Shown here: piece after piece, positions 1 through 64,000 of the stretch | Numbering within the stretch: the stretch's first letter is position 1 | Layout of the letters: every line of letters starts with the position of its first letter | Assembly: GCA_964638055.1 (NCBI GenBank) | Contig: CAZWXF010000001.1 | Coordinates: 63,115 to 127,114 of the forward strand | Reading direction: 5' to 3' | Length of the DNA stretch: 64,000 nt | Source of the DNA: an uncultured Bifidobacteriaceae bacterium | Lineage (GTDB): Bacteria; Actinomycetota; Actinomycetes; S36-B12; CAIYMF01 | The notes under the pieces: generated by a model | The model's input: the letters and a program-made list of their open reading frames with translations, nothing else | The model's database searches: none | Told to the model about the DNA's origin: nothing | Made by a program: the position numbers and the translations under genes

Positions 1-1219
1 TGCCGACCACGTCAGGGACCTTCACCCGGAGGAACGGGCCGAAGACGAGCACCAACAGTGCCACGGCGCTGAGCACGGCGATGGCTGCCAGCCACTTGGC
101 GGCCCTTCGGCCACGGCGACGGCGCCGCCGTCCGCCGTCGTCCGGCGAGGTCTGGTGGCTGATCTCGGTGATCTGCTCGTCAGGACCGGGCGCCATGCCG
201 GCGAACGACGCAGCGGGCTGCTGGGGCGCGTCCGGTGAGCCCGCCCCGGAATGGGTGAGCGCCACGGCACCCAGCGCGGCCCCGGCCATCGCGTCCACGG
301 GATCGTGCGTCGCCACCACCAGGGTGTCGGTGGGTGTCGGGGCCCAGGGGCCGGGCGGTGGCAGGGTCGAGCGGACCTGGCGCGTCGCGGCAAGGAAGGC
401 GACGGCATCGGGGAATCGCTCGGCCGGGTCACGGCGGGTGGCGCGATGGACGAGCTCGTCCACGTCCTCGGGTATCCCCGACCGGATCGACGAGGGCGCG
501 GGAACCTGCTCGTGCACGTGCTTGTAGGCGACCTGCATGGGACCGGCGGCCGAGTAGGGGACCTGTCCGGTCACGAGCTCATAGAGGAGGATGCCGGCGC
601 CGTAGACGTCCGAGCGGGCATCGGTGGGGCCCTCCTCCACCTGCTCGGGCGACAGGTAGGCGACGGTCCCCAGCAGGATGCCGCTGGTCGCCGACTCGGT
701 GCTGGCTATGGCCCGGGCCAGTCCGAAGTCAGTCACCTTCACCCGGCCGTCCTCGGATATCAGGACGTTCTCGGGCTTGATGTCTCGGTGGATGTAGCCC
801 GCGCGGTGCGCCGCGGCGAGGGCCTCCAGGACGGGGTCGAGCACGGCCAGGGCCTGGGAGGGCGGTAGCGGACCATGGGTCCGCAGCACGTCGCGGACCG
901 TATGGCCGGGCACGTACTCCATCACGAGGTAGGTGACACCGAGGTCCGTGCCCTGGTCGTGCACGTGCACGACGTGGGGGCTGGTCAGGCGCGCGGCGGC
1001 CCGTGCCTCACGACCGAAGCGCTCGACGAAGGCAGGATCAGCGGCGAAGGACGCATGCATGACCTTGATCGCGACGGTGCGCTCCAGCCGGGTGTCGACC
1101 CCGCGGTAGACCATGGCCATGCCCCCGCGGGCGACCATCCCCTCGACCCGGTACCGGCCGTTGAGCACTCGCCCCAGGAGGGGATCCGGCTCGCTCGTGG
1201 CCGGGGGGGTCGAGGTCAC
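1..1219 (-). CDS. Hanks-type Ser/Thr protein kinase. The C-terminal part runs off the left edge of the window.
   Basis: I translated the minus strand by hand from the GTG at 1219. It reads VTSTPPATSEPDPLLGRVLNGRYRVEGMVARGGMAMVYRG...TVAIKVM, then HRDIKPENVL, DFGLA and GTVAYLSPEQ. A TM segment AAIAVLSAVALLVLVF is followed by VKVPDVVG, which looks like the start of a PASTA domain. The gene is missing from the ORF track because it has no stop inside the window. Confidence 0.85.
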   Translation of the reverse strand, partial: MTSTPPATSEPDPLLGRVLNGRYRVEGMVARGGMAMVYRGVDTRLERTVAIKVMHASFAADPAFVERFGREARAAARLTSPHVVHVHDQGTDLGVTYLVMEYVPGHTVRDVLRTHGPLPPSQALAVLDPVLEALAAAHRAGYIHRDIKPENVLISEDGRVKVTDFGLARAIASTESATSGILLGTVAYLSPEQVEEGPTDARSDVYGAGILLYELVTGQVPYSAAGPMQVAYKHVHEQVPAPSSIRSGIPEDVDELVHRATRRDPAERFPDAVAFLAATRQVRSTLPPPGPWAPTPTDTLVVATHDPVDAMAGAALGAVALTHSGAGSPDAPQQPAASFAGMAPGPDEQITEISHQTSPDDGGRRRRRRGRRAAKWLAAIAVLSAVALLVLVFGPFLRVKVPDVVG

Positions 1220-1447
1220 GGCAGCCAGTCTAGGAGCCGGCGCCACTGGAGCCATTCAGTGTCGCGCGTCGGAAATGCGTTCGTGCCTCCGCAACGGGGC
1301 CACTCACACCGCCGCCGTTCTCGTCGCTCGCCTCCCCAGGGCCAGTGGGGGCCACCAGCCCGACCCGCTCCTCCGCCTTGCGGTGCACTCACCCACGCCG
1401 CGGAAGCATCGAACAACGTCCCGACGCCGACACTAGGCTTGTGGCGC

Positions 1448-2728
1448 GTGGCGGACGTGCTCGTGGTCGGCGGGGGACTGGCGGGCGTGCGCAGCTGCGA
1501 GCAGCTGCGGGCCGTGGGCTTCGAGGGCCGCATCACCCTGATGGGTTCCGAGGATGTGGCGCCGTACGACCGCCCGCCGCTGTCGAAGCAGCCCGGAGCC
1601 GATGTGGACCTGCGCTCGGCGATGGGCCTGGACGTCTTCGCGCTGGCCGACGAGGTCCGCCTGGGAACGCCGGCCAGATCGCTGGTCGCCCTGCGGGACG
1701 GGCGCTGGGCGGTCGAGTCCGACGAGGGCCTGATACCCGGCGACGCCGTGATCGTCGCGACCGGCGCCGAGCCCGTGATGCCGCGCCAGTGGCGCGAGGC
1801 GGGCGTCCGGACGATGCGGACCAGGGCGGACTCCCACCACTTCTGGGACCCGGTCGACCCCGCGTCCCGGCTCCTGATCATCGGGGGTGGCTGGATCGGC
1901 TGCGAGCTGGCAGCCACTGCTGCCGCGCGCGCCGGCTCGGTCCATCTGGTCGAGGCGGGCCCGCACGTGCTGGCAGAGCTGCCACATCCGGCAGCCCGGT
2001 GGGTCGAGGACCTCCTGACCGGCATGGGAGTCAGCCTCCACCTCGGAGGCGTGGTGGAGGACGTGCGCCAGGACGGTGTGGACGTCGTGGCAGCCCTGGG
2101 GCGGGGCGACGATGCCATCGTGCTGCGGGGCGACATCGCCGTCGCCGGACTGGGTGTGCGACCCAGCACCGGCTGGCTGGCCGGATCGGGCGTGCGACTC
2201 ACCCCTGGCGGGGCGGTGGCGACCGATCCCTGGGGCCGGGCCAGCCAGCCGGGCGTGTTCGCCGTCGGCGACGCCGCCTCACGGTACTCGGAGGTGCTTG
2301 GCCGGCGGCTGAGCTCCGGGCACTGGACCGAGGCGATGAAGGCCCCGGTCGTGGTGGCGGCGGCGGTCCGGGAATGGCTGGCTGCCGACCTCTCGTGGTG
2401 GGGCAGGACGCCTGCGGCGAAGGGCTGGGAAGGCATCGCCTACGTGTTCAGCGACCTCGGCGACGCCCGACTGCTGGTCCTCGGCGACGCCGCCGGCCGC
2501 CACCCTCCCGACGGGCAGGAGGTGACCCATGTCTGGCGGGAGGACCGCGGATGGACCTGTTTCACCCTGAGCGGTGGGCGGCTCCTGGGCTTGGCCTCGA
2601 CGCGGCCCCGTGACATCGTGGTGGCCCGCAGGGCCATGTCCTCGGACCCGCGGGGTGCTCCGCTCGTGAACCCCGAGGCGCTCGCGGACGCCTCGGCGGC
2701 GCCTGCGGCGATGTTCCTGAGACCCTGA
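1448..2728 (+). CDS. FAD/NAD(P)-dependent pyridine nucleotide-disulfide oxidoreductase (ferredoxin-reductase-like)
   Basis: This is the C-terminal part of ORF 875..2728. It has two Rossmann motifs, VLVVGGGLAG and LLIIGGGWIGCELA, plus FAVGD. The ORF upstream of about 1440 is R/G/H-rich junk. I placed the start at GTG 1448; TTG 1439 is also possible. Confidence 0.8.
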   Translation: MADVLVVGGGLAGVRSCEQLRAVGFEGRITLMGSEDVAPYDRPPLSKQPGADVDLRSAMGLDVFALADEVRLGTPARSLVALRDGRWAVESDEGLIPGDAVIVATGAEPVMPRQWREAGVRTMRTRADSHHFWDPVDPASRLLIIGGGWIGCELAATAAARAGSVHLVEAGPHVLAELPHPAARWVEDLLTGMGVSLHLGGVVEDVRQDGVDVVAALGRGDDAIVLRGDIAVAGLGVRPSTGWLAGSGVRLTPGGAVATDPWGRASQPGVFAVGDAASRYSEVLGRRLSSGHWTEAMKAPVVVAAAVREWLAADLSWWGRTPAAKGWEGIAYVFSDLGDARLLVLGDAAGRHPPDGQEVTHVWREDRGWTCFTLSGGRLLGLASTRPRDIVVARRAMSSDPRGAPLVNPEALADASAAPAAMFLRP

Positions 2729-2751
2729 CGCATGAGCACGGCCCCCCCGCC

Positions 2752-3252
2752 GTGTGCGATGCTGCCGCAGTGAGTGATCCCGGGCCCGCGTTGAACAACC
2801 GGATCGCCCTGTGGCGCGAGGCGCCCGAGGCGGACGCCGCCGCGGAGCTGGCAGCGCTGCTCGACTGGGCCTCGGTGCTCATCGACGTTCCCGAGGGTGG
2901 GGGCCGCAAGGAGTTCTTCGAGGCCTGTGCGCAGGCCTTCGGCTTCCCCGACTACTTCGATCACAGCTGGGATGCCTTCGAGGAGTGCCTGGAGTCGCAG
3001 GAGTTCGAGGAGGTCGAGGACCTCGACGACGCCGACGGGCTCCTGGTCCTGTGGTCGGGCTGGGGGCATCTCGCCGAGAACGAGCCCGAGGAGTTCGCAA
3101 TCGCCCTGGACGTCTTCCGGAACATCCTGCGGTCGTGGGAGGGCACCGACCTGGCCGCTCGCGTGGTCCTCGTGGGCGACGGCCCGGAGCTGACCCACCA
3201 GCACCACGAGCTCATCCTCGAGGACGACTATCTGGACGCCGCCGACTTCTGA
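2752..3252 (+). CDS. Barstar-family (barnase/RNase inhibitor-like) protein
   Basis: The segment KEFFEACAQAFGFPDYFDHSWDAFEECL matches the typical barstar core (FGFPDYFG.N.DAL.DCL). The protein is acidic. The start is uncertain between GTG 2752 and GTG 2770. Confidence 0.7.
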   Translation: MCDAAAVSDPGPALNNRIALWREAPEADAAAELAALLDWASVLIDVPEGGGRKEFFEACAQAFGFPDYFDHSWDAFEECLESQEFEEVEDLDDADGLLVLWSGWGHLAENEPEEFAIALDVFRNILRSWEGTDLAARVVLVGDGPELTHQHHELILEDDYLDAADF

Positions 3253-4880
3253 GACGGCCGTCCGGGGGCCTGGACCACGAGGCTGGCCGCGCGCTGGCGC
3301 GCCGGCCCGTCCGCGGGCATCAGGGAGCGGTTGGTCGGGCCCAGGAGCAGGGTGAGGCCGTGCTGCGGCGGACGCAGCAGGACGACTGCCACCACCGTCG
3401 CGGCCAGGACGGCGGCGATGCCGTCGCGCACATCCACGACGGTGTCGGCGGTCGCGTTCGACTCGGCCATCCCGTGCACGATCAGCACGAGGGTCACCAG
3501 CAGCGCCAGCCGCAGTGCGCCGGCCCGCAGGCCCGTGGCCGCCAGCAGGGGCAGCGCCCAGAGCAGGTACCAGGGCTGCACGACCGGGCCCAGAGCCACC
3601 ACGGCGAGGAGGGCCAGGGCCGCCCCGCGCACGGCGCTGCGGCCGTGCGGGGCGAGCACCAGGTACAGGTAGATCACCGCGCCCACGAGCATGGCCAGGG
3701 CCCTGATCAACCCGACGGCGGTGTCGGTGCTCCCCAGTGAGATCCGCTCGAGCACCCAGCCCAGGATCATCCCGATGGCTGTCGACGGGGACAGCCACGT
3801 CCGTACGGAGCCCGGGGTGCTCAGCGAGGCGACCCACCCGAGCCCGACGCGGGCGACCACCGACAGCGCGACGAAGACGATCAGGACGAGCAGACCCGAC
3901 CTGGCCCAGGCTGCGATCCGCTGCCACCAACCCGCCCGGACCCCGGCCCAGACGAGGCCGGCGAAGGGCAGCACGATCAGGGCGATCGGCTTGACGGCTC
4001 CCGCCAGTCCGATCAGGACGATCCCTCGAACGGGAGAGCGATCGAGGCATCCGGCCAGGCCGGCCACGATCAGCCCGACCATCAGGGCGTCGTTGTGGGC
4101 CCCTGCGACGAAGTGCATGAGCACGAGCGGGTTGAGCACGGCCAGCCACAGTGCCGACGGCGCGTGGATGCCGTGGCGATGGGCGAGCTGGGGCACCTGG
4201 CGGACGAGCAGCATGACCCCGGTCAGGGCGACGAGCCGGAACAGGATGGCGCCGGCGTAGGCGTTCCGGCCGGCGACAGCGGCGACGCCCTGCTCGATGA
4301 GCAGGAAGGCCGGACCGTAGGGCGTGGGTGCCTCGGCCCACAGGGGGTCCGCGCCGCTCTGGAACCATCCCGGCAGTGCCGAGACCCCCTGCTGGTACGG
4401 GCTGATGCCGGCGAGCAGCAGCTGGCCCTGGGCGTAGTAGGAGTAGGCGTCCCGGCTGAACAGCGGGGGCATGAGGATCAGGGGCGCGATCCAGATCGCG
4501 AGGATCCGCGCCAGCCGGGTCACGTCGGCCTCGTGCCCGTCCAGGACCGCGATCCCCAGTCGTAGCCACGCCTGCAGGAGGACCGCGACGCCCAGGAACA
4601 CAGCGATGCGGGACAGGCCCGCGCCGGTCGTGGTCGCCCGCAGCCAGGTGACGATCGCAGCGTCCAGCAGCTGCGAGCTCGCCGGCAACCAGCCCACCCC
4701 GAGGGACCCCAGGAAGAGCAGCACGCTGCCCGCCATCCCCAGCAGGGCGTGGCTGCGGAAGCTCGGCGGTGGGGGCGGGGCCTCCGGCGCTGGCGGCAGG
4801 TCGAGCAGGTGCCGCTCGGGCGGGGGCATGGGGGGCAGGGTATCCGGGCCTGCGCGCGCATCCTGCCGCGCGAGCCCCAC
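3228..4880 (-). CDS. Polyprenol-phosphate-mannose-dependent alpha-(1->6)-mannosyltransferase-like GT-C membrane protein (MptA/MptB family)
   Basis: The protein has many TM segments. FSRDAYSYYAQGQ sits in the first loop and HNDAL is present. The gene lies between a kinase and a polyprenyl synthase, as Rv2174 does in M. tuberculosis. The true start is probably downstream of 4880 (for example MPPPER at 4829), because idsA starts only 17 nt away on the other strand. Confidence 0.7.
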   Translation of the reverse strand: MGLARQDARAGPDTLPPMPPPERHLLDLPPAPEAPPPPPSFRSHALLGMAGSVLLFLGSLGVGWLPASSQLLDAAIVTWLRATTTGAGLSRIAVFLGVAVLLQAWLRLGIAVLDGHEADVTRLARILAIWIAPLILMPPLFSRDAYSYYAQGQLLLAGISPYQQGVSALPGWFQSGADPLWAEAPTPYGPAFLLIEQGVAAVAGRNAYAGAILFRLVALTGVMLLVRQVPQLAHRHGIHAPSALWLAVLNPLVLMHFVAGAHNDALMVGLIVAGLAGCLDRSPVRGIVLIGLAGAVKPIALIVLPFAGLVWAGVRAGWWQRIAAWARSGLLVLIVFVALSVVARVGLGWVASLSTPGSVRTWLSPSTAIGMILGWVLERISLGSTDTAVGLIRALAMLVGAVIYLYLVLAPHGRSAVRGAALALLAVVALGPVVQPWYLLWALPLLAATGLRAGALRLALLVTLVLIVHGMAESNATADTVVDVRDGIAAVLAATVVAVVLLRPPQHGLTLLLGPTNRSLMPADGPARQRAASLVVQAPGRPSQKSAASR

Positions 4881-4897
4881 CCCCTACTCTTGCGCCC

Positions 4898-5968
4898 ATG
4901 GGCGACGGGTCTGCGCTGGCGCAGGAGCAGATGCTTGCCCGCGTCGACCACGTGCTCGGCGAGTTCCTCCAGGAGCAGGCCAAGCTGCTGGCCTCGATCT
5001 CCACCGAGCTGGAGCCCTTCGCGACGTGGTTGTCCGGGCTGCTGTCCGGGGGGAAGCGGCTGCGCCCGTCGTTCTGCATCTGGGGCTACGTCGCGGCGGG
5101 CGGGCACGACCTGCCGGCGGCGATGGGAGCGGCGGCCTCCCTGGAGCTGCTGCAGGCCGGTGCCCTGATCCACGACGATGTCATGGACGCCTCCGACGTC
5201 CGACGCGGGATGCCCGCGGCGCACCGCTCGTTCGCCGAGCATCACCGGGCGGCCGGGTGGACGGGGACCTCACAGCGATTCGGCGACGGCGTCGCGATCC
5301 TGCTCGGCGACATGGCCCTGTGCTGGGCCGACGAGCTGTTCGCCCGCTCCGGCTTCGACCCGGCGACGCTGGCCTCGGCGCGATGGGTCTTCGACATCAT
5401 GCGGACCGAGGTCATGGCCGGCCAGGTCCTCGACCTCGTGGAGCAGGCCAGGGGCGGGGGCTCCGCGCGACGAGCCCTGCACGTCGTGCGGTTCAAGTCG
5501 GCCAAGTACACGATCGAGCGCCCGCTGCATCTGGGCGCTGCGCTGGCCGGGGCCGATCGCCGGCTGCTGGCCGCCCTCTCCGACTACGGGCTTCCGCTGG
5601 GCGAGGCGTTCCAGCTGCGCGACGACATCCTGGGCGTCTTCGGCGACCCGGACACCACGGGCAAGCCGGCCGGCGACGACCTGCGTGAGGGCAAGCGCAC
5701 GCTGCTGCTGGCCGAGGCTGCCCAGCGTGCGGACCCGGAGCAGGCATCAGTCCTGGCTGCCGGCATCGGCGTGCGGGATCTCTCCGACGAACGGGTCGAG
5801 GAGCTTCGCTCCGTCATCATCGCCACGGGGGCCCGGGAGGAGGTCGAGTCGGTGATCACCGCTCGCACGCAGCAGGCGCTCACGGCGTTGGGCGCCATCG
5901 ACGTGCCCGACGACGCTCGGGATGCTCTGGCCGGCCTGGCACTGGCCGCTACGGAGCGTCGGCACTGA
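4898..5968 (+). CDS. idsA: Polyprenyl (geranylgeranyl) diphosphate synthase
   Basis: Both aspartate-rich motifs are present: LIHDDVMDASDVRRG and FQLRDDILGVFGD. I chose the ATG at 4898 (MGDGSALAQEQ). The longer track ORF from 4769 overlaps the divergent gene. Confidence 0.85.
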   Translation: MGDGSALAQEQMLARVDHVLGEFLQEQAKLLASISTELEPFATWLSGLLSGGKRLRPSFCIWGYVAAGGHDLPAAMGAAASLELLQAGALIHDDVMDASDVRRGMPAAHRSFAEHHRAAGWTGTSQRFGDGVAILLGDMALCWADELFARSGFDPATLASARWVFDIMRTEVMAGQVLDLVEQARGGGSARRALHVVRFKSAKYTIERPLHLGAALAGADRRLLAALSDYGLPLGEAFQLRDDILGVFGDPDTTGKPAGDDLREGKRTLLLAEAAQRADPEQASVLAAGIGVRDLSDERVEELRSVIIATGAREEVESVITARTQQALTALGAIDVPDDARDALAGLALAATERRH

Positions 5969-6840
5969 TGGGCCGGGACCTGCTCCGCGCGCTGGCCTCG
6001 GGTGAACCGCTGTTCAGCTTCGAGTTCTTCCCGCCCAGGACCGATGCCGGGGAGGTGCAGCTCTGGCAGGCGATCTCGGAGCTGGCACCGCTGCGGCCGA
6101 CGTTCGTCTCCGTCACCTACGGGGCCGGCGGGTCGACCCGTGACCGGACGGTGCGGATCACCAGCCGGATACAGGCCGAGACCGGGATGACTGCCGTCGC
6201 CCACCTGACCTGTGTGGGGGCCAGCGTCGAGGAGCTCCAGGCGGTGCTGGCTCGCTACCGGGAGGAGGAGATCGGCAACCTGCTGGTGATCCGCGGCGAT
6301 CCTCCGGGAGGGCCCGGGCAGCCGTGGACCTCCGTGCCGGGTGGCCTGGTCCACGCCGACGAGCTGGTCGCACTGGCCCGCCGGGATGCGGACTTCACCG
6401 TCGGGGTGGCCGCCTTCCCCGAGGGGCATCCCGAGTCGGTCGACCTCGACCAGGACGCCCGGATCCTGGCAGCCAAGCAGGAGGCCGGGGCGAGCTTCGC
6501 CGTCACCCAGTTCTTCTTCCAGGCGAAGGACTACTTCACGCTGGTCGAGCGGGCCCAGCGCCACGGCGTGACGATCCCGATCATCCCCGGGCTGATGCCG
6601 GTGACCAACGTGGGCCAGATCCAGCGGTTCGCCGTGCTCTCGGGAGCGGCGTTCCCGGCCGACCTGGCCGAGCGGTTCCAGAAGGTGGCCGCCGACCCCG
6701 CGGCTGTCGTCGATCTGGGCATCGACGTGGCCACGGCGCTCGGGCAGGAGCTCCTGGACGGGGGAGCGCCGGGGCTGCACTTCTACACCCTGAACCGCTC
6801 CACTGCCACGCGCAGGATCTACGGGCGGCTGTCGGGCTAG
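5968..6840 (+). CDS. metF: 5,10-methylenetetrahydrofolate reductase
   Basis: FSFEFFPPRT, VSVTYGAGGSTRDRT, AHLTC, LVIRGDPP and the fragment HFYTLN are present. The start ATG overlaps the idsA stop (TGATG). Confidence 0.9.
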   Translation: MGRDLLRALASGEPLFSFEFFPPRTDAGEVQLWQAISELAPLRPTFVSVTYGAGGSTRDRTVRITSRIQAETGMTAVAHLTCVGASVEELQAVLARYREEEIGNLLVIRGDPPGGPGQPWTSVPGGLVHADELVALARRDADFTVGVAAFPEGHPESVDLDQDARILAAKQEAGASFAVTQFFFQAKDYFTLVERAQRHGVTIPIIPGLMPVTNVGQIQRFAVLSGAAFPADLAERFQKVAADPAAVVDLGIDVATALGQELLDGGAPGLHFYTLNRSTATRRIYGRLSG

Positions 6841-6961
6841 CGCCGATGGCCACGGCCCGGCAGGATTCGGGGGTGAACCGCCCACCCGTCCGTGAGCAGC
6901 TGGGGAGCCGTGGCCCGGCTGCCGGTTCGGCTGCCCCGGCGTCGGCGGGACCCAGGGCCTG

Positions 6962-8707
6962 ATGGACGCCGCGCACGGTGCCGAGATCAGCCTGATCATC
7001 GCCGGTGTGATCCTCGCGGCGGTGATCGGCGTCCGCCTCGCCTCCCGCCTGGGACTGCCCGGTCTGCTGATCTACCTCCTCCTCGGCCTGGTCATCAGCG
7101 ACGACGGCCTGGGCCGGATCGAGTTCCAGGATGCCGAGCTGGCCACGGTCCTGGGCTATGCGGCACTCATCGTGATCCTGGCCGAGGGCGGCCTGACAAC
7201 CAGGCCGTCGAACATCCGTCCCGTCATCGTGCCCGGGATCATCCTGGGCACCCTGGGCGTGGCCCTGAGCATCCTGATCGTCGGCGTGCCCCTGGCCCTG
7301 CTCGCAGGCCTGGATGTCAAGACCGCGGTGCTCATTGGTGCGGTGCTCGCGCCCACCGACGCTGCCGCGGTGTTCACCGTCGCCCGGGGGATGCGACTGC
7401 CGGCACGCCTGCAGACCCTGCTCGAGGCCGAGTCTGGTCTCAACGACGCTCCGGTCGTCGTGCTCGTGGTCCTTCTGTCGACCTCGGCCAGCGCGGGGAT
7501 CCCGGCGTGGTCCGTGCCGATCGTCGTCCTGGTCGAGCTGGCCGGTGGCCTGCTCGTGGGCGTCGGGATCGGCCTCATGGCGCGATGGCTGCTGCCCCGG
7601 CTGGCCCTGCCGGCGGCGGGGCTGTACCCGATCGCCGTAGTGGCGCTGCTCCTGCTGGCGTACGGCACGGCGACTCTGCTGCACTGCTCGGGCTTCGCTG
7701 CGGTGTACGTGGTGGCCCTGATCCTGGCGGCGTCCCCGCTGCCGCACCGGCGGGCGGTGCTGGGGTTCATCGAGGGCCTGGCGTGGTCGGTGCAGATCGG
7801 CCTGTTCATCATGCTGGGCCTCCTGGCCGTGCCCCACCGGCTCGAGCACGTCATCGGCCTGGCACTGGGGACCGGCGTCCTGCTGCTGTTCCTGGCCCGT
7901 CCCCTGAGCGTCCTGGCGAGTCTGTGGCCGTTCGTCCGGCCGGGGTGGATCGCCCGGACGCTGCGGGTGGCGCCGATGCCCTGGCAGTGGGTCGCGTTCA
8001 CCGGATGGGGCGGCCTGCGTGGCGCGGTGCCGATCATCTTCGCGACGATCCCGCTGGGCGAGGGCGTGGCCGACGGCGAGCTGATCTTCGACGTGACGCT
8101 GCTGCTGGTGATCCTGCTGACGGTCGTCCAGGCGCCGACGATGCCGCCGCTGGCCAGGGCGCTGGGCCTCGTCGCGCCGGATCGGGCCGGGGAGCTGACG
8201 GTGGACGTGGCACCCCTGGACAGCCTGCGGGCCGCGTTGCTCGACCTGGACATCCAGGAGGGCTCGCAGCTTGCCGGGACGTACGTCTCCGAGCTGCCGC
8301 TGCCTCGAGGCGCGGTGGTGTCCCTGGTGATCCGGGGCCCGGAGACACTCGTGCCCGACCGCTTCACGCGGCTGCGCGTCGGGGACAGCCTGCTCGTGGT
8401 GGCGACCGACGAGGTCCGCGTGTCGACGGAGCGGGCTCTGCAGGCGGTCTCCCAGGGCGGCCGGTTGGCCGCGTGGTCCGATGAGGAATCGACGACCGGT
8501 TCGGTCGGGACGCCGAGCCGGGGCCGCGCCCGTGCCCGTTTCGGGGGCCGGGCCGGGCGGGGCAGGCCGTCGGGGCCGGACGAGGAACGAGGTGGATCAG
8601 GGGGTCGGGATCATGTCGGTGGTGGTTCGGGGCATGCGACCGGAAGTCCGGAGGGCCGCGGGTCGACGGGGCGGGGGCCGGCAGGAGGTGGTGGTCCCGT
8701 ACCGTGA
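6962..8707 (+). CDS. K+/H+ (monovalent cation:proton) antiporter, CPA1/NhaP2-like, with a C-terminal TrkA-C-like domain and a Gly/Arg-rich tail
   Basis: The N-terminal part has about 12 hydrophobic segments (GLPGLLIYLLLGLVI..., AESGLNDAPVVVL). It is followed by a soluble domain (LSELPLPRGAVVSLVIRG...LRVGDSLLVVA). The last 100 aa or so are low complexity. Confidence 0.8.
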   Translation: MDAAHGAEISLIIAGVILAAVIGVRLASRLGLPGLLIYLLLGLVISDDGLGRIEFQDAELATVLGYAALIVILAEGGLTTRPSNIRPVIVPGIILGTLGVALSILIVGVPLALLAGLDVKTAVLIGAVLAPTDAAAVFTVARGMRLPARLQTLLEAESGLNDAPVVVLVVLLSTSASAGIPAWSVPIVVLVELAGGLLVGVGIGLMARWLLPRLALPAAGLYPIAVVALLLLAYGTATLLHCSGFAAVYVVALILAASPLPHRRAVLGFIEGLAWSVQIGLFIMLGLLAVPHRLEHVIGLALGTGVLLLFLARPLSVLASLWPFVRPGWIARTLRVAPMPWQWVAFTGWGGLRGAVPIIFATIPLGEGVADGELIFDVTLLLVILLTVVQAPTMPPLARALGLVAPDRAGELTVDVAPLDSLRAALLDLDIQEGSQLAGTYVSELPLPRGAVVSLVIRGPETLVPDRFTRLRVGDSLLVVATDEVRVSTERALQAVSQGGRLAAWSDEESTTGSVGTPSRGRARARFGGRAGRGRPSGPDEERGGSGGRDHVGGGSGHATGSPEGRGSTGRGPAGGGGPVP

Positions 8708-8765
8708 GTCCGCCGGTGGGCAGGACTGCGTTGTGAGCTGGAAGCCGGATCGCGCATGAGGCGGG

Positions 8766-10331
8766 TCAGGCCCTGCCGATGACCTGCGCGACGATCTCGG
8801 CGGAGAGCCCGACCATCGCCAGGCCCGGGCCCGGGTGGGTCGCGGCACCGACGAGGAAGAGGCCCGGGATCGCTGTGACGTTGCTTGGCCGGCGGCGCAG
8901 TGCATCGGCGGTCAGGGGCTCACCGAGCAGCGCCCCGCCGGGCATGCCGGTGGCCCGCTCCTGGTCTGCGGGGGTGTGGATCTCCCGGTGGCGGATCCGG
9001 CCTGAGAGGTCGGTGCCGCGATCGGCGAGGAGGCGCAGGACGCGGTCGGCCTGCTTCGTCGCGACGCCCGGGGCGTCCCAGTCCATCGTCGCGGGCTGGC
9101 GTCCGCCCGGGCTGTGCGGCGAGACGTCGACGTGGACCGTCCAGGCCTGCAGCCCCGCGGGATGCATCTGGGGGTCGGCGGGAACGTGGGCCCGGATGAC
9201 GGGGTCGGGATCGGGGGCGTCCGCGATCCTGGCGTGCCTCGACGACCGGCGCGCTGGGTCGACGGGAAGCCACACGTGCTCCCACGCTGGCCCCAGCGGT
9301 GGGGGTCCCCAGGTCGAGAGCATCAGGGTCAGCCGGCCGGGTGGCGCAGGCGGGCCGGTCCGGCGGAGGGCCGGGGCGGTGCGTCCCACCAGGCGGGCGG
9401 GGCGGGGTGCTGACCGGGGGGGCGGGTGCGGGGATGCCGTGCCCGGGGGCGCGGCATCGGGGGGGAGCAGTCCCCACACGGCGCTGGTCGAGGGAAGGTC
9501 GGCGACCACCACGTCAGCGGGCAGCCGGGAGGTCGTCGCGCCATCGGTGACCACGACACCGGTGACGCGGCCTGCCGCGAGCTCGATGCGCAGGGCCCGG
9601 GTGCCCAGGAGGACGCGGACCTCCCGCTGGCACACCCGGTCGTGCAGGGCCTGGGCGAGCCGGTGCATGCCGCCCCTGATGTGCCATGCGCCGAACGTCG
9701 CCGCCAGGTAGGGGCCCAGCACTGCGGCCGCCGTGGCGGACCGGGGATCCATCGGTAGGGGGAGTGACCGGTCGGCCATCACGGCACGGGCCCGGGGGTC
9801 GGTCAGGCTGCGCGTGAGGAGGTCCTGCAGGGTGGGTGGCCGGCGTCCGGGGTCGGTGGGGTTGAGCAGGGCGTCGAGCGCGGCAGCGGTCCGAGGAGCT
9901 GGGCCGGTCAGTCCACCGCGCACGAGTGCCCAGGTCGCGGCGGCGTGGGCCATCACCTCCTGCCATTCGGCGGCGCTGGCCGGCCCCAGGGCCTCGCCGA
10001 CGGCCGCTGCGGTCGCCCCCACTCCCGCTCCGGGCAGCTCCAGGTGCGTCCCGTCGGCGAAGTGGTAGTGAGCGGCCGGCTCCAGGGGCACGAGCTCCAC
10101 CTCGTCCTCCAGGGGGCCGCCGGTCTTGAGGAAGAGGTCGCGGTACACGGCGGGGAGGGTCAGGGCCGTTGGCCCCAGCTCGAAGGTGCACCCGTCCCGT
10201 TCGACGGCTCGGACCTGACCGCCCGGAGTCGTCGACGTCTCGACGAGAGTGACGTCGTGGCGCTTCACGGCCAGCCGTGCGGCGACGGCCATCCCACCCA
10301 GCCCGGCGCCGATGACGACGATCCTGGCCAT
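8766..10331 (-). CDS. Phytoene-desaturase-family (CrtI-like) FAD-dependent oxidoreductase
   Basis: The N-terminus has the dinucleotide-binding motif MARIVVIGAGLGGMAVAARL...LVETSTTPGG. The C-terminus has GLFLVGAATHPGPGL. There is an internal Pro/Arg-rich insertion. Confidence 0.75.
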   Translation of the reverse strand: MARIVVIGAGLGGMAVAARLAVKRHDVTLVETSTTPGGQVRAVERDGCTFELGPTALTLPAVYRDLFLKTGGPLEDEVELVPLEPAAHYHFADGTHLELPGAGVGATAAAVGEALGPASAAEWQEVMAHAAATWALVRGGLTGPAPRTAAALDALLNPTDPGRRPPTLQDLLTRSLTDPRARAVMADRSLPLPMDPRSATAAAVLGPYLAATFGAWHIRGGMHRLAQALHDRVCQREVRVLLGTRALRIELAAGRVTGVVVTDGATTSRLPADVVVADLPSTSAVWGLLPPDAAPPGTASPHPPPRSAPRPARLVGRTAPALRRTGPPAPPGRLTLMLSTWGPPPLGPAWEHVWLPVDPARRSSRHARIADAPDPDPVIRAHVPADPQMHPAGLQAWTVHVDVSPHSPGGRQPATMDWDAPGVATKQADRVLRLLADRGTDLSGRIRHREIHTPADQERATGMPGGALLGEPLTADALRRRPSNVTAIPGLFLVGAATHPGPGLAMVGLSAEIVAQVIGRA

Positions 10332-10385
10332 CTTCGGCGCCCTCCAGCGGTCGAGGGACGATCCACAGGGATCGGATCAGCGGGG

Positions 10386-10415
10386 TTGACGTCTGTCAGT
10401 GGCCCGGCGTAACCT
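10386..10415 (+). promoter_or_regulatory. DNA-damage promoter: TTGACG -35, a RecA-NDp (PafBC-type) element and a TAACCT -10
   Basis: TTGACG (10386-10391) is followed by an 18-nt spacer and TAACCT (10410-10415). Inside the spacer, cTGTCAGTG (10393-10401), 8 nt and TAACCT match the mycobacterial RecA-independent DNA-damage promoter consensus tTGTCRgtg-N8-TAnnnT. Confidence 0.65.
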
Positions 10416-10424
10416 ACGGATAGT

Positions 10425-10440
10425 TCGAACACCAGTTCGA
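10425..10440. promoter_or_regulatory. LexA SOS box
   Basis: TCGAAC-ACCA-GTTCGA matches the actinobacterial LexA consensus TCGAAC-N4-GTTCGA exactly. It lies about 10 nt downstream of the -10 hexamer, so it overlaps the expected TSS. Confidence 0.8.
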
Positions 10441-10597
10441 ACTCTGGTTCCGAGTCCCCGGCCCTTGGATCCAGGGCTGGGATCGGCCTGCGGTTGCGGG
10501 GGAAGCGCGACTGCGGGCCGATCCTGCCACACCGTCGTCTTCCCCGGCGATGCCGATCAGGACGCAGCCCGTCCGCGGACTCCGAGGAAGGACTCCC

Positions 10598-10903
10598 ATG
10601 AGCCGTACCTACGAAGAACCCATCGACGTCCGGCGCTCCGGCGCCATCCCACCGACGGACCGGCCGGTCCAGTTCCTCTGGCGTGGCCGGCTCTACGTGG
10701 TCAGGGACGTGATCTCGCACTGGATCGAGTCGGCCCCGTGGTGGGGCGGATCAAGGCGGGCCCTCGAGGGGGAGATACCAGCGCACGAACACGAGGTCTG
10801 GCGGGTGGAGGCCCAGGCCGGGCGCAGCGACAGCGCAGGCGTCTACGACCTGCGTCGGGACATGGCCGCGGACCGCTGGGTCCTGGCCCGGGCGATGGAC
10901 TGA
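10598..10903 (+). CDS. Small conserved protein, DUF6504-like
   Basis: I chose ATG 10598 because a GGAAGGA RBS precedes it; the track ORF starts at 10550. The sequence PVQFLWRGRLYVVRDVISHWIE..WW...EVWRVEA...GVYDL is what I recognise as the DUF6504 family that precedes SAV_6107-type HEPN genes. Confidence 0.7.
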   Translation: MSRTYEEPIDVRRSGAIPPTDRPVQFLWRGRLYVVRDVISHWIESAPWWGGSRRALEGEIPAHEHEVWRVEAQAGRSDSAGVYDLRRDMAADRWVLARAMD

Positions 10904-10910
10904 TGATGAG

Positions 10911-11333
10911 ATGAGCGTGACGTCGACCAACCCGCCCCTCTCGTACCAGACCCGCGATCTCCTCGGCTCGGCGGCTCGTGGCCTCCTGGAGGCCCACGCG
11001 AGCCCCGATCCGTCTCGGCGGTACGCCTTGGCGCACCTGTCCGCGTTGCGAGCAGCCGCCGCGGTGCTGGCGGCCCGAGCCCACCCGGGCAACCGGGCTC
11101 GTATCCGCAGCGTGTGGGCGGTGCTGCCGACGGTGGCCCCCCAGCTGCAGGAGTGGTCAGCCTTCTTCGCCGCCAACGCCGGCAAGCGGGCGGCCGCGGA
11201 TGCCGGCCTTCCTGTGGTGAGCCACCGCGAGGCCGACGACCTGATCCGCGACGCGGAGACGTTCCTGGCCGAGGTCGCATCCCTCATCGGACGCGACTTC
11301 CAGGTGACCCTCCCGGATCGGCGCGTGGGGTGA
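10911..11333 (+). CDS. SAV_6107-family HEPN-domain-like protein
   Basis: The protein looks helical, contains RYALAH (an Rx4H arrangement) and ends in a helix SHREADDLIRDAETFLAEV that is typical of HEPN domains. It starts 8 nt after the previous gene and ends 3 nt before the polymerase gene. Confidence 0.65.
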   Translation: MSVTSTNPPLSYQTRDLLGSAARGLLEAHASPDPSRRYALAHLSALRAAAAVLAARAHPGNRARIRSVWAVLPTVAPQLQEWSAFFAANAGKRAAADAGLPVVSHREADDLIRDAETFLAEVASLIGRDFQVTLPDRRVG

Positions 11334-11336
11334 CCC

Positions 11337-14300
11337 ATGGCTCGGTTCGTCCACCTGCATGTGGCCTCCGGGTACTCGATGCGCTACGGGACCGCCCGGC
11401 CGGAGGACCTTGTGGCGCAGGCTGCCGCGATGGGCCAGGAGGCGCTAGCCCTGACAGACCGGGACGGCGCCTACGGGGCCGTCGCCTTCGCCCTGGCGTG
11501 CCGTCAGGCCGGGATCGCACCGATCCTCGGCGCAGACCTGGCCACCGCCGCCCAGCTCTCGGCCGGCCGATCCACGGGACGCGCCGGAGGCGGACGCTCT
11601 GCGTCACCGCCGCGGACCCCGGTCCGGGGTGGGGCCTCGGTCGATCCGGGGCATCCCCGCCTGGTGCTGCTGGCCATCGGGGCGCCGGGGTGGGCTTCGC
11701 TCAGCAGGGTCATCTCGGCCGCACACCTCTCGGGCGAGCGCGGGCAGCCGGTCGTGTCCGGCGCGATGCTCGCCGAGCGCTCGCGGGGGCTGGCCGCCCT
11801 CATCGGCCCGGACTCCGACGTGGGCAGGGCGCTGGCCCGGCGCCGGCCGGACGAGGCCGCGCGGCTGCTCGCGGGGTGGCGTGAGGTGCTCGGGGCGGGC
11901 GTCCGGATCGAGGTGGTGTCCCACCGCAGCCAGGCTCGTGGGGATCGGCCCGCCTGGTCTGCCGCGTTCGCGGCCCGGATGGTGGACCTCGCCCGGCAGT
12001 GCGGCGTCCCGGCGGTGCTGACCAACGCGGTGCGTCACCTGACCCCGGAGCAGGCCCCCGTGGCGGACGTCCTGGACGCGATCCGGCGGCTGGTGCCGCT
12101 GGCCCCGCGGCACCTCGATCGGGCCAACGCCCAGGGCTATCTCAAGGATGCCGACTCGATGGCCGAGGTGGCCCGCGAGATCGCCGAGGCCGGGGGAGCG
12201 GGGGCGGGGTCGGCCAGCAGGCTGCTCGACGCGACGCTCGAGCTCGCCGACTCCTGTCGGATGGACCCGGCGCGGGACCTGGGCATCGGGTCGGTCCATG
12301 TCCCCGAGCTGGACGTGCTGTTCCCGCAGGGAGCCGCAGGACTCCCGCCGGGTCCCCTGCCGACGGCGACCGGAGCCCAGGCGCGGATGGCCGACCGCGT
12401 GCTGCGACACAGGTGCCAGGGCGCGCTCGATGCGCGCTTCGCAGCGCGCTGGGAGCACAGGGCGGCCACCGAGAGGCTCGAGGAGGAGCTGGCGACCATC
12501 GCCACGCTCGGGTACGGCGGGTACTTCCTTACCGTCGCGGAGGTGGTGGACATGATCCGTGGGATGGGGGTCCGGGTCGCCGCCCGCGGCTCCGGTGCAG
12601 GCAGCCTGGTGAACCACCTGCTCGGGATCTCGGTGGTCGACCCGCTGGAGCACGGGCTGATCATGGAGCGGTTCCTCTCCCCGCTGCGGCAGGCCCTGCC
12701 CGACGTGGACATCGACGTGGAGTCCGCCCGCCGCACCGAGATCTACACCCGGCTGCTCGCCCGGTTCGGTGGCCAGCGCTGCGTGGCGGTCTCGATGATG
12801 GACACCTACCGGGTCCGCCACGCGATCCGCGACGTGGGCGCTGCGCTCGGCCTGCCTCCCGGGGAGATCGACGCCTTCGCCAAGGCCTTCCCCCACATCC
12901 GGGCCCGGGACGCCCGGGCGGCGCTCGTGGAGCTGCCCGAGCTGCGCAGCTCCGGACTGGGCAAGCTCGCGGCGCAGGGTCGGTTGGAGGGATTCCTCAG
13001 CCTGGTCGAGGCCCTCGACGGGCTGCCCCGCCACGTCGCCCTGCACCCCTGCGGCGTGCTGCTCAGCGACGCCTCACTGCTGGACCGCACGCCCGTGGAG
13101 GCCAGCTGGATGGGCTTCCCGATGAGCCAGTTCGACAAGGACGCGGTCGAGGAGATGGGCTTCCTCAAGCTGGACGTCCTGGGCATCCGGATGCAGTCGG
13201 CAATGGCCCATGCCCTCGACGAGGTCGTCCGGCTCGGCGAGGAGCCGGTGTCCCTGGACGACCTTCCGCTGGACGATCCCGACACGTTCGCGATGATCCG
13301 CACGACCCATACCCTCGGCTGCTTCCAGATCGAGTCCCCCGGCCAGCGGGAGCTGATCGGGCGCTTCGCCCCGGAGACGTTCGCGGACCTGATCATCGAC
13401 ATCTCGCTGTTCCGGCCGGGGCCGGTCAAGTCCGACATGGTCAACCCCTTCCTGCGCGCCCGGCAGGGATGGTCCCCGGTGGACCTGCCCCATCCGGACC
13501 TGGGTCCCGTGCTCGACCAGACCCACGGCGTGGTGGTGTTCCACGAGCAGGTGATCGGGGTGATCGCCGTCATGAGCGGCTGCAGCCTGGCCGAGGGCGA
13601 CGAGCTGCGCCGCTCGATGGGATCGCCGGAGGGGCAGGCCCAGGTCCGGGCGTGGTTCTACCCACGGGTGCTGGCGCGGGGGTATCCCCTCGAGGTGGTC
13701 GACCGGGTCTGGGAGGTGCTGCGCTCCTTCGCGTCGTTCGGCTTCTGCAAGGCCCATGCCGCTGCGTTCGCGCTGCCCACGTACCAGTCGGCATGGCTCA
13801 AGGCTCACCATCCGGCCGCCTTCCTGGCCGGGGTGCTGACCCACGATCCCGGGATGTACCCGAAGCGCCTGATCCTCGATGATGCCCGCAACCTGGGCAT
13901 CACCATCCTCGGCGTGGACATCAACCGCTCGGGCCCGGTGTACCGGGTCGAGGAGTGGCCGACGCCGTCGGCTCGCCCGACGCTGCCGGGCCTGCCCGAT
14001 GGCAGCCACCACGGCATCCGGATGCCCCTGGCCGAGGTCAAGGGGATCTCCGCGGCCGAGGTGGCGCAGATCGTCGCAGGCCAGCCGTACAGCAGCCTCT
14101 CGGACTTCTGGCACCGGGCCGGAGTCACCGCCCCGGTCGTGGAGAACCTCGTCCTCATCGGCGGCTTCGACTCCGTCTACGGCATCGACCTCGCCAGCGG
14201 TGTCCGGGCGCGCGGCCAGACGACGCGACGGGACCTGCTGCTGGAGGTGGCCGACTGCGACCGGCTCTCCCGGGTCACCCGGGCGCGTCGGGCGGGCAGG

Positions 14301-15428
14301 GCCCGGGGGGCTCGGGCGGGCGGGGTGGGTTCGGTGGCCGGGCCGCAGGCGGGGAGCAGGAGCCCTCTCGGGGCGGACCTGGCAACAGCCTCCCGGGTCG
14401 GCGCGGCGTTCCGAGCCGGTGCTTCCTTCCGAGCCATGGCCCCCCCGACCGGCGGGATCGCCACGGCCGGCGCCGCCCTGGACGAGGAGGAGGTGCTCCG
14501 CAGCTGCGACGCGGTTCAGCCGGCTGGCCTGTCCGATCCCGCGCCACCCCCGCAGGCCTGGTGGGATCCGGCCCGCGCCGCTGCGGCGCAGTCCCAGGCC
14601 CCAGCCCCGGCGCTCGCCGGTCCGGTCCAGCTGGCCATGGACCTGCCCTCGCCGGGATCGGGGTGTGCCAGTGGGCTGCCCGAGATGACCACGGGGGAGA
14701 GCGTCCGCACGGAGCTGGGCATCCTGGGGATGGACGTGAGCCAGCACGTGCTGGACTTCTACGCCCCGATGCTCGCCGACATCGGGGTGGTGCCCGCCCG
14801 TGATCTCCTCGCCCAGCGCAGTCGGCAGGAGGTGTGGGTCGCCGGGGTGAAGGTGGCCACGCAGACCCCACCGATACGCAGCGGGCGCCGGGTGCTCTTC
14901 CTGACGGTCGACGACTCGACCGGTCCCGTGGACGCCACCTTCTTCGAGGACGCCCAGGATCCGTACGCCGCGACCGTCTTCGGTGGCTGGCTGCTGCTGG
15001 TCCGGGGCATCACCCGCCGCACCGGGCCCCGGGGGATATCCCTGCGGGCCACGGGCTGCTGGGATCTCGGCGTGGTCCACGGGATCTGGCAGGCCGGTGG
15101 TCGAGCCGGCGCCTGGGAGTACGTGAGCAGCTTCCCTCGGATCGAGGCTGACGGGCGGCCCACGAAGGTCGCCGACGTCCAGGTGGCGGGCGACCGGGAG
15201 ACGCCGCGGCAGCCGGGCCAGTCCGTGGTCGGCATCGGGCGCCATGCGTCAGGGGGCATGGGCCAGCGGCGACGGGTCCTGGTCCATGCCAGTGGGTTCA
15301 AGCAGTCGCCCTACGCGGACGTCAAGCCGGCAGGGGACGACCCGAGCGGCACCCCGCGGATACCCGAGCAGCCGACCCCCGCTCCCGGTCGGCTCTGGCA
15401 CGCCAGCCAGGGAAGCAGCGGCTGGTGA
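11337..15428 (+). CDS. dnaE2: Error-prone DNA polymerase III alpha-like subunit (DnaE2-like), with a large low-complexity insertion
   Basis: The N-terminus is a PHP domain (FVHLHVASGYSMRYG, LTDRDGAYG). The pol III alpha core is present (DVDIDVES, LKLDVLGIRMQS, GCFQIESPGQRE, FGFCKAHAAAFA). The C-terminus has an OB-fold region and ends in RLWHASQGSSGW. The window also contains a separate replicative dnaE. Confidence 0.85.
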   Translation: MARFVHLHVASGYSMRYGTARPEDLVAQAAAMGQEALALTDRDGAYGAVAFALACRQAGIAPILGADLATAAQLSAGRSTGRAGGGRSASPPRTPVRGGASVDPGHPRLVLLAIGAPGWASLSRVISAAHLSGERGQPVVSGAMLAERSRGLAALIGPDSDVGRALARRRPDEAARLLAGWREVLGAGVRIEVVSHRSQARGDRPAWSAAFAARMVDLARQCGVPAVLTNAVRHLTPEQAPVADVLDAIRRLVPLAPRHLDRANAQGYLKDADSMAEVAREIAEAGGAGAGSASRLLDATLELADSCRMDPARDLGIGSVHVPELDVLFPQGAAGLPPGPLPTATGAQARMADRVLRHRCQGALDARFAARWEHRAATERLEEELATIATLGYGGYFLTVAEVVDMIRGMGVRVAARGSGAGSLVNHLLGISVVDPLEHGLIMERFLSPLRQALPDVDIDVESARRTEIYTRLLARFGGQRCVAVSMMDTYRVRHAIRDVGAALGLPPGEIDAFAKAFPHIRARDARAALVELPELRSSGLGKLAAQGRLEGFLSLVEALDGLPRHVALHPCGVLLSDASLLDRTPVEASWMGFPMSQFDKDAVEEMGFLKLDVLGIRMQSAMAHALDEVVRLGEEPVSLDDLPLDDPDTFAMIRTTHTLGCFQIESPGQRELIGRFAPETFADLIIDISLFRPGPVKSDMVNPFLRARQGWSPVDLPHPDLGPVLDQTHGVVVFHEQVIGVIAVMSGCSLAEGDELRRSMGSPEGQAQVRAWFYPRVLARGYPLEVVDRVWEVLRSFASFGFCKAHAAAFALPTYQSAWLKAHHPAAFLAGVLTHDPGMYPKRLILDDARNLGITILGVDINRSGPVYRVEEWPTPSARPTLPGLPDGSHHGIRMPLAEVKGISAAEVAQIVAGQPYSSLSDFWHRAGVTAPVVENLVLIGGFDSVYGIDLASGVRARGQTTRRDLLLEVADCDRLSRVTRARRAGRARGARAGGVGSVAGPQAGSRSPLGADLATASRVGAAFRAGASFRAMAPPTGGIATAGAALDEEEVLRSCDAVQPAGLSDPAPPPQAWWDPARAAAAQSQAPAPALAGPVQLAMDLPSPGSGCASGLPEMTTGESVRTELGILGMDVSQHVLDFYAPMLADIGVVPARDLLAQRSRQEVWVAGVKVATQTPPIRSGRRVLFLTVDDSTGPVDATFFEDAQDPYAATVFGGWLLLVRGITRRTGPRGISLRATGCWDLGVVHGIWQAGGRAGAWEYVSSFPRIEADGRPTKVADVQVAGDRETPRQPGQSVVGIGRHASGGMGQRRRVLVHASGFKQSPYADVKPAGDDPSGTPRIPEQPTPAPGRLWHASQGSSGW

Positions 15429-15485
15429 TGGCGCGAGAGTGGCCAGCGCACCGGGTGACGGGCACAGGGCGCAGGGGACTGCAGG

Positions 15486-16769
15486 ATGGGGGGCACAGGA
15501 GGGTGGATGAGTCGAAGTCAGATCAACCGGCCGGCGGCTCCGGCGGGATTGGGCGACGACGATCGGGGCTGTCGCATCCTCCACGTGGACATGGACGCGT
15601 TCTACGCCTCGGTGGAGGTGGCGCGGCGCCCGGAGCTGCGTGGACGGCCGATGATCGTCGGGGGGATGGGCAGCCGGGGCGTCGTGCTGGCCGCCACCTA
15701 CGAGGCCCGTCGCCACGGCATCCACTCGGCGATGCCCATGAGTCGTGCCCTGCGCCTCGGACCGCCCGACCTGGTCGTCGTGCAGCCCGACCACGCGCGC
15801 TACGCCCAGGTGTCGGCTGCTGTCATGGAGGTGTTCACCTCGATCACGCCGTTCGTGGAGCCACTGAGCCTCGACGAGGCCTTCCTGGACGTGTCCGGCT
15901 GCCGGCTGACCCACGGCTCGCCGGGCGCGATAGCGGCGAGCATCCGCGATCAGGTCCACGACGAACAGGGCATCACCTGCTCGGTCGGGGTGGCGCCGAC
16001 GAAGTTCGTGGCCAAGCTGGCATCGACCCAGTGCAAGCCGGACGGCCTGCTGGTCGTGCCGGCCGACCAGGTGATCGCCTTCCTGCATCCCATGCCCGTG
16101 GGTGCCCTCTGGGGGGTGGGGGAGCGCACAGAGGAGCAGCTGCACCGCCTCGGCCTGCGCACGGTGGCCGACATCGCCCACACCCCGACCCAGACCCTCG
16201 TCCGCGCTCTGGGCCAGGCAGCGGGTCGCCATCTGGCGGATCTGGCCTGGGGTCGAGACGATCGCGACGTCACGCTGCATCAGCGGGAGCGCAGCGTGGG
16301 GGCCGAGGAGACCTTCGCGCGAGACGTCGACGATCCCGAGATCGTCCTGGCAGAGCTCCTGCGCCTCAGCGAGAAGGTGGGTGGCCGGATGCGACGGGCG
16401 GGGCTGTCGGGCAGCACGGTCACCATCAAGGTCCGGTTCGCCGACTTCAGCACGGTCACCCGATCCCGCCGCCTGCGTGCCTCGACCGCGGTGAGTCGGG
16501 AGATCTTCCATGGAGCTCGGGACCTCTACCTGGCCATGCACCTGGACCGGGCGCGGATACGACTGGTCGGCGTCCGGATGGAGGGGATCGCGCTGGAGGA
16601 GACCGTCGAGACGCAACTCATCCTGGGGGCGCCCGAGCGGGGCTGGCGGGAGGCCGAGCAGGCGGTGGACCGGGTGATCGCGAAGTTCGGCCGGGACACC
16701 GTCCGACATGCCCGCCTGATCCCCGAGAAGGGCCACGCGAGCGGCCATCCTGGGGGCACCCGACCATGA
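15486..16769 (+). CDS. dinB: DNA polymerase IV (Y-family), with catalytic residues present
   Basis: ILHVDMDAFYASVE, LSLDEAFLDVS and CSVGVAPTKFVAKLAS are present. The start may instead be the ATG at 15507 (MSRSQ). Confidence 0.9.
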   Translation: MGGTGGWMSRSQINRPAAPAGLGDDDRGCRILHVDMDAFYASVEVARRPELRGRPMIVGGMGSRGVVLAATYEARRHGIHSAMPMSRALRLGPPDLVVVQPDHARYAQVSAAVMEVFTSITPFVEPLSLDEAFLDVSGCRLTHGSPGAIAASIRDQVHDEQGITCSVGVAPTKFVAKLASTQCKPDGLLVVPADQVIAFLHPMPVGALWGVGERTEEQLHRLGLRTVADIAHTPTQTLVRALGQAAGRHLADLAWGRDDRDVTLHQRERSVGAEETFARDVDDPEIVLAELLRLSEKVGGRMRRAGLSGSTVTIKVRFADFSTVTRSRRLRASTAVSREIFHGARDLYLAMHLDRARIRLVGVRMEGIALEETVETQLILGAPERGWREAEQAVDRVIAKFGRDTVRHARLIPEKGHASGHPGGTRP

Positions 16770-16970
16770 CCGGCCGCAGACCGACCCCGGGCGGGGCCGC
16801 AACCCGAGCGCCCGCATGGCAAGATCAGCGCCGGTGTCCTCGCCTGCAGGGGCGTTCCCTCCCCCGGGCGGGCCCCACAGAGCGTGCCCCGAGTTCCCTT
16901 ATCGGGCAACCCTGCCTATCCTGAGCCTTAGAGGCACCGCGCACGACCGTGAGCCATGTAGGAGGTCACC

Positions 16971-17384
16971 GTGCCACTCTCTGAGCACGAGCAGCGCCTG
17001 CTTGAGCAGATGGAGCGTGCCCTCTACGCAGAGGACCCGAAGTTCGCCACGAGCATGCGCAATCCCCGGGCCGGTGCCGGGGATCGTCGACTTGTCGCCA
17101 TCGGGATCGTCGCGTTCCTCGGAGGCATGGGTCTGCTGGTTGCCGGGGTCGCGACGCGACTGGTTCCCGTGGGAGTCCTCGGCTTCCTGCTGATGCTCGG
17201 CGGCATCTGGCTTGCAGTGGCATCGTTCCGCCCCGGCGGGGCCGCGCCAGCGGCCGGTGCGGCGCCCCAGGGCCACCCGACACCCATCCGCGGGCACTCG
17301 AAGCCGCGACGTTCGTCCCGCGGCTCGATCTCCGAGCGCATGGAGGAGCGATGGCGGCATCGCCGGGAGCGCGGCGACCTCTGA
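16971..17384 (+). CDS. DUF3040-family membrane protein (Rv2169c-like)
   Basis: It begins with GTG preceded by an AGGAGG RBS. The N-terminus reads PLSEHEQRLLEQMERALYAEDPKF, followed by two TM helices. Confidence 0.8.
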   Translation: MPLSEHEQRLLEQMERALYAEDPKFATSMRNPRAGAGDRRLVAIGIVAFLGGMGLLVAGVATRLVPVGVLGFLLMLGGIWLAVASFRPGGAAPAAGAAPQGHPTPIRGHSKPRRSSRGSISERMEERWRHRRERGDL

Positions 17385-17387
17385 CCC

Positions 17388-17703
17388 AGTAGAGACCAGA
17401 GGCGCCGGCCGAGAGGCGCCGGTCGAGCCCAAACGCCGGTCGAGCCCGTCGAGACCAGCGCCCATCGAGCCCAGCGTCGAGCCCAGCGCCGGTCGAACCC
17501 AAACGCCGGTCGAGCCTGTCGAGACCAGCGCCCGTCGAGCCCAGCGCCGCTCGAGCCCAGCGTCGAGCCCAGCGCCGGTCGAGCCCAAACGCCGGTCGAG
17601 CCTGTCGAGACCAGCGCCCGTCGAGCCCAGCGCCGCCAGAGCCCGTCGAGCCCAGCGCCGGTCGAGCCCGTCGAGACCAGCGCCGGTCGAGCCCGTCGGG
17701 TCG
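17388..17703. repeat. Degenerate tandem array of the GTCGAGCCC/GTCGAGACC repeat family (locus A)
   Basis: GTCGAGCC[C/T], GTCGAGACC and AGCGCC(G) modules recur many times, with an 86-bp higher-order period between 17501 and 17587. An inverted copy GTCTCGACGGGCTCGACC lies at 17796-17813. Confidence 0.85.
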
Positions 17704-17815
17704 GATCATCGGGGGAAAGCCATGGCACCGGCGGGCATGGCTCGTGGCTGCCTGTCCCGTGCCTGTCCCGCGGCCAAGAGGTCGTGCGACAGTGCGTCTC
17801 GACGGGCTCGACCCG

Positions 17816-17846
17816 CGTCTTGGGTCTCACTCGGAGACCCAAGACG
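17816..17846. terminator. Bidirectional hairpin between convergent genes
   Basis: The stem is a perfect 13-bp pairing, CGTCTTGGGTCTC / GAGACCCAAGACG, with loop ACTCG. It lies 7 nt from the stop of the minus-strand hydrolase gene. GTCTTGGGTCTC recurs at 60167-60178. Confidence 0.6.
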
Positions 17847-17853
17847 AGATGTG

Positions 17854-18651
17854 CTACTCCGAAGCCGGCACCAGCGACTCCACGAACTCCGCGGACTCGG
17901 CGAAGATCCGCTCGGCGTCGTAGTCGAGCGTGGCCACGTGGTAGGAGCGCTGAAGCTCCACCTCGCGCAGGGGGGAGCGGACATGGGCGCGGATCAGCTC
18001 TGAGTTGTTGGGCCCCACGACATGGTCGGTAAGGGAGCGCACGAGGAGCACGGGCGCGATGACCTTCTCCATCGTCGTGCGGAACGACTTCCAGCCGTCC
18101 AGGAGCGAGACCGCAAGCTCGACGGGGACCTTGTCGTAGGCGAGCTCATGCCCCGTCGGATCGGCGATGTCGCTGCCCACTCCGGGGACGCCCTTGACGA
18201 AGCGCGCCAGGTGCCTCTGCAGCGGGACGAGGTGGCGCTGCCAGCCGGCCACCCCGTCCGGGCGGACCCAGGGGTTCACCAGCACCAGGCCGGCCACGTC
18301 CTGCGGCCGAGCCGCCGCGACGTGCAGAGCCAGGGTGGAGCCGTAGGACATTGCCATGAGGAAGACCCGATCAGTGCGCGACCGCATGGCCTCGAAGGCG
18401 CGGTCCACCGCGGCCTGCAGGTCCGCGTAGGTCTTGGTGTTCGCGTCCTGCCAGGTCGTGCCGTGGCCCGGCAGCAGGATCGCGTCCACGGTGTAGCCGC
18501 GCTCGTTCAGGTACTGGGCCCAGGGCCGCATGCTGTCCGGGGACCCGGAGAAGCCGTGGACGAAGACGATGCCCGTCCGGGCGTTCTCACCGGAACCCTC
18601 CGCAGCGAACGGCTCGCATCCAGGCCTGATCCTGTCGTTGGCCACGTCCAT
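17854..18651 (-). CDS. Alpha/beta hydrolase (carboxylesterase / lysophospholipase-like)
   Basis: This is the C-terminal 265 aa of track ORF 17854..19743, starting at MDVANDR. It contains IVFVHGFSGSP and a nucleophile elbow AMSYGS. The upstream part of the ORF is R/A/G-rich and overlaps the MaoC gene on the other strand. Confidence 0.8.
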   Translation of the reverse strand: MDVANDRIRPGCEPFAAEGSGENARTGIVFVHGFSGSPDSMRPWAQYLNERGYTVDAILLPGHGTTWQDANTKTYADLQAAVDRAFEAMRSRTDRVFLMAMSYGSTLALHVAAARPQDVAGLVLVNPWVRPDGVAGWQRHLVPLQRHLARFVKGVPGVGSDIADPTGHELAYDKVPVELAVSLLDGWKSFRTTMEKVIAPVLLVRSLTDHVVGPNNSELIRAHVRSPLREVELQRSYHVATLDYDAERIFAESAEFVESLVPASE

Positions 18652-18855
18652 GAATCGATCCCTTCCCAGAAGGTCGGCGGTGGTCGCGATCGCTGCGCAG
18701 CCCCGCGCGCAGCCCGAAGGGGCGGCCCTGCGAGCGGCGCGAGCCGCGAACGCCGCGCCAGAGTAACGCGTTCGGGACGACCCCGGGCACGCCCCCCTCC
18801 GGAGGAGGGTAGGAGGTGCTGGCCACAATGAGGCCGACCCCAGGGAGGAAATGCG

Positions 18856-19398
18856 ATGACCGTCCATCCAGCCGTGCTCGGCCGCTTCTTCGAGGACTTC
18901 GAGGTCGGCGACGTCTACCAGCACCCGTTCGGCCGGACCATCACCGATGCCGACAACGCATGGTTCACGCTGCTGACCTGCAACACCAACCAGATGCACT
19001 TCAACGCCCACCTGTCCCAGCAGAACCCGATCACCAAGGGACGGATCATCGTCGTCTCCGGCTTCACCGTCGGGCTCGTCCTCGGTCTGACGGTTCTGGA
19101 CATGAGCCAGAACGCCGTTGCGAACCTGGGCTGGAACAACATCAAGCTCACGCACCCGGTGTACGTCGGGGACACCATCTATGCCGAGAGCGTCTGCACG
19201 GCCAAGCGCCCGTCCAGCTCGCGCCCCGAGATGGGGATCATCTCCATGGACACCAGGGCCCTGAACCAGGACGGGGATGTGGTCATGACCTACGACCGCT
19301 CCGTCATGATCCCGACCCGCACCAGCGGCATCGGGCAGAACTACTTCCCGCAGGCGAAGGCCGGCCCGCTCGCAGCCCCTGCACCCCCGGCGGGCTGA
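18856..19398 (+). CDS. MaoC-family (hotdog-fold) dehydratase
   Basis: A GGGAGGA RBS precedes the start. FEDFEVGDVYQHPFGRTITDADNAWFTLLTCNTNQMHFN is typical of MaoC/mesaconyl-CoA-hydratase-like proteins. Confidence 0.8.
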   Translation: MTVHPAVLGRFFEDFEVGDVYQHPFGRTITDADNAWFTLLTCNTNQMHFNAHLSQQNPITKGRIIVVSGFTVGLVLGLTVLDMSQNAVANLGWNNIKLTHPVYVGDTIYAESVCTAKRPSSSRPEMGIISMDTRALNQDGDVVMTYDRSVMIPTRTSGIGQNYFPQAKAGPLAAPAPPAG

Positions 19399-19416
19399 CG
19401 CCCCCCGGAGGGCGTC
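19397..19416 (+). terminator. Hairpin directly after the MaoC gene stop
   Basis: GACGCCC-cccgga-GGGCGTC forms a 7-bp stem. There is no U tract, which is common in high-GC actinobacteria. Confidence 0.35.
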
Positions 19417-19471
19417 GGCCCGCCAGGCCCCCCGGGCGCGCGACGAAGGACGAGCACAGCCCGCCGATCCC

Positions 19472-19507
19472 CGACACCCCGGTGACCCCCGTGGTCCCGG
19501 GGTGTCG
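19472..19507 (+). terminator. Second intergenic hairpin upstream of the dcw promoter region
   Basis: CGACACCCCGG - 14 nt - CCGGGGTGTCG forms a perfect 11-bp stem. Confidence 0.3.
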
Positions 19508-19638
19508 CGCGTGCGGCGGCCACTGGGCGCGGCAAGCACCCTGGGGGACCAGCCCCGGCGGGCGCTGCGCCGAGGAACGCTGCCGCGCGCCACGACCGTG
19601 GATGGTCGGGGGGCAGATCCCTCACCGAGGGCGCCAAT

Positions 19639-19678
19639 GTGGAGGGTTGTGGAGTATCGTGGTTGTTCGTGGCGGAGG
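19639..19678 (+). promoter_or_regulatory. MraZ operator: four GTGG direct repeats at 10-bp spacing
   Basis: The sequence GTGGAGGGTT GTGGAGTATC GTGGTTGTTC GTGGCGGAGG has GTGG at 19639, 19649, 19659 and 19669. It ends 86 nt upstream of the mraZ ATG. MraZ is known to bind 10-bp-phased (G)TGGG-type direct repeats in its own promoter. Confidence 0.7.
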
Positions 19679-19763
19679 CGGGCGGGCGATTCGAGCCCGA
19701 CCGCTTGCGCCGCACCAAGGCGGACCACGCCGCCGAGGGCCACTCCGAGGCAGGTGAGCGGCG

Positions 19764-20201
19764 ATGTTCCTGGGGACGCACTTCCCCAAGCTGGATGAGA
19801 AGGGCCGTGTCATCCTGCCCGCGCGCTTCCGTGACGAGCTGGGCGAGGGACTCGTGCTGACCAAGGGTCAGGACCGATGCCTGGTCCTGTGGCCGCGTGG
19901 AGAGTTCGACTCCCATGCGGCGATGCTGCGATCGCAGGCACAGGCCAGCGCCCGCGTGCGCGCGATGACCCGGGTGTTCTTCTCGTCGGCCTTCGACGAG
20001 CTGCTCGACCGCCAGGGCAGGCTCACGATCCCGCCGGTGCTGCGGGAGTACGCGGGCCTGGAACGCGAGCTGACGGTCGTGGGCGCGGACACCCGCATCG
20101 AGATCTGGGACTCCGCGGCCTGGTCGCAGTATCTGGCGGACAACGAGGCCGCCTTCGCCGACCTCGACATGGATGCGGAAGGAGGGCCGCCCCTGGCCTG
20201 A
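19764..20201 (+). CDS. mraZ: Transcriptional regulator MraZ
   Basis: MFLGTHFPKLDEKGRVILPARFRDEL and a second SpoVT/AbrB-like half (DRQGRLTIPPVLREYAGL) are present. Confidence 0.95.
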   Translation: MFLGTHFPKLDEKGRVILPARFRDELGEGLVLTKGQDRCLVLWPRGEFDSHAAMLRSQAQASARVRAMTRVFFSSAFDELLDRQGRLTIPPVLREYAGLERELTVVGADTRIEIWDSAAWSQYLADNEAAFADLDMDAEGGPPLA

Positions 20202-20407
20202 GCCGCCTCTGACTGCGCGACATGTGATTCCCCTCCGCGCGGTTCGACGCCACTTCCCCGGTGCCGAACCCTCCGACGCCACTTCCCCGGTGCCGGAATC
20301 CGCGGCGGGGGGCCAGGTGGCACGCAGGGCCCGCACTCACCTGGAACGGGCCGACCCCGCCATCCGCCCACACCATCCGGCCCGCAGACCGACTGGGAGG
20401 ACCGTGG

Positions 20408-21370
20408 ATGACTGACTCCCACGTGCCGGTCATGCTCGAGGAGTGCCTGGCGATCCTCGGCCCGGCACTCGGGCGCCCCGGCGCCGCAGCCCTCGACGCC
20501 ACCCTGGGCCTGGGCGGCCACGCGGAGGCGATGCTGGAGGCACATCCGGGACTGCGCCTGCTCGGGCTTGACCGGGATCCCGCCGCACTGGCCTCGGCGA
20601 GCGCCCGGTTGGGCCGCTTCGGCGGGCGCGTCCGGACCTGGCGCGGCACCTACGACCAGATTCGTGAGGCGATGGCCGCCGTCGGGTGGACGAACCTCGA
20701 CGCGGTGCTCTTCGACCTGGGCGTGTCGTCCATGCAGCTGGATCGCGACGAGCGCGGCTTCGCCTACTCCCGGGATGCACCCCTGGACATGCGGATGGAT
20801 CCGACGAGCGGGCCGACCGCGGCGGACATCCTCAACACGTACTCGCAGACCGAGCTCGCCAGGGTCCTGCGCGACCTGGGGGAGGAGCGATTCGCCGTAC
20901 CCATCGCTCGTGCGGTGATCCGGGAGCGCCAGCGCGATCCCTTCACCAGCAGTGCCCGGTTGTCCGAGCTGATCCGGGAGGTCATCCCAGCACCCGCCCG
21001 CCGGACCGGCGGCAATCCGGCCAAGCGGACCTTCCAGGCCCTGCGGATGGAGGTCAACCGAGAGCTGGATCACCTCCGCCGTGCGATGCCCGGGGCGATC
21101 TCGGCCCTCGGTCCGGGCGGGCGGATGGTGGTCCTGAGCTATCACTCGGGCGAGGACCGCATCGTCAAGCAGGCGATCCGCCGGGCGACGGAGCCCGACG
21201 TGCCCCCGGGTCTGCCGGTGATCCCGGAGGAATTGCAGCCCATTGCGCGTGTTCTCACCCGCGGAGCGGCCAGGGCATCGGAGGATGAGGTCCAGCGCAA
21301 CCCTCGCGCGGCATCGGTCCGGCTTCGGGCGGTGGAGAAGGTCGACGCACGTGCTCGGGAGGTCCGATGA
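20408..21370 (+). CDS. rsmH: 16S rRNA (cytosine1402-N4)-methyltransferase
   Basis: HVPVMLEE, DATLGLGGHAE, FDLGVSSMQLD, SYHSGEDR and the fragment RLR are present. I trimmed the start to ATG 20408 (MTDSHVPV). Confidence 0.95.
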   Translation: MTDSHVPVMLEECLAILGPALGRPGAAALDATLGLGGHAEAMLEAHPGLRLLGLDRDPAALASASARLGRFGGRVRTWRGTYDQIREAMAAVGWTNLDAVLFDLGVSSMQLDRDERGFAYSRDAPLDMRMDPTSGPTAADILNTYSQTELARVLRDLGEERFAVPIARAVIRERQRDPFTSSARLSELIREVIPAPARRTGGNPAKRTFQALRMEVNRELDHLRRAMPGAISALGPGGRMVVLSYHSGEDRIVKQAIRRATEPDVPPGLPVIPEELQPIARVLTRGAARASEDEVQRNPRAASVRLRAVEKVDARAREVR

Positions 21371-22062
21371 GCGCCACAGACACGGCCGTCCTCCCCGACG
21401 ACGCGTCCGTGGCTGTGCCTGCGGACGCTGGGGCCGATGCCACCGCAGTCGCTGCCCACGCCCGCCCGGCACCGGCAACAGGGATGCGGCCGGCAGGGCG
21501 TCATCGGACGCTCATCGCGAGCACTGGCGCGCTCGTCGTGGGCCTGCTGGGCGTGCTGCTCATCAACACCGTCGTCAGCCAGGGAGCATTCCGGCAGCAT
21601 CAGCTGGAGGTCGACCTCACCCTGGCCTCCGAGCAGGAGGAGGCCCTCACGCGTGCCGTCCAGCTGGCCGAGTCGCCCCTGGAGGTGGAGAAGGCCGCCC
21701 GTGCCCTGGGCATGGTCCCCGCGGGCAGCCCCGTCTTCCTGCGCCTCGCCGACGGCTCGATCCTCGGATCTCCCGTCCCCGCCACGGCGCCCTTCGGCGA
21801 AGTGGACTACTCCGGTGCCCCCGGCGTCACCGTGCCGACTCCCGACCCTGCCGATCCTTCGGTCGATCCCTCGACGGGAGCGACCCTGCTGCCCGCGGAC
21901 GGGTCGCCCAGCACTGATCCGTCGCCCAGCACTGATCCGATGGCGGACCCGCTCGTGCCCTCCCCGATCAGCCCGACGCCCGGGGCGACCCCATCGGCCA
22001 CGGACCCGACGGGGACCGCAGCGACCTGGACCGCGCCACCCGCTGGGATGACGACGCCATGA
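21367..22062 (+). CDS. ftsL: Cell division protein FtsL-like: single TM, coiled coil and a Pro/Ser/Thr-rich tail
   Basis: It lies between rsmH and ftsI. ATGA overlaps occur at both ends. A TM segment LIASTGALVVGLLGVLLINTVV is followed by a helical segment. Confidence 0.8.
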   Translation: MSATDTAVLPDDASVAVPADAGADATAVAAHARPAPATGMRPAGRHRTLIASTGALVVGLLGVLLINTVVSQGAFRQHQLEVDLTLASEQEEALTRAVQLAESPLEVEKAARALGMVPAGSPVFLRLADGSILGSPVPATAPFGEVDYSGAPGVTVPTPDPADPSVDPSTGATLLPADGSPSTDPSPSTDPMADPLVPSPISPTPGATPSATDPTGTAATWTAPPAGMTTP

Positions 22063-23906
22063 GCACGATGTCACCGCCGCGCCAGCCCGCCGGCCCGCAG
22101 GGGCGCGGCGACCGGGAGCCGGGTCGCTCACGCCGGGTGGGCCGACGTGCGCCGAACGGAGTGCCGACGTCACCTCGGCCCGGATCCCGACCGCATCGGA
22201 CCTACCGCCGGGCGGACAGCCGCAACCGCGCCATCATCCTGGGGCTGGCGCTGATGATCATCCTGAGCGTGTACGGCGCCCGGGTCTTCGACATCATGAT
22301 CATCCAGGGGGCGGACCTGGCCGCGAAGGGCCAGAACCAGCGCATCCGCGAGATCCCGATGCCTGCGGACCGTGGGCCGATCTACGACTCCCAGGGGGCT
22401 GCCCTGGCGATCACGGTGGAGTCTCGCAACGTGACCGCGGACCAGCGCCTGATCGCCGACCCCGCGGCCGCTGGGGCCCTTCTCTCCCCGCTCCTGGGTG
22501 TTCCCGCGGAGAACCTGGCCCTGCGCCTGACCGGCACGGACCCCTTCGTGTACGTCGTCAAGGGCATCACGCCGGAGCGCTGGCGGCAGGTCAAGGCCCT
22601 GAACATCAAGGGCATCTTCAGCGAGCGCACCACCAGCCGCAGCTACCCCTCGGGCACGCTGGCAGCGAACGTCCTGGGCTATGTCGACTCCCAGGGCGTG
22701 GGCAAGGGAGGCATCGAGCTGAAGCTGGACGAGCGCCTGCACGGCGTCGACGGCTCGCGGACCTACGAGCAGGGGGCGGCCGGGCAGGCGATCCCGGCGG
22801 CGGAGGACGTCCTGCGCGAGCCGGTCCCAGGCCAGGGGGTTCAGCTGACCCTCAACCAGGACATCCAGTACGTGGCCCAGCGGGCCATCGCAACCCGGGT
22901 CAAGGAGGCCAAGGCCGACAGCGGGGACGTCACGGTCATCGAGGCTCGGACGGGCCGGGTTCTGGCGATGGCCACGGCTCCGACGTTCGACCCGAACAAC
23001 TACAAGGGGGCCAAGCCCGAGGACATGGGCAACCGTCCCGTCAGCGTGATCTACGAGCCCGGGTCCACCGGCAAGGTCCTGACGATGTCCGCGATCCTCG
23101 AGGAGGGCAAGGCGCGCCCGCGCACCAAGGTGACCGTGCCCCCCACCCTGACCCGGGGCGGTCACACCACCCACGACCATGTCGACCACGGCACGCTGCA
23201 CCTGACGATGAACGGCGTGCTGGCCCAGTCCAGCAACATCGGCACGATCCTGCTGGCGGACCGCATCGGCGGGGACAAGCTCTACGAGTACCAGCGCAAG
23301 TTCGGCGCCGGCCAGGCCTCCGGACTGGGTTTCCCCGGAGAGGAGCGTGGGATCCTGCCGAAGCCCGAGAACTGGTGGCCCACGACGTTCCAGGCCCTGG
23401 CCTACGGCCAGAGCTACTCGATGACCTCCCTGCAGGTCGCCGGGGTCTACCAGACGATCGCCAACGGCGGGGTGCGCCTCCAGCCGCGCCTCATCGACGG
23501 CTACGTCAATCCGGACGGGTCGTTCGAGCCGGCCGAGACCAAGCCGGGCGTGCGGGTCGTCAGCGAGAAGACGGCGAGCACCATGCTGCGGATGCTCGAG
23601 AACGTGGTCACCGAGGGGACTGGTGGTGTCGCGGCCATCCCCGGGTACCGGGTGGCGGGCAAGACCGGCACGGCCGAGCGGGCGGTCAACGGCGGGTACT
23701 CCGGCTTCTCCGCCTCTTTCGTGGGAGTCGCCCCGGCCGACGACCCGCAGATCGTGGTGCAGGTGGTCCTGCAGAACCCCCGCAACGGTCATTACGGCAG
23801 CGTGCTGGGAGGCCCGGTGTTCAAGAGGGTGATGTCCTACGCCCTGGCCGAGCTCAAGATCCCGCCCTCGGGTAAGAAGTCGCCCACGATCCCGACGGAG
23901 TGGTAG
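22059..23906 (+). CDS. ftsI: Penicillin-binding protein (class B transpeptidase, FtsI/PBP3)
   Basis: The SxxK motif (GSTGK), the SxN motif (QSSNIG) and the KTG motif (GKTGTA) are all present. A TM anchor lies near the N-terminus. Confidence 0.95.
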   Translation: MSTMSPPRQPAGPQGRGDREPGRSRRVGRRAPNGVPTSPRPGSRPHRTYRRADSRNRAIILGLALMIILSVYGARVFDIMIIQGADLAAKGQNQRIREIPMPADRGPIYDSQGAALAITVESRNVTADQRLIADPAAAGALLSPLLGVPAENLALRLTGTDPFVYVVKGITPERWRQVKALNIKGIFSERTTSRSYPSGTLAANVLGYVDSQGVGKGGIELKLDERLHGVDGSRTYEQGAAGQAIPAAEDVLREPVPGQGVQLTLNQDIQYVAQRAIATRVKEAKADSGDVTVIEARTGRVLAMATAPTFDPNNYKGAKPEDMGNRPVSVIYEPGSTGKVLTMSAILEEGKARPRTKVTVPPTLTRGGHTTHDHVDHGTLHLTMNGVLAQSSNIGTILLADRIGGDKLYEYQRKFGAGQASGLGFPGEERGILPKPENWWPTTFQALAYGQSYSMTSLQVAGVYQTIANGGVRLQPRLIDGYVNPDGSFEPAETKPGVRVVSEKTASTMLRMLENVVTEGTGGVAAIPGYRVAGKTGTAERAVNGGYSGFSASFVGVAPADDPQIVVQVVLQNPRNGHYGSVLGGPVFKRVMSYALAELKIPPSGKKSPTIPTEW

Positions 23907-23909
23907 CCC

Positions 23910-25426
<1,517 letters not shown>

Positions 25427-25430
<4 letters not shown>

Positions 25431-26812
25431 TCGCCATGGACGTCGCGGACGTCGCCGCAGCGGTGGGCGGCACGCTGGACGCGTGCGACGACCCGGGAGC
25501 TGCGGTGCTGGGTGCCGCGGCCGACTCCCGTCGCGTCGTCCCCGGCGATCTGTACGTCGCGATCGCGGGGGAGCGCGTCGACGGCCACGACTTCGCCGAC
25601 GCCGCTCGGGCCGCCGGTGCCGTGGTGACCCTCGGCTCCCGACCCACGGGCGGCCCGACGATCGTGGTGGACGATCCGGTCGAGGCCCTGGGTCGGCTGG
25701 CCGGCCACGTGCTGGCCTCGCTGCCGGAGGCGACCGTGGTCGCGGTGACCGGCTCGTCGGGCAAGACGACGACCAAGGACCTGCTGGCCGAGCTCCTGGA
25801 GCACCTGGGCCCCACGGTCGCGACGCCCGGGTCGTTCAACACCGAGGTCGGGATGCCGCTGACCATCCTCACCGCGACCGAGGCGACCCGCTTCTTCGTG
25901 CTCGAGATGGGGGCCCGCGGTCCCGGCCACATCACGGTGCTGTGCCAGATCGCGCGGCCGGGCATCGGCGTGGTGCTCAATGTCGGCACGGCGCATGTCG
26001 GCGAGTTCGGCAGCAGGGAGGTGACCGCGGCATCCAAGGCCGAGCTCGTCTCCGCCCTGCCGCCCGCAGGGCTGGCGGTGCTCAACCTCGACGACCCGCT
26101 CGTGGCCGCGATGGCCCAGACAACGCCTGCTCGGGTCGCCGGCTTCGGCACGGGCCCGCGGGCCGGCATCCGGGTCGGCAACCTGCACCTGGACACCCAG
26201 GCCCGAGCTGTGTTCACGATGACCACCGACGAGGGGGACTTCCCCGTTGCCCTCCAGCTCTCCGGTGAGCACATGGCCAGCAATGCCGCCGCTGCTGCTG
26301 CCGTCGCCCGCCACCTGGGCATGCCCAGCCAGCAGATCGCCGAGCGCCTCAGCCGTGCCGCCCCTCGCAGCAGGTGGCGGATGGAGGTGACCACGAGCCC
26401 GTCCGGGGTGATCGTGGTCAACGACGCGTACAACGCCAACCCGGAGTCGATGCGCTCGGCGCTGCGCTCGCTGGCGGCGATGGGCGAGAGCGGCGGGCGC
26501 ACGTTCGCGGTCCTCGGGGAGATGCGCGAGCTCGGCGACGACACCGTGGCCGAGCACGACGCCATCGGCCGTCTGGCTGTCCGGCTGCACATCGCGCGGA
26601 CCATCTGCGTGGGCCAGGGGGCCCGCGCGCTCCACCTGGGCGCCGCCCAGGAGGGGTCGTGGGACGGGGAGGCAAGCTGGGTCCCCGACGTCCCGGCGGC
26701 GGTGGCGATGCTCCGGGCCGAGGTCCGTCCCGGCGACATCGTCCTGGTCAAGGCCTCGCGGTCCATCGGGCTGGAGGAAGTCGCCGCCGCCCTGCTGGAG
26801 GACCGGACATGA
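25427..26812 (+). CDS. murF: UDP-N-acetylmuramoyl-tripeptide--D-alanyl-D-alanine ligase
   Basis: VTGSSGKTTTKDL and NDAYNANPESM are present. An ATGA overlap joins it to murE. Confidence 0.95.
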
Positions 26813-27873
26813 TCCAGATCGTCCTGAGCGGCGCCATCGCCATGGTCGTGGCCCTGCTGGGCACGCCGATCCTCATCAAGGCCCTGCAGCGGCGCAACCT
26901 CGCCCAGTCGATCCGGGAGTCCGCGGACGGGATCGTCTACCCCGAGCACAGCGGCAAGCGGGGGACCCCGTCCATGGGCGGCATCGCCATCGTCGTGGCG
27001 GTGATCGCCGGCTACGGCCTGGCCCACGCGGTGCGGTGGACCTCTCCGTCGGCCTCGGGGCTGCTTGCCCTCTACCTGATGGTCGGGCTGTCCCTGGTCG
27101 GCATGGCCGATGACTACCTGAAGGTGTTCAAGTCCCGCAGCGGTGGCGTGCGAGCCCGGACCAAGCTGCTCGGCCAGGCGGCCGTGGCGATCTCCTTCGC
27201 CTGGCTGTCCCAGCAGTTCCCGGACGAGCGGGGGATCACCCCGGCCTCCAACGCGATCTCGCTGGTCCGCGACCTGTCGATCGCGCTGCCGGTGGGTCTT
27301 CTCCTGCTCTGGATCTGGTTCATGATCACCGCGATCACCAACGGCGTGAACCTGACCGACGGGCTTGACGGCCTCGCCGCCGGCGCCTCCGTGCTGACCT
27401 TCGCCGCGTTCACCCTGCTGGGCGTGTGGCAGTACGGCCAGCACTGCTCGTTCGACCTGTCGGCACGGTGCTACGAGGTGCGCGATCCTCTCGACCTTGC
27501 CGCCTTCGCCGTGGCCTGTGCCGCGGCGTGCTTCGGCTTCCTGTGGTGGAACACCAGTCCTGCGCAGATCTTCATGGGCGACACGGGCAGCCTGGCCCTC
27601 GGCGGTGGGATGGCGGCGCTGGCGATCCTGACCCGGACCGAGCTCCTGTTCGTCCTCATGGGCGGGCTCTTCGTGATCATCACGCTCTCGGTGATCGCCC
27701 AGGTCGGATCGTTCAAGCTCACCGGCCGAAGGGTCCTGCGGATGGCGCCACTGCACCACCACTTCGAGATGCTGGGCTGGGCCGAGGTGACCATCGTCGT
27801 GCGGTTCTGGCTGATACAGGGGCTGTTCGTCGCGGGCGCCCTGTGCCTGTTCTACACCGAGTGGATCGGGTGA
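26809..27873 (+). CDS. mraY: Phospho-N-acetylmuramoyl-pentapeptide transferase
   Basis: NGVNLTDGLDGLAAG, FMGDTGSLALGG and APLHHHFE are present. An ATGA overlap joins it to murF. I trimmed the track ORF from 26374. Confidence 0.95.
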   Translation: MIQIVLSGAIAMVVALLGTPILIKALQRRNLAQSIRESADGIVYPEHSGKRGTPSMGGIAIVVAVIAGYGLAHAVRWTSPSASGLLALYLMVGLSLVGMADDYLKVFKSRSGGVRARTKLLGQAAVAISFAWLSQQFPDERGITPASNAISLVRDLSIALPVGLLLLWIWFMITAITNGVNLTDGLDGLAAGASVLTFAAFTLLGVWQYGQHCSFDLSARCYEVRDPLDLAAFAVACAAACFGFLWWNTSPAQIFMGDTGSLALGGGMAALAILTRTELLFVLMGGLFVIITLSVIAQVGSFKLTGRRVLRMAPLHHHFEMLGWAEVTIVVRFWLIQGLFVAGALCLFYTEWIG

Positions 27874-29327
27874 CCGGCATGGATGTCTCCCTCCTCGCCC
27901 GGGAGTCGGACTGGTCGCGCACGCGCGTGGGAGTCGTCGGGATCGGCATCGCCGGCGGTGCCGCGGCACTGGCCACGGCCAGCCTCGGGGCATCGGTCGT
28001 CGCGGTGGACGCAGGCTCCGGTCCGGCCCATGACGAGCGGGCGGTGCGGCTGCGGGCCGCGGGGGTCGAGGTGCACCTTGGGGCCGCCCAGGAGCTCCCC
28101 GTGGGCCTGGACGTGCTCGTCGTGTCCCCGGGCCTGCCGCCCCACGCCCCGATCATCGCCGCCGCGCGGACGGCCGGTGTGCCGGTCTGGGGCGAGCTGG
28201 AGCTGGCCTGGCGGCTGCGCCCGGCAGATGCCGCCCCCTGGCTGGCGATCACCGGGACGAACGGCAAGACCACCACGACCCTCATGCTCGAGTCGATGCT
28301 GCGGGCCGCAGGGATGCGCACGGTGGCAGCCGGGAACATCGGTGTGTCCATGGTCGAGGTCGTCATGGGCGAGGCCGCGCCCGGGGGGACACTCGACGCG
28401 ATCGCCGTCGAGGTCGGCGCACCCCAGCTGCCGTTCCTGCATTCCATGAGCCCGCTGGCATCGGTCTGCCTCAACATCGCCGAGGACCACGTCGATCTCT
28501 TCGGCTCGTTCGGGGACTACGTCGCGGCCAAGGCACGCATCTACGAGCGGACCCAGCTGGCAGCGGTCTACAACGTGGCGGACGAGGTCACCCGGCGCAT
28601 GGTCGAGGAGGCAGACGTCGTCGAGGGGTGCCGTGCCATCGGCTTCACGCTGGGCGTCCCGGCCCTGTCCATGCTGGGCGTCGTCGAGGGCATCCTCGTG
28701 GACCGGGCGTACGTGACCAACCGGATCTCCTCGGCCCAGGAGCTGGCCGTCGTCGCCGACGTCCACCCCGCGGCGTCCCACAACGTGGCCAACGCGCTGG
28801 CCGCCGCGGCGCTGGGCAGGGCCGCGGGCATCCCGGCGACCGCTGTCCGCGACGGCCTTCGCAGCTTCGCCCCCGCGGCCCACCGGATCGCCACGGTGGC
28901 CACGATCGAGGAGGTGACCTGGATCGACGACTCCAAGGCCACCAACTGCCACGCCGCGCAGACGTCCCTGGCCGCCTACGACCGGGTCGTGTGGATCGCC
29001 GGGGGGATGGCGAAGGGGCAGTCGTTCGACGAGCTGGTCGAGTCGACCGCGTCCCACATGGTCGGAGTCGTGCTGCTGGGCGTCGACCGCGACCGGATCG
29101 CCGAGGCGCTGGCGCGACACGCCCCGCACCTGCCGGTCCACATCGTCTCGCGCGCGGACACTGGGGCCATGTCTGATGTGGTCGGCGCCGCCGCGTCGAT
29201 GGCCAGCCCCGGGGACACCGTCCTGCTCGCCCCCGGTTGCGCCTCGTGGGACATGTTCCGCGACTACGCGCAGCGCGGCGACCTGTTCGCCGAGGCGGTG
29301 GCTGCGCTGGGTCGAGGCCGCCGGTGA
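27870..29327 (+). CDS. murD: UDP-N-acetylmuramoylalanine--D-glutamate ligase
   Basis: ITGTNGKTTTT and WIDDSKATN are present. The GTG at 27870 overlaps the mraY stop; the ATG at 27879 is also possible. Confidence 0.9.
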   Translation: MTGMDVSLLARESDWSRTRVGVVGIGIAGGAAALATASLGASVVAVDAGSGPAHDERAVRLRAAGVEVHLGAAQELPVGLDVLVVSPGLPPHAPIIAAARTAGVPVWGELELAWRLRPADAAPWLAITGTNGKTTTTLMLESMLRAAGMRTVAAGNIGVSMVEVVMGEAAPGGTLDAIAVEVGAPQLPFLHSMSPLASVCLNIAEDHVDLFGSFGDYVAAKARIYERTQLAAVYNVADEVTRRMVEEADVVEGCRAIGFTLGVPALSMLGVVEGILVDRAYVTNRISSAQELAVVADVHPAASHNVANALAAAALGRAAGIPATAVRDGLRSFAPAAHRIATVATIEEVTWIDDSKATNCHAAQTSLAAYDRVVWIAGGMAKGQSFDELVESTASHMVGVVLLGVDRDRIAEALARHAPHLPVHIVSRADTGAMSDVVGAAASMASPGDTVLLAPGCASWDMFRDYAQRGDLFAEAVAALGRGRR

Positions 29328-30601
29328 GCGACGGGGATCCTCCCGACGGCCCGGCGCGCACGTCGCTGCGCCATCGGCTCGACGACCATCCGATGGCGCC
29401 CTACTACCTGATCTTCGGTGCCTCCATGCTGCTGCTGGCCACGGGCCTGATGATGGTCCTCAGCGCGTCGAGCATCGAGTCCTACGACATCCACGGCTCG
29501 GCCTTCACCCTGTTCAGCCGACAGGCGGCCTTCGCCGTGGCGGGGCTGGCGGCGATGGCCCTCATCTCGCGGCTGTCGGTCGGCACCCTCAAGCGGATCG
29601 CCCCCTGGTTCCTGATCCTCTCGGTCGTGCTGCTGGTCGTCGTGTTCATCCCCGGTGTCGGTGCCGGTGTCCACGGCCAGCGCAACTGGATCCGCCTGGT
29701 GGGCCCGTTCCGCCTGCAGCCCTCCGAGTTCGCCAAGCTCGCCCTCATCCTCTGGGCGGCACTGATCTTCTCCCGCCGAGACGGGGTCCTGCACCGATGG
29801 CGCGAGCTGCTGCGGCCGTTCCTGCCCGTCGCCGCCCTGTTGATCGCCCTCGTGCTGGCCGAGGGTGACCTGGGGACGTCGATCATCCTGAGCGTGATCG
29901 TCGCGGGCCTGCTCTTCGTCGTGGGGACGCCGCTGCGGGTATTCGGGGTGCTCGGGTCGTTCGGCCTGGCCGGCATCGCCGCGATGTCCATGACGGCCAG
30001 CTACCGGATGGACCGGTTCCGGGCGTGGCTGCATCCCGAGGCCGACCTCGATGGAGCGGGGTGGCAGATCACGCAGGGCAAGTACGCCCTGGGAACCGGG
30101 GGCTGGTGGGGGGTCGGGCTGGGCGGCAGCCGCGAGAAGTGGGGCGCGCTGCCGGAGGCCCACACCGACTTCATCTTCCCGATCATCGGTGAGGAGCTTG
30201 GCATCCTGGGGGCCCTGACCGTCATCGGCCTGTTCGGGTTCATCGCGGTGATGGCCCTCCGCATCGCGATCTTCAGCCGTGACTCCTTCGTCCGGATCGC
30301 GAGCGTCGGGATCGTCGTCTGGATCATCGGGCAGGCGCTGATCAACCTCGGTGCCGTGCTCCAGCTCCTGCCGATCACCGGTGTCCCGCTGCCCTTCGTC
30401 TCCTACGGCGGCTCCTCGCTGCTGCCCTCGCTGATGGCGGTGGGGGTCCTGCTCGCCTTCGCCCGCGCGGAGGCCGCGGCCAGGCAGGCATATCGCGCGG
30501 ATGCGGCTCCGACATCGGAGGATGGGCTCGACGCCGCTGTCAGCCAGGATGTCCCGGCCGATGTCGGCCCGCCTTCAGCGGTCCCGGCGAGGGAGGCTTA
30601 G
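29324..30601 (+). CDS. ftsW: SEDS-family peptidoglycan glycosyltransferase FtsW
   Basis: The protein is a multi-TM SEDS protein (QPSEFAKLALILW, TDFIFPIIGEELG, PLPFVSYGGSS). The GTG at 29324 overlaps the murD stop (GTGA). Confidence 0.9.
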   Translation: MSDGDPPDGPARTSLRHRLDDHPMAPYYLIFGASMLLLATGLMMVLSASSIESYDIHGSAFTLFSRQAAFAVAGLAAMALISRLSVGTLKRIAPWFLILSVVLLVVVFIPGVGAGVHGQRNWIRLVGPFRLQPSEFAKLALILWAALIFSRRDGVLHRWRELLRPFLPVAALLIALVLAEGDLGTSIILSVIVAGLLFVVGTPLRVFGVLGSFGLAGIAAMSMTASYRMDRFRAWLHPEADLDGAGWQITQGKYALGTGGWWGVGLGGSREKWGALPEAHTDFIFPIIGEELGILGALTVIGLFGFIAVMALRIAIFSRDSFVRIASVGIVVWIIGQALINLGAVLQLLPITGVPLPFVSYGGSSLLPSLMAVGVLLAFARAEAAARQAYRADAAPTSEDGLDAAVSQDVPADVGPPSAVPAREA

Positions 30602-30605
30602 CCCC

Positions 30606-31688
30606 ATGCACATCGTCCTGGCCGGCGGTGGGACTGCGGGCCACATCGAGCCGGCCCTGAACCTGGCTGACTGCCTGCGGCGACGCGACCCCGACATCGG
30701 CATCACGGCGTTGGGCACCCCCAAGGGCCTCGAGGGTGACCTGGTGCCGGCGCGGGGCTACGACCTCGCGATGATCCCGCCGGTGCCCCTGCCCCGGCGG
30801 CCCTCGGCCGAGCTGCTGAGCCTGCCGGGGCGGGTCCGTGAGGCTCTGGGGCAGACCGCGTCGATCATGCGCGATGTGCGGGCCGACGCCGCCGTGGGGT
30901 TCGGCGGGTACGTCGCCCTGCCGGCCTACCTGGCGGCCCGGCGCACGCGCACCCCCCTTGTCGTGCACGAGGCCAATGCCCGCCCGGGGCTTGCCAACCG
31001 GATCGGCGCCCGTCTGACCGACCACGTGGCCGAGGCCGTCGAGGGGAGCCTGCCCGGGGGCCGGCGCATCGGCATCCCGCTGCGCCGCGCGATCGCCGGA
31101 CTCGACCGGGATGCTGTGCGACCCGAGGCGCGAGAGGCCCTCGGCCTGCCCGCGGAGGGGTTCGTGCTGCTCGTCTTCGGCGGGTCCCAGGGGGCTCGCC
31201 GCATCAATCAGGCCGTGACGGAGGCCCTGGGCGGCTTGCGGGACCTCGGTGTGACCGTCCTGCACTCCGTGGGGAGGGCCAACCTCGCCGACGCAGCCGA
31301 GGCGAGTGCGGGCTACCGACCCGTCGCCTACCTGGACCGCATGGACCTCGCGTACGCCGCGGCAGACCTGGTCGTGAGCCGGGCTGGGGCGCTGACCTGC
31401 GCGGAGCTCGCGGCCGTGGGCCTGCCGGCGGTCTACGTCCCCTTCCCGATCGGCAATGGCGAGCAGCGCCTCAACGCCCTGCCCGTGGTCGGCGCCGGCG
31501 GGGGGCTGCTGGTCGCCGACGAGCAGTTCGATGCCGCCACCCTGCTTGCCGAGGTCTCGGTCCTCGTCTCGGATCCGCATCGCCTCACGGTCATGGGCAG
31601 GCGAGCAGCCGAGCACGGTGTCCGCGACGCCGACGAGAAGCTGGCGGATATGGTCATGGCTGCGGCCAGGACGGGGGGACGTCGATGA
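30606..31688 (+). CDS. murG: Undecaprenyldiphospho-muramoylpentapeptide beta-N-acetylglucosaminyltransferase
   Basis: LAGGGTAGHIEPAL, FGGSQGA and GNGEQRLNA are present. I trimmed the start to ATG 30606. Confidence 0.95.
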   Translation: MHIVLAGGGTAGHIEPALNLADCLRRRDPDIGITALGTPKGLEGDLVPARGYDLAMIPPVPLPRRPSAELLSLPGRVREALGQTASIMRDVRADAAVGFGGYVALPAYLAARRTRTPLVVHEANARPGLANRIGARLTDHVAEAVEGSLPGGRRIGIPLRRAIAGLDRDAVRPEAREALGLPAEGFVLLVFGGSQGARRINQAVTEALGGLRDLGVTVLHSVGRANLADAAEASAGYRPVAYLDRMDLAYAAADLVVSRAGALTCAELAAVGLPAVYVPFPIGNGEQRLNALPVVGAGGGLLVADEQFDAATLLAEVSVLVSDPHRLTVMGRRAAEHGVRDADEKLADMVMAAARTGGRR

Positions 31689-33130
31689 GCGGGGACCGGG
31701 ATGCAGCCATGGTGGATGACGCGGCTCGTCCGGAGGGACTGAGCGGTCACGTCCACATCGTGGGCATCGGCGGAGCAGGCATGTCGGGCATCGCTCGCAT
31801 CCTCGCCGCCCGTGGGGTGCCGGTCTCCGGCAGCGACGCGCGCGACTCCCGCCGCCTGATCGCGCTGCGGGCACTGGGCATCGACGCACGGGTCGGCCAC
31901 GACCCGGCGAACCTCGACCAGGCCGACATCGTGGTGATCTCGACAGCGATCCCGCCCACCAACCGGGAGGTGGTGGCCGCCCGGGAACGTGGCATCCCGG
32001 TCCTGACCCGGGCCGACGCGCTGGCCGCCGTGCTGGCCGGCAGCCGCGGTGTGGCAGTCGCCGGGACACACGGCAAGACCACCACGACCTCGATGCTCAC
32101 GATCGCTGTGCAGAACTGCGGTGCGGACCCATCCTTCGCGATCGGCAGCGAGCTCAACGACTCGGGGGCCAACGCCCACCAGGGCGCGGGGGACCTGTTC
32201 ATCGTGGAGGCTGACGAGTCGGACGGCTCGTTCCTGCGCCTGCCCGCGGTCGCCGGGATCGTGACCAACGTCGAGCCCGACCATCTGGACCACTGGGGGA
32301 CCTTCGACGCGATACGCGAGGCCTTCCTGCAGTTCGCCCGGGGGATCTTCGCCCGGTCGGGGTTCGTCGTGGTGTGCGCCGACGATGCCGGTGGCCGGGA
32401 CCTGATCGAGGCTGCCCGCGCCGAGGGCCTGGACATCCGCAGCTACGGAACCGCTCCCGATGCCGACTTCGTGCTGACCGACGTCACGACGACCGCCGAA
32501 GGCACTTCCGCGATGGTCACTTCCCAGGGGCAGACCGTCGGCCTGCTGGACCTGGGCGTCCACGGCGAGCACAACGTCCTCAACGCCGCGGCGGCGCTCG
32601 TGACGGGCATCGGGCTGGGCTTCGCACCAGAGGCACTGCTGGCCGGCCTGGCGGGGTTCTCCGGGACCCGGCGCCGCTTCGACTTCAAGGGCGAGGCGGG
32701 CGGGGTGCGCGTGTTCGACGACTATGCCCACCACCCGACCGAGATCGCCGCCACCCTGCGCGCCGCCCGGGCGGTCGCGGGGGAGGGCCGGCTGGTCGTC
32801 GCATTCCAAGCCCACCACTACTACCGCACGGCCATGTTCGTCCGGGAGTTCGGGGAGGCCCTGGGCCTGGCAGACGAGGTGGTCGTGCTCGAGGTCTACG
32901 CGCCGGGCGAGGAGCCCATCCCCGGAGCCAGCGGGCAGTCCATGGCCAGCCATGTGCCGCTGCCGCCCGATCAGGTCGTGTTCGAGCCGTCCTGGTCCGC
33001 TGTCGCCGGCCACCTGGCCGAGCGAGCGCGTCCCGGTGATCTGGTCATGACCCTGGGGGCAGGGGACATCGTCCTCCTGGCAGCCGAGGTGCTCGACCTG
33101 CTCGCCGCCCGTGAGGGGGTCGCCAGCTAG
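31685..33130 (+). CDS. murC: UDP-N-acetylmuramate--L-alanine ligase
   Basis: VHIVGIGGAGMSGIA, AGTHGKTTTTSM and DDYAHHPTEI are present. An ATGA overlap joins it to murG. Confidence 0.95.
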   Translation: MSGDRDAAMVDDAARPEGLSGHVHIVGIGGAGMSGIARILAARGVPVSGSDARDSRRLIALRALGIDARVGHDPANLDQADIVVISTAIPPTNREVVAARERGIPVLTRADALAAVLAGSRGVAVAGTHGKTTTTSMLTIAVQNCGADPSFAIGSELNDSGANAHQGAGDLFIVEADESDGSFLRLPAVAGIVTNVEPDHLDHWGTFDAIREAFLQFARGIFARSGFVVVCADDAGGRDLIEAARAEGLDIRSYGTAPDADFVLTDVTTTAEGTSAMVTSQGQTVGLLDLGVHGEHNVLNAAAALVTGIGLGFAPEALLAGLAGFSGTRRRFDFKGEAGGVRVFDDYAHHPTEIAATLRAARAVAGEGRLVVAFQAHHYYRTAMFVREFGEALGLADEVVVLEVYAPGEEPIPGASGQSMASHVPLPPDQVVFEPSWSAVAGHLAERARPGDLVMTLGAGDIVLLAAEVLDLLAAREGVAS

Positions 33131-33873
33131 TGGGACTGCGCGCGGCCCTGCGCCGGCCTTCGCAGGACCTGCTGCCCGGACCGGCGGCGGATGAGCCTTC
33201 GGGCGCACGACGGCCCCGGTGGCGCCGGCGACTCGTGCTGGGGCTCAGCGGTGGGCTCGTCGCGGTCTGGCTCGTGGGCTGGTACTCACCCCTGACGACG
33301 GTGGAGCACGTGGTGATCACGGCCCCACGGGGGCTCTCCGAGTCCCAGATCCGCAGGGCGTCGGGCATCGCGGCCAACGATCACGTGCCCAGCGTGGACG
33401 CCGAGCAGGTCCGCCGGACGCTCATGGCAGCCATGCCGGCGGTGGCCGACGTGACCCTGCACCGATCGTTGCCGCACACGATCCGGCTGGTGGTGACCGC
33501 GCGCACGCCCCTTGCCGTGCTGCCCGCCGGGGCCGGTTTCGTCGTGATCGACGCGGGCGGGGTCGTGTTCGACCGGGTCCAGTCTCCCGGCCGGCTGCCG
33601 CTGATCGGAGAGACCGATCCCACCCATCAGCAGCAGGCTCGGGGCGTCCTGGTCGAGCTGCCCGATCACCTTCGCAAGCGCGTGGCACGCATCAGCGCGG
33701 CGAGTCCTGACAGCGTGCGGATGAACCTGCGCGACGGCGCCCACGTGATCTGGGGCAACGTCGAGGACGCGCACCTGAAGTCCGAGGTCCTCTCGGCACT
33801 GCTCAAGACGAAGGCATCGCGCTACGACGTGAGCGCACCCCTGCTGCCCACGACATCCGGCAAGGTCTCCTGA
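33130..33873 (+). CDS. ftsQ: Cell division protein FtsQ (POTRA domain)
   Basis: It sits at the expected position. It has a single TM (LVLGLSGGLVAVWLVGW) followed by a POTRA-like segment. The GTG start overlaps the murC stop (TAGTG). Confidence 0.85.
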   Translation: MGLRAALRRPSQDLLPGPAADEPSGARRPRWRRRLVLGLSGGLVAVWLVGWYSPLTTVEHVVITAPRGLSESQIRRASGIAANDHVPSVDAEQVRRTLMAAMPAVADVTLHRSLPHTIRLVVTARTPLAVLPAGAGFVVIDAGGVVFDRVQSPGRLPLIGETDPTHQQQARGVLVELPDHLRKRVARISAASPDSVRMNLRDGAHVIWGNVEDAHLKSEVLSALLKTKASRYDVSAPLLPTTSGKVS

Positions 33874-34315
33874 CCCTCCAGCAGCGTGCGGTAGGCACGC
33901 GATCGCGCGCTGCGGCGCCGCTGAGCTGACCGTGGGCGCGATGCATGGCGGTGCCTGGACCGGGGGATCCCGACGTCGGAGCGACGGAGGTCCGAGCCGG
34001 CGATCCACGGGTGGGCCGGCTCCGCCAGGCCACGCGGCCCGGGCCCGCGTGGCCATCGACAACTACCAAATGCCCCGTGTCGTCATGCATCCGGGGTCCC
34101 GCGACACGCCCGACACGCCGACGTGGCCGGGAATGCTTGAAACGCCCCCGGGAGGGCCCTAGGTTCCGGGTCAGCCATAGGTTGACATAACTCTAAGCCT
34201 CAGGTTGAGGGTGAGAGTCGGGTCATCCAAGGGTGCAAAGGGCCTGGCCGGGGCACCGGCAGGCAGGCGAAGCGGAATACGAGAAGTGACCACATACCAA
34301 GTGAGGAGAGCCCAC

Positions 34316-35500
34316 GTGGCAGCCCCGCAGAACTACCTGGCAGTCATCAAGGTCGTCGGCATCGGGGGAGGCGGGGTGAACGCCGTCAACCGGATGATCG
34401 AGGTCGGACTCAAGGGTGTCGAGTTCATCGCGATCAACACCGATGCGCAGGCGCTCCTCATGAGCGACGCCGACGTCAAGCTCGACATCGGCCGCGAGCT
34501 CACCCGCGGCCTGGGGGCCGGGGCGGATCCCGAGGTCGGTCGCCAGGCCGCCGAGGACCATTCCGACGAGATCGAGGAGGTCCTCAAGGGCGCTGACATG
34601 GTCTTCGTCACCGCAGGCGAGGGTGGCGGCACCGGCACGGGAGGGGCCCCCGTCGTGGCACGCATCGCCAAGTCGCTCGGGGCGCTGACCATCGGCGTCG
34701 TGACCCGGCCCTTCGGCTTCGAGGGGCGGCGGCGCAGCGGCCAGGCGGACAACGGGATCGAGACTCTGCGCGCCGAGGTCGACACGCTCATCGTGATACC
34801 CAACGATCGGCTGCTCGCCCTGGCGGACCGTTCGATCTCGATGATCGACGCGTTCCGCGAGGCCGACACCGTCCTGCTGCAGGGCGTGTCGGGCATCACA
34901 GACCTCATCACCACTCCCGGCCTGATCAACCTGGACTTCGCCGACGTCAAGTCGGTGATGAACGGAGCAGGCTCGGCGCTCATGGGCATCGGCTCGTCCC
35001 GCGGCGACGACCGGGCCGTCGGCGCCGCGCAGGCAGCGATCGCCAGCCCGCTGCTGGAGGCCAGCATCGACGGCGCCCACGGTGTGCTGATGTCGATCGC
35101 CGGCGGGTCGGACCTGGGCCTGTTCGAGATCAACGAGGCGGCTCGCCTGGTGTCGGAGGCTGCCCACGCGGACGCCAACATCATCTTCGGCGCGGTCATC
35201 GACGACACGCTCGGCGACGAGGTGCGCGTGACCGTCATCGCGGCCGGGTTCGACGGCGGCCACCTGCCGACGCGCCGGGACTCGCTGGCGAATCGCCGAT
35301 CGGGGGCCCCGGACGCGTCCCCGGCGCCGACGCGCCCCGAGACGCCGGCAATGGCCACGGTGGGCGCGCCCTCGCTGGCGATGCCCCCCGGCGTCCCACC
35401 GGCCGACCGCGGCGTCGACCTGCGCAACAACAACGGTGCCAGGCGCACGATCGCGTTCGACGACTCTGACGAGCTCGACGTCCCGGACTTCCTGAAGTAG
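34316..35500 (+). CDS. ftsZ: Cell division GTPase FtsZ
   Basis: I chose GTG 34316, preceded by a [26 protein letters not shown], the tubulin signature [13 protein letters not shown], and the C-terminal peptide [13 protein letters not shown] are present. Confidence 0.95.
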
Positions 35501-35511
35501 TTCCGCCCGCG

Positions 35512-36381
35512 ATGATCCACGAGCGCCTCGACCTCACCCTCCCCGGTGGGGTCGGGGCGCATCTGGTCTTCACGGACCGGGGGATGCGACGGGCGGGACG
35601 TCCCGCTGGGCACATCTCGGCGTCGGGGGTGGCGTCCGCGTCCGACGAGGTCCGGCAGCTCGGGGCGTCGGGCTCGACCATCGTCGAGACCGGGCACGCG
35701 GCGTCCGCGACCGGCGCACGACGGCCGTACGAGCAGGCCAACGTCGGCTCTCACGTCGGCGACGACCCGGACCACGTCCGGGCGAACCGCGCCGAGCTCG
35801 CGCACCTGATGGGAGTCGGCCCGGGCCAGATGGCCATCATGCGGCCCGACCACGGTCGCGGGGTCGCCGTGATCCGCGAGCCCGCCGGGATCGATCCCGA
35901 GGAGGAGGTGGCCGACGTGGACGCCCTGGTGACCGATCGCCCGGGCGTGGCGCTCGTGGCCCTGGGAGCGGATTGTGCCCCGGTGCTGCTCGTGGGGCGA
36001 CGGGCCGTCGCAGCGGTCCACAGCGGGTGGCGCGGGCTGATGGTCGATGTGGTCGGTGCGGCCATGGAGCACCTCACGGAGCTGGACCCGGGACCATTCC
36101 AGGCCGTGATCGGCCCCGCGATCTGCGGAGGGTGCTACGCGGTCCCGCCGGAGCGGGCGGATCTCGTGGCCGGCGGGCGGCCAGAGGCGGTCGTCACGGC
36201 CAGGGATGGCCAGCCCGGCATCGACCTGCGCCGCGGCCTGAGCGCGAGGCTCGCGGAGCTGGGCGTCGGTGCACGGCTCGTCGGGGGTTGCACCCTGGAG
36301 GACCCTGCCCTGTTCTCGCATCGGCGCCTGGCGCCCACGGGTCGCCAGGCCGGAGCTGTCGTCCTGTGCGGGGGTCCGTGA
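35512..36381 (+). CDS. pgeF: PgeF/YfiH (DUF152) purine nucleoside phosphorylase / laccase-domain protein, with an N-terminal insertion
   Basis: VFTDRG ... PYEQANVGSHVGDDPDHVRANR, ADCAPVLL, AAVHSGWRG and CGGCY are present. About 45 extra residues lie between FTDRG and PY. Confidence 0.85.
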   Translation: MIHERLDLTLPGGVGAHLVFTDRGMRRAGRPAGHISASGVASASDEVRQLGASGSTIVETGHAASATGARRPYEQANVGSHVGDDPDHVRANRAELAHLMGVGPGQMAIMRPDHGRGVAVIREPAGIDPEEEVADVDALVTDRPGVALVALGADCAPVLLVGRRAVAAVHSGWRGLMVDVVGAAMEHLTELDPGPFQAVIGPAICGGCYAVPPERADLVAGGRPEAVVTARDGQPGIDLRRGLSARLAELGVGARLVGGCTLEDPALFSHRRLAPTGRQAGAVVLCGGP

Positions 36382-37094
36382 TGGTCACGTCACGGCGCGC
36401 CGAGCTGGCAGCGAACCTCGCTCGGGCACGCGGGAGGATCGCGGCCGCCTGCGCCGCGGCCGGCCGCTCGCCGCAGGGCGTGACACTGGTGGCCGTCACC
36501 AAGACGTGGCCGATCCAGGACATCGCCGCGCTGGCTGACCTCGGTGTCCGGGACTTCGGGGAGAACCGCGATCAGGAGGCCCGGCGCAAGGCCCAGGAGC
36601 TCGCGGGCCTCCCCATCACCTGGCACTTCGTCGGGCAGGTGCAGCGGAACAAGGCTGCCTCGGTCGCTTCATACGCCGACATCGTCGAGTCTGTCGACCG
36701 ACTCCCCCTCGTCGGGGCTCTGGATGTCGGGGCGTCGCGTGCCGGGCGTCGGATCGGAACGTGCATCCAGGTGAGCCTGGCCCCTGACGAGGACCGCGGC
36801 AGCGCCGCTCGCGGTGGAGCCAGGCCGGCCGACGTCGAGACCCTGGCCGGGGCTGTCGAGGCCGCTTCCTGCCTGGACCTGCGCGGTGTCATGGCTGTAG
36901 CGCCGCTCGGGGCAGATCCCGTCGGAGCCTTCGAGCGCCTGGGCCGGATGCACCGAGCGCTGCTTCGGGATCACCCGGACGCGTGGATGGTCTCGGCCGG
37001 CATGTCCTCTGACCTGGAGGCCGCCATCGCCTGCGGGGCGACACACGTAAGGCTGGGCAGCGCGCTGCTCGGGCACCGAGAATCCCTCAAGTAA
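36381..37094 (+). CDS. yggS: YggS/YlmE-family pyridoxal-phosphate homeostasis protein
   Basis: [10 protein letters not shown] (the PLP lysine), [20 protein letters not shown] and [10 protein letters not shown] are present. The start overlaps the pgeF stop (TGATG). Confidence 0.9.
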
Positions 37095-37152
37095 CCTAGC
37101 GCCACGACCGCAAGGCCCCCAGGGACCGGGCGGCTGGCAAGAAGGAGCTGAC

Positions 37153-37806
37153 ATGGCCGGCACGATGCGAAAGATGGCCGTCTACCTCGGTCTGGTCGAG
37201 GACGACCTCGAGGACGTCTATGACGAGATCGCCGACGACGAGCCGGCTCCCGTCCGCCCGCGGGAACCCCAGCCCATGACCAGCCAGCCCCGTGTCGACG
37301 TGCGGACGCCCGATCCCAGGGCCGTGGACGTCCGGGCTGAGCGCGAGCCCGCCGCCGAGTCGCGCGGCTACCGTCCCGCATCCGAGCCCCGGGCCCGCAC
37401 CGCGCCCACGTTCGCCACGAGGGCGCCCAGCACGGCCGCGCCGGTGCCAGCCGTTGCCGTGACCGCGCCGCAGGGATCCCGGGAGCGTTCGCAGGGGGCC
37501 CGACCGAGCAGCCCGAGCGGCGCGGACGTGCACCGCATCACTGCTCAGCATCCACGCAGCTACAACGATGCGCGTCGGATCGGGGAGGAGTTCCGAGAGG
37601 GCACGCCGGTGATCATCAATCTGACCGGGATGGAGGACCGCGACGCCAAGCGCATCGTCGACTTCGCCGCCGGCCTCGTCTTCGGGCTCCACGGATCCAT
37701 CGAGCGCATCACCAACAAGGTGTTCCTGCTCTCGCCCGCCAACGTCGACGTCGGGGCCGAGGCCCGGGCGCAGATCGCGCAGGATGGCTTCTTCAATCAG
37801 AGTTGA
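37153..37806 (+). CDS. sepF: Cell division protein SepF
   Basis: The N-terminus reads [14 protein letters not shown]. The C-terminal domain contains [40 protein letters not shown]. Confidence 0.95.
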
Positions 37807-37809
37807 TGC

Positions 37810-38094
37810 ATGAACGTCCTGGTCTCCCTCGCCTCCGCAGCGATCACGGTCTTCCTGCTGCTCCTCATCGCCCGAATGATCATCTCGTTGATCGTCGTCT
37901 TCGCGAGGGACTACCAGCCCACCGGTCCAGTGGTCGTGGTCTTCGAATCCGTCATGATCGCCACCGACCCGCCGCTGAAGCTCTTCCGGCGCTTCATCCC
38001 AAGACTGCGGATCGGCCAGGTCCAGTTCGATCTCGCCTTCCTGGTCCTGTTCATCGCCCTGCAGGTGTGTCTGCGCCTGCTGGCCTCCGTCTGA
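37810..38094 (+). CDS. yggT: YggT/YlmG-family membrane protein
   Basis: It is 94 aa with two TM segments and sits at the conserved position after sepF. Confidence 0.85.
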   Translation: MNVLVSLASAAITVFLLLLIARMIISLIVVFARDYQPTGPVVVVFESVMIATDPPLKLFRRFIPRLRIGQVQFDLAFLVLFIALQVCLRLLASV

Positions 38095-38178
38095 TCCGGG
38101 CGGTCGCTCCCGGGCGCGGCGCTTCCGGCTGACTCGGCGCGGTGACCCGGGCGCCCGCTCGCCGACCCCGCCGGAACG

Positions 38179-39717
38179 TCAGCCACCGATCTCGCCGCGT
38201 GGGGCCCCTCCACCGGGCGCCAGCCTCGAGCGCCGGAACTCGTCAGCGGCGCGCTCGCCCGCGCGTCTGCTGGCCGCCGCGGACGCGGCGGCGGTGGCCG
38301 AACGGCGCCAGCTTCCCCGCGCGGCGCTCACACGCCGGTAGTAGTCGGTGACCGCCATGTCCCGAGCGCGCAGCGCCAGGGCGACGCGCTCCCGCTCCTG
38401 GCCGTCCGATCCGACGCCCCGGGATGCGGGGTGATCCTCTCGACCGTGCTCCAGGCCCGCACCGTCCTGCGGACCCGGAGCGCTGCGCTGCCCGCACGCT
38501 GTGCCCGAGGGGCCGGCCCGCTCCTGGTGCGCCTGGGACGACACGCTGGCCAGCCGCTGCCCGAGGCGATGGGTGAACCCCAGGCAGAAGGCGTTGCGCG
38601 CGATGACCGCCGTGACCGGTCGGGGGGTTGCTGACCCGGGGGCCAGGTAGCCAGTGCCCTCCCACGAGCGTGACCGCACGTGCAGGGTGGCCCGGTCGAG
38701 CATCATCACGGCGGCGGTCGCATACAGGGATTCGACCTGGTCGAGATCCCCGGGGATGCCGTACACGAGGGCGTACGTGGACCCCGGCCCCACATCGACC
38801 CGGACTCCGAAGGTCGACGAGATCACGCAGAGCAGCTCGGTCAGCTGCTTGTTCTGCGGGCTTCGCGGAGCTCCGATGGTCAGCATCCGGTGCGATGGTC
38901 CCGCCGACGGCGCACCGGAGCTGGCCGCGAGCGCCGCGACCGCCATGTCGATGCTGTGACGCTGGGCCACCAGGGCGGCCTTCGCGACGTATGCCTCAGC
39001 CTCGTCGGCGTTGTCGGTGCCCTGGGCCTTGGCCAGGAGGGCGGCCACCCGCGCCAGCTGACCCTCGGGGCCCGGCCTCGACCGTGCGTCGGGCAGCTCG
39101 TCCAGCGGGGCGATCAGGGTGCGCAGCAGGTGCCCCGCCCCGGGCCCGAGGTGCTCGCGGTAGAGGTCCGTGAGGACCTGGCGGAAGGTCGGGCCGTGAC
39201 CGGGCTCACTGGCCAGGTGGTGTGCGATCTCGTGGAGCAGGACCGGCGCGGTCAGGGCCCACCTGCCGCGGGGGTCGGCCAGCGGGACGCGGATCTCGCC
39301 AGCGCGGCTCTGGCCGTCCGCGACCGGCGACCCCACCGACGACGACCCCACCGACGGTGGGGCGATCCGGCGGCGGTAGGACGCCCGGCGGAAGCCCCGG
39401 GCCGGGACGACGCGCACCGGGCCAGCATCCGGACTGTACGAGGTGCTCGAGGGCGCGGCGAGGATGCGGTCCACGAACCGTTGCATGGATTCGATCGTCG
39501 CGAAGCTCACGATCGCCGGGAGGACGAGGACATCCCCGGCCACCCGGACGCGGCGATCGGCCCGGGCCATGACGCGGGCAACCGTGTCCTCGGCTTGGTA
39601 GACGACCCCGCGACCGCGGTCCACACGCGGATCGCTGCTCGCCGCGCAGTGCTCGCCGCTCGACGGGTGGCCCGCCTGACGGCCCTGCCGCAGCTCCCAG
39701 TCCGTTGCTCCTGTCAT
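38179..39717 (-). CDS. Fusion protein: N-terminal putative zinc metallohydrolase (HExxH, TIGR04338-like) plus a C-terminal DUF2786-like domain
   Basis: The N-terminal half carries LLHEIAHHL...HGPTFR. The middle has LARVAALLAKAQGTDNADEAEAYVAKAALVAQRHSI, the hallmark helix pair of DUF2786. The C-terminus has a basic tail, DYYRRVSAARGSW. The reading frame is continuous over 512 codons. Confidence 0.7.
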   Translation of the reverse strand: MTGATDWELRQGRQAGHPSSGEHCAASSDPRVDRGRGVVYQAEDTVARVMARADRRVRVAGDVLVLPAIVSFATIESMQRFVDRILAAPSSTSYSPDAGPVRVVPARGFRRASYRRRIAPPSVGSSSVGSPVADGQSRAGEIRVPLADPRGRWALTAPVLLHEIAHHLASEPGHGPTFRQVLTDLYREHLGPGAGHLLRTLIAPLDELPDARSRPGPEGQLARVAALLAKAQGTDNADEAEAYVAKAALVAQRHSIDMAVAALAASSGAPSAGPSHRMLTIGAPRSPQNKQLTELLCVISSTFGVRVDVGPGSTYALVYGIPGDLDQVESLYATAAVMMLDRATLHVRSRSWEGTGYLAPGSATPRPVTAVIARNAFCLGFTHRLGQRLASVSSQAHQERAGPSGTACGQRSAPGPQDGAGLEHGREDHPASRGVGSDGQERERVALALRARDMAVTDYYRRVSAARGSWRRSATAAASAAASRRAGERAADEFRRSRLAPGGGAPRGEIGG

Positions 39718-39850
39718 GCCCGCACCCTGCCATGGGGGTCCGACATCGACCGAGGATCCCCGTCCACAGGCTTCACCGGTGGCCCTCGGGGAGCGGCGGT
39801 CCGGATGTGATCACGAGGCGCCGGAGTCCGATCCGAGCCTCGCAGGCCTC

Positions 39851-39872
39851 AGCGGGGCCAGCCCTCCCCGCT
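39851..39872 (-). terminator. Hairpin downstream of ileS
   Basis: On the minus strand, AGCGGGG-agggctgg-CCCCGCT forms a 7-bp stem. It lies 24 nt after the ileS stop. Confidence 0.35.
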
Positions 39873-39895
39873 ACGCAGGGCCCAACGAGCCGGGC

Positions 39896-42800
39896 CTACG
39901 CCCGGCGAAGCGCGTACCGCAGCCCCAGCTCGACGTCCTCGCCGGAGTGCCCGTCCTCGAGGACAGCGCCGTCCAGCGCGACTGCGACAGCCAGCACCTC
40001 GCGAGCGATCGTCGGGCTGTGCTGGGCAAGCGCCGCGGCCAGCGGCGAACCCTCCGGTGCCGACAGCCAGAGCTCGATGCGGTCGCTGACATCCAGCCCG
40101 GCGGCCTTCCGTGCGTCCTGGACGAGCCGGACCACCTCACGGGCCAGGCCGCGCTGGATCAGGTCCGGGGTGAGCGTGAGGTCGAGGGCCAGGGTCTCCC
40201 CGGCGTCGGTGGCCACCGCCCAACCCTCGCGGGGGGTCTCGGTGATGATCACGTCGTCCGGACCGATCTGAACCTCGTGGCCGTCGACGAGCACGCTGGC
40301 CGATCCCCGGGCGCGCAGCTGGTTGGCCAGGACCGTCGGATCGGCGGCGACGACCGCCGCTGCCACGGGTTGCGTGCCCTTGCCGAAGCGACGTCCGAGC
40401 GAGCGGAAGTTCGCCCTGACCCCGACGTGCACCAGATCCTCCTCGGCCCCGGACTCGCGGCTGCCCAGGCCCACGACGCTACCTACGTTGAGCTCCTCGG
40501 CCAGCTGGTCGCGAAGCTCGACGGGCACCTGCCCCCACCCCGGCGCCGAGACGAGCGCCCGCCCGAGGGGCTGCCGAGTGCGGACCCGGCCCTCGGCACG
40601 GGCCCCTCGACCCAGCTCGACGAGGCGGCGCACGAGGGCGACCTGCTCGGCCAGCCCGGCGTCGGCCCCCGCACCTGAGTCGTCGGGCCAGTCCTGCAGG
40701 TGCACCGAGTCGTCCGGCCCGGCCGCGAACAGGTCCAGCCAGACCTGCTCGGTCACGAACGGCGTGAAGGGGGCGAGCAGGAGGGTCACGGTCCGCAGGC
40801 ACTCGTGCAGGGTCTGCAGCGCGGCGGGCTCGCCCTCCCAGAAGCGGCGTCGCGAGCGGCGCACGTACCAGTTGGACAGGTCGTCGATGTAGGTGGCCAG
40901 CAGGCGCCCGGCCCGCTGCGTGTCGAAGACCTCGAGCGCGGCGGTCACCTCGGCGGACAGGCGGCTGGCCTCGGCCAGGGCCCACCGGTCCAGGACGGGG
41001 CGCTCGGCCACGGCGGGGGCGTCCCCGGTGTCCGGCACGAAGCCGGCGGATCGCGCGTAGAGCGACTGGAAGGAGACCGTGTTCCAGTACGTGAGCAGCG
41101 TCCGGCGCACGACGTCGCCGATCGCGGCATGCCCGACCCGGCGGGCCTGCCACGGCGACCCGGCGGCGAGCATGAACCAGCGGACGGCATCGGCGCCGTG
41201 CTCGTCCATGAGGCCGATCGGGTCCAGCACGTTGCCCAGGTGCTTGCTCATCTTGCGGCCCTCCTCGTCGAGGATGTGGCCGAGGACGAGCACCGTCCGG
41301 TACGACGACTGGTCGAACACCAGCGTGCCGATCGCCATGAGTGTGTAGAACCAGCCGCGGGTCTGGTCGATCGCCTCGCAGATGAAGTCGGCCGGGTACC
41401 TGGTGTCGAACAGCTCGCGTCCGGCATGCGGGAAGCCCCACTGTGCGAAGGGCATCGCGCCGCTGTCGTACCAGCAGTCGATGACCTCGGGCACGCGTGT
41501 CGCCGTGCCGCCGCACTGCGGGCAGGGCAGCGTCACGTCATCGACGAACGGCCGGTGCGGGTCGAGCTCGCTGAGGTCCTGGCCCGCCAGCTCGCCCAGC
41601 TCGGCCAGCGACTCGACGACGGTCAGGTGGTCGTCCGGACAGCGCCAGATCGGCAGCGGGGTTCCCCAGTAGCGGTTGCGCGAAAGCGCCCAGTCGACGT
41701 TGTTCTCCAGCCAGTCACCGTACCGGCCCCACTTGATCGTGCCGGGGTGCCACGTCGTCGACTCGTTCTCGCGGACCAGGGCGTCCTTGATGGCGGTGGT
41801 ACGGATGTACCAGGACGGCTGCGCGTAGTAGAGCAGCGGCGTGTGGCAGCGCCAGCAGTGCGGGTACGCGTGCTCGTAGGCCTCCTGGCGGAAGAGCAGG
41901 CCGCGCGCGGCGAGGTCGGCGACGAGCTCCTTGTCGGCTGTCTTGAAGAACAGCCCCCCGACCAGGCCGACCGTCTCCTCGAACGTGCCGTCGGGACGCA
42001 GCGGGTTGACCACGGGCAGGCCGTAGCTCCGGCAGGAGATGAGGTCGTCAGCCCCGAAGGCGGGGGCCTGGTGGACCAGGCCGGTGCCGTCGGAGGTCGT
42101 CACGTAGTCGGCCAGGATCACGTAGTGCGCGTCCGGGATGGCTACGAGGTCGAAGGGCCGGGAGTAGTGGGACCGCTCGAGCTCGGTGCCCGGGAACGTC
42201 GCCAGAACCTCGTGGCCCTCGGGCAGCTTCGACTCGCGCAGCGCCTCGGCGATGACGAGCAGCTCGGAGCCGCCGTGGCCGTCGGGAACCCGGACGACCT
42301 GGTACTGCGCGTCGGGCCGGACCGCCACGGCCGTGTTGCTGACCAGGGTCCAGGGGGTCGTGGTCCATGCCAGCAGGCTCACGCCGGGGAACCGCTCGGC
42401 GATCGCGCCGCTGGTCAGGGGCATCCGCACGTACACCGACGGGTCGACCACGTCCTCGTATCCCTGCGCGAGCTCATGGTCGGACAGGCCCGTCCCGCAG
42501 CGGGGGCAGTAGGGGCTGACGCGATGGTCCTGGACGAGCAGCCCCTTGCCGAAGATGCGCTTGAGCGACCACCAGACACTCTGCACGTAGCCGGCGTCCA
42601 TCGTCCAGTAGGCCTGGTCCATGTCCACCCAGTAGCCCATGCGCTCGGTGAGCACGGCGAACTCGTCGACGTGGCGCAGCACCGACTCGCGACAGCGCTC
42701 GTTGAAGCGGGCCACGCCGTAGGCCTCGATGTCCGCCTTGCCGGAGAACCCGAGCTCGCGCTCGACGGCGAGCTCCACAGGAAGCCCATGGCAGTCCCAG

Positions 42801-43090
42801 CCGGCCTTGCGGTCCACCCGCAGGCCACGCATGGTCTGGAAGCGGGGGAAGACGTCCTTGAAGACTCGGGCTTCGACGTGATGGGTGCCGGGCTTGCCGT
42901 TCGCGGTCGGGGGGCCCTCGTAGAACGTCCACTCCGGCGCCCCCTGACGCCGGGCCAGCGAGCGGTGGAACACGTCATGCTCGGTCCAGTGGGCCAGGAT
43001 GCGCCGGTCGAGGGCGGGCAGGTCGACCCGTGGCGGGACAGCCGCGTAGCCGCGCGCCCGGGGCGCGTTGAGGTTCGGGCTCATCATCAC
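39896..43090 (-). CDS. ileS: Isoleucine--tRNA ligase
   Basis: The HIGH-type motif PPTANGKPGTHHV and the KMSKS-type motif GRKMSKHLGN are present. It is 1064 aa. Confidence 0.95.
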   Translation of the reverse strand: MMMSPNLNAPRARGYAAVPPRVDLPALDRRILAHWTEHDVFHRSLARRQGAPEWTFYEGPPTANGKPGTHHVEARVFKDVFPRFQTMRGLRVDRKAGWDCHGLPVELAVERELGFSGKADIEAYGVARFNERCRESVLRHVDEFAVLTERMGYWVDMDQAYWTMDAGYVQSVWWSLKRIFGKGLLVQDHRVSPYCPRCGTGLSDHELAQGYEDVVDPSVYVRMPLTSGAIAERFPGVSLLAWTTTPWTLVSNTAVAVRPDAQYQVVRVPDGHGGSELLVIAEALRESKLPEGHEVLATFPGTELERSHYSRPFDLVAIPDAHYVILADYVTTSDGTGLVHQAPAFGADDLISCRSYGLPVVNPLRPDGTFEETVGLVGGLFFKTADKELVADLAARGLLFRQEAYEHAYPHCWRCHTPLLYYAQPSWYIRTTAIKDALVRENESTTWHPGTIKWGRYGDWLENNVDWALSRNRYWGTPLPIWRCPDDHLTVVESLAELGELAGQDLSELDPHRPFVDDVTLPCPQCGGTATRVPEVIDCWYDSGAMPFAQWGFPHAGRELFDTRYPADFICEAIDQTRGWFYTLMAIGTLVFDQSSYRTVLVLGHILDEEGRKMSKHLGNVLDPIGLMDEHGADAVRWFMLAAGSPWQARRVGHAAIGDVVRRTLLTYWNTVSFQSLYARSAGFVPDTGDAPAVAERPVLDRWALAEASRLSAEVTAALEVFDTQRAGRLLATYIDDLSNWYVRRSRRRFWEGEPAALQTLHECLRTVTLLLAPFTPFVTEQVWLDLFAAGPDDSVHLQDWPDDSGAGADAGLAEQVALVRRLVELGRGARAEGRVRTRQPLGRALVSAPGWGQVPVELRDQLAEELNVGSVVGLGSRESGAEEDLVHVGVRANFRSLGRRFGKGTQPVAAAVVAADPTVLANQLRARGSASVLVDGHEVQIGPDDVIITETPREGWAVATDAGETLALDLTLTPDLIQRGLAREVVRLVQDARKAAGLDVSDRIELWLSAPEGSPLAAALAQHSPTIAREVLAVAVALDGAVLEDGHSGEDVELGLRYALRRA

Positions 43091-43196
43091 GTCCTCGCGA
43101 TCGTGGGAATGGCCCAGATTCTAGTGTCGGAGGTCTGGCACTATCCTCGCCCTTTGGCTGCACTCCGTCTGGTGCAGGCACGGAAGGCGGGTTGGG

Positions 43197-43817
43197 ATGC
43201 GTGCTGCGCGCTGGGTCGGCGATGGGCTGCGTCGGGCGGTGGCAGGCGCCGCTGGAGTCCTCCCCGGCTCGACCCGTGAGGCACCTGTCCCTGTCCCGCA
43301 GGTCGATCCTGCCGCATCGACGCGGACGACCGGGCGCGGGGCCCCCGTCCTCGCGACGGTCCAAGGGCCCGCCGCCCAGCCGCAGGTCCGGCATGCCGTG
43401 ACGGGGCCGTCGGAGGCAGCGAGGCAGACGCATGCGCTCCCGGCCGCCTCCGGTGCTCTGAGCGCCGACGAGGTCGCTGCGCTCCGGTTCGAGCTGGAGG
43501 CGGAGGTCGCGCGGCTGAACCGGGAACTCCACAGCGCTGGCGCCGACCTGGCCGGGCTCATCGCGGACTCGGTCGACGGCTCGGGTGACGACGACGCCGA
43601 TGCGGGCGCCAAGACCTTCGAGCGCGAGCACGAGATGGCGGTCAGCGCCAACACCCGCGAGGTCCTCGGTCAGGCCGAGCATGCCCTGGCCAGGATCGCC
43701 GAGGGCTCCTACGGCATCTGCGAGGGCTGTGACCACCCCATCGGCAAGCGCCGACTGCAGGCGTTCCCCCGTGCGACCCTGTGCATCGACTGCAAGCAGC
43801 GGCAGGAGCGCCGCTGA
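43197..43817 (+). CDS. TraR/DksA-family C4 zinc-finger protein
   Basis: The C-terminus reads GSYGICEGCDHPIGKRRLQAFPRATLCIDCKQ (CxxC-N17-CxxC). The first 67 residues or so are low complexity, so the true start may be the GTG at 43398. Confidence 0.8.
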   Translation: MRAARWVGDGLRRAVAGAAGVLPGSTREAPVPVPQVDPAASTRTTGRGAPVLATVQGPAAQPQVRHAVTGPSEAARQTHALPAASGALSADEVAALRFELEAEVARLNRELHSAGADLAGLIADSVDGSGDDDADAGAKTFEREHEMAVSANTREVLGQAEHALARIAEGSYGICEGCDHPIGKRRLQAFPRATLCIDCKQRQERR

Positions 43818-43818
43818 G

Positions 43819-44409
43819 GTGAGCAAGCTGCCGGTCACGCTCGGGGTTGCCGCCGCGGTGGTGATCCTGGACCAGGTGACCAAGGCACTGGCCGTGCACC
43901 ACCTCGAGGGTCACGTGCCGATCGAGCTCCTCGGCCCCTGGCTGAAGCTCACCTTCGTCCGCAATCCCGGTGCGGCGTTCTCGTTCGCGGGCAACGCGAC
44001 AATCCTCATCAGCATCATCGCCATCGTCGTCACCGTGGCGATCGTGCGGACTGCCCGGACCCTCGCCAGCACCTGGTGGGCAGTCGTCCTGGGCGGCGTC
44101 CTGGGCGGGGCGCTCGGGAACCTGCTCGATCGCCTGTTCCGGGCCCCGGGGCCCTTCCGCGGCGAGGTCGTCGACTTCCTGCAGCTGCCGAGCTGGCCGG
44201 TCTTCAACGTCGCGGACATGGCGCTGGTGGGCTCGGCGATCCTGGCCGTGATCCTGAGCATCGCCGGCCTGGACCTGCTCGAGGGCAAGGACCACGGCCC
44301 CGGGAGTGGTCCCACGTCGGAGCCCGGGGCCTCCGAGCAGGAGTGGGACCAGGCTGCTCCCGCGCCTGACCCCCCCGATCCGGCCGGGCGAGAAGGGGGC
44401 GGGCGATGA
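43819..44409 (+). CDS. lspA: Lipoprotein signal peptidase (signal peptidase II)
   Basis: ILDQVTK, the fragment FVRNPGAAFS, NLLDR and the fragment FNVADMAL are present. The GTG at 43819 comes directly after the upstream stop. Confidence 0.9.
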   Translation: MSKLPVTLGVAAAVVILDQVTKALAVHHLEGHVPIELLGPWLKLTFVRNPGAAFSFAGNATILISIIAIVVTVAIVRTARTLASTWWAVVLGGVLGGALGNLLDRLFRAPGPFRGEVVDFLQLPSWPVFNVADMALVGSAILAVILSIAGLDLLEGKDHGPGSGPTSEPGASEQEWDQAAPAPDPPDPAGREGGGR

Positions 44410-45332
44410 GCCCCGCGCGGCTGGCCCACGTGCCCGAGGGACTGGCCGGAGAGCGGGTGGACGCGGCGCTTGCGCGGATGTTCGGCCTCTCCCGGACCAG
44501 GGCTGCCGATCTGGCGGAGGAGGGCCTCGTCCTGGTCGAGGGACGCCGGGCGGGCAAGAGCGACAGGCTGGCCCCGGGGCAGCTCGTCGAGGTCGAGATC
44601 CCCGACATCCCTGACCTGGCAGAGCGTGAGGAGCCCGACCACGCCGGGCTGACCGTGGTGCACGACGACGCAGACATCGTGGTGGTGGCCAAGCCGGTCG
44701 GGATGGTCGCTCACCCCTCGCTCGGCTTCGACGGCCCCAGCGTGACCGGCGTGCTGCGGGCGCGGGGCTTCCGCATCAGCACCTCGGGCGCCCCGGAGCG
44801 TCGGGGAATCGTGCAGCGACTGGACGTGGGCACGTCCGGGGTCATGGTGCTGGCCAAGAGCGAGCCGGCCTACAGCCACCTCAAAGACCAGTTCCGCCAG
44901 CGCACGCCGCTGAAGGTGTATCACGCGCTGGTCCAGGGCCTGCCGGATCCGGTTGTCGGCACGATCGACGCCCCCATCGGCCGGCACCCCCACCATGACT
45001 GGAAGTTCAGCGTGCGAGCGGGGGGCAAGCCGGCGATCACCCACTACTCGTTGATCGAGGCCTTCCGGTTCGCCAGCCTGCTGGAGGTCCACCTCGAGAC
45101 CGGGCGCACCCACCAGATCAGGGTCCACATGGCCGCGATCAGGCACCCGTGCGTCGGCGACCCCCTGTACGGCGCCGATCCGGTCCTTGCGGCGCGTTGC
45201 GGGCTGGACCGCCAGTGGCTGCACGCCCTGCGACTGGGGTTCGTCCACCCCGGGTCGGGGGAGTGGGTGGAGTTCGAGGCGCCCTATCCCGAGGATCTGA
45301 CCCGGGCCCTGGAGCTGCTGACGGCCGACTGA
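44406..45332 (+). CDS. rluD: RluA/RluD-family pseudouridine synthase
   Basis: An S4-like N-terminus (GERVDAALARMFGLSRTRAADL), the catalytic motif HRLDVGTSGVMVLAK and TGRTHQIRVH are present. An ATGA overlap joins it to lspA. Confidence 0.9.
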   Translation: MSPARLAHVPEGLAGERVDAALARMFGLSRTRAADLAEEGLVLVEGRRAGKSDRLAPGQLVEVEIPDIPDLAEREEPDHAGLTVVHDDADIVVVAKPVGMVAHPSLGFDGPSVTGVLRARGFRISTSGAPERRGIVQRLDVGTSGVMVLAKSEPAYSHLKDQFRQRTPLKVYHALVQGLPDPVVGTIDAPIGRHPHHDWKFSVRAGGKPAITHYSLIEAFRFASLLEVHLETGRTHQIRVHMAAIRHPCVGDPLYGADPVLAARCGLDRQWLHALRLGFVHPGSGEWVEFEAPYPEDLTRALELLTAD

Positions 45333-45424
45333 GCCCGCGGCAGGGCTCGGATGTCCCGGCGTACGGCCGGCGGTCGGCGTGGCGCGCGTCAGGGCCCTCG
45401 GGTCGGGTGCTGGATGGTGCCCGA

Positions 45425-48400
45425 TCAGCCCAGGCAGTGCGGGCCGAGCAGCGCCTTGAGGTCGCCGTACAGCGCCGAGGACGGGCTGACCCGCAGCCGC
45501 TCGTCGATCGACAGCACGGTCGTGCGGGCCCCGTTGCGGATGTGCAGGTGGACCGGCGCCATGCCGGGGTGCCCCGCCAGGACCTCGCGCAGCCGAGCGA
45601 CCACCGGCGGGATGCAGCGGCTCACGTCCAGATGCAGCGCGACCGGGGCGCTGCGGCCGTCCTCGACGACGTTGGGCGCGGAGATGTCGGTCGCCCGGAG
45701 CTTGGCCGCACCCTCGTCGCCGCGGTCGATCCGGCCGCGCACCACCAGGACCCGGTCCTCGGCGATGTGCGGTCCGGCGGTCGCGTACAGCGCGGGGAAG
45801 CACAGCACCTCCACCGAACCGGCGAGGTCCTCCAGCGTGAACAGCGCCCACGGCTCGCCCTTGGCGCGCGTGGTCTTGCGCTGCACCCCGGTGACCAGGC
45901 CCGCCACGGTCACCGGCTGGCCGTCCGACACCGACTCGCCCGAGAGGGCGGAGATCGGCATGTCCGCCAAGGAGGACAGGACGTTCTCCAAGCCGAAGAG
46001 GGGATGGTCGCTGACGTAGAGCCCGAGCATGTCGCGCTCGTGCGCGAGCAGGGTCCGCTTGTCCCACTCGGTCGGTGGCGGGGTGACGCGCACGCCCGCG
46101 GCGACCTCGGACTGGTCGTCGTCGAGGTCGGCGAAGAGGTCGAACTGCCCCATCGCCTGGGAGCGCTTGGTGTCCAGGGCCGCGTCGATCGTCTGCTCGT
46201 GGATGGACACCAGCCCGTGGCGGGTATGGCCGAAGCTGTCGAAGGCGCCTGCCTTGATCAGCGAATCCACGACCCTCTTGTTGCAGACCGAGATCTCCAC
46301 CTTGTCGATGAAGTCGTGGAAGTCGGCGAAGCGGCCCTTGCTCGTGCGGGTCCGGATGATGGACTCCACGACGTTGGTCCCGACGTTGCGGATCGCGGAC
46401 AGGCCGAACCGGACGTCGGTCCCGCGCGGCGCGAAGTCCGACTGCGACTCGTTGACATCCGGCGGCAGGACCTTGATGCCCATCCGGCGGCACTCGTTGA
46501 GGTAGATCGCGGACTTGTCCTTGTCGTCGGCGATCGAGGTCAGCAGGGCGGCCATGTACTCGGCCGGGTAGTTGGCCTTGAGGTAGGCCGTCCAGTACGA
46601 GACCAGCCCGTAGCCCGCGGTGTGCGCCTTGTTGAAGGCGTAGTCGGAGAACGGGACGAGCGTCGCCCACAGGGCCTCGATCGACGCCTCGGAGTACCCG
46701 CTCGCACGCATCCCCTCGGCGAAGGGCACGTACTCCTTGTCCAGGATCTCCTTCTTCTTCTTGCCCATCGCGCGGCGCAGCAGGTCTGCCTTGCCCAGCG
46801 AGTAGCCGGCCAGCTGCTGGGCGATCGCCATGACCTGTTCCTGGTAGACGATCAGGCCGTAGGTGTCGGCCAGCAGTGCGTCCAGGGGTCCGGCCAGCTC
46901 CGGATGGATCGGCTTGATCTCCTGGCGGCCGTTCTTGCGGTCGGCGAAGTCGTTGTGGGCGTTGACGCCCATCGGTCCCGGCCGGTAGAGGGCAAGCACC
47001 GCGGAGATGTCCTCGAAGTCCGTCGGGCCCAGGCGCACGAGCAGTGCCCTCATGCCCGCGTTGTCCAGCTGGAACACGCCCAGGGTGTCGCCACTGGCCA
47101 GGAGCCTGTATGTCGCCGGGTCATCCAGGGTGAGCTCCTCCAGGACCACTTTCTCCCCGCGGTTGCTCTCGATGTGCCGCAGCGCGTCGTCGAGGATCGT
47201 CAGGTTGCGCAGGCCCAGGAAGTCCATCTTGAGCAGGCCGAGGGACTCGCAGGCGCCCATGTCGAGCTGGGTGATGATCGAGCCGTCGGCCTCCCGGCGC
47301 ATGATCGGCACCACGTCGAGCAGGGGCTCGGCCGACAGGATCACACCCGCGGCGTGCACGCCCCACTGCCGGCGCAGACCCTCCAGGCCCCTGGCCGTGT
47401 CGACGACCTCGCGCAGCGCCTCCTCCGAGTCGTAGAGGGCGCGGAACTCTCCCGCCTCCTTGTACCGCTCGTGGTTCTCGTCGAAGATCCCGGCCAGCGG
47501 GATGTCCTTGCCCATCACAGCGGGCGGCATCGCCTTGGTGAGCCGCTCGCCCACGGCGAAGGGATGTCCGAGCACCCGGGCGGAGTCCTTCAGGGCGGCC
47601 TTGGCCTTGATCGTGGAGTAGGTGACGATCTGGGCGACGCGCTCCTCGCCGTAGCGGTCGGTGGCGTAGCGGATCATCTCGGAGCGCCGGCGCTCGTCGA
47701 AGTCCATGTCGATGTCGGGCATCGAGATGCGCTCGGGGTTGAGGAACCGCTCGAACAGCAGTCCGTGGGCCATGGGGTCCAGCTCGGTGATGCCCAACGC
47801 GTAGGCGACGAGTGCGCCGGCTGCCGAACCGCGCCCGGGGCCCACACGGATCCCGACCTCCTTGGCGTGGGCGACCAGGTCGGCGGTGACGAGGAAGTAC
47901 CCCGGGAACCCCATCTGGTTGATCACGCCCAGCTCGAAAGCGGCCTGCTGGCGGCGATCCTCGGGCACGCCGCCCGGGTACCGGCGGGCCAAGCCCCGCT
48001 CCACCTCCTTGACCAGCCACGAGTCCTCCGACTCCCCCTCGGGCACGGGGAAGCGGGGCATGAGATTGCGACCTTCGGCGAACTCCACGGAGCAGCGCTC
48101 GGCAACGGCCAGGGTGTTGTCGCAGGCCTCCGGGAGCTCGGCCCAGACCCGGCGCATGTCCTCGGCGGAGCGCAGGTAGAAGTCCCGCGCGTCGAACCTG
48201 AAGCGGTTGGGGTCGGCCAGCGTCTTGCCCGTCTGCACGCACAGCAGCACCTCGTGGGCGTCGGCGTCGCCGGCGAACGTGTAGTGCAGGTCGTTGGTCG
48301 CCAGCAGGGGGAGCTTGAGGTCCCGCGCGATCCGCAGCAGGTCCTCGCGGGTGCGCCGCTCGATCTCCAGGCCGTGGTCCATGAGCTCGCAGAAGAAGTT

Positions 48401-48979
48401 CTCGGGACCCAGGATGTCGCGCATGTCCGCGGCCGCGGCGCGGGCCCGGTCGTAGCGCCCCGCCTGCAGCCAGCGGTTGACCTCGCCGGAGGGGCAGCCC
48501 GTCGTGGCGATGATGCCCTTGCCGTGGCGCTCCAACAGCTCGCGGTCGAAGCGTGGGTACTTGCGGTACTGGCCCTCGAGGCTGGCCAGCGAGGAGAGCC
48601 GGAAGAGGTTGTGCAGCCCTTCGGTCGACTCCGCGAGCAGGGTCATGTGCGTGTAGTTGACCTTGCCCTTGGCGGTCCCCTCGTCGCCGACGTCCTGGCC
48701 CACATCAGCGCCGAAGTCGAAGGGCTGGCGGTCGAACCGGGAGCCGATGGGGACGTAGTAGCCCTCCATCCCGATGATCGGGTTGACCCCCGCCGCCCGG
48801 CCCGCCTTCCAGAACTCGTACGCGCCGAAGACGTTGCCGTGATCGGTCATCGCCAGCGCCGGCATGCCCAAGCGGGAGGCCTCGGCGAAGAGCTCCTTGA
48901 CGCGCGCCGCGCCGTCCAGCATCGAGTACTCCGTGTGCACGTGCAGGTGCACGAAGTTCCCGCTGGGGGACTCGGCCAC
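45425..48979 (-). CDS. dnaE: DNA polymerase III alpha subunit (replicative)
   Basis: FVHLHVHTEYSMLDGA (PHP domain), PDIDMDFDE, LKMDFLGLRNLT and YAFNKAHTAGY are present. I trimmed the start to GTG 48979, preceded by GGAGG at 5-nt spacing, which gives about 1184 aa. Confidence 0.95.
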   Translation of the reverse strand: MAESPSGNFVHLHVHTEYSMLDGAARVKELFAEASRLGMPALAMTDHGNVFGAYEFWKAGRAAGVNPIIGMEGYYVPIGSRFDRQPFDFGADVGQDVGDEGTAKGKVNYTHMTLLAESTEGLHNLFRLSSLASLEGQYRKYPRFDRELLERHGKGIIATTGCPSGEVNRWLQAGRYDRARAAAADMRDILGPENFFCELMDHGLEIERRTREDLLRIARDLKLPLLATNDLHYTFAGDADAHEVLLCVQTGKTLADPNRFRFDARDFYLRSAEDMRRVWAELPEACDNTLAVAERCSVEFAEGRNLMPRFPVPEGESEDSWLVKEVERGLARRYPGGVPEDRRQQAAFELGVINQMGFPGYFLVTADLVAHAKEVGIRVGPGRGSAAGALVAYALGITELDPMAHGLLFERFLNPERISMPDIDMDFDERRRSEMIRYATDRYGEERVAQIVTYSTIKAKAALKDSARVLGHPFAVGERLTKAMPPAVMGKDIPLAGIFDENHERYKEAGEFRALYDSEEALREVVDTARGLEGLRRQWGVHAAGVILSAEPLLDVVPIMRREADGSIITQLDMGACESLGLLKMDFLGLRNLTILDDALRHIESNRGEKVVLEELTLDDPATYRLLASGDTLGVFQLDNAGMRALLVRLGPTDFEDISAVLALYRPGPMGVNAHNDFADRKNGRQEIKPIHPELAGPLDALLADTYGLIVYQEQVMAIAQQLAGYSLGKADLLRRAMGKKKKEILDKEYVPFAEGMRASGYSEASIEALWATLVPFSDYAFNKAHTAGYGLVSYWTAYLKANYPAEYMAALLTSIADDKDKSAIYLNECRRMGIKVLPPDVNESQSDFAPRGTDVRFGLSAIRNVGTNVVESIIRTRTSKGRFADFHDFIDKVEISVCNKRVVDSLIKAGAFDSFGHTRHGLVSIHEQTIDAALDTKRSQAMGQFDLFADLDDDQSEVAAGVRVTPPPTEWDKRTLLAHERDMLGLYVSDHPLFGLENVLSSLADMPISALSGESVSDGQPVTVAGLVTGVQRKTTRAKGEPWALFTLEDLAGSVEVLCFPALYATAGPHIAEDRVLVVRGRIDRGDEGAAKLRATDISAPNVVEDGRSAPVALHLDVSRCIPPVVARLREVLAGHPGMAPVHLHIRNGARTTVLSIDERLRVSPSSALYGDLKALLGPHCLG

Positions 48980-49254
48980 GGGGCCTCCAAGACCGTCGGG
49001 AAGGGGCTGTGCGTCGGGCTCGATCCTAGGGCCTGTCTGATGGATCGACGGCTGGGCGGCGCGGCTCCCGTGGGGGCGTTCGCGGCGTCCTCGTCGGTCG
49101 ACGCACCCGCCGGGTGCGCCTCCCTCCTCCTCCTTGCGAACACTCCCACGGAAACCGCTCGCTGCCAGCGGACCCATCAGACAGGCCCTGCTCGCGAGCC
49201 CGACATCACCCTGAAGGCGCCGATCCGGCGGGGCTCCGGTGGCAGACTCGGGCC

Positions 49255-49752
49255 ATGCCCAAGAAGGCGCCGGGCCGGGCAGGCACGCCTGCGACCCGCA
49301 TCCTGGCGGATGCCGCGGTGACCCACGTCCTGCGGACCTACAAGGACGATCCTCGGTCGGACTCCTCCGGCCCCGCCGCCGCCGCTGAGCTCGGCGTGCC
49401 CCCGGATCGGATCCTCACGACGCTGCTGGCCGATGTGGACGGCGACCTGGTCGTGGGGATCGTGCCGGTCTCCGGGACGCTCGACTTCAGCCTGCTGGCG
49501 GCGGCGGTCGGCGGGAAGCGGGCTGCCATGGCCCCCGTGGAGCAGGCCGAGAGGGCGACCGGCTACGTGGCCGGGGGCATCTCCCCGCTTGGCCAGCGCA
49601 CAGCGCATCCGACGGTCCTGGACGAGTCGGCGCTGAGGCACTCGACGGTCCTCGTGTCGGGCGGGCGTCGGGGCCTGGACGTCGAGATCGACCCACACGA
49701 CCTGATGGACCTGACGAACGCCCGCGCCGCCCCCATCTCCCGGCGGAGCTGA
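49255..49752 (+). CDS. ybaK: YbaK/EbsC-family Cys-tRNA(Pro)/aminoacyl-tRNA deacylase
   Basis: Its size and the segments TLLADVDGDLVVGIVPVSGTLD...GYVAGGISPLG resemble the YbaK domain. I trimmed the start to ATG 49255. Confidence 0.7.
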   Translation: MPKKAPGRAGTPATRILADAAVTHVLRTYKDDPRSDSSGPAAAAELGVPPDRILTTLLADVDGDLVVGIVPVSGTLDFSLLAAAVGGKRAAMAPVEQAERATGYVAGGISPLGQRTAHPTVLDESALRHSTVLVSGGRRGLDVEIDPHDLMDLTNARAAPISRRS

Positions 49753-49876
49753 GGCTCGCCGGGCCCGGACCCTGCCGGGTCGGGGGCCTGGCGGCTGGGC
49801 GGTACGGTTGGGGGACAGTTCCGGGGGACACGGTCGGCAGGGAAGGCATGCGCCGCCCGCGGTCAGGCCGGCAGGG

Positions 49877-51016
49877 ATGCGAGCAGGAGGGCATGTGCTG
49901 GTCACCTACTACGCGGCGACCTGCGCCATCCTGACCGCCGTCGTCGCGTTCTGGGTCACGGGGTGGACCGAGGAGCTGGGGCTGCGCGGGCTGATCTCCT
50001 GGGCCGTCGTCGTCACGGGTGGGACCGCGCTGGCGGTGCTGGTGGGCCGGGGCCTCCTGGCCCTGGACTCGTCCGGGCTGATCAACGTGGTCTTCCGTCA
50101 GGTCGTCATCGGCCTCCCCCTGGCAGCGGTCCTGATCGGGATCCGGTCGCTGCGTCGGGGCTGGAGCGGGTCGACCACACCGGCCGCGACAGTCGCCCTC
50201 GTGCTGGCCCTCCTGATGGCTCCCCTGGGCTACTACATGGCGAACGTCGAGCCCGACCGGCTCGTGGTGCGCGAGGCGAGCATGACCGTGTCGACGATGG
50301 CCAAGGGACAGAGCCTGCGTGTGGGCGTCCTGAGCGACCTGCACACGACCTCCGTGGGAGACCTCGAGCAGCGCGCGGTGGAGGCCCTCATGGCTGCGCA
50401 GCCCGACCTCATCCTGATCCCGGGCGACATCTTCCAGGCCTCCGAGGATGCCTTCCAGCAGGAGCTTCCAGCGCTCCGCGCCCTCCTGGCACAGCTGCAG
50501 GCGCCGGGTGGCGTCTTCCTGGTGCCCGGCGACGTCGACACCATGGACAGGCTCGCCGCGCTGACAGAGGGCTCGGACATCCAGGTGCTCGAGAACCAGG
50601 TCGTGACCACCAAGGTCAACGAGGTGCGCGTCCGCATCGCCGGCCTGGGGCAGGACTACACATCCCCTGAGGCTTTGGCCGCCGCGCGGAGCCTGGAGCG
50701 GGCGCGCAAGCCGGGCGAGGCCCGCATCCTCCTGGTGCACCGCCCGGATGCGATCGGTGTGGTCCCGGCGACTGGCTCGCGGACAGACCTCGTCGTGGCC
50801 GGCCACACGCACGGCGGGCAGGTGGTCCTGCCCCTGATCGGCCCGCTCATGACGCAGTCCAACCTCCCGCGCAGGGTGGCCGCGGGGGGTCTGTTCCAGA
50901 TGAGTCAACGGGTCATCTACGTCTCCAGCGGTGTGGGTGTGGAGCGCGGCCAGGCGCCACGGATGCGGCTGCTGGACCCTCCGAGCGTGTCGATCGTGAC
51001 CCTCGACGGGTCCTGA
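49877..51016 (+). CDS. Membrane-anchored metallophosphoesterase (YkuE/calcineurin-like)
   Basis: The N-terminus has about four TM segments. These are followed by VLSDLHT, LIPGDIF, VPGDVD and AGHTHGGQV. The start is uncertain between 49808 and 49877. Confidence 0.8.
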   Translation: MRAGGHVLVTYYAATCAILTAVVAFWVTGWTEELGLRGLISWAVVVTGGTALAVLVGRGLLALDSSGLINVVFRQVVIGLPLAAVLIGIRSLRRGWSGSTTPAATVALVLALLMAPLGYYMANVEPDRLVVREASMTVSTMAKGQSLRVGVLSDLHTTSVGDLEQRAVEALMAAQPDLILIPGDIFQASEDAFQQELPALRALLAQLQAPGGVFLVPGDVDTMDRLAALTEGSDIQVLENQVVTTKVNEVRVRIAGLGQDYTSPEALAAARSLERARKPGEARILLVHRPDAIGVVPATGSRTDLVVAGHTHGGQVVLPLIGPLMTQSNLPRRVAAGGLFQMSQRVIYVSSGVGVERGQAPRMRLLDPPSVSIVTLDGS

Positions 51017-51158
51017 ACCCAGCACGAGTCAGTGCGGGCACCGCGGCGTGGTGGCAGATCCCGCGACGGGACCGGCCAGCGAAGGGGCAGCGGCCCGGGC
51101 GCCGGGATGCCGTCTGCGGCGGGCTGCGGGTGCCGACCGGAGGCCCTAGCCTTCAGGA

Positions 51159-51830
51159 GTGCCGATGGTCGCCCTCTTCCCGCTGAGGACCGTCCTGGTA
51201 CCCGGCCTGGTCCTGCCCCTGCACATCTTCGAGCCGCGGTACCGGCTCATGATCCACAACCTCCTGGAGTTCCCACCTGACGAGCGGGGGTTCGGGATCG
51301 TGGCGATCCGTCCTGGGGCGTCGGCGTGCGAGAGCGGAGCCGACATCTTCGACATCGGCACGATGGCAAGGATCACCAGCGTCGAGGCCCTGCCCGACGG
51401 GCGGTACGACATCGTGACCGTGGGCGCGCGCCGCTTCTCCATCCTCGGCCTGGACGACGACCTGCCCTACCTGCGTGCGCACGTGCGCCTGCACCCCGAG
51501 CCGATCGGCGATCCGCAGAGCACGCAGACCCTGGCGCACCACGCGGTCGAGCTGCTGTCGCGCTACCGAGCGCTGATCGCCGAGTGGGGCGTCATCGACA
51601 TGGCCCCCCTGCGCGACCTGCCCGAGGACCCCGTCGTGCTGAGCTATCTGGTGGGCTCAGCGGTTGTGTGCGACCTGTGCACCCATCAGCGGCTGCTGGC
51701 CATGGTGGATGCCCAGATGAGGCTCAAGGCCGTCTGCGAGCTGATCGCCGAGGAGATCGCCGCGATGACAGCGGTGCCCTCCATGCCGGCGGTGGACATG
51801 GTGTCTCCCTCGCGGTCCTGGTGGAACTGA
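51159..51830 (+). CDS. LON N-terminal (substrate-binding) domain protein
   Basis: ALFPLRTVLVPGLVLPLHIFEPRYRLM is the typical start of a LON domain. There is no ATPase or protease part. Confidence 0.8.
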   Translation: MPMVALFPLRTVLVPGLVLPLHIFEPRYRLMIHNLLEFPPDERGFGIVAIRPGASACESGADIFDIGTMARITSVEALPDGRYDIVTVGARRFSILGLDDDLPYLRAHVRLHPEPIGDPQSTQTLAHHAVELLSRYRALIAEWGVIDMAPLRDLPEDPVVLSYLVGSAVVCDLCTHQRLLAMVDAQMRLKAVCELIAEEIAAMTAVPSMPAVDMVSPSRSWWN

Positions 51831-51965
51831 CTCGAACGGGCCGTGTCGGAGCAGCCCTGTGGGCATGTCCCCGTCCGCAGCGGGCGGCGGCCCCGCGAGG
51901 GGTGGCCTGCGGAGGCGGGGCCCGCGCGCCCCGGGCCGACCGTCGCGAGCACGTAGGATCCGGGC

Positions 51966-53276
51966 ATGATCCGGCGCCTTGACCTCAGGGCGGGGCTGCC
52001 CGCAGACCTCGCCGCAGCGGCGCCGAGGGCCTCGGTCGACGTCGAGCAGGCCCTCGCCGCCGTGGCCCCGATCGTGGCTGATGTGGCTGCCCGCGGGGGT
52101 CAGGCGGTCCTGGACCACGGGGAGCGGCTCGACGGCGTGCGGGCGCCGCACCTTCGCGTGCCCGAGTCGATCCTGGACGCGGCCCTGGCCGGCCTCGATC
52201 CCGACGTCCGGCGCGCCCTCGAGGTCGCCATCGAGCGCGTGCGCATCGTGCACCGCGACCAGCTGCCCGAGCCCCGCATCACCCAGGTGGTGACCGGCGG
52301 GACCGTGACCTCGCGTCACCTCCCGGTCGATCGGGTGGGCCTCTACGTCCCCGGTGGCCGGGCGGTGTATCCGTCGTCGGTGGTGATGAACGTCGTCCCC
52401 GCACAGATCGCCGGGGTGGCCTCGCTCGCCATCGCGTCCCCGCCCCAGGTCGACCATGGCGGGCTCCCGCACCCGACGATCCTGGCCGCGGCCGCCCTCC
52501 TGGGCGTCGACGAGGTCTACGCGGCCGGTGGTGCCCAGGCGATCGCGATGTTCGCGTACGGCGCGGCCCTCCCGGGGGGCACCGTCTGCCGCCCCGTCAA
52601 CCTCGTGACCGGACCGGGCAACGTCTACGTGACTGCGGCCAAGCGCCTGCTCAAGGGCAGGATCGGGATCGACGCGGAGGCCGGCCCGACCGAGATCATG
52701 GTCCTGGCCGACAGCACCGCCTCGGCCGCGCACGTGGCCGCCGATCTCATCAGCCAGGCCGAGCACGACGTACTGGCCGGCTCGGTCCTGGTGACCGACT
52801 CCGCGGAGCTGGCCGATGCGGTGGCCGGCGAGCTGGCCAGCCAGGTGGGGGCGACCAAGCACTCCCAGCGGATCGCCGAGGCCCTGGCCGGTCCGCAGAG
52901 CGCGATCATCCTGGTCGCGAACCTCGAGGACGGACTGGCCGTCGTCAACGCGTACGCCGCGGAGCACCTGGAGGTCATCACCGCTGACGCCGGGTCCGTG
53001 GCGGCACGGGTTCGCAACGCCGGCGCGGTGTTCGTCGGACCGGACTCGCCGGTGTCGCTCGGCGACTACCTGGCCGGGTCGAACCATGTCCTGCCCACAG
53101 GGGGATGCGCCTGCCACTCCAGTGGCCTGGGGGTCTCCACCTTCCTGCGGCGCGTCAGCTTCATCGAGTACGACCGCGCGGCCCTGGCCGGCGTGGCCGG
53201 GCACATCGCGGCGCTCGCCGCGGCCGAGGACCTCCCCGCCCATGCCGCAGCCGTCGCTATCCGGGTGGAGCCATGA
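51966..53276 (+). CDS. hisD: Histidinol dehydrogenase
   Basis: The full-length protein has [32 protein letters not shown] and the fragment HVLPTGG. Confidence 0.95.
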
Positions 53277-54430
53277 CCACCGTGAGCGCCGACGCTGCGC
53301 TGGCGGACCTGCCCCTGCGCCCGGAGCTGCGCGGCCAGGTGCCCTACGGAGCCCCGCAGCTCGACGTCCCGGTGCGGCTCAACGTCAACGAGAACCCGTT
53401 CCCGCCCGGCGCCGAGCTCGTCGCGGACATCGCCAGCGCCGTCGCCGTCGCGGCGGCCACGCTCAACCGCTACCCGGATCGCGACGCCCTGGGGCTGCGA
53501 GCCGACCTCGCCGCGTACGTCGCCGGCGATGTGGCCCGCGACCGCGTCGCCGGCGCAGCGACGGATCCCCGTCAGATCGGCTCGTCCGAGGTCTGGGCGG
53601 CCAACGGATCCAACGAGATCATGCTCCAGCTCCTCCAGGCGTTCGGTGGACCGGGGCGTGCCGCCCTGGGCTTCGCCCCCACGTACTCGATGTACCCCGA
53701 CTACTGCCGGGACACCTTCACCGAGTACCGGACGCTGCCGCGCAGGGCCGACTTCCGGATCGACGTGCCCGCGGCGCTGGAGCACATCCGGGCGCACCAG
53801 CCCGACGTGATCCTGGTCGCCTCGCCGAACAACCCGACGGGCACGTCGGTGGAGCTCGACGAGATCGACGCGCTCTGTCGCGCGAGCACGGGGATGGTCG
53901 TGGTCGACGAGGCGTATGCCGAGTTCCGACGCCCAGGTCGACCGTCGGCCATCGAGCTGCTCGCGGAGCACCCCCGACTCGTTGTGACGCGCACCATGAG
54001 CAAGGCCTTCGCCCTGGCCGGCGCCCGGCTCGGGTACCTGATCGCCAGCCCGGCCGTTGTCGAGGCCGTCCAGCTCGTCCGGCTGCCGTATCACCTCTCG
54101 GCCGTCACCCAGGCCGTGGCCCGGACCGCCCTGGCTCACGCGGACTCACTCCTGGCCGGGGTCGAGGCCCTGCGCGAGCAGCGGGACGCGATGGTTGACT
54201 GGCTCGCCGGGCAGCCGGGCATCGAGGTCGTGCCCTCCGACGCCAACTTCATCCTCTTCGGTCGTTTCGCCGACCGGGACGACGTCTGGCAGCGACTGCT
54301 CGACCAGGGCGTGCTCGTCCGGGCGACGGGCCCGCGAGGCTGGCTGCGCGTGAGCGCGGGCACGGCCGAGGAGATGGCGGCGTTCCGGGCGGCGCTCGTG
54401 GCCGCACGCCGGCCGGGCGACACGGCATGA
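53273..54430 (+). CDS. hisC: Histidinol-phosphate aminotransferase
   Basis: [20 protein letters not shown] and [14 protein letters not shown] (the PLP lysine) are present. An ATGA overlap joins it to hisD. Confidence 0.95.
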
Positions 54431-54699
54431 CGACCCGCTCTGCGCCGGAGAAGCGCCTGCTCCCCGCGCTGGCGGGGATGGGCCGGGTCTTGATCGCCCG
54501 GGTCTCGACGGGCTCGACCGGCGCGGGACGCCCCGCGTGGGTCTGGACGGGCTCGACCGGCGCGGGACGCCCCGCGTGGGTCTGGACGGGCTCGACCGGC
54601 GCGGGACGCCCCGCGTGGGCCTGGATGGGCTCGACCGGCGCGGGGGGCCCGGTGTGGATCGCCAGCATCGCGATGTCAGCAACGACGAGGGAGGACTGA
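54427..54699 (+). CDS. Repeat-encoded bridging ORF (90 aa) spanning the hisC-hisB spacer exactly. Hypothetical; it may exist only to keep translational coupling.
   Basis: Its ATG overlaps the hisC stop (ATGA at 54427-54430). Its TGA overlaps the hisB ATG (TGATG at 54697-54701). The body is four copies of a 13-aa unit ([13 protein letters not shown]) encoded by the 39-bp tandem repeat. Confidence 0.35.
54501..54656. repeat. MIRU-like 39-bp tandem repeat, 4 copies (repeat family locus B, reverse orientation)
   Basis: The unit is GGTCT[C/G]GACGGGCTCGACCGGCGCGGGACGCCCCGCGTG, at 54501, 54540, 54579 and 54618. The last copy is diverged. Each unit contains a CGCGGG-acgc-CCCGCG hairpin. Confidence 0.9.
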
Positions 54700-55282
54700 T
54701 GGGTCGCTCGGCCGAGATCAGGCGCACCACCAAGGAGAGCGACGTCCGGCTCTCGCTGGAGCTGGACGGCTCCGGAGCCACGGACATCAGCACGGGCGTG
54801 CCGTTCTTCGACCACATGATGACCCAGATCGGCAAGCACGCCGGCTTCGACCTGACGATCCTCACGCAGGGCGACATCGAGGTCGACTCCCACCACACCG
54901 TGGAGGACACCAGCCTCGCCTTCGGCGCCGCGCTACGGCAGGCGCTCGGCGACAAGGCCGGCATCCGGCGGTTCGGCGACGCGATGGTCCCCCTCGACGA
55001 GGCCTTGGCACAGGCTGTGGTGGACCTCTCCGGCAGGCCCTATGTCATGCACGACGAGCCGCCGATGGCCCCGATGATCGGCACCTACGACACGACGCTG
55101 ACCCGGCACGTGTGGGAGTCGATCTCGGCGACCGCGCAGATCTGCCTGCACGTGCGCTGCCTGTACGGCCGCAACCCGCACCACATGGTGGAGGCGCAGT
55201 TCAAGTCGGTGGCTCGCGCCCTGCGCACGGCGGTCGAGATCGACCCGCGAGTGATCGGGGTGCCCAGCACGAAGGGCGCCCT

Positions 55283-55286
<4 letters not shown>
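54699..55286 (+). CDS. hisB: Imidazoleglycerol-phosphate dehydratase
   Basis: [24 protein letters not shown] and [14 protein letters not shown] are present. An RBS GAGGGAGGA precedes ATG 54699. Confidence 0.95.
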
Positions 55287-57458
<2,172 letters not shown>

Positions 57459-57461
57459 GGG

Positions 57462-59996
57462 ATGCGCGCGCCACTGAGCTGGATTCGCACGTTCACGCCC
57501 CTGCCGGCCGAGATCAGCGGCCGCGAGGTCGCCGCCCGCCTCATCGCGGCCGGCCTGGAGGTGGAGACCGTCGAGACCGTGGGCGGCGACGTCCAGGGCC
57601 CCCTGGTGGTGGCCGAGGTCCGCTCGGTCGAGGAGCTCACCGGCTTCCGCAAGCCGATCCGGTACTGCCGGGTCGGTGTCGGCGCAGGTCGGGGTGAGGC
57701 TGTCGACGGCCGGGTCAGCGACGAGCGTGGCGTCATCTGCGGGGCGTCGAACTTCGCCCCCGGGGACCTGGTCGTCGTGGCACTGCCGGGGGCCGTGCTT
57801 CCCGGCGGGTTCGAGATCGCCTCGCGCGAGACCTACGGCCGGCTCTCCGACGGGATGATCGCCAGCGAGCGCGAGCTCGGGCTCGGTGAGGACCACGCCG
57901 GGATCATCGTGCTGCCCCCGGGCAGCGGGCAGACCGGCGACGACGCCGGCGAGCTCCTCGGCCTCGGTGACGAGATCCTCGACATCGCTGTCACTCCGGA
58001 CCGGGGGTACGCCCTGAGCATCCGCGGGGTCGCCCGGGAGGTCGCCACCGCCTTCGGGCTGCCCTTCGAGGACCCGGCCCTGGTCGATCCCGAGGCGCTG
58101 CTGCCGTCTGCCAGTGGCGCGGCCGCCCACGGCTGCGCGATCGCCGACCCGCACGTCGCGGACCACTTCGTGCTGCGGACCATCTCGGGTCTGGACCCGA
58201 CGGCGCCCAGCCCGCAGTGGATGCGCCGGACGCTGGTCGCATGCGGGATGCGCCCGGTCTCGCTGGCGGTCGACGTGACGAACTACGTCATGCTCGAGCT
58301 GGGCCAGCCGCTGCACGCCTTCGACCGGGCCCAGCTCTCGGGCCCGCTCCAGGTCCGCCGCGCCGCGCAGGGCGAGCAGCTGGAGACCCTCGACCACGTC
58401 CGGCGCACGCTGCGCGGCCAGGACGTCGTCATCGCCGACGACGCGCGCCCGCTGGCGCTGGCCGGGACGATGGGCGGGCTGGAGTCGGAGATCTCCGACA
58501 ACTCCAGCGAGGTGGCCATCGAGGCGGTCCACTTCGACGCCGTGTCGATCGCCCGGATGTCGCGGAATCACCGGCTGTCCTCCGAGGCCAGCAGGCGCTT
58601 CGAGCGGGGGGTCGATCCCGCCCTCCCCGCCATCGCATCGGCCCGCGCGGCGGCGCTGCTCATCGAGCTGGGTGGCGCCCGGTACGTGGGGAGCTCCCGT
58701 GTCGACCAGCGGGTCCCGGCGGCCCCGGTGACGATGTCCGCCGACCTGCCGGGCCGCATGTCGGGCATGGCCATCGGTGCCGAGCGAGTCGTGCACCTGC
58801 TCGGCGAAGTGGGAGCGACGGTGCAGCGTGCGGGGGACGAACTGCAGGGCGGCCTTCTCGTCACCGCACCCAGCTGGCGCCCCGACCTGACGGGCCGGGC
58901 CGAGCTGGTGGAGGAGGTGATCAGGCTCGTCGGGTACGAGAACCTCCCGGCGCGCCTGCCACAGGCCCCTGCCGGCTTCGGCCTGACGACCGGCCAGCGG
59001 CTGCGCCGTCGGATCGGCCGGGCACTGGCCTCCGACGGTCTCGTCGAGGTGCTGGCCTACCCCTTCATCGGGGCCGCCGACCTCGACGCGCTCGGACTCG
59101 CGGCCGACGACCCTCGTCGCCGGTCCGTTCGTCTGGCCAACCCGCTGTCCGACGAGCAGCCCCTGCTGCGCACGACGCTGCTGCCCGGCCTCGCGGCCAC
59201 GGCGCGACGCAACCTCAGCCGTGGCCTGGTCGACATCGCCCTCTACGAGGTCGGTCTCGTGTTCCGCTCGGCCGCCGGCTCCGACGCCTCGGCGGTCGAC
59301 CTGCGCCCTTCCACGCAGGCGCGTCCCTCCGACGAGCAGCTTCTCGCGCTGGACCGGCTGCTCCCGGACCAGCCGCGCCACGCGGCGGGGCTGCTGGCCG
59401 GCGACCGGGACCGCGCAGGCTGGTGGGGGGCGGGCCGCGCTGCCACCTGGTCGGACGCGATCGGTGTGGTCCAGGACCTGGCGGCGGAGCTGGGCGTGCC
59501 CCTCGAGACCAGGGCCGCGGCCGCTGCGCCGTGGCACTCGGGCCGCTGCGCCGAGCTCGTCGTGGCAGGCTCGGTCATCGGCCACGCCGGGGAGCTTCAT
59601 CCACGGGCGATCACCGCCCTGGGCCTGCCTGCGCGGGCGTGCGCCTTCGAGCTGGCTGTGGACCCGCTGCTCACGGCGACGCCCCCGGTCGCTGCCGCGC
59701 CCGAGCTCTCCACCATGCCCGTCGCCAAGGAGGACCTCGCGGTCGTCGTGGCGGCGGACATCAGCGCCGAGCGTGTCCGGCGGGCGCTCCTGGCCGGCGG
59801 AGGGAGCCTGCTGGAGGGCGTGCGCCTGTTCGACGCCTACACCGGCGACCAGGTGCCGCCCGGCCACAAGTCACTGGCCTTCGCCCTGCGGCTGCGCGCA
59901 CCCGACAGGACACTGTCGACGGCAGAGGTGGCCGCGGTGCGCTCGTCCGCGCTGGCTCGGGCGGCCGAGGAGTGCGCGGCCGTCCTTCGCGCCTAG
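57462..59996 (+). CDS. pheT: Phenylalanine--tRNA ligase beta subunit
   Basis: It is 844 aa and begins MRAPLSWIR. The tRNA-binding, B3/4, B5 and FDX-ACB regions are recognisable by position. It starts 3 nt after pheS. Confidence 0.95.
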   Translation: MRAPLSWIRTFTPLPAEISGREVAARLIAAGLEVETVETVGGDVQGPLVVAEVRSVEELTGFRKPIRYCRVGVGAGRGEAVDGRVSDERGVICGASNFAPGDLVVVALPGAVLPGGFEIASRETYGRLSDGMIASERELGLGEDHAGIIVLPPGSGQTGDDAGELLGLGDEILDIAVTPDRGYALSIRGVAREVATAFGLPFEDPALVDPEALLPSASGAAAHGCAIADPHVADHFVLRTISGLDPTAPSPQWMRRTLVACGMRPVSLAVDVTNYVMLELGQPLHAFDRAQLSGPLQVRRAAQGEQLETLDHVRRTLRGQDVVIADDARPLALAGTMGGLESEISDNSSEVAIEAVHFDAVSIARMSRNHRLSSEASRRFERGVDPALPAIASARAAALLIELGGARYVGSSRVDQRVPAAPVTMSADLPGRMSGMAIGAERVVHLLGEVGATVQRAGDELQGGLLVTAPSWRPDLTGRAELVEEVIRLVGYENLPARLPQAPAGFGLTTGQRLRRRIGRALASDGLVEVLAYPFIGAADLDALGLAADDPRRRSVRLANPLSDEQPLLRTTLLPGLAATARRNLSRGLVDIALYEVGLVFRSAAGSDASAVDLRPSTQARPSDEQLLALDRLLPDQPRHAAGLLAGDRDRAGWWGAGRAATWSDAIGVVQDLAAELGVPLETRAAAAAPWHSGRCAELVVAGSVIGHAGELHPRAITALGLPARACAFELAVDPLLTATPPVAAAPELSTMPVAKEDLAVVVAADISAERVRRALLAGGGSLLEGVRLFDAYTGDQVPPGHKSLAFALRLRAPDRTLSTAEVAAVRSSALARAAEECAAVLRA

Positions 59997-60002
59997 GCGC
60001 GC

Positions 60003-60190
60003 GGGCTCGACGACGGGGTCTCGACGGGCTCGACCGGCGGGGTCTCGACGGGCTCGACCGACGGGACGGGCTCGACCGACGGGACGGGCTCGACGGGGGG
60101 TCTCGACGGGCTCGACCGGCGGGGAGGCGAGCGAGCGTCGGTCGAGCCCGTCGAGACCAGAGCGGGTCTTGGGTCTCGGCTGGCTCGACC
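60003..60190. repeat. Repeat family locus D: reverse-orientation units followed by one forward unit, forming a long inverted repeat
   Basis: GGGCTCGAC and GGTCTCGAC modules recur. The perfect 18-bp arms GGTCTCGACGGGCTCGAC (60099-60116) and GTCGAGCCCGTCGAGACC (60141-60158) flank a 24-nt loop. GTCTTGGGTCTC follows, as at locus A. Confidence 0.9.
60099..60158. terminator. Candidate bidirectional terminator built from the repeat family (18-bp perfect stem)
   Basis: It lies between the convergent pheT gene (stop at 59996) and the amidotransferase gene (stop at 60201). Confidence 0.45.
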
Positions 60191-60200
60191 TACGACCCGG

Positions 60201-61037
60201 TCAGGTCGTAGGGACGCGCGGGGTGAACGACCAGATCTCGTCCTGGCCGTCCTGGATCACGCCCCACGACGACTCCGGCACCTCGTTCCAGGCGCCTGCC
60301 AGCTCCCCGAAGGGCTCGGAGACGACCAGTCGGGTCTCCTCGGACACCTCGTAGAGCTGAGGGTTGTTGGGGTACTGGTGGCGCAGCGTCATGACGTCGG
60401 TGCTGAAGAACAGGGTCCGCGAGCTGCCTTCGCTGGAGTATCGGAAGCTCCAGACCCGGACCCCGTCGGTGGTCGCCACGGTCATCTGGATCGGGTGCTC
60501 GACACCATGCTTGTGGCCAACGTGCTCGATGAGTCCAACCGCCTCCTCGACCGCACGAACCGGGTCGTCGCGCAGCCCGAACGTCAACGCGAGGTGGAAG
60601 AACAGCTCGGAGTCGGTCGATCCCTCCATGTTCGGGAAGTACGCCGGGTCGACGGCCAGCGAGAGGTCACGGCGGACCTTCGAGAACTCCCGGATGAGCC
60701 CGTTGTGCATCCACAGCCAGTTGGCGAACTGGAAGGGATGGCAGTTGGTCTGCTGGATCGCCCCACCCGTGGAGGCCCGGACATGTGCGAACACCAGCCC
60801 CGAGACGAGATGGCGGGAGATGCTGCGCAGGTTGCGGTCGTTCCAGGCCGGGTCCGTGCTGCGGAACACCCCCGGCTCGCGGCCGATCCCGTACCAGCCG
60901 ACCCCGAAGCCGTCCCCGTTCGTCGTCGTCGCCCCCATCCTCGAGTTGAGGCTCTGGTCGATGAGGGAGTGCTTCGGGCGCAGCAGCAGGTGGTCCATGC
61001 GGATCGGTGATCCCGAGTAGGCCAGCCAACGGCACAT
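60201..61037 (-). CDS. Class II (Ntn) glutamine amidotransferase, YafJ/EgtC-like
   Basis: I trimmed the start to the ATG at 61037, preceded by an AGGAGG RBS. The N-terminus MCRWLAYSG carries the Cys2 nucleophile, and NGDGFGVGWY and NCHPF are present. Confidence 0.85.
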   Translation of the reverse strand: MCRWLAYSGSPIRMDHLLLRPKHSLIDQSLNSRMGATTTNGDGFGVGWYGIGREPGVFRSTDPAWNDRNLRSISRHLVSGLVFAHVRASTGGAIQQTNCHPFQFANWLWMHNGLIREFSKVRRDLSLAVDPAYFPNMEGSTDSELFFHLALTFGLRDDPVRAVEEAVGLIEHVGHKHGVEHPIQMTVATTDGVRVWSFRYSSEGSSRTLFFSTDVMTLRHQYPNNPQLYEVSEETRLVVSEPFGELAGAWNEVPESSWGVIQDGQDEIWSFTPRVPTT

Positions 61038-61192
61038 CGCATCCTCCTGGTCGCCGCACCGTCGGATCCCGCGGTGCGCGGGGCGGCGCTCCGCCCGGTG
61101 TCGGCCGACCACAATCTAGGTACCTGCTGCCTGCGTAGTCGATTCGGTTCCATGGGTTGACCGGATCGACCAGGCAGCGATCTGATCGTGCC

Positions 61193-61963
61193 ATGGGAAT
61201 CGCCCCTGAACGGACAGCCCTGGTGACCGGGGCGAGCCGGGGGATTGGTCGAGCCCTGACGCAGTCCCTGGTCGCGGACGGCTGGCGCGTCGTCGCTCTC
61301 GCGCGCGATCGCGGACTCCTGGGCGAGCTGCGCGATGAACTGGGTCCGGCGATCATCCCGTACGTCGCGGATGTGACCGATCCCAAGGCCATGGCCGGTC
61401 TCGGCGACCGGCTCGCCGAGGTGGGCCCTGGCAGGCTCGACCTGGCCGTCGCCAACGCCGGGGCCTACACCGCGGTGGGCCCGACGTGGACCGCGGACCC
61501 CGAGGCATGGTGGCACGACCTCGCGGTGAACGTACGCGGGGTCCAGCTGACGCTTCGTGCCGTCCTTCCCGGGATGGTCGCCGGCGGGCACGGGCGGGTC
61601 GTCGTCCTGTCCTCGGGGATGTCGACGCATCCGACGCCCTGGTCCTCGGCGTACGGGGCCAGCAAGGCGGCGCTCAACCACCTCGTAGGCTCCGTCGCCG
61701 GTGAGCTGGCCGGAACGGGCGTAGGCATCTTCGCCATCTCCCCGGGGATGGTCGCCACGGAAATGACCCAATGGCCAGAGGAGCTGCTCGCATTCCGCCC
61801 GGACCTGCGTGATCTGGCACCTTCGGCGTTCCTGCCGACGACCAGGGCCTCGGACCTCGTGCGCGAGCTGGCCAGCGGCCGTCTGGACGCCCTGACCGGC
61901 CGGTTCATCCACGTGCGTGACGACCTGGACGCCCTCCTGGCCGCGGCCGCTGATGCCACCTGA
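61193..61963 (+). CDS. Short-chain dehydrogenase/reductase (SDR)
   Basis: ALVTGASRGIG, NAG and YGASKAAL (YxxxK) are present. The start is either ATG 61193 or 61157. Confidence 0.85.
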   Translation: MGIAPERTALVTGASRGIGRALTQSLVADGWRVVALARDRGLLGELRDELGPAIIPYVADVTDPKAMAGLGDRLAEVGPGRLDLAVANAGAYTAVGPTWTADPEAWWHDLAVNVRGVQLTLRAVLPGMVAGGHGRVVVLSSGMSTHPTPWSSAYGASKAALNHLVGSVAGELAGTGVGIFAISPGMVATEMTQWPEELLAFRPDLRDLAPSAFLPTTRASDLVRELASGRLDALTGRFIHVRDDLDALLAAAADAT

Positions 61964-62053
61964 CCGGCACCCCGACTCGCCCTGCCTGATACACGGTCCC
62001 TGCTCCCGGTACGGCTCGGCAGTCCGCAGCAGTCGACCGGGCACACGGCCCCG

Positions 62054-62416
62054 TCAGAGCTTGGGACGCCAGCGGCGTCCCGCCAGGGCCTCCTCGACGA
62101 GCGTCACCTCGCGCAGTCGCGCGGCCAGGGTGGCGCCCTCCTTGGCCAGGGCGGCCAGCGTCTCCTCGATGGCGTCCGGGGGGACGCGGCCGGCAAGGTC
62201 GCGGCGGACGCCCGAGTACGCAGTGCGCGCGGCCTGCAGGGTCGCTTCGGCATGGACATGGGCCAGGCGAGCCAGGATCGGCAGGTGTCGGCGAAGGACG
62301 AGATGGCTTCTGTAGTCCGGGGGGCAGAACTCCATGAGCCAGCCGCCCGCCTTCACCTCGAACTCGGGCAGCTCCGGATCGGGCAGCGCGCTGGGCCATC
62401 CCGGTGGCTTCGTCAC
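62054..62416 (-). CDS. Hypothetical protein (120 aa)
   Basis: The ORF has non-repetitive, mixed-charge composition ([42 protein letters not shown]). I recognise no motif. The start is uncertain because there is no clear RBS before GTG 62416. Confidence 0.5.
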
Positions 62417-62425
62417 GGGTCAACG

Positions 62426-62593
62426 CTAGGGCGTGTCTCCATATCCCGATTGCCGGCTGCGCGACGCCCGGGCACTGCACCTCGCCGCGTTGCCGTCGCT
62501 CGCCGGGCCACCAGCCCGACTCACTGCGCCGCCTTGCGATGCACAGCACCGAACGCCGCTCGCAACGTCAGTGGATATGGAGACACACCCTAG
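62426..62593. mobile_element. MITE-like element: 21-bp terminal inverted repeats around a 126-bp non-coding core
   Basis: The left arm is CTAGGGCGTGTCTCCATATCC (62426-62446). The right arm GGATATGGAGACACACCCTAG (62573-62593) is its reverse complement with one mismatch. The element is too small to encode a transposase. Confidence 0.6.
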
Positions 62594-62970
62594 ACAACGT
62601 CCACCGGCTGACCGGGCTGCGCATCGCCTCGCGTCGCAGGTCACCGGGCGGGTCCTCCCGTTGCGTGCTGTCCGGACACCCGGTTGGAGCGGGCGACCCG
62701 CCCGTGCCGACGCCGGATCAGCGCTTCGCACAGGTCGTTGATGGGGACCGCGACGCCGCCAGGGTGTCCCAGGCGTGTGGGGGAGCCATTCCGACATGGA
62801 TCAGCCCTCGTCCTTCTGGGCGGACTCCTCGGACACCTCGGGCCCCCGCACGGACAGTCGGTCGGGGTCCAGGTGTGCGGCGACTGTGGGCGCGCGGCGG
62901 CTCCGGGGATGTCCCAGGTGTTCGCGCGCCTAGACTTGCCGAAGCTGCGCATCGAGGACTGGAGGTTGGC

Positions 62971-64000
62971 GTGGGACTGCTCGATGCCATCGACTCGCCG
63001 GCGGACCTGCAGGCGATGCGCGCGTCGCAGCTGCCCGCGCTGGCCGGGGAGATCAGGGCGTTCCTCGTCGACCGTGTCAGCCGCACCGGCGGTCACCTCG
63101 GGCCGAACCTCGGGGTGGTCGAGCTGACCATCGCGCTGCACCGGGTCTTCGACTCTCCTCAGGATGTCCTGCTCTGGGACACGGGCCATCAGGCCTACGT
63201 CCATAAGATCCTCACCGGGCGCCGCGATGCCTTCGACGGACTGCGGCAGGCCGGCGGGCTGTCGGGCTACCCCTGCCGCGCCGAGAGCGTCCACGACGTG
63301 ATCGAGAACTCCCACGCCTCCACCGCGCTGGCCTACGCCGACGGGATCGCCCGCGGCTTCGAGCGAGCCGGTTCGTTGGGCAGCCGGCACGTGGTCGCCG
63401 TCGTCGGCGACGGCGCCCTGACCGGTGGCATGGCCTGGGAGGCGCTGAACAACATCGCCGACTCCGACCGCCAGGTCATCGTCGTGGTCAACGACAACTC
63501 GCGCTCCTACTCCCCGACGATCGGCGGACTCGCCCGCCACCTGGATTCGCTGCGGTCCTCAGGGGGTTACGAGCGATTCCTCGACTGGGGGCGCGGTGTC
63601 CTGGACCGGACACCCATCGTCGGCGGGCCCATCTTCGACGCCCTGCACGGCATGAAGAAGGGCGTCAAGGACATGGTCGCGCCACAGGGGATGTTCGAGG
63701 ACCTGGGCATGAAGTACCTGGGACCCGTGGACGGTCACGACATCGCCGCCACGGAAGCCGCGCTGCGGGCCGCGCGAGGCTTCCCCGGGCCCGTCCTGGT
63801 GCACGCGATCACTCAGAAGGGCCGAGGCTACGAGCACGCCGAGAACGACGAGGCGGACCGGTTCCACGGCGTGGCGGTCATGGACCCCGACACCGGGATA
63901 CCCGTCAGCGACCCGGGCGCGACGTGGACCGCTGCCTTCGCCGACGAGCTGGTCACGATCGGTGACGAGCGGCCCGACGTCGTGGCGATCACGGCTGCGA
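62971..64000 (+). CDS. dxs: 1-deoxy-D-xylulose-5-phosphate synthase (5' part; continues beyond the window)
   Basis: I translated by hand from GTG 62971, which is preceded by GGAGG at 62961. The sequence reads [13 protein letters not shown]...[18 protein letters not shown], then [17 protein letters not shown] and [16 protein letters not shown] (ThDP motif). The gene is missing from the ORF track because it has no stop in the window. Confidence 0.9.

Follow-up and report, generated by a model that had tools for sequence, protein, structure and literature searches.

A LexA box and a PafBC-type element at the promoter of a conserved actinobacterial DUF6504–HEPN–DnaE–DinB operon

Gene content of the operon

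The locus is a four-gene operon on the + strand (10598–16769) of the 64-kb stretch of DNA analyzed here (hereafter the window); the operon lies downstream of a putative promoter-operator region (10386–10440). The operon encodes, in order, a DUF6504 protein, a HEPN_SAV_6107 protein, a divergent DnaE paralog, and a DinB/DNA polymerase IV (Pol IV):

10584–10592, + strand: Shine-Dalgarno sequence GAGGAAGGA of gene 1, read from the sequence
10598–10903, + strand: gene 1, DUF6504 protein, 101 aa (Pfam PF20114, 68.5 bits)
10911–11333, + strand: gene 2, HEPN_SAV_6107 protein, 140 aa (Pfam PF18726, 113 bits)
11337–15428, + strand: gene 3, divergent DNA polymerase III alpha paralog, 1363 aa (Pfam PHP, DNA_pol3_alpha, finger, HHH_6, and OB)
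15486–16769, + strand: gene 4, DinB/DNA polymerase IV, 427 aa (Pfam IMS, IMS_C, and IMS_HHH)

The start of gene 1 at 10598 was set by the N-termini of its homologs (MSRTY/MTRRY), and 1196 homologs of DUF6504 were found. The AlphaFold model of DUF6504 is all-beta (pLDDT 80), and its comparison with the PDB gave no significant fold match (best E-value 2). The HEPN_SAV_6107 gene follows the DUF6504 gene in nearly all of 80 loci. The first-pass annotation of this DNA placed two proteins of unknown function downstream of the promoter; these are DUF6504 and HEPN_SAV_6107, and the translesion-polymerase operon that begins with them went unrecognized.

Gene 3 falls below the cut-offs of the NCBIfam models for both DnaE1 (619 vs. 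1002) and error-prone DnaE2 (NF004225; 615 vs. 939); it has 29% identity to the dnaE1 product of the window and retains the catalytic motif PDxDxD. A role for this paralog as the replicative polymerase was rejected because a housekeeping dnaE1 is encoded elsewhere in the window (45425–49177), where it passes the equivalog model (1488 vs. a cut-off of 1002). On the basis of its context, we regard gene 3 as DnaE2-like. Gene 4 passes the NCBIfam Pol IV model (399.7 vs. a cut-off of 367) and retains the catalytic motifs DMDAFYASVE and SLDEAF; a DinB gene follows the DnaE paralog in 71 of 81 loci, the other loci being truncated contigs.

The imuA-imuB-dnaE2 cassette is likewise LexA-regulated (as predicted for the operon here), and likewise combines an extra DnaE-family polymerase with a Y-family protein and has small accessory genes first. 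However, the ImuB of that cassette is catalytically dead, whereas the Y-family protein of the window is a Pol IV with catalytic motifs; furthermore, the window operon lacks ImuA/ImuA’, and its small genes encode DUF6504 and HEPN_SAV_6107. Assignment to this cassette was rejected based on the failure of gene 3 to reach the DnaE2 cut-off and the match of gene 4 to the Pol IV model.

The Streptomyces dnaE2-dinB2 operon (SCO1739-SCO1738; vnz_06640-06635) also has a DnaE paralog followed by a DinB-type Pol IV, a SOS box, and a separate dnaE1; it is induced by UV, MMS, and MMC, and is bound by LexA (PMC3273824; PMC9380542). The DnaE paralog of Streptomyces is non-essential, and the likeness of the window DnaE to it rests on gene order rather than on direct orthology with SCO1739. 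In contrast to the Streptomyces operon, that of the window has DUF6504 and HEPN_SAV_6107 genes before the polymerases, a PafBC-type element, and a long structured leader, and the dnaE and dinB genes are separated by a gap of 57 nt instead of sharing an ATGA overlap. The role of the Streptomyces-type DnaE2/DinB2 pair was termed a “mystery” by Tsai et al.; the promoter described below links DUF6504 and HEPN_SAV_6107, both of them families without a known function, to this type of polymerase pair. A plasmid search with DUF6504 returned distant matches only, and the operon was absent from them. The same search with the DnaE paralog returned many dnaE copies on Streptomyces and Embleya plasmids (~48–50% identity), and the two plasmid dnaE loci that were inspected have no DUF6504 or HEPN gene upstream.

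Promoter and operator elements

The following elements were identified upstream of gene 1; the LexA-type sites are given without strand:

10386–10391, + strand: -35 hexamer TTGACG, read from the sequence, with an 18-bp spacer to the -10 hexamer
10393–10401, + strand: cTGTCAGTG, followed by N8 at 10402–10409
10394–10401, + strand: PafBC-type -26 element TGTCAGTG, an exact match to tTGTCRgtg-N8-TAnnnT and tGTCgg(N10)tA(N3)T
10395–10397, + strand: GTC triplet of the PafBC-type element, at about -27 to -25 from the predicted start site
10410–10415, + strand: -10 hexamer TAACCT, read from the sequence
10425–10440: predicted LexA operator (SOS box) TCGAACACCAGTTCGA, an exact TCGAAC-N4-GTTCGA
10437–10452: degenerate second LexA-like site TCGAACTCTGGTTCCG, with two mismatches

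All promoter and operator elements up to the end of the LexA box are contained within 55 bp of the + strand, and both the LexA box and the RecA-NDp/PafBC-type motif (TGTCAGTG-N8-TAACCT, 10394–10415) are there as the first-pass annotation described them. Both elements point toward the downstream genes. The spacing within the TGTC element is identical to that in the published PafBC consensus, which comprises a -26 element read out through its GTC (PMC8635444), and the element conforms to tTGTCRgtg-N8-TAnnnT (PMC5656591), in agreement with the earlier assignment. Both motifs are unique in the window: TCGAAC-N4-GTTCGA has a single match on both strands, compared with none in 100 dinucleotide-preserving shuffles; TGTCRGTG-N8-TANNNT has one match, compared with none in 100 shuffles; and the ChIP-derived PafBC core TGTCRG-N10-TANNNT has one match, compared with a shuffle mean of 0.03.

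Transcription is predicted to start at ~10422; the LexA box begins 9 nt past the -10 hexamer and would span approximately +4 to +19, in line with the earlier suggestion that the operator covers the start site. The spacer between the -35 and -10 hexamers (18 nt in the window, 19–20 nt in many relatives) is long for a sigma-70-type promoter. A scan of 10000–11500 for E. coli-consensus promoters and terminators gave no match, a result that is uninformative for TAACCT because this hexamer agrees with TATAAT at only 3/6 positions. The conserved -35 hexamer TTGACG went unweighed in the first-pass annotation.

The second LexA-like site shares GTTCGAAC with the main box and its function is uncertain; weak second sites are present in a few relatives (loci L022, L038, and L046, and Embleya) and are not generally conserved. 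An assignment of the LexA box to the divergent gene for a CrtD-like oxidoreductase (8766–10331, - strand) was rejected because this neighbor is not conserved beside the promoter.

Conservation across actinobacterial orders

The gene order of the operon is shared by 80 genomes that span several actinobacterial orders, and these 80 orthologous loci together with the window (n = 81) form the set in which conservation was assessed. In the comparison of orthologous regions that the first-pass annotation had suggested, the LexA box proves to be conserved throughout and the PafBC-type motif in part of the loci. Every one of the 81 loci has a LexA box (77 exact, three with one mismatch, and one with two), 8–10 nt downstream of the -10 hexamer in each case. 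The GTC triplet is found at exactly -15 from the -10 hexamer, the published PafBC register, in 63/81 loci, compared with at most seven loci at any other spacer position; the full core tGTCgg-N10-tAnnnT is present in 44 loci. A -35 hexamer (TTGAC/TTGCG) is located 17–20 nt upstream of the -10 hexamer in 80/81 loci, and across 27 dereplicated promoter clusters the -10 hexamer retains T1 in 27, A2 in 25, and T6 in 24. The distance from TGTC to the -10 hexamer is rigid, whereas that from the -35 to the -10 hexamer drifts (17–20 nt), and the spacer bases neighboring the GTC diverge freely; in the closest relatives, TGTCAGAC/TGTCGGAC replaces TGTCRGTG. An alternative interpretation of this region as a TGAC...GTCA inverted repeat for a dimeric factor was rejected, given that the half spacing varies by 3 nt according to lineage while the distance from TGTC to the -10 hexamer is fixed. 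The PafBC-type element is absent from 18/81 loci, belonging to all Embleya and several MAG lineages, all of which still have the operon, the -35 and -10 hexamers, and the LexA box.

Each locus has a single match to the published PafBC core, at the operon promoter, and only ~6 further matches were found in ~1 Mb. One of these, in close relatives, is a leaderless promoter of the typical PafBC type, with no -35 hexamer and no LexA box, before a Glyoxalase_6 gene; we therefore infer that this lineage uses the PafBC motif.

An unbiased, metagenome-wide scan for the stacked PafBC-type and LexA pattern yielded 80 classified loci, 54 of which represent the DUF6504-HEPN-DnaE-DinB operon; the pattern also precedes 11 LysM (ChiZ-like) and three DUF222/HNH (REP13E12-like) genes. 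ChiZ-like LysM and REP13E12-like genes are known SOS targets in mycobacteria. A TTGnnn hexamer was found 16–20 nt upstream of the -10 hexamer in 67/80 of these stacked promoters, which had been chosen regardless of any -35 hexamer. Both motifs are conserved in position in at least 120 metagenomic contigs. The alternative that two short motifs have come together by chance in GC-rich intergenic DNA, with no role in regulation, has nothing but the shortness of the motifs in its favor, and is scarcely credible given the absence of either motif from the 100 shuffles and the retention of their positions in 80 genomes and the metagenomic contigs; the conservation among orthologous loci counts most heavily against it.

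Dual LexA/PafBC control in mycobacteria

Dual control of mutagenic polymerases by the SOS response and PafBC is believed to influence the mutagenesis that leads to drug resistance in mycobacteria; to our knowledge, such control has hardly been examined outside this group. Earlier work on mycobacteria has established dual LexA/PafBC control for recA and imuA’/B (PMC8682763), and for ruvC and Rv2100 (PMC3381160), and control by a SOS box and a PafBC motif has been reported for Rv2719c (PMC8151990). The operon and lineages described here are an extension of that scheme, which does not overturn current understanding but widens it to a new operon and new lineages.

The mycobacterial dual-control genes (recA P1/P2, imuA’-imuB, ruvC, Rv2100, and Rv2719c/chiZ) share with the window operon the same motifs, the same presumed regulators, and a DNA-damage theme (recombination and mutagenesis). 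In ruvC, Rv2100, and Rv2719c both inputs are within one promoter region, as in the window; by contrast, recA and imuA’ have a separate promoter for each input (166 nt apart at imuA’), whereas the window operon has a single -10 hexamer for both. The window operon also differs from the mycobacterial genes in having the operator over the (predicted) start site, a conserved consensus -35 hexamer, a structured leader, and a different downstream operon. For Streptomyces, Stratton et al. (2022) reported no conservation of the M. smegmatis PafBC motif in S. venezuelae, and left the existence of a PafBC pathway in this genus open (PMC9380542).

Regulatory logic of the promoter

The interpretation that we consider probable is that 10386–10440 serves a conserved SOS operon of four genes as its promoter-operator, with LexA as an obligatory gate and PafBC as a booster. 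The promoter would be recognized by the housekeeping sigma factor through the near-consensus -35 hexamer TTGACG and the -10 hexamer TAACCT, with the PafBC-type -26 element TGTCAG in the spacer. LexA bound to its box would block RNA polymerase irrespective of how the polymerase had been recruited, and cleavage of LexA after activation of RecA would thus be the obligatory gate. Once LexA is removed, the ordinary -35/-10 route could drive the promoter; PafBC activated by ssDNA would probably add to this output via sigma adaptation, for example, as in mycobacteria, after damage involving replication forks or gyrase. The proposed logic is NOT-LexA AND (sigma-A alone OR sigma-A with PafBC), rather than a strict two-key lock. 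The loss of TGTC from 18 loci that keep the -35 and -10 hexamers and the LexA box argues that LexA control is the invariant core, with the PafBC input as an accessory.

Comparison with canonical PafBC (RecA-NDp) promoters is consistent with an accessory role for PafBC. The window promoter has the same consensus (tGTCgg-N10-tAnnnT), GTC, orientation, and -26 position relative to the predicted start site; however, canonical PafBC promoters have neither a -35 hexamer (PMC8635444) nor a LexA operator, whereas the window promoter has both, and PafBC is therefore unlikely to be strictly required. Thus, the window promoter is not a canonical PafBC promoter, yet it may use PafBC. No experimental precedent for a hybrid -35/-26 promoter was found in the literature. 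None of the ~30 window genes scanned against Pfam was PafB/PafC-like; the presence of pafBC in the genome is assumed because these genes are near-universal in Actinobacteria (PMC8635444).

The first-pass annotation had proposed that, if both elements work, the operon would be expressed only when LexA is cleaved and PafBC activates the promoter; under this model, the promoter would be inactive without PafBC and LexA would form a second lock. The exact, correctly spaced RecA-NDp match would fit this proposal, as would the rigid distance from TGTC to the -10 hexamer compared with the drifting -35 spacing, if the -35-like hexamer were weak or unused; in addition, imuA’/B and dnaE2 of mycobacteria are co-dependent on SOS and PafBC after quinolones (PMC8682763). 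However, a near-consensus TTGACG hexamer in 80/81 loci and TTGnnn in 67/80 of the stacked promoters argue against this requirement, as do the 18 loci without the TGTC element and the lack of a -35 hexamer in PafBC promoters proper, including the Glyoxalase_6 promoter of close relatives. Furthermore, a promoter that is silent without its activator would have little need of a perfectly conserved repressor site. We therefore regard the strict requirement for both inputs as unlikely.

Control by LexA alone is somewhat less improbable, although still doubtful; the TGTC would then be kept as a spacer contact for RNA polymerase, as the site of another factor (e.g., ClgR), or by inheritance. The only universal elements are the LexA box and the -35 and -10 hexamers, since Embleya and a number of MAG lineages do without the TGTC element; moreover, the PafBC motif is reported to be non-conserved in S. 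venezuelae (PMC9380542), and ClgR has also been reported to recognize the P1 motif (PMC5656591). Against this, 63/81 loci have the GTC at precisely the same position amid freely diverging spacer bases, and this position corresponds base for base, orientation included, to the published PafBC register. The same motif also occurs without a LexA box or -35 hexamer before a leaderless gene in close relatives. The stacked pattern is found again in front of ChiZ-like genes, and for Rv2719c, their mycobacterial member, control by both a SOS box and a PafBC motif has been reported. These points favor LexA as the gate with PafBC as a booster, under which four separately mutable parts (-35 hexamer, -26 element, -10 hexamer, and LexA operator) would act at one start site. 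A promoter of ~55 bp that is shared by several actinobacterial orders offers a compact object for understanding how one start site combines the input of two damage pathways.

A structured leader

The predicted transcript begins with a leader of ~176 nt, in which two hairpins, neither of them in Rfam, are backed by covariation:

10442–10476, + strand: hairpin H1, a degenerate copy in the window (stem CTCTGG/CCAGGG, inner CCG-AGTCCC-CGG)
10478–10526, + strand: hairpin H2, with a 20-bp stem and apical loop GGGGAAG at 10499–10505
10538–10545, + strand: C-rich element UCUUCCCC, with complementarity both to the GGGGAAG loop of H2 and to the Shine-Dalgarno sequence, which is purine-rich

The leader has a fold energy of -96.3 kcal/mol (z = -4.7). 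H1 is present in ~45 related loci with a 12–24-bp stem and an invariant loop, (A)CUCGACCC; 95.9% of cells are paired, with compensatory changes in 12/13 pairs, and none of 500 shuffles scored as high. H2 is found in 50/81 loci, which represent 39 distinct hairpins. MAFFT combined with RNAalifold recovered no structure for the H2 region because the stems were misaligned, and H2 was assessed with a covariance model instead. This model (R1) matches the window at 10477–10553 with 73 bits, and in the alignment of 16 sequences 94.9% of cells pair, with compensatory changes in 12/17 pairs; none of 500 shuffles scored as high, and slid controls gave 25–45% pairing. A second covariance model (R2) extended H2 to distant loci only marginally (E-values 0.01–0.7). 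Rfam scans of the window and two relatives, at gathering thresholds and by E-value, matched no family and gave only generic hairpin noise. The analysis brings to light a leader whose conserved structure has no entry in this database.

A structured leader at the start of the transcript would probably add post-transcriptional control of gene 1. The C-rich element is conserved across many loci in the form CCGUCUUCCCC(C)GG and could possibly form a pseudoknot with the H2 loop or act as an anti-Shine-Dalgarno sequence; in either case both pairing partners are invariant, which leaves no scope for covariation. We tentatively raise the possibility that the operon is an uncharacterized translesion cassette, with DUF6504 and HEPN_SAV_6107 as accessories to the DnaE2-like/DinB pair, under three levels of control. 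The first would be the hybrid promoter, served by sigma-A with the -35 hexamer or by PafBC sigma adaptation at the -26 element; the second, the LexA operator over the start site; and the third, a hitherto undescribed cis-regulatory leader RNA (H1 loop CUCGACCC, H2 loop GGGGAAG, and the complementary CUUCCCC) that gates translation of gene 1. Such gating might operate through competition between the Shine-Dalgarno and anti-Shine-Dalgarno sequences, binding of a protein encoded by the operon itself, or a C-rich sRNA such as 6C. The whole architecture, comprising the -35 hexamer, TGTCGGTG, the LexA box, H1, and H2, is also present in the culturable Acidothermaceae bacterium B102 (locus L029).

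Promoter and Operator Motifs

The plus strand at 10386–10440 reads TTGACG-tc-TGTCAGTG-gcccggcg-TAACCT-acggatagt-TCGAACACCAGTTCGA. A first-pass annotation had placed a LexA box and a RecA-independent promoter of the PafBC type (RecA-NDp) in this segment, and both sequence reading and coordinate check locate the two motifs exactly there. In the 64-kb window (G+C ~73%), the exact LexA pattern TCGAAC-N4-GTTCGA has one match across both strands (0/100 dinucleotide-preserving shuffles), TGTCRGTG-N8-TANNNT has a single match (0/100 shuffles), and the ChIP-derived PafBC core TGTCRG-N10-TANNNT has one match against a shuffle mean of 0.03; an arrangement produced by chance is exceedingly improbable. The main box overlaps a further LexA-like site (10437–10452) that deviates at two positions. 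An E. coli-type promoter scan of 10000–11500 found no promoter.

Positions relative to the start site assume initiation 7 nt after the −10 element, at A10422. This puts the −35 hexamer at −36 to −31 and the LexA box at +4 to +19 and gives a leader of 176 nt; the GTC triplet (~ −27 to −25) then falls where Müller et al. place the PafB contact, the “−26 element” at −23 to −28 (PMC8635444).

Genes of the Operon and Their Surroundings

The promoter precedes four closely spaced genes on the plus strand, listed here with their surroundings:

8766–10331, minus strand: CrtI/CrtD-like FAD oxidoreductase gene, upstream of the promoter
10598–10903, plus strand: DUF6504 gene (PF20114)
10911–11333, plus strand: HEPN_SAV_6107 gene (PF18726)
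11337–15428, plus strand: gene for a DNA polymerase III alpha homolog (DnaE), 1363 aa
15486–16769, plus strand: Y-family polymerase gene
16966–19764 and 19764–36381: region of the dcw cell-division cluster

The Y-family protein scores above the cut-off of the NCBIfam DNA polymerase IV model (399.7 bits vs. 367) and retains the catalytic DMDAF and SLDEAF motifs. The operon DnaE falls below the cut-off of the replicative DnaE model (619 vs. 1002) as well as that of the model for error-prone DnaE2 (615 vs. 939), and shares 29% identity with a second DnaE of the window (45425–49177, minus strand), which satisfies the replicative equivalog (1488 bits) within the usual dcw/ileS/dnaE1/hisD neighborhood; the operon polymerase is therefore an accessory DnaE paralog. 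It is unusually long, with family models covering only residues 3–947 and an OB fold (1166–1241), and has large inserts and a C-terminal extension outside these alignments. Its PHP motif is partly degenerate (HLHVAS vs. HLHVHT in DnaE1), and the PDxDxD catalytic motif is retained. An AlphaFold model of DUF6504 (18 sequences) gave an all-beta fold (pLDDT 80, pTM 0.72), with no significant match among PDB structures. The dcw cell-division cluster lies just downstream of the operon (mraZ at 19764, then ftsI, murE, murF, ftsW, and ftsZ). At 2752–3252 the window also encodes a Barstar-family (barnase inhibitor) protein; both long ORFs beside it (3228–4880 and 5584–6999, minus strand) lack a Pfam match.

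DUF6504 has ~1200 homologs, the nearest in uncultured actinomycete MAGs labeled Nanopelagicales. A one-genome-per-species scan yielded 400 encoding stretches, of which the best 80 were retrieved for comparison, including Nanopelagicales-labeled MAGs, Frankiales, Acidothermaceae, Sporichthyaceae, Propionibacteriales, Embleya, Peterkaempfera, and others. The order DUF6504-HEPN-DnaE is kept in essentially all of these best 80 loci; the HEPN gene is absent from a few Propionibacteriales/Nocardioidaceae loci. With the window included, DinB follows the DnaE paralog in 71/81 loci, the remainder being truncated contigs.

Assignment to the imuA-imuB-dnaE2 cassette was considered and rejected, the defining features of that cassette being absent from the operon. 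The Streptomyces dnaE2-dinB2 operon has the same layout: dinB comes directly after a dnaE paralog, an SOS box precedes the pair, and dnaE1 is located elsewhere. The window operon has two extra upstream genes. The Streptomyces operon is induced by UV and MMS (PMC3273824); its S. venezuelae version is bound by LexA and rises 30-fold with mitomycin C (PMC9380542).

Conservation of the Promoter

With the window included, a LexA box lies 5′ of DUF6504 in 81/81 loci (77 exact, 3 with one mismatch, 1 with two), GTC occurs exactly at −15 from the −10 element in 63/81 (at most seven occurrences at any other spacer position), and 44/81 have the complete published core TGTCRG-N10-TAnnnT. When the promoters were aligned on the −10 element and dereplicated into 27 clusters, the −10 TAnnnT was retained at T1 (27/27), A2 (25/27), and T6 (24/27), followed after 8–10 nt by the LexA box. 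A TTGACG-like hexamer lies 17–20 nt 5′ of the −10 in all 27 clusters (80/81 loci), and the spacer bases from −16 to −11 are T(17) G(24) T(20) C(24) n G(25). As adjacent spacer bases vary freely among lineages, conservation of the TGTC element is best read as constraint rather than mere inheritance.

The element is absent from 18/81 loci, including all ten from Embleya; these 18 loci retain the LexA box together with both the −35 and the −10. The nearest relatives carry TGTCAGAC in place of TGTCRGTG. The Embleya loci (L041, L044, L045, L047, L048, L050, L056, L060, L066, and L068) have, just 3′ of the main LexA box, extra GTTCGA/TCGAAC half-sites that may represent tandem operators. Among close relatives, four loci (L005, L006, L008, and L010) have a second exact LexA box, TCGAACTGATGTTCGA, 150–220 bp upstream of the main box, and L003 has such a box with one mismatch; this second box presumably serves another divergent neighbor, absent from the window.

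Recurrence of the Promoter Architecture

Across ~1 Mb of related loci, each locus has a single PafBC-core match at the operon promoter, and only ~6 matches lie elsewhere. Of the latter, three from close relatives (L015:1722–1743, L018:2985–3006, and L019:2417–2438) belong to a promoter reading TGTCGGTC-N8-TAGGCT, with neither a −35 nor a LexA box and with ATG 6 nt after the −10, ahead of a Glyoxalase_6 (VOC family) gene that has no leader. This is a putative PafBC-type promoter of textbook form; the lineage thus appears to use the RecA-NDp motif in canonical form too, and the site serves as an internal positive control for that use. Against it, the −35 of the operon promoter stands out.

Metagenomes were scanned for TGTCRG-N10-TAnnnT-N7-11-TCGAAC-N4-GTTCGA, with no condition on the gene and no selection for a −35. 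The scan gave at least 120 matches, 80 of which were retrieved and counted.

Genes downstream of the 80 retrieved stacked-pattern loci
54/80: DUF6504/HEPN/DnaE operon, distant low-GC versions included
11/80: small LysM-domain membrane proteins (L089, L090, L098, L099, L115, L118, L124, L132, L148, L153, L154)
3/80: DUF222 proteins, two also matched by a DUF222/HNH query (L096, L128, L145)
9/80: undecidable, contig too short
3/80: unknown

TTGnnn lies 16–20 nt 5′ of the −10 in 67/80 of these promoters, and in 36 of the 67 it is TTGACG. The LysM contigs are mostly low-GC and probably from freshwater actinobacteria. The LysM proteins are of the ChiZ/Rv2719c type and the DUF222/HNH proteins of the REP13E12 type, and both types are firmly placed in the LexA regulon of mycobacteria (PMC3381160). 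Since the same promoter precedes these genes, the stacked design is a general one within a subset of SOS genes in actinobacteria. On a linear plasmid of Streptomyces sp. MMBL 11-1, a PafBC-core match, TGTCGGCGATGCGGGATATCGT (L083:7445–7466), lies ~90 nt 5′ of a plasmid lexA that adjoins a dnaE paralog ~50% identical to the operon DnaE of the window.

Probable Control by LexA and PafBC

The LexA operator is supported as far as sequence alone permits, and the candidate PafBC element by its exact register, its orientation, its deep but incomplete conservation, and its recurrence before other SOS genes. We consider it reasonably probable that LexA acts as the gate, with PafBC as a booster. Control by LexA alone, in which the TGTC element would have another role, is rather doubtful; on its side are the loci that dispense with the element. 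Against the gate-and-booster reading count the long −35 spacer (18–20 nt), the deviating element of the nearest relatives, the negative E. coli-type promoter scan, the lack of pafBC among the annotated window genes, and the report of Stratton et al. that the M. smegmatis PafBC motif was not found conserved in S. venezuelae (PMC9380542).

Canonical PafBC promoters have no −35 and are silent without PafBC (PMC8635444); the operon promoter has a −35 and so is not a canonical member. Its TTGACG promoter should be active by itself, independent of PafBC, which would explain the need for a perfectly conserved repressor site. As PafBC sits between DNA and sigma region 4 in the cryo-EM structure, −35 and PafBC recruitment would be alternative modes sharing a −10 and a start site, and LexA at +4 to +19 would block both. 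Dual LexA/PafBC input, as first proposed, thus remains likely, but the conserved −35 changes its AND logic: a strict two-key lock, requiring both LexA cleavage and PafBC, is improbable.

Dual LexA/PafBC control is already established in mycobacteria, through separate promoters at recA (P1/P2) and imuA′/imuB (166 nt apart at imuA′; PMC8682763) and inside one promoter region at ruvC and Rv2100 (PMC3381160); three SOS boxes and a PafBC motif reportedly govern Rv2719c, likewise inside one promoter region (PMC8151990). The present case concerns a different operon in other lineages, and adds breadth of conservation, a hybrid −35/−26 promoter design, an undescribed structured leader, and two families of unknown function tied to a DnaE2/DinB pair.

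A Structured Operon Leader

The leader is conserved and structured, with two hairpins bearing invariant loops (10442–10597):

10442–10476, plus strand: hairpin H1, loop (A)CUCGACCC, a degenerate copy in the window
10478–10526, plus strand: hairpin H2, 20-bp stem, apical loop GGGGAAG
10535–10547, plus strand: C-rich element CCGUCUUCCCCGG 3′ of H2, CUUCCCC part at 10538–10545

An H2 covariance model built from close relatives scores 73 bits in the window and also matches Frankiales/Acidothermaceae loci (E = 2e-5 to 4e-3). In a 16-sequence alignment, 94.9% of cells are paired and 12/17 pairs have compensatory changes, values reached by 0/500 shuffles (slid controls 25–45%) and biased toward structure by fitting of the alignment to the model. 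A GGGAAGC loop on an 11–28 bp stem (only 3 bp detected in L014) occurs in 50/81 loci as 39 different hairpins; in Embleya, H2 lies only 14–22 nt from the start codon. The H1 stem measures 12–24 bp in ~45 loci, and an ungapped loop-anchored alignment (n = 15) has 95.9% of cells paired, with compensatory changes in 12/13 pairs (0/500 shuffles). Many G-U pairs and far lower minus-strand model scores (29 vs. 92 bits) indicate that the structure belongs to RNA of the mRNA strand. Rfam 15 has no family matching the hairpins. The loop motifs recur in 54 independent metagenomic operon leaders (H1 26/54, H2 12/54) and in 0/14 LysM or DUF222 leaders; H1 and H2 are apparently specific to leaders of the DUF6504 operon.

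The C-rich element is complementary to both the H2 loop and the purine-rich Shine-Dalgarno (SD), which in the Frankiales group is itself GGGGAAG. This complementarity suggests that the three may form a putative SD/anti-SD/decoy switch. Upstream of a distant DUF6504 homolog in Nonomuraea gerenzanensis (L081:6900–7000), a LexA-like box, GAGAACATATGTTCGA, is directly followed by CGTCTTCCCCCGG. No H2 hairpin is present there and the SD is GGGGAGAAG, an arrangement suggesting that the SD can be a target of the C-rich element alone.

Follow-up and report, generated by a model that had tools for sequence, protein, structure and literature searches.

Sequence comparison indicates that the core of a four-gene cassette in the 64-kb stretch of DNA analyzed here (the window) is a member of the putative ImuA-less "split ImuB" mutasomes of the DnaE2B-PolY-ImuB-C(-RecA) type, which have been described computationally, and it is likely that the locus as a whole constitutes one LexA-repressed operon comprising a promoter, an SOS box, a structured leader, and four tightly packed genes. 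The new element is a small, strongly conserved HEPN-fold gene within the cassette that goes unmentioned in published descriptions of the system; a link between HEPN and polymerase cassettes appears to be unreported, and the papers of Timinskas and Venclovas never mention an HEPN gene. The G+C content of the window is 72%, its closest matches are actinobacterial, and the locus contains the following features.

10386 to 10415, plus strand: promoter-like site, read by eye (TTGACG at 10386-10391, an 18-nt spacer, and TAACCT at 10410-10415)
10425 to 10440, no strand assigned: LexA (SOS) box TCGAACACCAGTTCGA, a perfect actinobacterial match
10479 to 10545, plus strand: structured 5' leader with a 20-bp hairpin at 10479-10525 and, after it, GUCUUCCCC
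10598 to 10903, plus strand: gene 1, putative standalone ImuB-C domain protein (Pfam DUF6504), 101 aa (PF20114, E = 7e-19)
10911 to 11333, plus strand: gene 2, HEPN_SAV_6107 family protein, 140 aa (PF18726, E = 1e-32)
11337 to 15428, plus strand: gene 3, predicted DnaE2B-type accessory C-family DNA polymerase, 1363 aa (PHP, pol3-alpha, finger, HhH, and OB domains)
15486 to 16769, plus strand: gene 4, predicted active Y-family polymerase (PolY/DinB), 427 aa (NF003015, 399.7 bits; cut-off, 367)

An ORF check and a domain profile search of the 64-kb window recovered the four plus-strand ORFs, running in one direction with the domains listed, and both this arrangement and the gaps of 7 nt (10904-10910), 3 nt (11334-11336), and 57 nt (15429-15485) given in the initial annotation proved exact; the motifs that it quoted, DMDAFYASVE and SLDEAFLDVS, were both found in DinB. 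Dozens of other, independent genomes and contigs from metagenomes show the identical gene order, which is therefore far from a chance arrangement. All variants of the cassette share one syntenic block, extending from metF/FAD oxidoreductase genes to SCO2097-family/mraZ genes, and a single inherited arrangement, not a series of independent associations, may thus account for much of the co-occurrence.

The suggestion that the four genes form a single damage-induced unit, for which SOS control had only been assumed, gains support from the LexA box, which is conserved across relatives and is the sole perfect match within the 64-kb window. It is situated between the conserved promoter-like site and gene 1, follows the -10-like hexamer at a distance of approximately 9 nt in every relative that was aligned, and is overlapped by a degenerate second copy at 10437-10452. 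The positions of the -35-like and -10-like hexamers are kept in seven related loci, and the sequence suggests that 10386 to 10415 acts as a promoter; a consensus promoter scanner did not flag this site because its -10 hexamer fits TATAAT at only three of six positions. A scan of 80 HEPN loci, with no more than one mismatch allowed, yielded 80 LexA boxes in 1.02 Mb, 79/80 being upstream of HEPN/DUF6504 or of an adjacent dinB gene, and a box was present within 1 kb upstream in 66 of the 80 loci. The leader RNA has a minimum free energy of -84.9 kcal/mol (z = -3.18), and GUCUUCCCC is complementary to GGAAGGA, the ribosome-binding site at 10586-10592; the hairpin is retained in four close relatives with just one compensatory pair, an Rfam search of the leader returned no match, and any role for the hairpin or the complementary stretch is speculative.

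Gene 1 starts at ATG 10598, with GGAAGGA ahead of it; every homolog begins MSRTY or MTRRY, and three further assemblies, with genes called independently, gave the same 101-aa product. Position 10386, which belongs to the TTGACG of the conserved -35-like hexamer, was rejected as a start site, as it is out of frame with the DUF6504 ORF (the interval 10386 to 10903 measures 518 nt); in the DUF6504 frame, the longest ORF begins at 10550, and another long ORF (10399 to 10914) was discarded as an Arg/Pro-rich, off-frame artifact. On the evidence of sequence similarity, DUF6504 corresponds to what the literature calls "ImuB-C", the C-terminal domain of ImuB as a standalone protein, so that ImuB would be split at this locus and not absent. 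The gene 1 product is 45% identical to ImuB-C of Tessaracoccus lapidicaptus (VEP41449; E = 6e-21), a published protein that itself matches PF20114 (1.2e-13), and the C terminus of an Agrobacterium ImuB matches PF20114 at the expected place with a subthreshold E value of 0.0027. For the C terminus of actinobacterial ImuB itself, homology to DUF6504 could not be demonstrated: it had no Pfam match, and hhalign with a small alignment gave an E value of 0.076. The AF2 model (pLDDT 83) shows an all-beta protein of six strands, and its comparison with PDB folds produced no match. The initial annotation regarded both small proteins as being without an assigned role; this does not hold for DUF6504 but does for the HEPN protein, which is truly unassigned. 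Its statement that the window contains no imuA or imuB was borne out by tblastn across the 64 kb, which detected no imuA'- or imuB-like gene.

Gene 3 fell below the cut-offs of the NCBIfam models for DnaE1 and for the error-prone polymerase, with scores of 615 to 619 bits (for NF004225, 615 bits where 939 are required and a true DnaE2A reaches 1497), and its N-terminal 430 aa are 48% and 46% identical to the DnaE2B proteins of T. lapidicaptus and Streptomyces, respectively. The catalytic PDVDID motif is intact, at least five of the nine metal ligands of the PHP site are replaced, and no clamp motif was found in the protein, whereas QFDLF is present in the DnaE1 of the window. Because this true DnaE1 lies elsewhere in the window (45425 to 49177; NF004226, 1488 bits), the PHP ligands are lost, and the clamp motif is lacking, gene 3 is predicted to encode an accessory polymerase with a dead PHP proofreader. 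The gene 4 product, which is 53% identical to T. lapidicaptus PolY, appears to be a catalytically intact DinB-type enzyme of the PolY-core type: D35, D37, D130, and E131 are invariant in 45/45 HEPN-linked orthologs. Its C terminus (Q-L-x-L ... GWREAExAVDxxxxxFGxxxVxxAxL), conserved in the 45 orthologs, carries a clamp-type motif, QLxL (QLILG), and a RecA-NT-like tail.

The gene 2 product is most likely a noncatalytic helical bundle with a HEPN fold, as judged from its sequence and its AF2 model (pLDDT 85.9), for which the best PDB folds were the HEPN proteins 2hsb (TM 0.69/0.75), 1wol, and 3o10. The last helix opens with R106-x6-R113 instead of Rx4-6H. The invariant residues are identical across all genomic contexts, and no HEPN fusion to any partner was found. 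Of 61 informative metagenomic loci found by searching from the DUF6504 side, 59 had HEPN and then DnaE, and independent gene calls likewise gave PF20114-PF18726-DnaE-IMS. Among 80 genome loci, HEPN preceded a Y-family-containing polymerase cassette in 66; the census recorded HEPN followed by DnaE2B in 46 loci (the full set of four genes in 32, and a set that was partial or truncated by a contig end in 14), HEPN-PolY only in 15, DUF6504-HEPN-PolY in 2, and HEPN-imuA'-imuB-dnaE2 in 5. HEPN-PolY pairs persist where DUF6504 and DnaE2B are lost, and DUF6504-DnaE pairs without PolY (Arthrobacter plasmids and Nonomuraea) have no HEPN. In Micromonosporaceae, HEPN is located directly upstream of a bona fide imuA' (canonical imuA'-imuB-dnaE2), and the idea that it is a stand-in for ImuA was therefore rejected. 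In partial Mantel tests controlled for the DnaE core, which are anticonservative on related sequences, HEPN correlated with the PolY core (r = 0.31, p = 0.008) and scarcely with DUF6504 (r = 0.03); the positive control, DUF6504 versus PHP, gave an r of 0.40 (p = 0.002). By gene content and by these tests, HEPN goes with the Y-family member of the cassette, and it most likely serves the Y-family polymerase as an accessory or regulatory partner.

It is possible, although we think it doubtful, that HEPN is an independent SOS-induced gene whose product binds, for example, RNA, nucleotide, or RecA and which only shares an ancestral neighborhood and promoter with the known DnaE2B-PolY-ImuB-C system. 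HEPN stands alone in 10 of the 80 loci with all invariant residues retained, the lone copies in Jiangella and Actinomycetospora still having a perfect LexA box and those in Streptomyces having none; each gene of the HEPN-PolY loci has its own box; every variant sits in one syntenic block; and the many conserved arginines (R37, R47, R93, R106, and R113) would suit an anionic ligand. Furthermore, Tessaracoccus cassettes are without HEPN, none being found within 8 kb of DUF6504-DnaE2B-PolY in T. lapidicaptus and a close relative, and HEPN is therefore dispensable for at least some cassettes. Against such independence, the 7- and 3-nt gaps set HEPN inside the operon between ImuB-C and DnaE2B, an arrangement common to the 59 of 61 DUF6504-side loci; HEPN lies directly upstream of the Y-family gene in three differently composed cassettes; and its evolutionary rate covaries with the PolY and DnaE2B cores beyond a shared phylogeny proxy.

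Contrary to what had been implied, the combination of DnaE2B, active PolY, and ImuB-C is not novel, having been on record from comparative genomics in 2013, 2019, and 2026. The exemplar is the putative DnaE2B-PolY-ImuB-C-RecA mutasome of T. lapidicaptus (VEP41449-41451; Timinskas and Venclovas, NAR 2019 and NAR 2026), a type of system known from comparative genomics and AlphaFold models alone. Its ImuB-C (45%), DnaE2B (48%), and active PolY (53%) are orthologous to those of the window, gene order and strand are alike, a LexA box lies approximately 155 nt upstream of imuB-C, and the two loci have a common neighborhood, with MTHFR upstream and DUF3040 downstream; the phylum is probably shared as well, given the G+C content and the actinobacterial closest matches of the window. 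In the window and most relatives, HEPN_SAV_6107 intervenes between imuB-C and dnaE2B, whereas T. lapidicaptus lacks it there. With the mycobacterial ImuA'-ImuB-DnaE2 mutasome (Warner 2010; Gessner 2023) the window shares LexA control, an error-prone C-family polymerase whose PHP site is dead and in which a clamp motif is lacking, a Y-family partner bearing clamp and RecA-NT motifs, and an ImuB-C beta-barrel module, but its polymerase is DnaE2B, its Y-family protein is catalytically intact, ImuB-C is a separate polypeptide, and ImuA' is missing. The UV-inducible Streptomyces dnaE2-dinB2 SOS operon (Tsai 2011) also has a DnaE2B-type polymerase followed by a Y-family gene, but scDinB2, 33% identical to the PolY of the window, is classed as inactive, and the operon has no reported ImuB-C; the six Streptomyces loci recovered by way of HEPN have neither a DnaE2B nor a PolY gene adjoining HEPN, and they lack a LexA box.

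Mutagenic output and protein contacts are predicted for systems of this type from sequences and models. We consider it unlikely that the operon is SOS induced without being mutagenic, DnaE2B and PolY being used for gap filling, lesion bypass, or back-up replication of a mostly accurate kind, even though PolY is an ordinary, active PolY-core DinB, deletion of the related dnaE2 in Streptomyces left UV survival and UV mutagenesis unchanged, DinB1 and DinB2 have other roles (Tsai 2011), and Streptomyces DinB homologs have been suggested to patch telomeres. The degenerate PHP proofreading site, the separate intact DnaE1, and the parallels with the mutagenic ImuA'-ImuB-DnaE2 (a clamp motif solely on the Y-family partner, the RecA-NT tail, and ImuB-C) argue for an error-prone system.

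That DUF6504 and HEPN are a toxin-antitoxin-like pair (HEPN RNase toxin and small antitoxin) riding in an SOS operon, for which yafN-yafO in the E. coli dinB operon is a precedent, is very improbable: the two small genes are only 7 nt apart, HEPN is a common toxin fold (7bxo, 8yuf, and 8xeh were low-rank matches), and there is a weak PADLOC match to PDC-M05B (E = 0.014), but the catalytic His of Rx4-6H is replaced by Arg in every HEPN_SAV_6107 member, absence of the motif from the family is on record (Anantharaman 2013), DUF6504 appears to be an ImuB-C domain, and the two genes occur apart, HEPN without DUF6504 in at least 30 loci and DUF6504 lacking HEPN on plasmids and in Tessaracoccus, a separation that a toxin-antitoxin pair would not tolerate. 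The HEPN-MNT toxin-antitoxin RNases of the MNT-associated clade (Anantharaman 2013) share the four-helix fold and the conserved Arg that opens the last helix, whereas the gene under study has no MNT neighbor and is chromosomal, syntenic, and SOS linked.

We suggest that, in the split-ImuB system, DNA damage would stimulate LexA cleavage through RecA* and derepress the operon. DnaE2B, in which the polymerase site is intact, the PHP proofreader is dead, and a clamp motif is lacking, would be unable to reach the replication fork alone; PolY would contribute QLILG as the beta-clamp motif and, through its RecA-NT-like tail, dock onto RecA, a role played by ImuA' in mycobacteria. The standalone ImuB-C beta-barrel may link to the PHP domain of DnaE2B, a bridge modeled by AlphaFold3 (Timinskas and Venclovas, NAR 2026) and echoed here by the covariation of DUF6504 with the PHP domain. 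The HEPN bundle, presumably translationally coupled to DnaE2B, would most likely be an extra accessory or regulatory subunit working with the Y-family partner, likened in role, not ancestry, to UmuD' of Pol V or to YolD/YqjX of B. subtilis YqjW, also small LexA-controlled genes directly upstream of a Y-family polymerase with a RecA-NT motif. The folds are unrelated (beta-rich or SH3-like, as opposed to an all-alpha bundle), HEPN has no autocleavage motif, and any interaction of HEPN with the polymerase is putative. The operon would thus probably provide the organism with a damage-inducible, error-prone back-up machine for copying DNA.

The locus comprises four open reading frames on the plus strand (10386-16769) of a window with a G+C content of approximately 72%, and their products match Pfam and NCBIfam models. 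The observation in the initial annotation of four genes packed in one direction was borne out, apart from the start of gene 1, which is corrected here: the intergenic gaps of 7, 3, and 57 nt are exact, and imuA and imuB are absent from the 64-kb window; a gene 1 start at 10386 lies out of frame, the DUF6504 frame opening at 10550. Gene 1 begins at ATG 10598 behind GGAAGGA, where all homologues begin with MSRTY or MTRRY, and the resulting 101-aa product also appears in independent gene calls for three other assemblies. A 171-aa frame (10399..10914) was rejected, along with the start at 10386, as off-frame or noncoding. The features are as follows.

10425-10440: LexA box TCGAACACCAGTTCGA, a perfect actinobacterial SOS box (palindrome TCGAAC-N4-GTTCGA) and the sole perfect one in 64 kb
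10598-10903, plus strand: gene 1, DUF6504 (standalone ImuB-C), 101 aa
10911-11333, plus strand: gene 2, HEPN_SAV_6107, 140 aa
11337-15428, plus strand: gene 3, DnaE2B, 1363 aa
15486-16769, plus strand: gene 4, PolY/DinB, 427 aa
45425-49177, minus strand: replicative dnaE1, a 1250-aa ORF scoring 1488 bits on NF004226, with intact PHP ligands and the QFDLF clamp motif

Gene 3 encodes a C-family polymerase with the full set of domains (PHP, pol3-alpha, finger, HhH, and OB; 1363 aa), the N-terminal ~430 aa of which are 48% identical to DnaE2B of Tessaracoccus lapidicaptus and 46% identical to Streptomyces DnaE2B by BLASTP. It scores 619 bits on the DnaE1 model NF004226 and 615 bits on the error-prone model NF004225 (cut-off, 939), and these near-equal scores, below both cut-offs, fit a DnaE2B group that would be separate from DnaE1 and from canonical DnaE2A. 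The replicative dnaE1 lies 30 kb from the accessory gene in the same window and was used as an internal control; alignment with its product indicated that the catalytic PDVDID is kept in DnaE2B, that five or more of the nine metal ligands of the PHP domain are replaced, and that the QFDLF clamp motif is absent. On the strength of these identities, the sub-cut-off scores, the degenerate PHP domain, and the presence of a separate DnaE1, gene 3 is a probable member of the accessory DnaE2B group. It also carries an Ala/Gly/Arg-rich low-complexity insertion of ~150 aa before the OB domain (residues ~975-1130) and a C-terminal tail (residues ~1290-1363) that is absent from DnaE1 and canonical DnaE2; the T. 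lapidicaptus protein, for comparison, has 1277 aa.

Gene 4 is a dinB gene (IMS, IMS_HHH, and IMS_C; 399.7 bits on NF003015, cut-off 367) whose product is 53% identical to T. lapidicaptus PolY by BLASTP. The product has the catalytic residues D35, D37, D130, and E131, each of them conserved without exception in 45 orthologues, and it looks active, as had been claimed. The C terminus contains a clamp-type QLILG (Q-L-x-L) followed by GWREAEQAVDRVIAKFGRDTVRHARL, a stretch in which the pattern GWREAExAVDxxxxxFGxxxVxxAxL is at least 80% conserved across orthologues, and it aligns with the RecA-NT-like motif of T. lapidicaptus PolY and with the RecA N terminus presented in the supplement to the 2026 paper. 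By this sequence-pattern test, PolY carries putative RecA-NT-like and clamp-binding motifs; by analogy with the mycobacterial mutasome, clamp access and a RecA/ImuA handle may thus reside on the Y-family partner; the cassette differs in that its Y-family partner keeps an intact catalytic site and ImuB-C forms a chain of its own. No recA gene is found within the 64-kb window.

Both small proteins had been described as lacking an assigned role. Profile searches placed gene 1 in PF20114 (DUF6504; E, 7e-19) and gene 2 in PF18726 (HEPN_SAV_6107; E, 1e-32), and the description no longer holds for DUF6504, which is predicted to be the detached C-terminal domain of ImuB; HEPN is a new member of the cassette. 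Gene 1 is 45% identical to the exemplar ImuB-C of T. lapidicaptus (VEP41449; E, 6e-21 by BLASTP), which was taken with the other exemplar sequences from the supplementary file of the 2026 paper and which itself matches PF20114 (E, 1.2e-13); because of these matches and the DUF6504-dnaE pairs of Arthrobacter, DUF6504 is, as judged by sequence, the ImuB-C protein of the published mutasome papers. In its AF2 model (pLDDT, 83), the gene 1 product folds into an all-beta domain of six strands, for which Foldseek returned no match in the PDB, in agreement with the statement of a novel fold for ImuB-C in the 2026 paper, and a PDB sequence search with the DUF6504 profile found nothing. The link between DUF6504/ImuB-C and the C terminus of full-length ImuB comes from the literature (Aravind 2013; Timinskas 2019). 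Residues 428 to 498 of Agrobacterium ImuB, the expected place, match PF20114 with an E value of 0.0027 (18.4 bits, below the cut-off of 24.2), the C terminus of actinobacterial ImuB has no Pfam match, and hhalign of DUF6504 against five ImuB C termini, a set too small and too uniform, gave a nonsignificant E value of 0.076. A DUF6504 gene is also carried by plasmid pYA7-1a of Arthrobacter sp. YA7-1 and by about 30 other Arthrobacter and Pseudarthrobacter plasmids, approximately two-thirds of the group being typed as conjugative; on pYA7-1a, the one plasmid inspected, the DUF6504-DnaE2B pair adjoins a gene for an SOS-response-associated peptidase. Given these plasmids, their typing, and the pair on pYA7-1a, the minimal ImuB-C and DnaE2B module is plasmid borne and mobile.

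The 2026 survey defines DnaE2B groups that include DnaE2B with an active PolY, ImuB-C, and RecA, exemplified by T. lapidicaptus, and DnaE2B with ImuB-C only, exemplified by Arthrobacter (Timinskas & Venclovas 2026). The DnaE2B-type polymerase, intact PolY, PolY tail motifs, and standalone ImuB-C of the former are all present in the window; the exemplar is organized as DUF6504-DnaE2B-PolY with no HEPN gene within 8 kb, whereas the window carries HEPN between DUF6504 and DnaE2B. The canonical mutasome differs further, in that a dead Y-family protein is fused to ImuB-C, whereas all catalytic residues are present in the window protein and ImuB-C is a separate gene; canonical DnaE2A, represented by the Dactylosporangium DnaE2, scores 1497 bits on NF004225 (cut-off, 939), in contrast to 615 bits for the window polymerase. 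Neither Agrobacterium ImuA nor the ImuA' of a Micromonosporaceae locus (L038; 169 bits on NF058630) had a match in the window. As an instance of the ImuA-less "split ImuB" form, the locus is clean and typical. The proposal of a mutasome-related SOS cassette was sound, and the novelty implied for its composition was not: the core had already been described, and the new element is HEPN_SAV_6107, which is conserved and SOS linked in this cassette and in related polymerase cassettes. A mutagenic character for the system is suggested by analogy. The Streptomyces dnaE2-dinB2 operon, a related system, is UV induced, and the sole genetics on a DnaE2B, also in Streptomyces, gave no UV phenotype (Tsai 2011).

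The AF2 model of gene 2 is a helical bundle (pLDDT, 85.9) whose best PDB folds are all HEPN domains (2hsb, with TM scores of 0.69 and 0.75, 1wol, and sacsin 3o10), and a four-helix HEPN fold is predicted accordingly by the model. The Rx4-6H motif is not found: the last helix starts R106-E-A-D-D-L-I-R113, in which the Arg of the motif is kept (R106) and the His position is taken by Arg (R113), as it is in 80 of 81 sequences, and the invariant R37-x4-H42 sits on helix 2, away from the canonical position of the motif. Besides R106 and R113, the invariant residues are R37, H42, R47, W69, E81, W82, R93, D109, and D110, and they are the same in all 81 HEPN sequences regardless of genomic context. 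The PF18726 family has ~1170 clusters (1168) at 50% identity, all of short proteins; no fusion with DUF6504, DnaE, or DinB was found in 160 loci or in the best 150 of the 1168 clusters, and a PDB sequence search with HEPN found nothing. Anantharaman 2013 lists the family as actinobacterial with the motif entry "No," context not given. The mutasome papers and their supplements do not mention HEPN, and literature searches on DUF6504, PF20114, PF18726, SAV_6107, and HEPN with dnaE2 returned, within the searchable library, only the 2013 HEPN survey and no HEPN-dnaE2 link.

The neighborhood of HEPN was surveyed in 80 species-representative genomes. Every cassette variant lies in one syntenic block, running from metF and the FAD-oxidoreductase gene to the SCO2097-family (DUF3040) gene, mraZ, and the dcw cluster, so that truly independent associations are fewer than the following locus counts suggest.

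Gene arrangements at HEPN loci in 80 genomes
DUF6504-HEPN-DnaE2B-PolY, complete: 32 loci
HEPN-DnaE2B, with DUF6504 or PolY undetected, mostly cut by contig ends: 14 loci
HEPN-PolY only, mostly Propionibacteriaceae-like: 15 loci, one at a contig end
DUF6504-HEPN-PolY: 2 loci
HEPN-imuA'-imuB-dnaE2, Micromonosporaceae: 5 loci
HEPN alone: 10 loci (Streptomyces, 6; Jiangella, 2; Actinomycetospora, 2)
Uninformative, contig ends beside HEPN: 2 loci

From the other side, among the 80 best metagenome loci retrieved with DUF6504, HEPN lies immediately downstream of DUF6504 and is followed by DnaE in 59 of the 61 that are informative, and the association of the two small genes with the polymerase genes is thereby upheld. 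The four-gene cassette also occurs in culturable genera, among them Modestobacter, Pseudokineococcus, and Embleya. A close relative of T. lapidicaptus likewise lacks HEPN, and all four genes occur in two relatives that are slightly further removed; because of this distribution and the HEPN census, the HEPN-containing form looks ancestral and predominant and the exemplar looks like a derived, HEPN-less form. Where HEPN stands alone, a LexA box of its own accompanies it in Jiangella and Actinomycetospora (640 to 660 nt upstream) and none does in Streptomyces; as it persists alone, it must have a function that does not depend on adjacent polymerase genes.

The five Micromonosporaceae loci (Dactylosporangium, Actinoplanes, and other members; L038, L040, L041, L080, and L084) carry canonical imuA'-imuB-dnaE2 at the syntenic site of the window cassette, directly downstream of HEPN_SAV_6107 and with a LexA box upstream of HEPN; the assignments were confirmed for ImuA' by NF058630 (169 bits) and for DnaE2 by NF004225 (1497 bits). 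The shared site suggests that one mutasome type replaced the other in situ or that the two have a common origin. In the window itself, the enclosing conserved actinobacterial block spans 5968-10331 and 16971-35500, with metF (5968-6840), a membrane transporter gene, and an FAD amine-oxidase-like oxidoreductase gene (8766-10331, minus strand) upstream and the SCO2097-family/DUF3040 gene (16971-17384), mraZ (19764-20201), and the dcw cluster downstream; these genes serve here as synteny anchors and are otherwise unremarkable. Tandem arrays of the 9-mer GTCGAGCCC, which has 30 exact copies in the window against 2.8 expected, are dispersed at 17416-17694, just 3' of the SCO2097-family gene behind the cassette, and at 54500-54644, 56103-56240, and 60002-60120; they look like an intergenic repeat family. 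Scans of the window for tRNAs and Rfam families were empty.

An alignment of the window with seven loci revealed a conserved TTGACG, a 17- to 18-nt spacer, a TANNNT hexamer, and, ~9 nt further, the LexA box, and because this arrangement is conserved in related loci we read position 10386 as the -35 element of a likely promoter; a consensus promoter and terminator scan of 10200-17400 found nothing, and the proposal rests on cross-species conservation. No second LexA box, terminator-like site, or consensus promoter was found inside the cassette, so that a single SOS-controlled transcript is the best reading of the predicted signals. With up to one mismatch allowed, a box lies within 1 kb upstream of HEPN in 66 of the 80 HEPN-retrieved genome loci (1.02 Mb); the 80 boxes in this sequence comprise 71 within 1 kb upstream of HEPN, 8 just upstream of a neighboring dinB, and 1 elsewhere. 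Eight Propionibacteriaceae-like HEPN-PolY loci (L033, L039, L045, L047, L063, L067, L077, and L078) have boxes for both dinB and HEPN, with one mismatch before HEPN and a perfect dinB box in seven of the eight, L047 having the dinB box only. Since each gene has its own box, HEPN and dinB are predicted to be separately SOS controlled once DUF6504 and DnaE2B are gone. The 5' leader (10441-10597), which separates the LexA box from gene 1, contains a 20-bp hairpin (10479-10525; loop GGGGAAG) and, after it, a conserved element, GUCUUCCCC, with complementarity to the ribosome-binding site (GGAAGGA, 10586-10592; AGGAGGA in relatives); its minimum free energy has a z-score of -3.18, its sequence is kept in four close relatives with almost no compensatory changes, and it has no Rfam match. 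Hairpin and GUCUUCCCC may form an anti-Shine-Dalgarno translational switch.

The partner of HEPN may be sought in the combinations that are kept. DUF6504 and DnaE2B occur together without HEPN where the Y-family gene is absent (Arthrobacter plasmids and Nonomuraea), HEPN and PolY remain paired in loci that have lost DUF6504 and DnaE2B, and HEPN also precedes ImuA'-ImuB, of which ImuB is a Y-family protein. Mirror-tree comparison of the 32 complete cassettes gave the following.

Partial Mantel tests controlled for the DnaE core (anti-conservative for related sequences)
DUF6504 and DnaE2B PHP domain (positive control): r, 0.40; p, 0.002
HEPN and PolY core: r, 0.31; p, 0.008
HEPN and DnaE2B OB/C-terminal part: r, 0.26; p, 0.0003
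HEPN and DUF6504: r, 0.03; not significant
HEPN and PHP domain: r, -0.11; not significant

The result of the positive control is in line with the AlphaFold contact published for ImuB-C and the PHP domain, a predicted interface, and the covariation lends weak support to these putative partners. We tentatively propose, as a possibility to which we would give somewhat less than an even chance, that HEPN_SAV_6107, under LexA control, is a hitherto unrecognized accessory subunit or regulator of those actinobacterial damage tolerance polymerases that contain a Y-family member, whether split DnaE2B-PolY-ImuB-C, solo PolY, or the canonical ImuA'-ImuB-DnaE2 of Micromonosporaceae, a catalytically inert bundle acting as a polymerase "manager" likened in role to UmuD' and YolD. 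A role for HEPN as a substitute for ImuA was rejected, as it co-occurs with ImuA'. No MNT nucleotidyltransferase gene is adjacent to HEPN, the neighbors being DUF6504 and DnaE2B in the window and translesion synthesis or unrelated genes elsewhere; a defense system reading was discarded, PADLOC having given only a weak match, for HEPN (E, 0.014).

DnaE2-type mutasomes are responsible for mutation in response to damage, which in mycobacteria includes mutation to drug resistance, and to our knowledge mutasome composition outside the ImuA'-ImuB-DnaE2 paradigm is known from genome comparison only. The predominant "split ImuB" form has a fourth conserved gene, and the published models were built on an exemplar without it; if HEPN is a subunit or regulator, four-protein models would be incomplete for most Actinobacteria with the system. 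The question lends itself to direct tests, and culturable Micromonosporaceae also have HEPN ahead of canonical imuA'-imuB-dnaE2. The proposal, if true, would make HEPN_SAV_6107 a clear instance in which DNA damage tolerance has recruited a HEPN domain for a nonnuclease role.

Follow-up and report, generated by a model that had tools for sequence, protein, structure and literature searches.

A HEPN_SAV_6107 gene accompanies SOS translesion operons across actinobacterial orders more constantly than any other non-polymerase gene

RESULTS

A HEPN gene accompanies translesion polymerases

We find that, across actinobacterial orders, no non-polymerase gene accompanies SOS translesion operons more constantly than a small gene of the HEPN_SAV_6107 family. 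In the window (the whole 64-kb stretch of DNA that was analyzed), this gene, ORF2, is the second member of what is predicted to be a single damage-induced operon, DUF6504-HEPN_SAV_6107-DnaE2B-PolY, whose product would be an actinobacterial error-prone mutasome. Our preferred reading, to which we give somewhat better than even chances, is that ORF1 and ORF2 are accessory genes of the SOS mutasome and that ORF2 is a non-toxic accessory or regulatory factor. The linkage of HEPN_SAV_6107 to SOS mutasome operons is undescribed in the literature that we searched, which includes two papers on mutasomes, and the term “HEPN” has no occurrence in PMC6511836, in PMC12926913, or in the supplements of the latter.

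Operon anatomy and the predicted control region

All four genes lie on the + strand. ORF1 (10598..10903, 101 aa) belongs to DUF6504 (Pfam PF20114) and is a predicted DnaE2-docking beta-barrel subunit. After a spacer of 7 nt (10904-10910) comes ORF2 (10911..11333, 140 aa), a HEPN_SAV_6107 family protein (Pfam PF18726), which is followed across a gap of 3 nt by a DnaE2B-type C-family DNA polymerase (11337..15428, 1363 aa) and then by a Y-family polymerase, Pol IV/PolY (15486..16769). The preliminary description of this DNA, made from its letters and open reading frames, had reported the same two small ORFs, with the same sizes, spacing, and family calls, and had made them the leading genes of a polymerase operon inducible by damage; these points agree with our analysis, the last of them through the adjoining polymerase genes and a perfect LexA box. 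We place the start of ORF1 at the ATG at 10598, and not at the beginning of the longer ORF from 10550, because the homologues all start with MTRRY or MSRTY. With a third-position GC of 0.86-0.88 in both ORFs and more than 1000 homologues for each, the evidence that ORF1 and ORF2 are genuine genes is far above chance.

The LexA (SOS) box, TCGAACACCAGTTCGA, is a perfect palindrome (10425..10440) and the sole perfect instance of the operator TCGAAC-N4-GTTCGA in the 64-kb window. A degenerate second copy overlaps it (10437-10452), and a leader of 157 nt separates the operator from ORF1. Upstream of the box, on the + strand, lies the motif TGTCAGTG-N8-TAACCT (10394..10415), an exact match to TGTCRGTG-N8-TANNNT, which we take to be the RecA-NDp consensus of the mycobacterial literature and after which we call the motif RecA-NDp-like (PafBC-type). 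It is the single exact match across the window. In 1.02 Mb, counting both strands, exact matches number 11, and 8 of the 11 occupy this same spot before a LexA box.

Related loci share both elements. The LexA box upstream of the cassette is perfect in 49/80 of them and has at most one mismatch in 66/80; the RecA-NDp-like motif, again with at most one mismatch, is found in 30/80 loci, where it begins 22-33 nt (mostly 30-32) 5' of the LexA box. A connection between PafBC and RecA-NDp promoters has been described (PMC6789036). Given the perfect LexA box, damage inducibility of the cassette is supported at the level of sequence, and control of the operon appears to be dual, with a PafBC-type promoter combined with LexA repression. 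Consensus scans returned no terminator and no sigma-70 consensus within 10200-17600.

The polymerase genes

The 1363-aa polymerase carries the Pfam domains PHP, DNA_pol3_alpha, finger, HHH_6, and OB, together with the catalytic motif PDVDIDVE, and scores below the NCBIfam cut-offs of both DnaE1 and canonical DnaE2. It is 48% identical (E=1e-97) to DnaE2B of Tessaracoccus lapidicaptus over the first 399 residues, which are all that the supplement prints. An assignment as replicative DnaE1 was considered and rejected, given the LexA box and the resemblance to the published DnaE2B.

The Y-family gene product scores 399.7 bits against NCBIfam NF003015 (cut-off 367), contains the Pol IV/PolY catalytic motifs DMDAFYASVE and SLDEAF, and is 53% identical (E=3e-129) to the T. 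lapidicaptus PolY VEP41451. The alignment takes in the tail, which reads WREAEQAVDRVIAKFGRDTV in the window and WTDAERAIDKAVLRFGPRAV in T. lapidicaptus, and a motif resembling the RecA N-terminus lies at the C-terminus of the protein. Judged by these motifs, PolY is predicted to be catalytically active.

ORF1 as a standalone ImuB-C subunit

ORF1 matches PF20114 with 68.5 bits (gathering cut-off 24.2; 6.9e-19) over residues 1-100 of 101, and in a BLASTP comparison it shares 45% identity (E=3e-22) with the T. lapidicaptus ImuB-C protein VEP41449. In the reverse direction, the published ImuB-C proteins VEP41449 and QBR94233 both score as DUF6504 (1.2e-13 and 1.1e-16, respectively), and the Arthrobacter ImuB-C ALV45565 reaches 0.0068, which is under the cut-off. 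DUF6504 is also nearly confined to loci with DnaE2B downstream (41 loci), the 2 exceptions having PolY alone downstream. Altogether, sequence comparison identifies ORF1 as the standalone ImuB-C subunit of the actinobacterial DnaE2B module. By homology with published AlphaFold models, ORF1 would dock onto DnaE2B, on its PHP domain, and would there substitute for the C-terminal domain of ImuB.

In its AF2 model (pLDDT 82), ORF1 is an all-beta protein of six strands, and a Foldseek comparison of this model with the PDB gave no match with E<0.1. An all-beta fold that lacks a PDB relative agrees with the “novel fold” wording used for ImuB-C in PMC12926913. PDB sequence searches with the DUF6504 family profile likewise returned nothing meaningful, and NCBIfam has no model for ORF1 or ORF2. 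The deeper ImuB-C homology of DUF6504 rests on PMC3765255 and PMC12926913, since our own hhalign comparison was non-significant: against four Micromonosporaceae ImuB C-termini, with or without two Chloroflexi standalone proteins, it gave a probability of 0.6-0.7% from thin profiles and an alignment distorted by the DUF6504 insert. By eye, DUF6504 and the ImuB C-termini are alike in WW, in R-x-[WF]-x-[VL], and in a terminal W-x-[LV]-x-x-x-x-D.

These assignments bring the locus close to the DnaE2B-PolY-[ImuB-C]-RecA module, which has been described from Actinobacteria only (PMC12926913; also Timinskas & Venclovas 2019, PMC6511836) and for which the supplement of PMC12926913 (NAR 2026) notes a “good tetramer complex modeled”. 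The window comes from the same phylum, its DnaE2B, PolY, and ORF1 are the counterparts identified above at 48%, 53%, and 45% identity, and its predicted active PolY ends in the RecA-NT-like tail. The published module, however, consists of four parts without HEPN, whereas the window and 70/72 informative DUF6504 loci have HEPN between ImuB-C and DnaE2B. The mycobacterial ImuA'-ImuB-DnaE2 system also combines an SOS-induced, error-prone C-family polymerase with a Y-family partner and ImuB-C. The window differs from it in having neither ImuA' nor an inactive ImuB, in encoding ImuB-C separately, and in carrying an intact Y-family protein and a polymerase of the DnaE2B type.

ORF2 has a HEPN fold and a non-canonical active-site region

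ORF2 matches PF18726 with 113 bits (cut-off 27.2; 1e-32) over residues 28-122, as do 18/18 of its aligned relatives. Its AF2 model is all-helical (mean pLDDT 85.7; helices 12-30, 34-56, (68-75), 77-97, and 105-126) and predicts the HEPN topology, an up-down bundle of four helices in which an insert separates helix 2 from helix 3. The best Foldseek matches in the PDB are both HEPN proteins, 2hsb (TM 0.68/0.74) and 1wol (0.57/0.64), followed by the sacsin HEPN domain and HEPN toxins, which bears out the earlier suggestion of a helical HEPN domain. The family profile showed no meaningful sequence similarity to PDB chains.

The Rx4H arrangement that had been pointed out as possibly catalytic, RYALAH, corresponds to residues R37-H42 (DNA 11019-11036) and lies within helix 2. 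The canonical HEPN motif, Rx4-6H, is found instead where helix 3 ends or where the loop to helix 4 begins, and the Arg is usually followed by N, D, or H (PMC3710099). At this site, ORF2 reads K92-R93-AAAEAG and the family K92-R93-A-A-A-[ED]-A-G99: R93 is present in 150/151 representatives of 50%-identity clusters, residue 94 is Ala, and a His at positions 98-100 occurs in 0/151. ORF2 thus has neither an Rx4-6H at the end of helix 3 nor a polar residue after the Arg, as a catalytic HEPN RNase would, and RYALAH does not occupy the canonical catalytic position. In the same 151 representatives, the Arg and His of RYALAH are widely conserved (R37 in 142, or 94%; H42 in 140, or 93%), yet they are not invariant. 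H42 is replaced by Tyr in 9/151, and in loci L045, L075, L046, and L133 it is Gln, Tyr, or Leu, with the remaining invariant residues kept; the cassettes of L045, L046, and L075 are intact.

Conservation ranges from 89 to 99% for R37, H42, R93, R106, and R113. From helix topology and PMC3710099, R37/H42 and R93/R106/R113 probably come together at the end of the bundle that houses the HEPN active site. The family has been placed in the MNT-associated “HEPN-M” clade (PMC3710099) and is listed as motif-less in the curated table. Consistent with this placement, the PADLOC HEPN model PDC-M05B is matched by 16/18 HEPN_SAV_6107 members (best E-value 1.4e-7), and ORF2 by itself matches weakly (0.014). 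Since the NTase partner is missing, we take the PDC-M05B match to reflect common ancestry and not membership in a defence system. ORF2 may therefore be descended from a toxin-type HEPN clade associated with nucleotidyltransferases, having lost both the partner and the canonical catalytic His, and is probably a domesticated, non-catalytic HEPN factor.

The HEPN gene occurs with three polymerase sets

A neighbourhood survey of 80 species-level HEPN loci found DUF6504-HEPN-DnaE2B at 41, HEPN-PolY at 15, and HEPN-imuA'-imuB-dnaE2 at 4. The HEPN gene stands directly 3' of DUF6504, before DnaE2B, with a gap of a few nucleotides or an overlap, in 70/72 informative DUF6504 loci; the projected HEPN-DnaE gap has a median of 25 nt (97 loci), and the genes overlap in some. 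It also heads PolY-only operons and canonical imuA'-imuB-dnaE2 operons that have no DUF6504, the latter in Dactylosporangium and in a related strain of the Micromonosporaceae. At such loci, a LexA box lies directly 5' of HEPN as the first gene (13/15 HEPN-PolY loci and 4/4 imuA' loci). The pairing of HEPN with a small partner, which had been taken as typical of HEPN RNases, is therefore one-sided here: while 70/72 DUF6504 loci have HEPN, DUF6504 is present at only about 43-45/80 HEPN loci and is missing from about 35/80.

The immediate neighbours of HEPN are DUF6504 or a divergent YbaK-like gene on the 5' side and DnaE2B, PolY, ImuA', or a methyltransferase on the 3' side, and no nucleotidyltransferase stands beside the HEPN gene in any locus examined. 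The 64-kb window contains one HEPN copy. Mean identity is 57% for HEPN and 60% for DnaE (r=0.67-0.73), and HEPN thus diverges at a polymerase-like rate. No long member of HEPN_SAV_6107 is fused to DUF6504 or carries an extra domain, the N-terminal extensions being of low complexity only.

These observations set ORF2 apart from MNT-HEPN modules, including PADLOC PDC-M05 (NTase plus HEPN), with which it has the HEPN fold in common. Such modules always have an adjacent minimal nucleotidyltransferase or other antitoxin and show a patchy, mobile, and often multi-copy spread. ORF2, in contrast, has no nucleotidyltransferase beside it and has lost the canonical His; its gene is chromosomal, syntenic, single-copy in the window, embedded among polymerase genes, and predicted to be LexA-regulated. 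With ORF1 assigned to ImuB-C in addition, the proposal of a two-gene toxin/antitoxin module, with which the preliminary description had begun, is not supported.

DISCUSSION

From what was observed (family identities, operon anatomy, operator, conservation, and co-occurrence), we infer how the two small proteins may act. ORF2 would be co-produced with the polymerases and serve as a non-toxic accessory or regulator of SOS translesion synthesis. Its working surface would be the Arg-rich end of the bundle, comprising R37, Y38, H42, R93, R106, D109, D110, and R113, and the ligand of this surface could be nucleic acid, a nucleotide, or a common protein partner such as the Y-family fold, RecA, or the clamp. 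The non-enzymatic adaptor that had earlier been offered as a second choice is the option that the evidence favors. A contact between HEPN and a polymerase subunit may be part of this role. Counting against the preferred reading, the published models of the DnaE2B complex were built without HEPN and obtained good scores (PMC12926913). Moreover, HEPN is not indispensable, because in T. lapidicaptus and at locus L142 ImuB-C directly adjoins DnaE2B and HEPN is absent. The six Streptomyces loci at which HEPN stands apart from polymerases (see below) weigh against this reading too.

A broader version of this reading, which we advance tentatively and hold to be rather doubtful, is that HEPN_SAV_6107 is an unrecognised and near-universal part of actinobacterial SOS mutasomes, a toxin-type HEPN that once had a nucleotidyltransferase partner and was domesticated to serve three polymerase sets (DnaE2B-PolY, PolY alone, and ImuA'-ImuB-DnaE2) as a subunit or regulator. 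The Arg/His end would then dock on a shared partner, which could be the Y-family fold, RecA/ImuA', the clamp, or the Pol-beta-like palm of DnaE2; docking on the palm would echo the ancestral contact between HEPN and nucleotidyltransferase. Alternatively, the Arg/His end might have retained an action on RNA at damaged forks. Were this broader version true, the module as published in four parts would lack a component, and the methyltransferase between DnaE2B and PolY might be a further part.

We consider it unlikely that ORF2 is an SOS-induced RNase with an alternative active site built from R93 of the degenerate canonical motif and H42/R37 of helix 2. The substrates of such an RNase would be mRNA or, at stalled forks, RNA such as R-loops and primers; translesion synthesis would thereby be coupled to a halt in growth or to removal of RNA, with restraint by ORF1 as an option. 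Precedents for such a role are the E. coli dinB-yafN-yafO-yafP operon, an SOS polymerase operon with a toxin-antitoxin pair beside Pol IV, and RloC, a HEPN nuclease that is activated by DNA damage. YafO and YafN are a genuine, interdependent toxin-antitoxin pair and belong to unrelated folds. As in the E. coli operon, the small genes of the window would be co-transcribed with a LexA-controlled Y-family polymerase, but their upstream member is a predicted polymerase-docking module, and HEPN also occurs without DUF6504.

Several properties of ORF2 itself are consistent with RNase activity, namely its HEPN fold, the high conservation of R37, H42, R93, R106, and R113, and the probable location of these residues at the active-site end of the bundle, as deduced from topology and PMC3710099. 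Many charged residues are invariant in the family, an Arg/His pair among them; as they are probably located at the canonical-site end, an alternative RNase center of the AF0298 type is possible. The AF0298-type HEPN (PDB 2hsb), which is the top structural match, resembles ORF2 in keeping the canonical Arg, losing the His, and having a conserved His elsewhere, and the alternative His that has been proposed for its family is contributed by the insert that separates helix 2 from helix 3 (PMC3710099). In ORF2, however, the alternative His is in helix 2 and is replaceable by Tyr or Gln, as the substitutions in 9/151 representatives and in loci L045, L075, L046, and L133 demonstrate. Kinship with the toxin-type HEPN of NTase-HEPN modules (PDC-M05B) and the toxicity that some motif-less HEPN proteins retain (PMC3710099) also speak for an RNase, against which stand the motif-less entry in the curated table, the absence of the canonical His in 151/151, and Ala in place of N, D, or H after R93. 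Furthermore, ORF2 has no antitoxin-like partner, as ORF1 is assigned to ImuB-C and is missing at about 35/80 HEPN loci, and the vertical, syntenic, polymerase-like evolution of the gene is unlike that of toxin genes.

ORF2 could also be a syntenic passenger with a role unrelated to the polymerases, perhaps together with the methyltransferase or DUF3040, in which case polymerases would have been inserted nearby repeatedly and co-transcription would be incidental; we regard this as improbable. The gene does keep to one chromosomal neighbourhood in all orders, from metF/idsA to the dcw cluster (idsA-metF-FAD oxidoreductase ... DUF3040 ... mraZ-rsmH). At six Streptomyces loci, HEPN lacks both a LexA box and a neighbouring polymerase gene and is followed by the methyltransferase and DUF3040, and the ImuB-C-DnaE2B variants without HEPN point in the same direction. 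A passenger, however, would not be expected to have a LexA box directly 5' of it at most HEPN-PolY loci and all imuA' loci, or upstream of it with no polymerase nearby, as in Jiangella and Actinomycetospora. Nor would it be expected to lie tightly between ImuB-C and DnaE2B in 70/72 loci, or to have been reached as the same neighbour by three different polymerase sets.

Finally, a non-catalytic, RNA-binding brake comparable to the inactive MtlR-type HEPN proteins, which would bind the transcript of its own operon and limit translation of the polymerases, is a proposal to which we give very little credence: such a role has been proposed for inactive HEPN domains (PMC3710099), and the basic domain (median pI 9.5), the long leader between operator and ORF1, and the promoter-proximal HEPN gene tightly coupled to a polymerase gene would suit it, but Rfam gave 0 matches and no conserved RNA element was detected in 10200-11500, and a common RNA target is unlikely because the genes 3' of HEPN (DnaE2B, PolY, imuA', methyltransferase) are unrelated.

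The analysis as a whole has several consequences. The tempting toxin-antitoxin interpretation is removed as unsupported, and Pfam DUF6504 is now tied to the published ImuB-C subunit. Of the two small genes, the ImuB-C docking module was already known, and the HEPN companion is undescribed as part of such operons in the literature that we searched. HEPN_SAV_6107 becomes a specific candidate accessory factor, for which cultured strains of Janibacter, Vallicoccus, Modestobacter, Marmoricola, and Dactylosporangium are suited to tests. If the preferred reading, in which ORF2 is a non-toxic accessory factor, is true, a toxin fold would have been domesticated into DNA-damage tolerance.

Two smaller observations concern gene order. 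A methyltransferase gene is frequent between DnaE2B and PolY. For Janibacter indicus, one of the published examples, the run of accession numbers leaves out one gene exactly at what would be the HEPN position.

A DUF6504-HEPN pair at the head of a polymerase operon

The pair of small ORFs is real and placed in a polymerase operon, as the preliminary description had it. ORF1 (10598-10903, + strand, 101 aa) matches Pfam DUF6504 with 68.5 bits against a cut-off of 24.2, and ORF2 (10911-11333, + strand, 140 aa), which follows after a 7-nt spacer, matches Pfam HEPN_SAV_6107 with 113 bits against a cut-off of 27.2. The longest ORF1 reading frame runs from 10550; since all homologues begin with MTRRY or MSRTY, we take the ATG at 10598 as its start. 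A C-family polymerase of 1363 aa (11337-15428) begins 3 nt after ORF2 and is followed by a Y-family Pol IV with intact catalytic motifs (15486-16769). Across loci, the HEPN gene is separated from the gene after it by a short gap only, or overlaps it.

At 10425-10440 there is a perfect actinobacterial SOS box, TCGAACACCAGTTCGA, the sole perfect match within the 64-kb window. The motif TGTCAGTG-N8-TAACCT at 10394-10415, whose start is 31 nt upstream of the first base of this LexA box, exactly matches the mycobacterial RecA-NDp promoter consensus, through which the activator PafBC works. A link between PafBC and this promoter has been described (PMC6789036). Among 80 species-level genome loci encoding an ORF2 relative, the LexA box upstream of the cassette (DUF6504-HEPN_SAV_6107-DnaE2B-PolY) is perfect in 49 and has at most one mismatch in 66. 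A RecA-NDp-like motif (≤1 mismatch; exact in 8 loci) lies 22-33 nt, mostly 30-32 nt, before the LexA box in 30/80 loci, including L005, L018, L039, L046, L051, L055, L056, and L067. Scanning 10200-17600 for terminators and the sigma-70 consensus found neither. Altogether, the cassette appears to be transcribed as a single damage-induced unit, from a promoter that depends on an activator and is combined with a LexA operator, and the near-fixed RecA-NDp/LexA spacing suggests dual activator/repressor control.

ORF1 is an ImuB-C subunit

Mutasome subunits of the ORF1 kind are already known. ORF1 is 45% identical (E=3e-22) to the ImuB-C of the Tessaracoccus lapidicaptus DnaE2B-PolY-ImuB-C-RecA model, whose sequence is given in the supplement of PMC12926913, and both this protein and a second published ImuB-C are themselves scored as DUF6504. 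The C-family polymerase of the window is 48% identical to T. lapidicaptus DnaE2B, and the Y-family polymerase is 53% identical to its PolY, with a RecA-N-terminus-like tail within the alignment. Therefore, the window carries a member of the published module, which has been termed Actinobacteria-specific and in which the predicted docking site of ImuB-C is the DnaE2 PHP domain (PMC12926913). The AlphaFold2 model of ORF1 is all-beta, with six strands (pLDDT 82), and no structural relative was found for it in the PDB. Profile-profile comparison of DUF6504 with true ImuB C-termini was not significant; the deeper homology between them rests on published work (PMC3765255, PMC12926913). Among the 80 HEPN-selected loci, DUF6504 occurs with DnaE2B downstream in 41 and without it in only two, a co-occurrence that agrees with a possible DnaE2-directed role.

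The window DnaE2B (11337-15428) scores below both NCBIfam cut-offs (replicative DnaE, 619 vs 1002; error-prone DnaE2, 615 vs 939), and the two best models each align to it in two separate stretches. Given these scores, automatic annotation likely assigns it a generic label only.

The HEPN gene accompanies error-prone polymerases

The 80 loci show these arrangements: DUF6504-HEPN-DnaE2B, usually with PolY next, in 41; HEPN-DnaE2B in two where a contig end cuts off the upstream sequence and in two counted as lacking DUF6504 (although L069, one of them, shows a weak DUF6504 match that overlaps); DUF6504-HEPN-PolY in two; HEPN-PolY in 15; and HEPN-imuA'-imuB-dnaE2 in four. Another ten have no polymerase within 8 kb, and four lie on truncated contigs. 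The imuA'-imuB-dnaE2 loci contain ImuA' (169.5 bits; NCBIfam cut-off 65) and canonical DnaE2 (1497 bits; cut-off 939), and DUF6504 is missing there because ImuB has its own C-terminal domain. HEPN_SAV_6107 is the first gene of these canonical LexA-boxed operons (L034, 7426-15185, from Dactylosporangium; L036, L037, and L076).

The polymerase-free loci comprise six from Streptomyces without a LexA box, and two each from Jiangella and Actinomycetospora with one. The Streptomyces loci (L008, L014, L033, L054, L058, and L065) have HEPN_SAV_6107 at the same syntenic site, followed by a methyltransferase and DUF3040; the DnaE2B-DinB2 pair of Streptomyces has been reported elsewhere in the genome.

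In the reverse direction, the HEPN gene is immediately downstream in 70 of 72 informative metagenomic DUF6504-selected loci. The rare HEPN-less loci are L142 (2894-6954), where DUF6504 directly abuts DnaE2B, an arrangement shared with the T. lapidicaptus case in the literature, and L121, with nothing recognisable within 1.5 kb after DUF6504. Since the HEPN gene is missing between ImuB-C and DnaE2B in T. lapidicaptus and L142, it is common but not indispensable.

The cassette occupies one syntenic site. It is flanked on one side by idsA, metF, a YbaK-like gene, and a gene for an FAD oxidoreductase; on the opposite side comes DUF3040, with the mraZ-rsmH division cluster beyond it. In the window, the flanks lie at 5968-6840, 8766-10331 (- strand), 16971-17384, and 19764-21370; the neighbourhood (metF and the FAD-dependent oxidoreductase; DUF3040 and mraZ-rsmH) recurs across actinobacterial orders. 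About 30 nt past the point where the DUF3040 gene (16971-17384) stops, a GC-rich tandem repeat array (17416-17694) starts. Its units, based on GTCGAGCCCAGCGCCG, measure about 16, 25, 70, and 86 nt, and no ORF in the array stands out as coding.

A class I SAM-dependent methyltransferase, absent from the window, separates DnaE2B from PolY in many lineages (L081, 13134-14000; L009, L010, L012, L018, L028, L040, L053, L055, L061, L064, and L068) and directly follows the HEPN gene in Streptomyces (L008, 8494-9282); possibly the cassette has it as an additional member.

ORF2 is a member of a known but uncharacterised HEPN family, for which the HEPN survey states no context (PMC3710099). The term "HEPN" does not occur in the main text of the mutasome surveys (PMC6511836, PMC12926913) or the ImuB-C-defining paper, nor in the supplements of the 2026 survey (PMC12926913). 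That this gene is associated, near-constantly and with a LexA link, with error-prone polymerase sets of three kinds appears undescribed. The Janibacter indicus model has accessions APH01277 (ImuB-C), APH01279 (DnaE2B), and APH01281 (PolY) (PMC12926913); going by the numbering only, the two skipped accessions would sit where the studied loci have the HEPN gene and the class I methyltransferase.

ORF2 as a HEPN protein

The proposed HEPN fold of ORF2 holds: its model (pLDDT 85.7; helices 12-30, 34-56, 68-75, 77-97, kinked, and 105-126) has the HEPN proteins 2hsb and 1wol as top PDB matches. The RYALAH arrangement corresponds to R37-H42. In a set made up of the window protein and 150 representatives of clusters at 50% identity (n=151), R37 is kept in 142 and H42 in 140, while R47, R56, W69, E81, W82, R93, R106, D109, D110, and R113 are each 89-99% conserved. 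H42 becomes Tyr in nine representatives that keep all other invariant residues, and Gln or Tyr in L045, L075, and L046, where the cassette and LexA box are still present.

R37 and H42 occupy the first turns of helix 2; the up-down topology would place them at the end of the bundle that also holds R93 and R106-R113. The family is listed without the canonical HEPN motif (PMC3710099), Rx4-6H where helix 3 ends, and the canonical site reads K92-R93-AAA[ED]AG, with the Arg retained and the His absent from every member (n=151). An alternative RNase centre in ORF2, to which the well-kept R37 and H42 might belong, is less likely, and the substitution pattern of H42 is more in keeping with a structural role or with binding than with that of a general acid/base.

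The pair had also been read as a toxin/antitoxin-type module. The PADLOC model PDC-M05B, which covers the HEPN component of a candidate defence pair of nucleotidyltransferase and HEPN resembling toxin-antitoxin systems, is matched by 16 of 18 ORF2 family members (best E-value 1.4e-7), in agreement with the placement of the family in the MNT-associated clade (PMC3710099). However, no locus examined has an adjacent nucleotidyltransferase gene, the cassette keeps to one syntenic site, the HEPN gene has a divergence about as slow as that of the polymerases, unlike mobile toxin-antitoxin pairs in context, synteny, and divergence, and ORF1 is a mutasome subunit; the reading is thus unsupported. The context evidence instead fits a vertically inherited accessory gene, putatively of SOS translesion synthesis.

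After the last helix, the low-confidence C-terminal tail of the ORF2 family can carry a Q-x-x-[LIMV]-[PFLG] motif, mostly Q-x-x-L-P (window 11301-11333, ORF2 131-140, and relatives). It is present in 35/148 representatives vs about 11 in shuffled tails, is not conserved family-wide, and loosely resembles clamp-binding peptides.

Follow-up and report, generated by a model that had tools for sequence, protein, structure and literature searches.

Organization and Gene Context of the Repeat Arrays

Four arrays of the same short repeat lie between genes in the window (the whole stretch of DNA analyzed here, 64 kb in length with a GC content of 72%), which raises the question of whether these are local minisatellites or members of a dispersed family and, if the latter, of what kind. 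A dispersed repeat at four loci had been proposed in the initial annotation and was recovered by a search for the 18-mer GTCGAGCCCGTCGAGACC with up to two mismatches, which returned 18 copies where 0.04 ± 0.20 were expected from 100 dinucleotide-preserving shuffles. Seventeen of these lie inside the four loci, the remaining two-mismatch copy being located within pheT at 57561. A longer core, GCCGGTCGAGCC[C/T]GTCGAGACC, is common to the copies in the window. A covariance model of the complete unit (see below) gave 12 matches with E ≤ 0.011, all within the arrays, and the copy density is 12–18 units at four loci per 64 kb. Arrangement is predominantly head-to-tail, with arrays 1 and 3 running forward and arrays 2 and 4 in reverse. 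Periods were taken from Tandem Repeats Finder (TRF), which reproduced the 39- and 27-bp periods annotated previously, and flanking genes were identified with NCBIfam and Pfam; each array was found to lie between identified genes, in agreement with the earlier description of all four as intergenic.

Array 1 (17416–17694, plus strand) occupies the convergent junction between a SCO2097-family gene (plus strand, stop at 17384) and an α/β-hydrolase gene (minus strand, stop at 17854). Forward units and half-units make up this array, which lies on the 3′ side of the SCO2097-family gene and has TRF periods of 86 and 70 bp and sub-periods of 25, 16, and 12 bp. Four full hairpin units were detected by the covariance model (17432–17462, 17502–17532, 17588–17618, and 17654–17684; E 1e-6 to 4e-4). 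An inverted unit is found on the minus strand at 17789–17819 (20.3 bits, E 0.011), the corresponding minus-strand 18-mer, with one mismatch, being at 17795–17812. A hairpin with a perfect 12-bp stem, GTCTTGGGTCTC-actcg-GAGACCCAAGAC, is present at 17817–17845, 8 nt from the stop of the hydrolase gene.

Arrays 2 and 3 are at co-directional junctions. Array 2 (54495–54644, minus strand) is in the his operon between hisC (stop at 54430) and hisB (ATG at 54699), beginning 70 nt past the hisC stop, and was reported by TRF at 54500–54644 as 3.7 copies of 39 bp with 97% matches. Units were predicted at 54495–54525, 54534–54564, and 54573–54603, with a weak one at 54611–54642, all on the minus strand, and each unit is followed by a small CGCGGGACGCCCCGCG spacer hairpin. 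The heptamer GATCGCC flanks this array on both sides, which may be due to chance. Array 3 (56103–56247, plus strand) begins 15 nt past the stop of hisH (56088) and finishes approximately 100 nt short of the pheS ATG (56349); TRF placed five copies of 27 bp at 56103–56238 with 86% matches, and the covariance model identified plus-strand units at 56139–56159, 56160–56190, and 56214–56244 (best score 37.4 bits) in addition to a weak unit at 56106–56136.

Array 4 (60002–60123, minus strand) is composed of units and half-units 3′ of pheT (stop at 59996), at a convergent junction with an EgtC-like gene (minus strand, stop at 60201), and has TRF periods of 24, 18, and 27 bp (60002–60120). Its minus-strand units are at 60011–60041 and 60093–60123, with an exact 18-mer at 60041–60058. 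Beside it lies a forward unit at 60134–60164 (E 0.0015; 18-mer copy at 60141–60158), after which come GTCTTGGGTCTC and a degenerate reverse unit at 60159–60196 (minus strand, E 0.21) abutting the stop of the EgtC-like gene. The inverted copy near array 1, the forward copy at array 4 and the shared 12-mer were thus all present as first annotated. The 12-mer occurs at 17817 (complement at 17834) and again at 60166, but was missing from all 150 other loci; it is a module specific to the window and outside the family core.

Elsewhere the window contains dnaE2/dinB, a dcw cell-division cluster, dnaE, and his genes. The 64 kb yielded no gene for a transposase (RAYT and Y1 included) or for any other mobile element, and no canonical terminators, promoters or U-tailed terminators were found in 54000–61500. 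Stop-free ORFs cross the arrays, and one of them (54537–55286) reads a 13-residue repeat three times ahead of the true hisB start. The possibility of a coding repeat was nevertheless rejected for the window, because the array 1 periods of 86 and 70 bp are not divisible by three and because of the flanking stop and start codons. The element family is non-coding.

Strong predicted folding was observed only where inverted copies occur. The array 1 region (17385–17853) had a fold z-score of −4.69, with a long-range stem between the inverted unit and a forward unit of the array as well as the 12-bp hairpin at 17817–17845, and the array 4 region (59997–60200) a z-score of −3.71, with a stem of ~23 bp between a reverse unit and the forward unit at 60134–60164. 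Both are convergent junctions. The values for the intra-operon arrays were −1.69 for array 2, which is not significant, and +0.79 for array 3, which is unstructured.

Distribution of the Repeat in Actinomycetota

When 185,579 species genomes were scanned with GTCGAGCCYGTCGAGACC, at least 120 stretches outside the window were matched. The initial annotation had reasoned that its repeat family would fall if the 18-mer were confined to the window or merely reflected codon usage within genes; neither is the case, as 112 of the 167 copies among the matches listed are outside coding-like ORFs according to a GC3-based classifier. Carriers among the matches listed include Nocardioides, Cryobacterium, Leifsonia, Salinibacterium, Arthrobacter, Promicromonospora, Isoptericola, Micropruina, Propionicimonas, and many Actinomycetota MAGs, and the family among these matches spans several actinobacterial orders. 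Coding matches among those listed are mostly in the Val-Glu-Pro-Val-Glu-Thr (VEPVET) frame or in one opposite-strand frame, at a level which, by a hand estimate, chance with preferred codons would give. Genuine coding arrays of the 18-mer exist at two loci, L034 and L084.

The non-coding copies among the matches listed occur as isolated singles, direct arrays, and inverted pairs. Direct arrays in this set have array-specific spacers and periods of 23–148 bp, mostly non-triplet, and in many of them a run of truncated 5′ part-units ends with a single full unit, as expected of slippage between the GTCGAG repeats internal to the unit. The earlier suggestion that the arrays expand locally by slippage from a seed fits both features. 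Inverted pairs lie 2–100 nt apart at four loci (L021, L105, L010, and L093), those of L021 and L105 being perfect palindromes, and at L007 and L070 two stem subtypes alternate in opposite orientation in the manner of BIMEs. The consensus from 81 of the loci listed is cCGgTG-GTCGAGCCTGTCGAGACC, with a sharp core and unconserved flanks, and an identical core of 19–24 nt recurs among these matches in unrelated intergenic contexts across orders.

The position and orientation of the copies relative to flanking genes, a tabulation proposed in the initial annotation, were also recorded. Among the matches listed, the non-coding sites comprise 24 convergent, 48 co-directional, and 10 divergent junctions, with many copies just past stop codons; the copies resemble REPs in this preference for the 3′ ends of genes. 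At co-directional sites, by our tally of the matches listed, the unit is in sense orientation 22 times and antisense 21 times. From this balance, and from the mixed array orientations in the window, a strand-specific RNA role is therefore unlikely.

A 754-kb replicon of Arthrobacter sp. ERGS1:01, with 15 unannotated places, is the sole clear plasmid carrier of the GGTC-type consensus; the remaining plasmid matches of that consensus are single and mostly within CDS, and are read here as chance. Only 11 matches, all of them single-copy, came from viral contigs, and array 1 had no meaningful matches to plasmids; a phage or plasmid origin was rejected on these grounds.

The Unit Is a Hairpin with a Covarying Stem

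The unit of the family is approximately 25 nt long and has the form ccgNT-GGTC-GAGCYYGTCGA-GACC, in which a 4-bp stem surrounds a conserved 11-nt loop and two GTCGAG hexamers are 9 bp apart. The 9-mer modules that had been regarded as the building blocks of the arrays are in fact the two halves of this hairpin. In the source genome the stem is GGTC/GACC and the loop GAGCCCGTCGA; the loop in other genomes is GAGCYTGTCGA. Degenerate variants keep this center while the four bases on each side co-vary.

Stem pairing was assessed in 87 unique copies lacking an 18-mer match, chosen to avoid query bias. Perfect 4-bp Watson-Crick stems were present in 60 of the 87 and were of seven types: GGTC/GACC (32 of the perfect-stem copies), GATC/GATC (9), GGTT/AACC (8), GATT/AATC (6), CCCT/AGGG (2), CCCC/GGGG (1), and TGTC/GACA (1). 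Stem cells were paired in 89.9% of cases compared with 75.4 ± 1.1% in shuffles (0/500), and there were 54 double-sided changes compared with 12.4 ± 2.9 (0/500). The stem covariation score was 0.509 vs. 0.237. When the stem partner was slid by 1–3 columns, pairing was 27–53%. Covariation was seen in all four stem pairs, with pairs 5–10 no higher than expectation. It may be that the stem variants stem from a small number of lineages that have propagated, and that compensatory change has not occurred independently many times.

Mismatches on the forward strand were G·T in 16 cases vs. A·C in four. A one-sided 5′ tag, C-C-G-N-T, is conserved (C in 70/87, G in 77/87, and T in 58/87) and the 3′ flank is unconserved. 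With a stem of 4 bp and a loop of 11 nt a lone unit is thermodynamically weak, and the loop could itself be partly structured by tandem G·A pairs and a G-C pair closing a CYUGU pentaloop. A G-quadruplex was rejected because the GGG runs of the reverse strand are unconserved, most genomes having CCT rather than CCC in the loop.

Copies in Proteobacteria

The family also extends beyond the relatives of the source genome, a feature missed by the initial annotation, into Proteobacteria in which other stems are used. Versions with CCCT...AGGG were expected in this phylum. BLAST of the L100 variant against 72,556 plasmids gave matches mostly in unannotated DNA, Sphingobium having as many as 10 places on a replicon of ~1 Mb. 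The variant was also found in Sphingomonas, Novosphingobium, Rhizorhabdus, Variovorax, Comamonas, Nitratireductor, Phyllobacterium, Moraxella osloensis (at a plasmid locus of 43% GC), and Microbacterium. Five of seven loci sampled, from Sphingobium, Novosphingobium, Variovorax, Comamonas, and Moraxella, contain inverted pairs, both arms of each proteobacterial pair being found by a model trained on actinobacterial copies. The Sphingobium pair is nested in a larger palindrome, and the additional Watson-Crick stems GGCT/AGCC and TCCT/AGGA occur around an identical loop.

It is possible, although on balance doubtful, that Actinomycetota and the Alpha-, Beta-, and Gammaproteobacteria have a single hairpin element in common, in which the 4-bp stem varies, the 11-nt loop (GAGCYTGTCGA) is essentially invariant and CCGNT(C) flanks one side only. 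Its forms would be specific to lineages, with direct arrays in the window and inverted pairs in Proteobacteria. If this reading were correct, conservation of the loop across phyla in non-coding DNA of patchy occurrence would imply a conserved trans-acting factor which reads the folded single strand. Such a candidate factor would mobilize or maintain the element, and could be either a universal host enzyme or a counterpart of REP-RAYT beyond the range in which that system is known.

Corresponding Junctions in Close Relatives

Nine relatives of the source genome, with HisB proteins 87–96% identical, were available for comparison; nucleotide identity was 84–87% in the two compared by BLAST, and the nearest relatives are 84–90% identical. 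The closest relatives have no copy of the element at the matching gene junctions, which are compact. Across 127 kb of these genomes the covariance model gave nothing better than E 0.17. The hisC-hisB gap in the nine relatives is 0–119 bp with no array, the stretch of the window holding array 2 (54431–54682) having no counterpart.

Gene order also differs at array 3. In every relative which extends far enough hisH is followed by hisA; pheS in the relatives follows infC-rpmI-rplT-trmH. In the window, homology to the hisH region stops at ~56090 and homology to the region upstream of pheS starts at 56288; array 3 fills the gap and coincides exactly with the break in synteny between hisH and pheS. 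This junction arose either by recombination at the repeats or by chimeric assembly at a repeat. The dnaE block is inverted relative to the relatives, and no copies of the core repeat are present at the ends of that inversion.

Interpretation and Alternative Explanations

Taken together, these observations are best explained by a REP/BIME-like interspersed hairpin element, clustered in the four arrays through local amplification by slippage, a reading to which we assign a probability of roughly 65%. Copies would be seeded between genes, and the strand bearing the loop would fold as a single-stranded nucleic acid, more likely DNA than RNA given the random orientation with respect to transcription. 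The copies could then be amplified in place when slipped strands mispair, either at the two GTCGAG half-repeats or at adjacent units, which would generate the locus-specific periods of 86/70, 39, 27, and 24/18 bp. At the two convergent junctions the combination of inverted and forward copies would give long stable hairpins, which probably act as bidirectional terminators without a U-tail or shield the 3′ ends of mRNA. Within operons, the arrays of direct copies alone are probably near-neutral passengers. Once dispersed, arrays may provide homology for rearrangement, as at array 3.

Several other explanations have to be weighed against this. The 9-bp-spaced GTCGAG direct repeats could be read by a dsDNA-binding protein, the arrays then being iteron- or centromere-like, or resembling clt, the 8-bp repeats recognized by the FtsK-like TraB of actinomycete conjugative elements. 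Direct-repeat arrays with paired hexamers, an 11-bp center highly conserved across genera and the lack of orientation bias with respect to transcription would all suit such sites. However, the flanking four bases change in a compensatory manner, and since protein half-sites need no such pairing, this favors nucleic-acid pairing; unit spacing is also irregular and array-specific (23–148 bp), the neighboring genes share no function and close relatives are without the element at the same loci. We regard binding-site arrays as unlikely. It is equally improbable that the unit is a structured RNA acting post-transcriptionally, whether as a cis-regulatory 3′-UTR element or as an sRNA module. Copies directly after stop codons are numerous, the excess of G·U-compatible changes (16 vs. 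4 A·C) on one strand is of the kind expected of RNA, and part of RF02901, a transcribed sRNA candidate of Aggregatibacter, is similar to the inverted pair of Proteobacteria; yet the sense and antisense counts given above are almost equal among the matches listed, arrays 2 and 3 have no significant fold and no Rfam gathering score was reached.

The chances are poorer still that coding-like sequence gave rise to the arrays as neutral minisatellites, either from decayed Pro/Glu-rich linker repeats (PVEPVET) or through chance slippage of very common codons. The core can be read as the preferred codons GTC GAG CCC GTC GAG ACC, the periods of 39, 27, 24, and 18 bp are all multiples of three, array 3 continues the hisH frame, and the 18-mer forms genuine coding arrays at L034 and L084. 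In contrast, the 86/70 periods of array 1 and those of most arrays elsewhere among the matches listed are non-triplet, no in-frame PVEPVET tails were seen on the hisH, hisC, or pheT homologs of the nine relatives, and neither the identical 19–24-nt core in unrelated intergenic contexts across orders nor stem covariation around a fixed loop would be expected from decayed coding sequence. The least credence is given to transposon remnants, that is, MITEs or solo terminal inverted repeats in which the unit is a transposon end. Inverted pairs 2–100 nt apart do occur at the four loci named above, distribution among close relatives is patchy and one copy is on a low-GC Moraxella plasmid. Inverted copies 400–4000 bp apart, however, enclose no transposase but housekeeping genes (glnR, panE, ndk, etc.), the only HNH-type gene in ~1 Mb of loci is an HNH/DUF222-type ORF bracketed by arrays at L117, and direct arrays are unexpected from terminal inverted repeats. 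Neither a transposase-bearing relative nor a consistent target-site duplication was found.

A REP/BIME-like element would be of some practical consequence. REP-like repeats shape the genomes of bacteria in that they terminate transcripts, stabilize mRNA, bind nucleoid proteins, and serve recombination, and they are poorly catalogued in high-GC Gram-positive bacteria; the family supplies a defined unit which can be searched for in Actinomycetota with a covariance model. The combination of a tiny stem with a long invariant loop suggests that some factor recognizes the loop, and a selfish repeat with such a cross-phylum distribution would be difficult to account for unless it had a shared partner. 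Gene callers read through the element, creating false N-terminal extensions and 'hypothetical proteins,' and assemblers may break or mis-join at it, array 3 at the synteny break being an example. The arrays are also candidate VNTR markers.

Comparison with Known Repeat Families

The initial annotation could not assign the repeat to a named element, and this still holds. No Rfam match was obtained in the window at the gathering threshold, and scans at permissive settings yielded nothing beyond noise (Burkholderiales-2, E 0.63, and miRNA models) and the sub-threshold RF02901. The consensus of this candidate (AaHKsRNA41, from Aggregatibacter) contains CUGAGCUUGcCGAAG ... CUUCGgCAAGCUCAG, almost the same hairpin pair as the Sphingobium, Moraxella, and Variovorax copies. 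However, its best score was 29.9 bits (for a Sphingobium copy) against a gathering score of 97, the similarity covers the palindrome only and the window has no match, so that the relationship is one of local resemblance and not membership. No description of the 18-mer, the loop or the element was found in the literature searched. CRISPR was rejected, as the spacers within an array are copies of one another (97% array identity), units abut or are 8–30 nt apart and there are no cas genes.

The same annotation had proposed a REP/MIRU-type family, of which the MIRU part is a poor match. MIRUs, which are specific to Mycobacterium, are 40–100 bp long and contain small ORFs overlapping the neighboring genes at their stop and start codons. 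Arrays 2 and 3 resemble them in being direct tandem repeats between genes of the same operon in an actinobacterium, with a locus-specific copy number. The units here are shorter (24–39 bp), are based on a hairpin and also occur singly and inverted, and arrays 2 and 3, with periods of 39 and 27 bp, are clear of the flanking stop and start codons, for which reasons MIRU was rejected. BOX elements of Streptococcus pneumoniae, which are lineage-specific with modules of 45–59 nt, are likewise modular, vary in the number of internal sub-units and are dispersed between genes with no known transposase, but their sequence is probably unrelated and their modules are longer and restricted to one lineage.

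The REP part of the proposal is a fair functional analogy. REPs, such as the PU/BIME of E. coli, are units of 20–40 bp present in tens to thousands of copies per genome, and in the GTAG type a dedicated RAYT (Y1 transposase) gene lies between them. REPs have been classified into GTAG- and CGTC-tagged super-families, with stems of 5–13 bp and loops usually of 2–5 nt, and in these classical REPs inverted dimers predominate while head-to-tail arrangement is negligible (Di Nocera et al., 2013; PMC3733652). That survey includes no Actinobacteria and its supplements are without the loop (PMC3733652); nor are Actinobacteria mentioned in the RAYT/HUH phylogenomics paper. The element differs from REPs in its 4-bp stem and 11-nt loop, in its tag CCGNT, which is neither GTAG nor CGTC, and in the mostly head-to-tail tandem arrays of the window, although inverted pairs occur at L021, L105, L007, and L070 and in the sampled proteobacterial pairs. 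REP families tend to be restricted to one species or genus, whereas conservation of the present loop reaches across phyla. No RAYT gene was found in the 64-kb window or between inverted copies at other loci, and in having no adjacent transposase the element is similar to CGTC REPs. It shares with REPs and BIMEs a short extragenic stem-loop unit with an unpaired conserved motif on one side, its occurrence as singles, inverted dimers, and clusters, including two alternating opposite stem subtypes (L007 and L070), a location mainly at convergent and co-directional gene junctions and a patchy presence among related genomes. The repeat is more than a local minisatellite, and is best read as a REP-like family of unusual anatomy and very wide, patchy distribution.

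Gene order and reading frames at the arrays

The four arrays of the window are intergenic clusters of a ~25-nt hairpin element, and at array 3 (56089-56288), which separates hisH (end at 56088) from pheS (start at 56349), the array coincides exactly with a break in synteny. In the closest relatives, which lack the element, hisH is followed by hisA, and pheS is preceded by trmH. In the window, hisH is the last gene of the his operon at this location with pheST directly after it, and homology to the sequences of the relatives stops at ~56090 and resumes at ~56288. The junction could have arisen through recombination between dispersed arrays, or could represent a chimeric assembly at the repeat. 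When the hisH frame is continued beyond its TGA stop, the array (56089-56310) reads as a stop-free Pro/Glu-rich tail, which would be added to HisH if the stop codon were read through. That the array is open in the hisH frame is probably a coincidence (the chance of a shared frame is 1 in 3).

The block with dnaE and the next gene (45422-49755) has the opposite orientation to that in every relative examined. The repeat family has no copies at either end of this block. A 34-nt inverted repeat (49013-49046 and 49171-49204), unrelated to the family, lies upstream of dnaE.

An ORF with a GTG start (54537-54698) crosses array 2, in the hisC-hisB gap, into hisB and contains one 13-residue peptide repeated three times. 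The 24-nt unit is free of stop codons in all six frames, and at elements of this kind gene callers are therefore prone to extend proteins falsely at the N-terminus and to predict spurious small ones. Array 2 is also flanked by GATCGCC at 54489-54497 and 54653-54663 (cttGATCGCCcgg ... gtgGATCGCCagc), which could be a target-site duplication or could be due to chance; arrays 1, 3, and 4 of the window showed no duplication of this kind.

Immediately upstream of array 1 is an error-prone polymerase cluster (11337-16769), consisting of a dnaE2-type second Pol III alpha gene (11337-15428) followed by a dinB-type Pol IV gene (15486-16769). Two further tandem repeats, both unrelated to the hairpin family, occur at 9388-9454 and 21903-21939, namely a G-rich 29-bp repeat (2.5 copies) and a perfect 18-bp duplication, GTCGCCCAGCACTGATCC (2.1 copies).

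Element-bearing loci in other genomes

In Nocardioides alcanivorans NGK65, two large, mutually inverted arrays bracket a 507-aa ORF on the minus strand (locus L117, 3318-4841) with a C-terminal HNH endonuclease motif, presumably of the DUF222/13E12-repeat type. As such a motif occurs only once in ~1 Mb of element-bearing loci, this association is probably incidental. The same sequence, GGTGGTTGTCCACAG, which includes a perfect high-GC DnaA-box-like 9-mer (TTGTCCACA), adjoins the ends of two separate arrays of this species (L117, ~4880-4900; locus L111, ~7700-7720) and could belong to a larger repeat of its genome.

On Moraxella osloensis plasmid p2, a GC-rich inverted pair of the element (locus L145, 1495-1556) is located between the genes for a TonB-dependent receptor and a SIP-domain protein. 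The AT-rich composition of its surroundings (43% GC for the locus) suggests that the element, or a segment carrying it, arrived horizontally.
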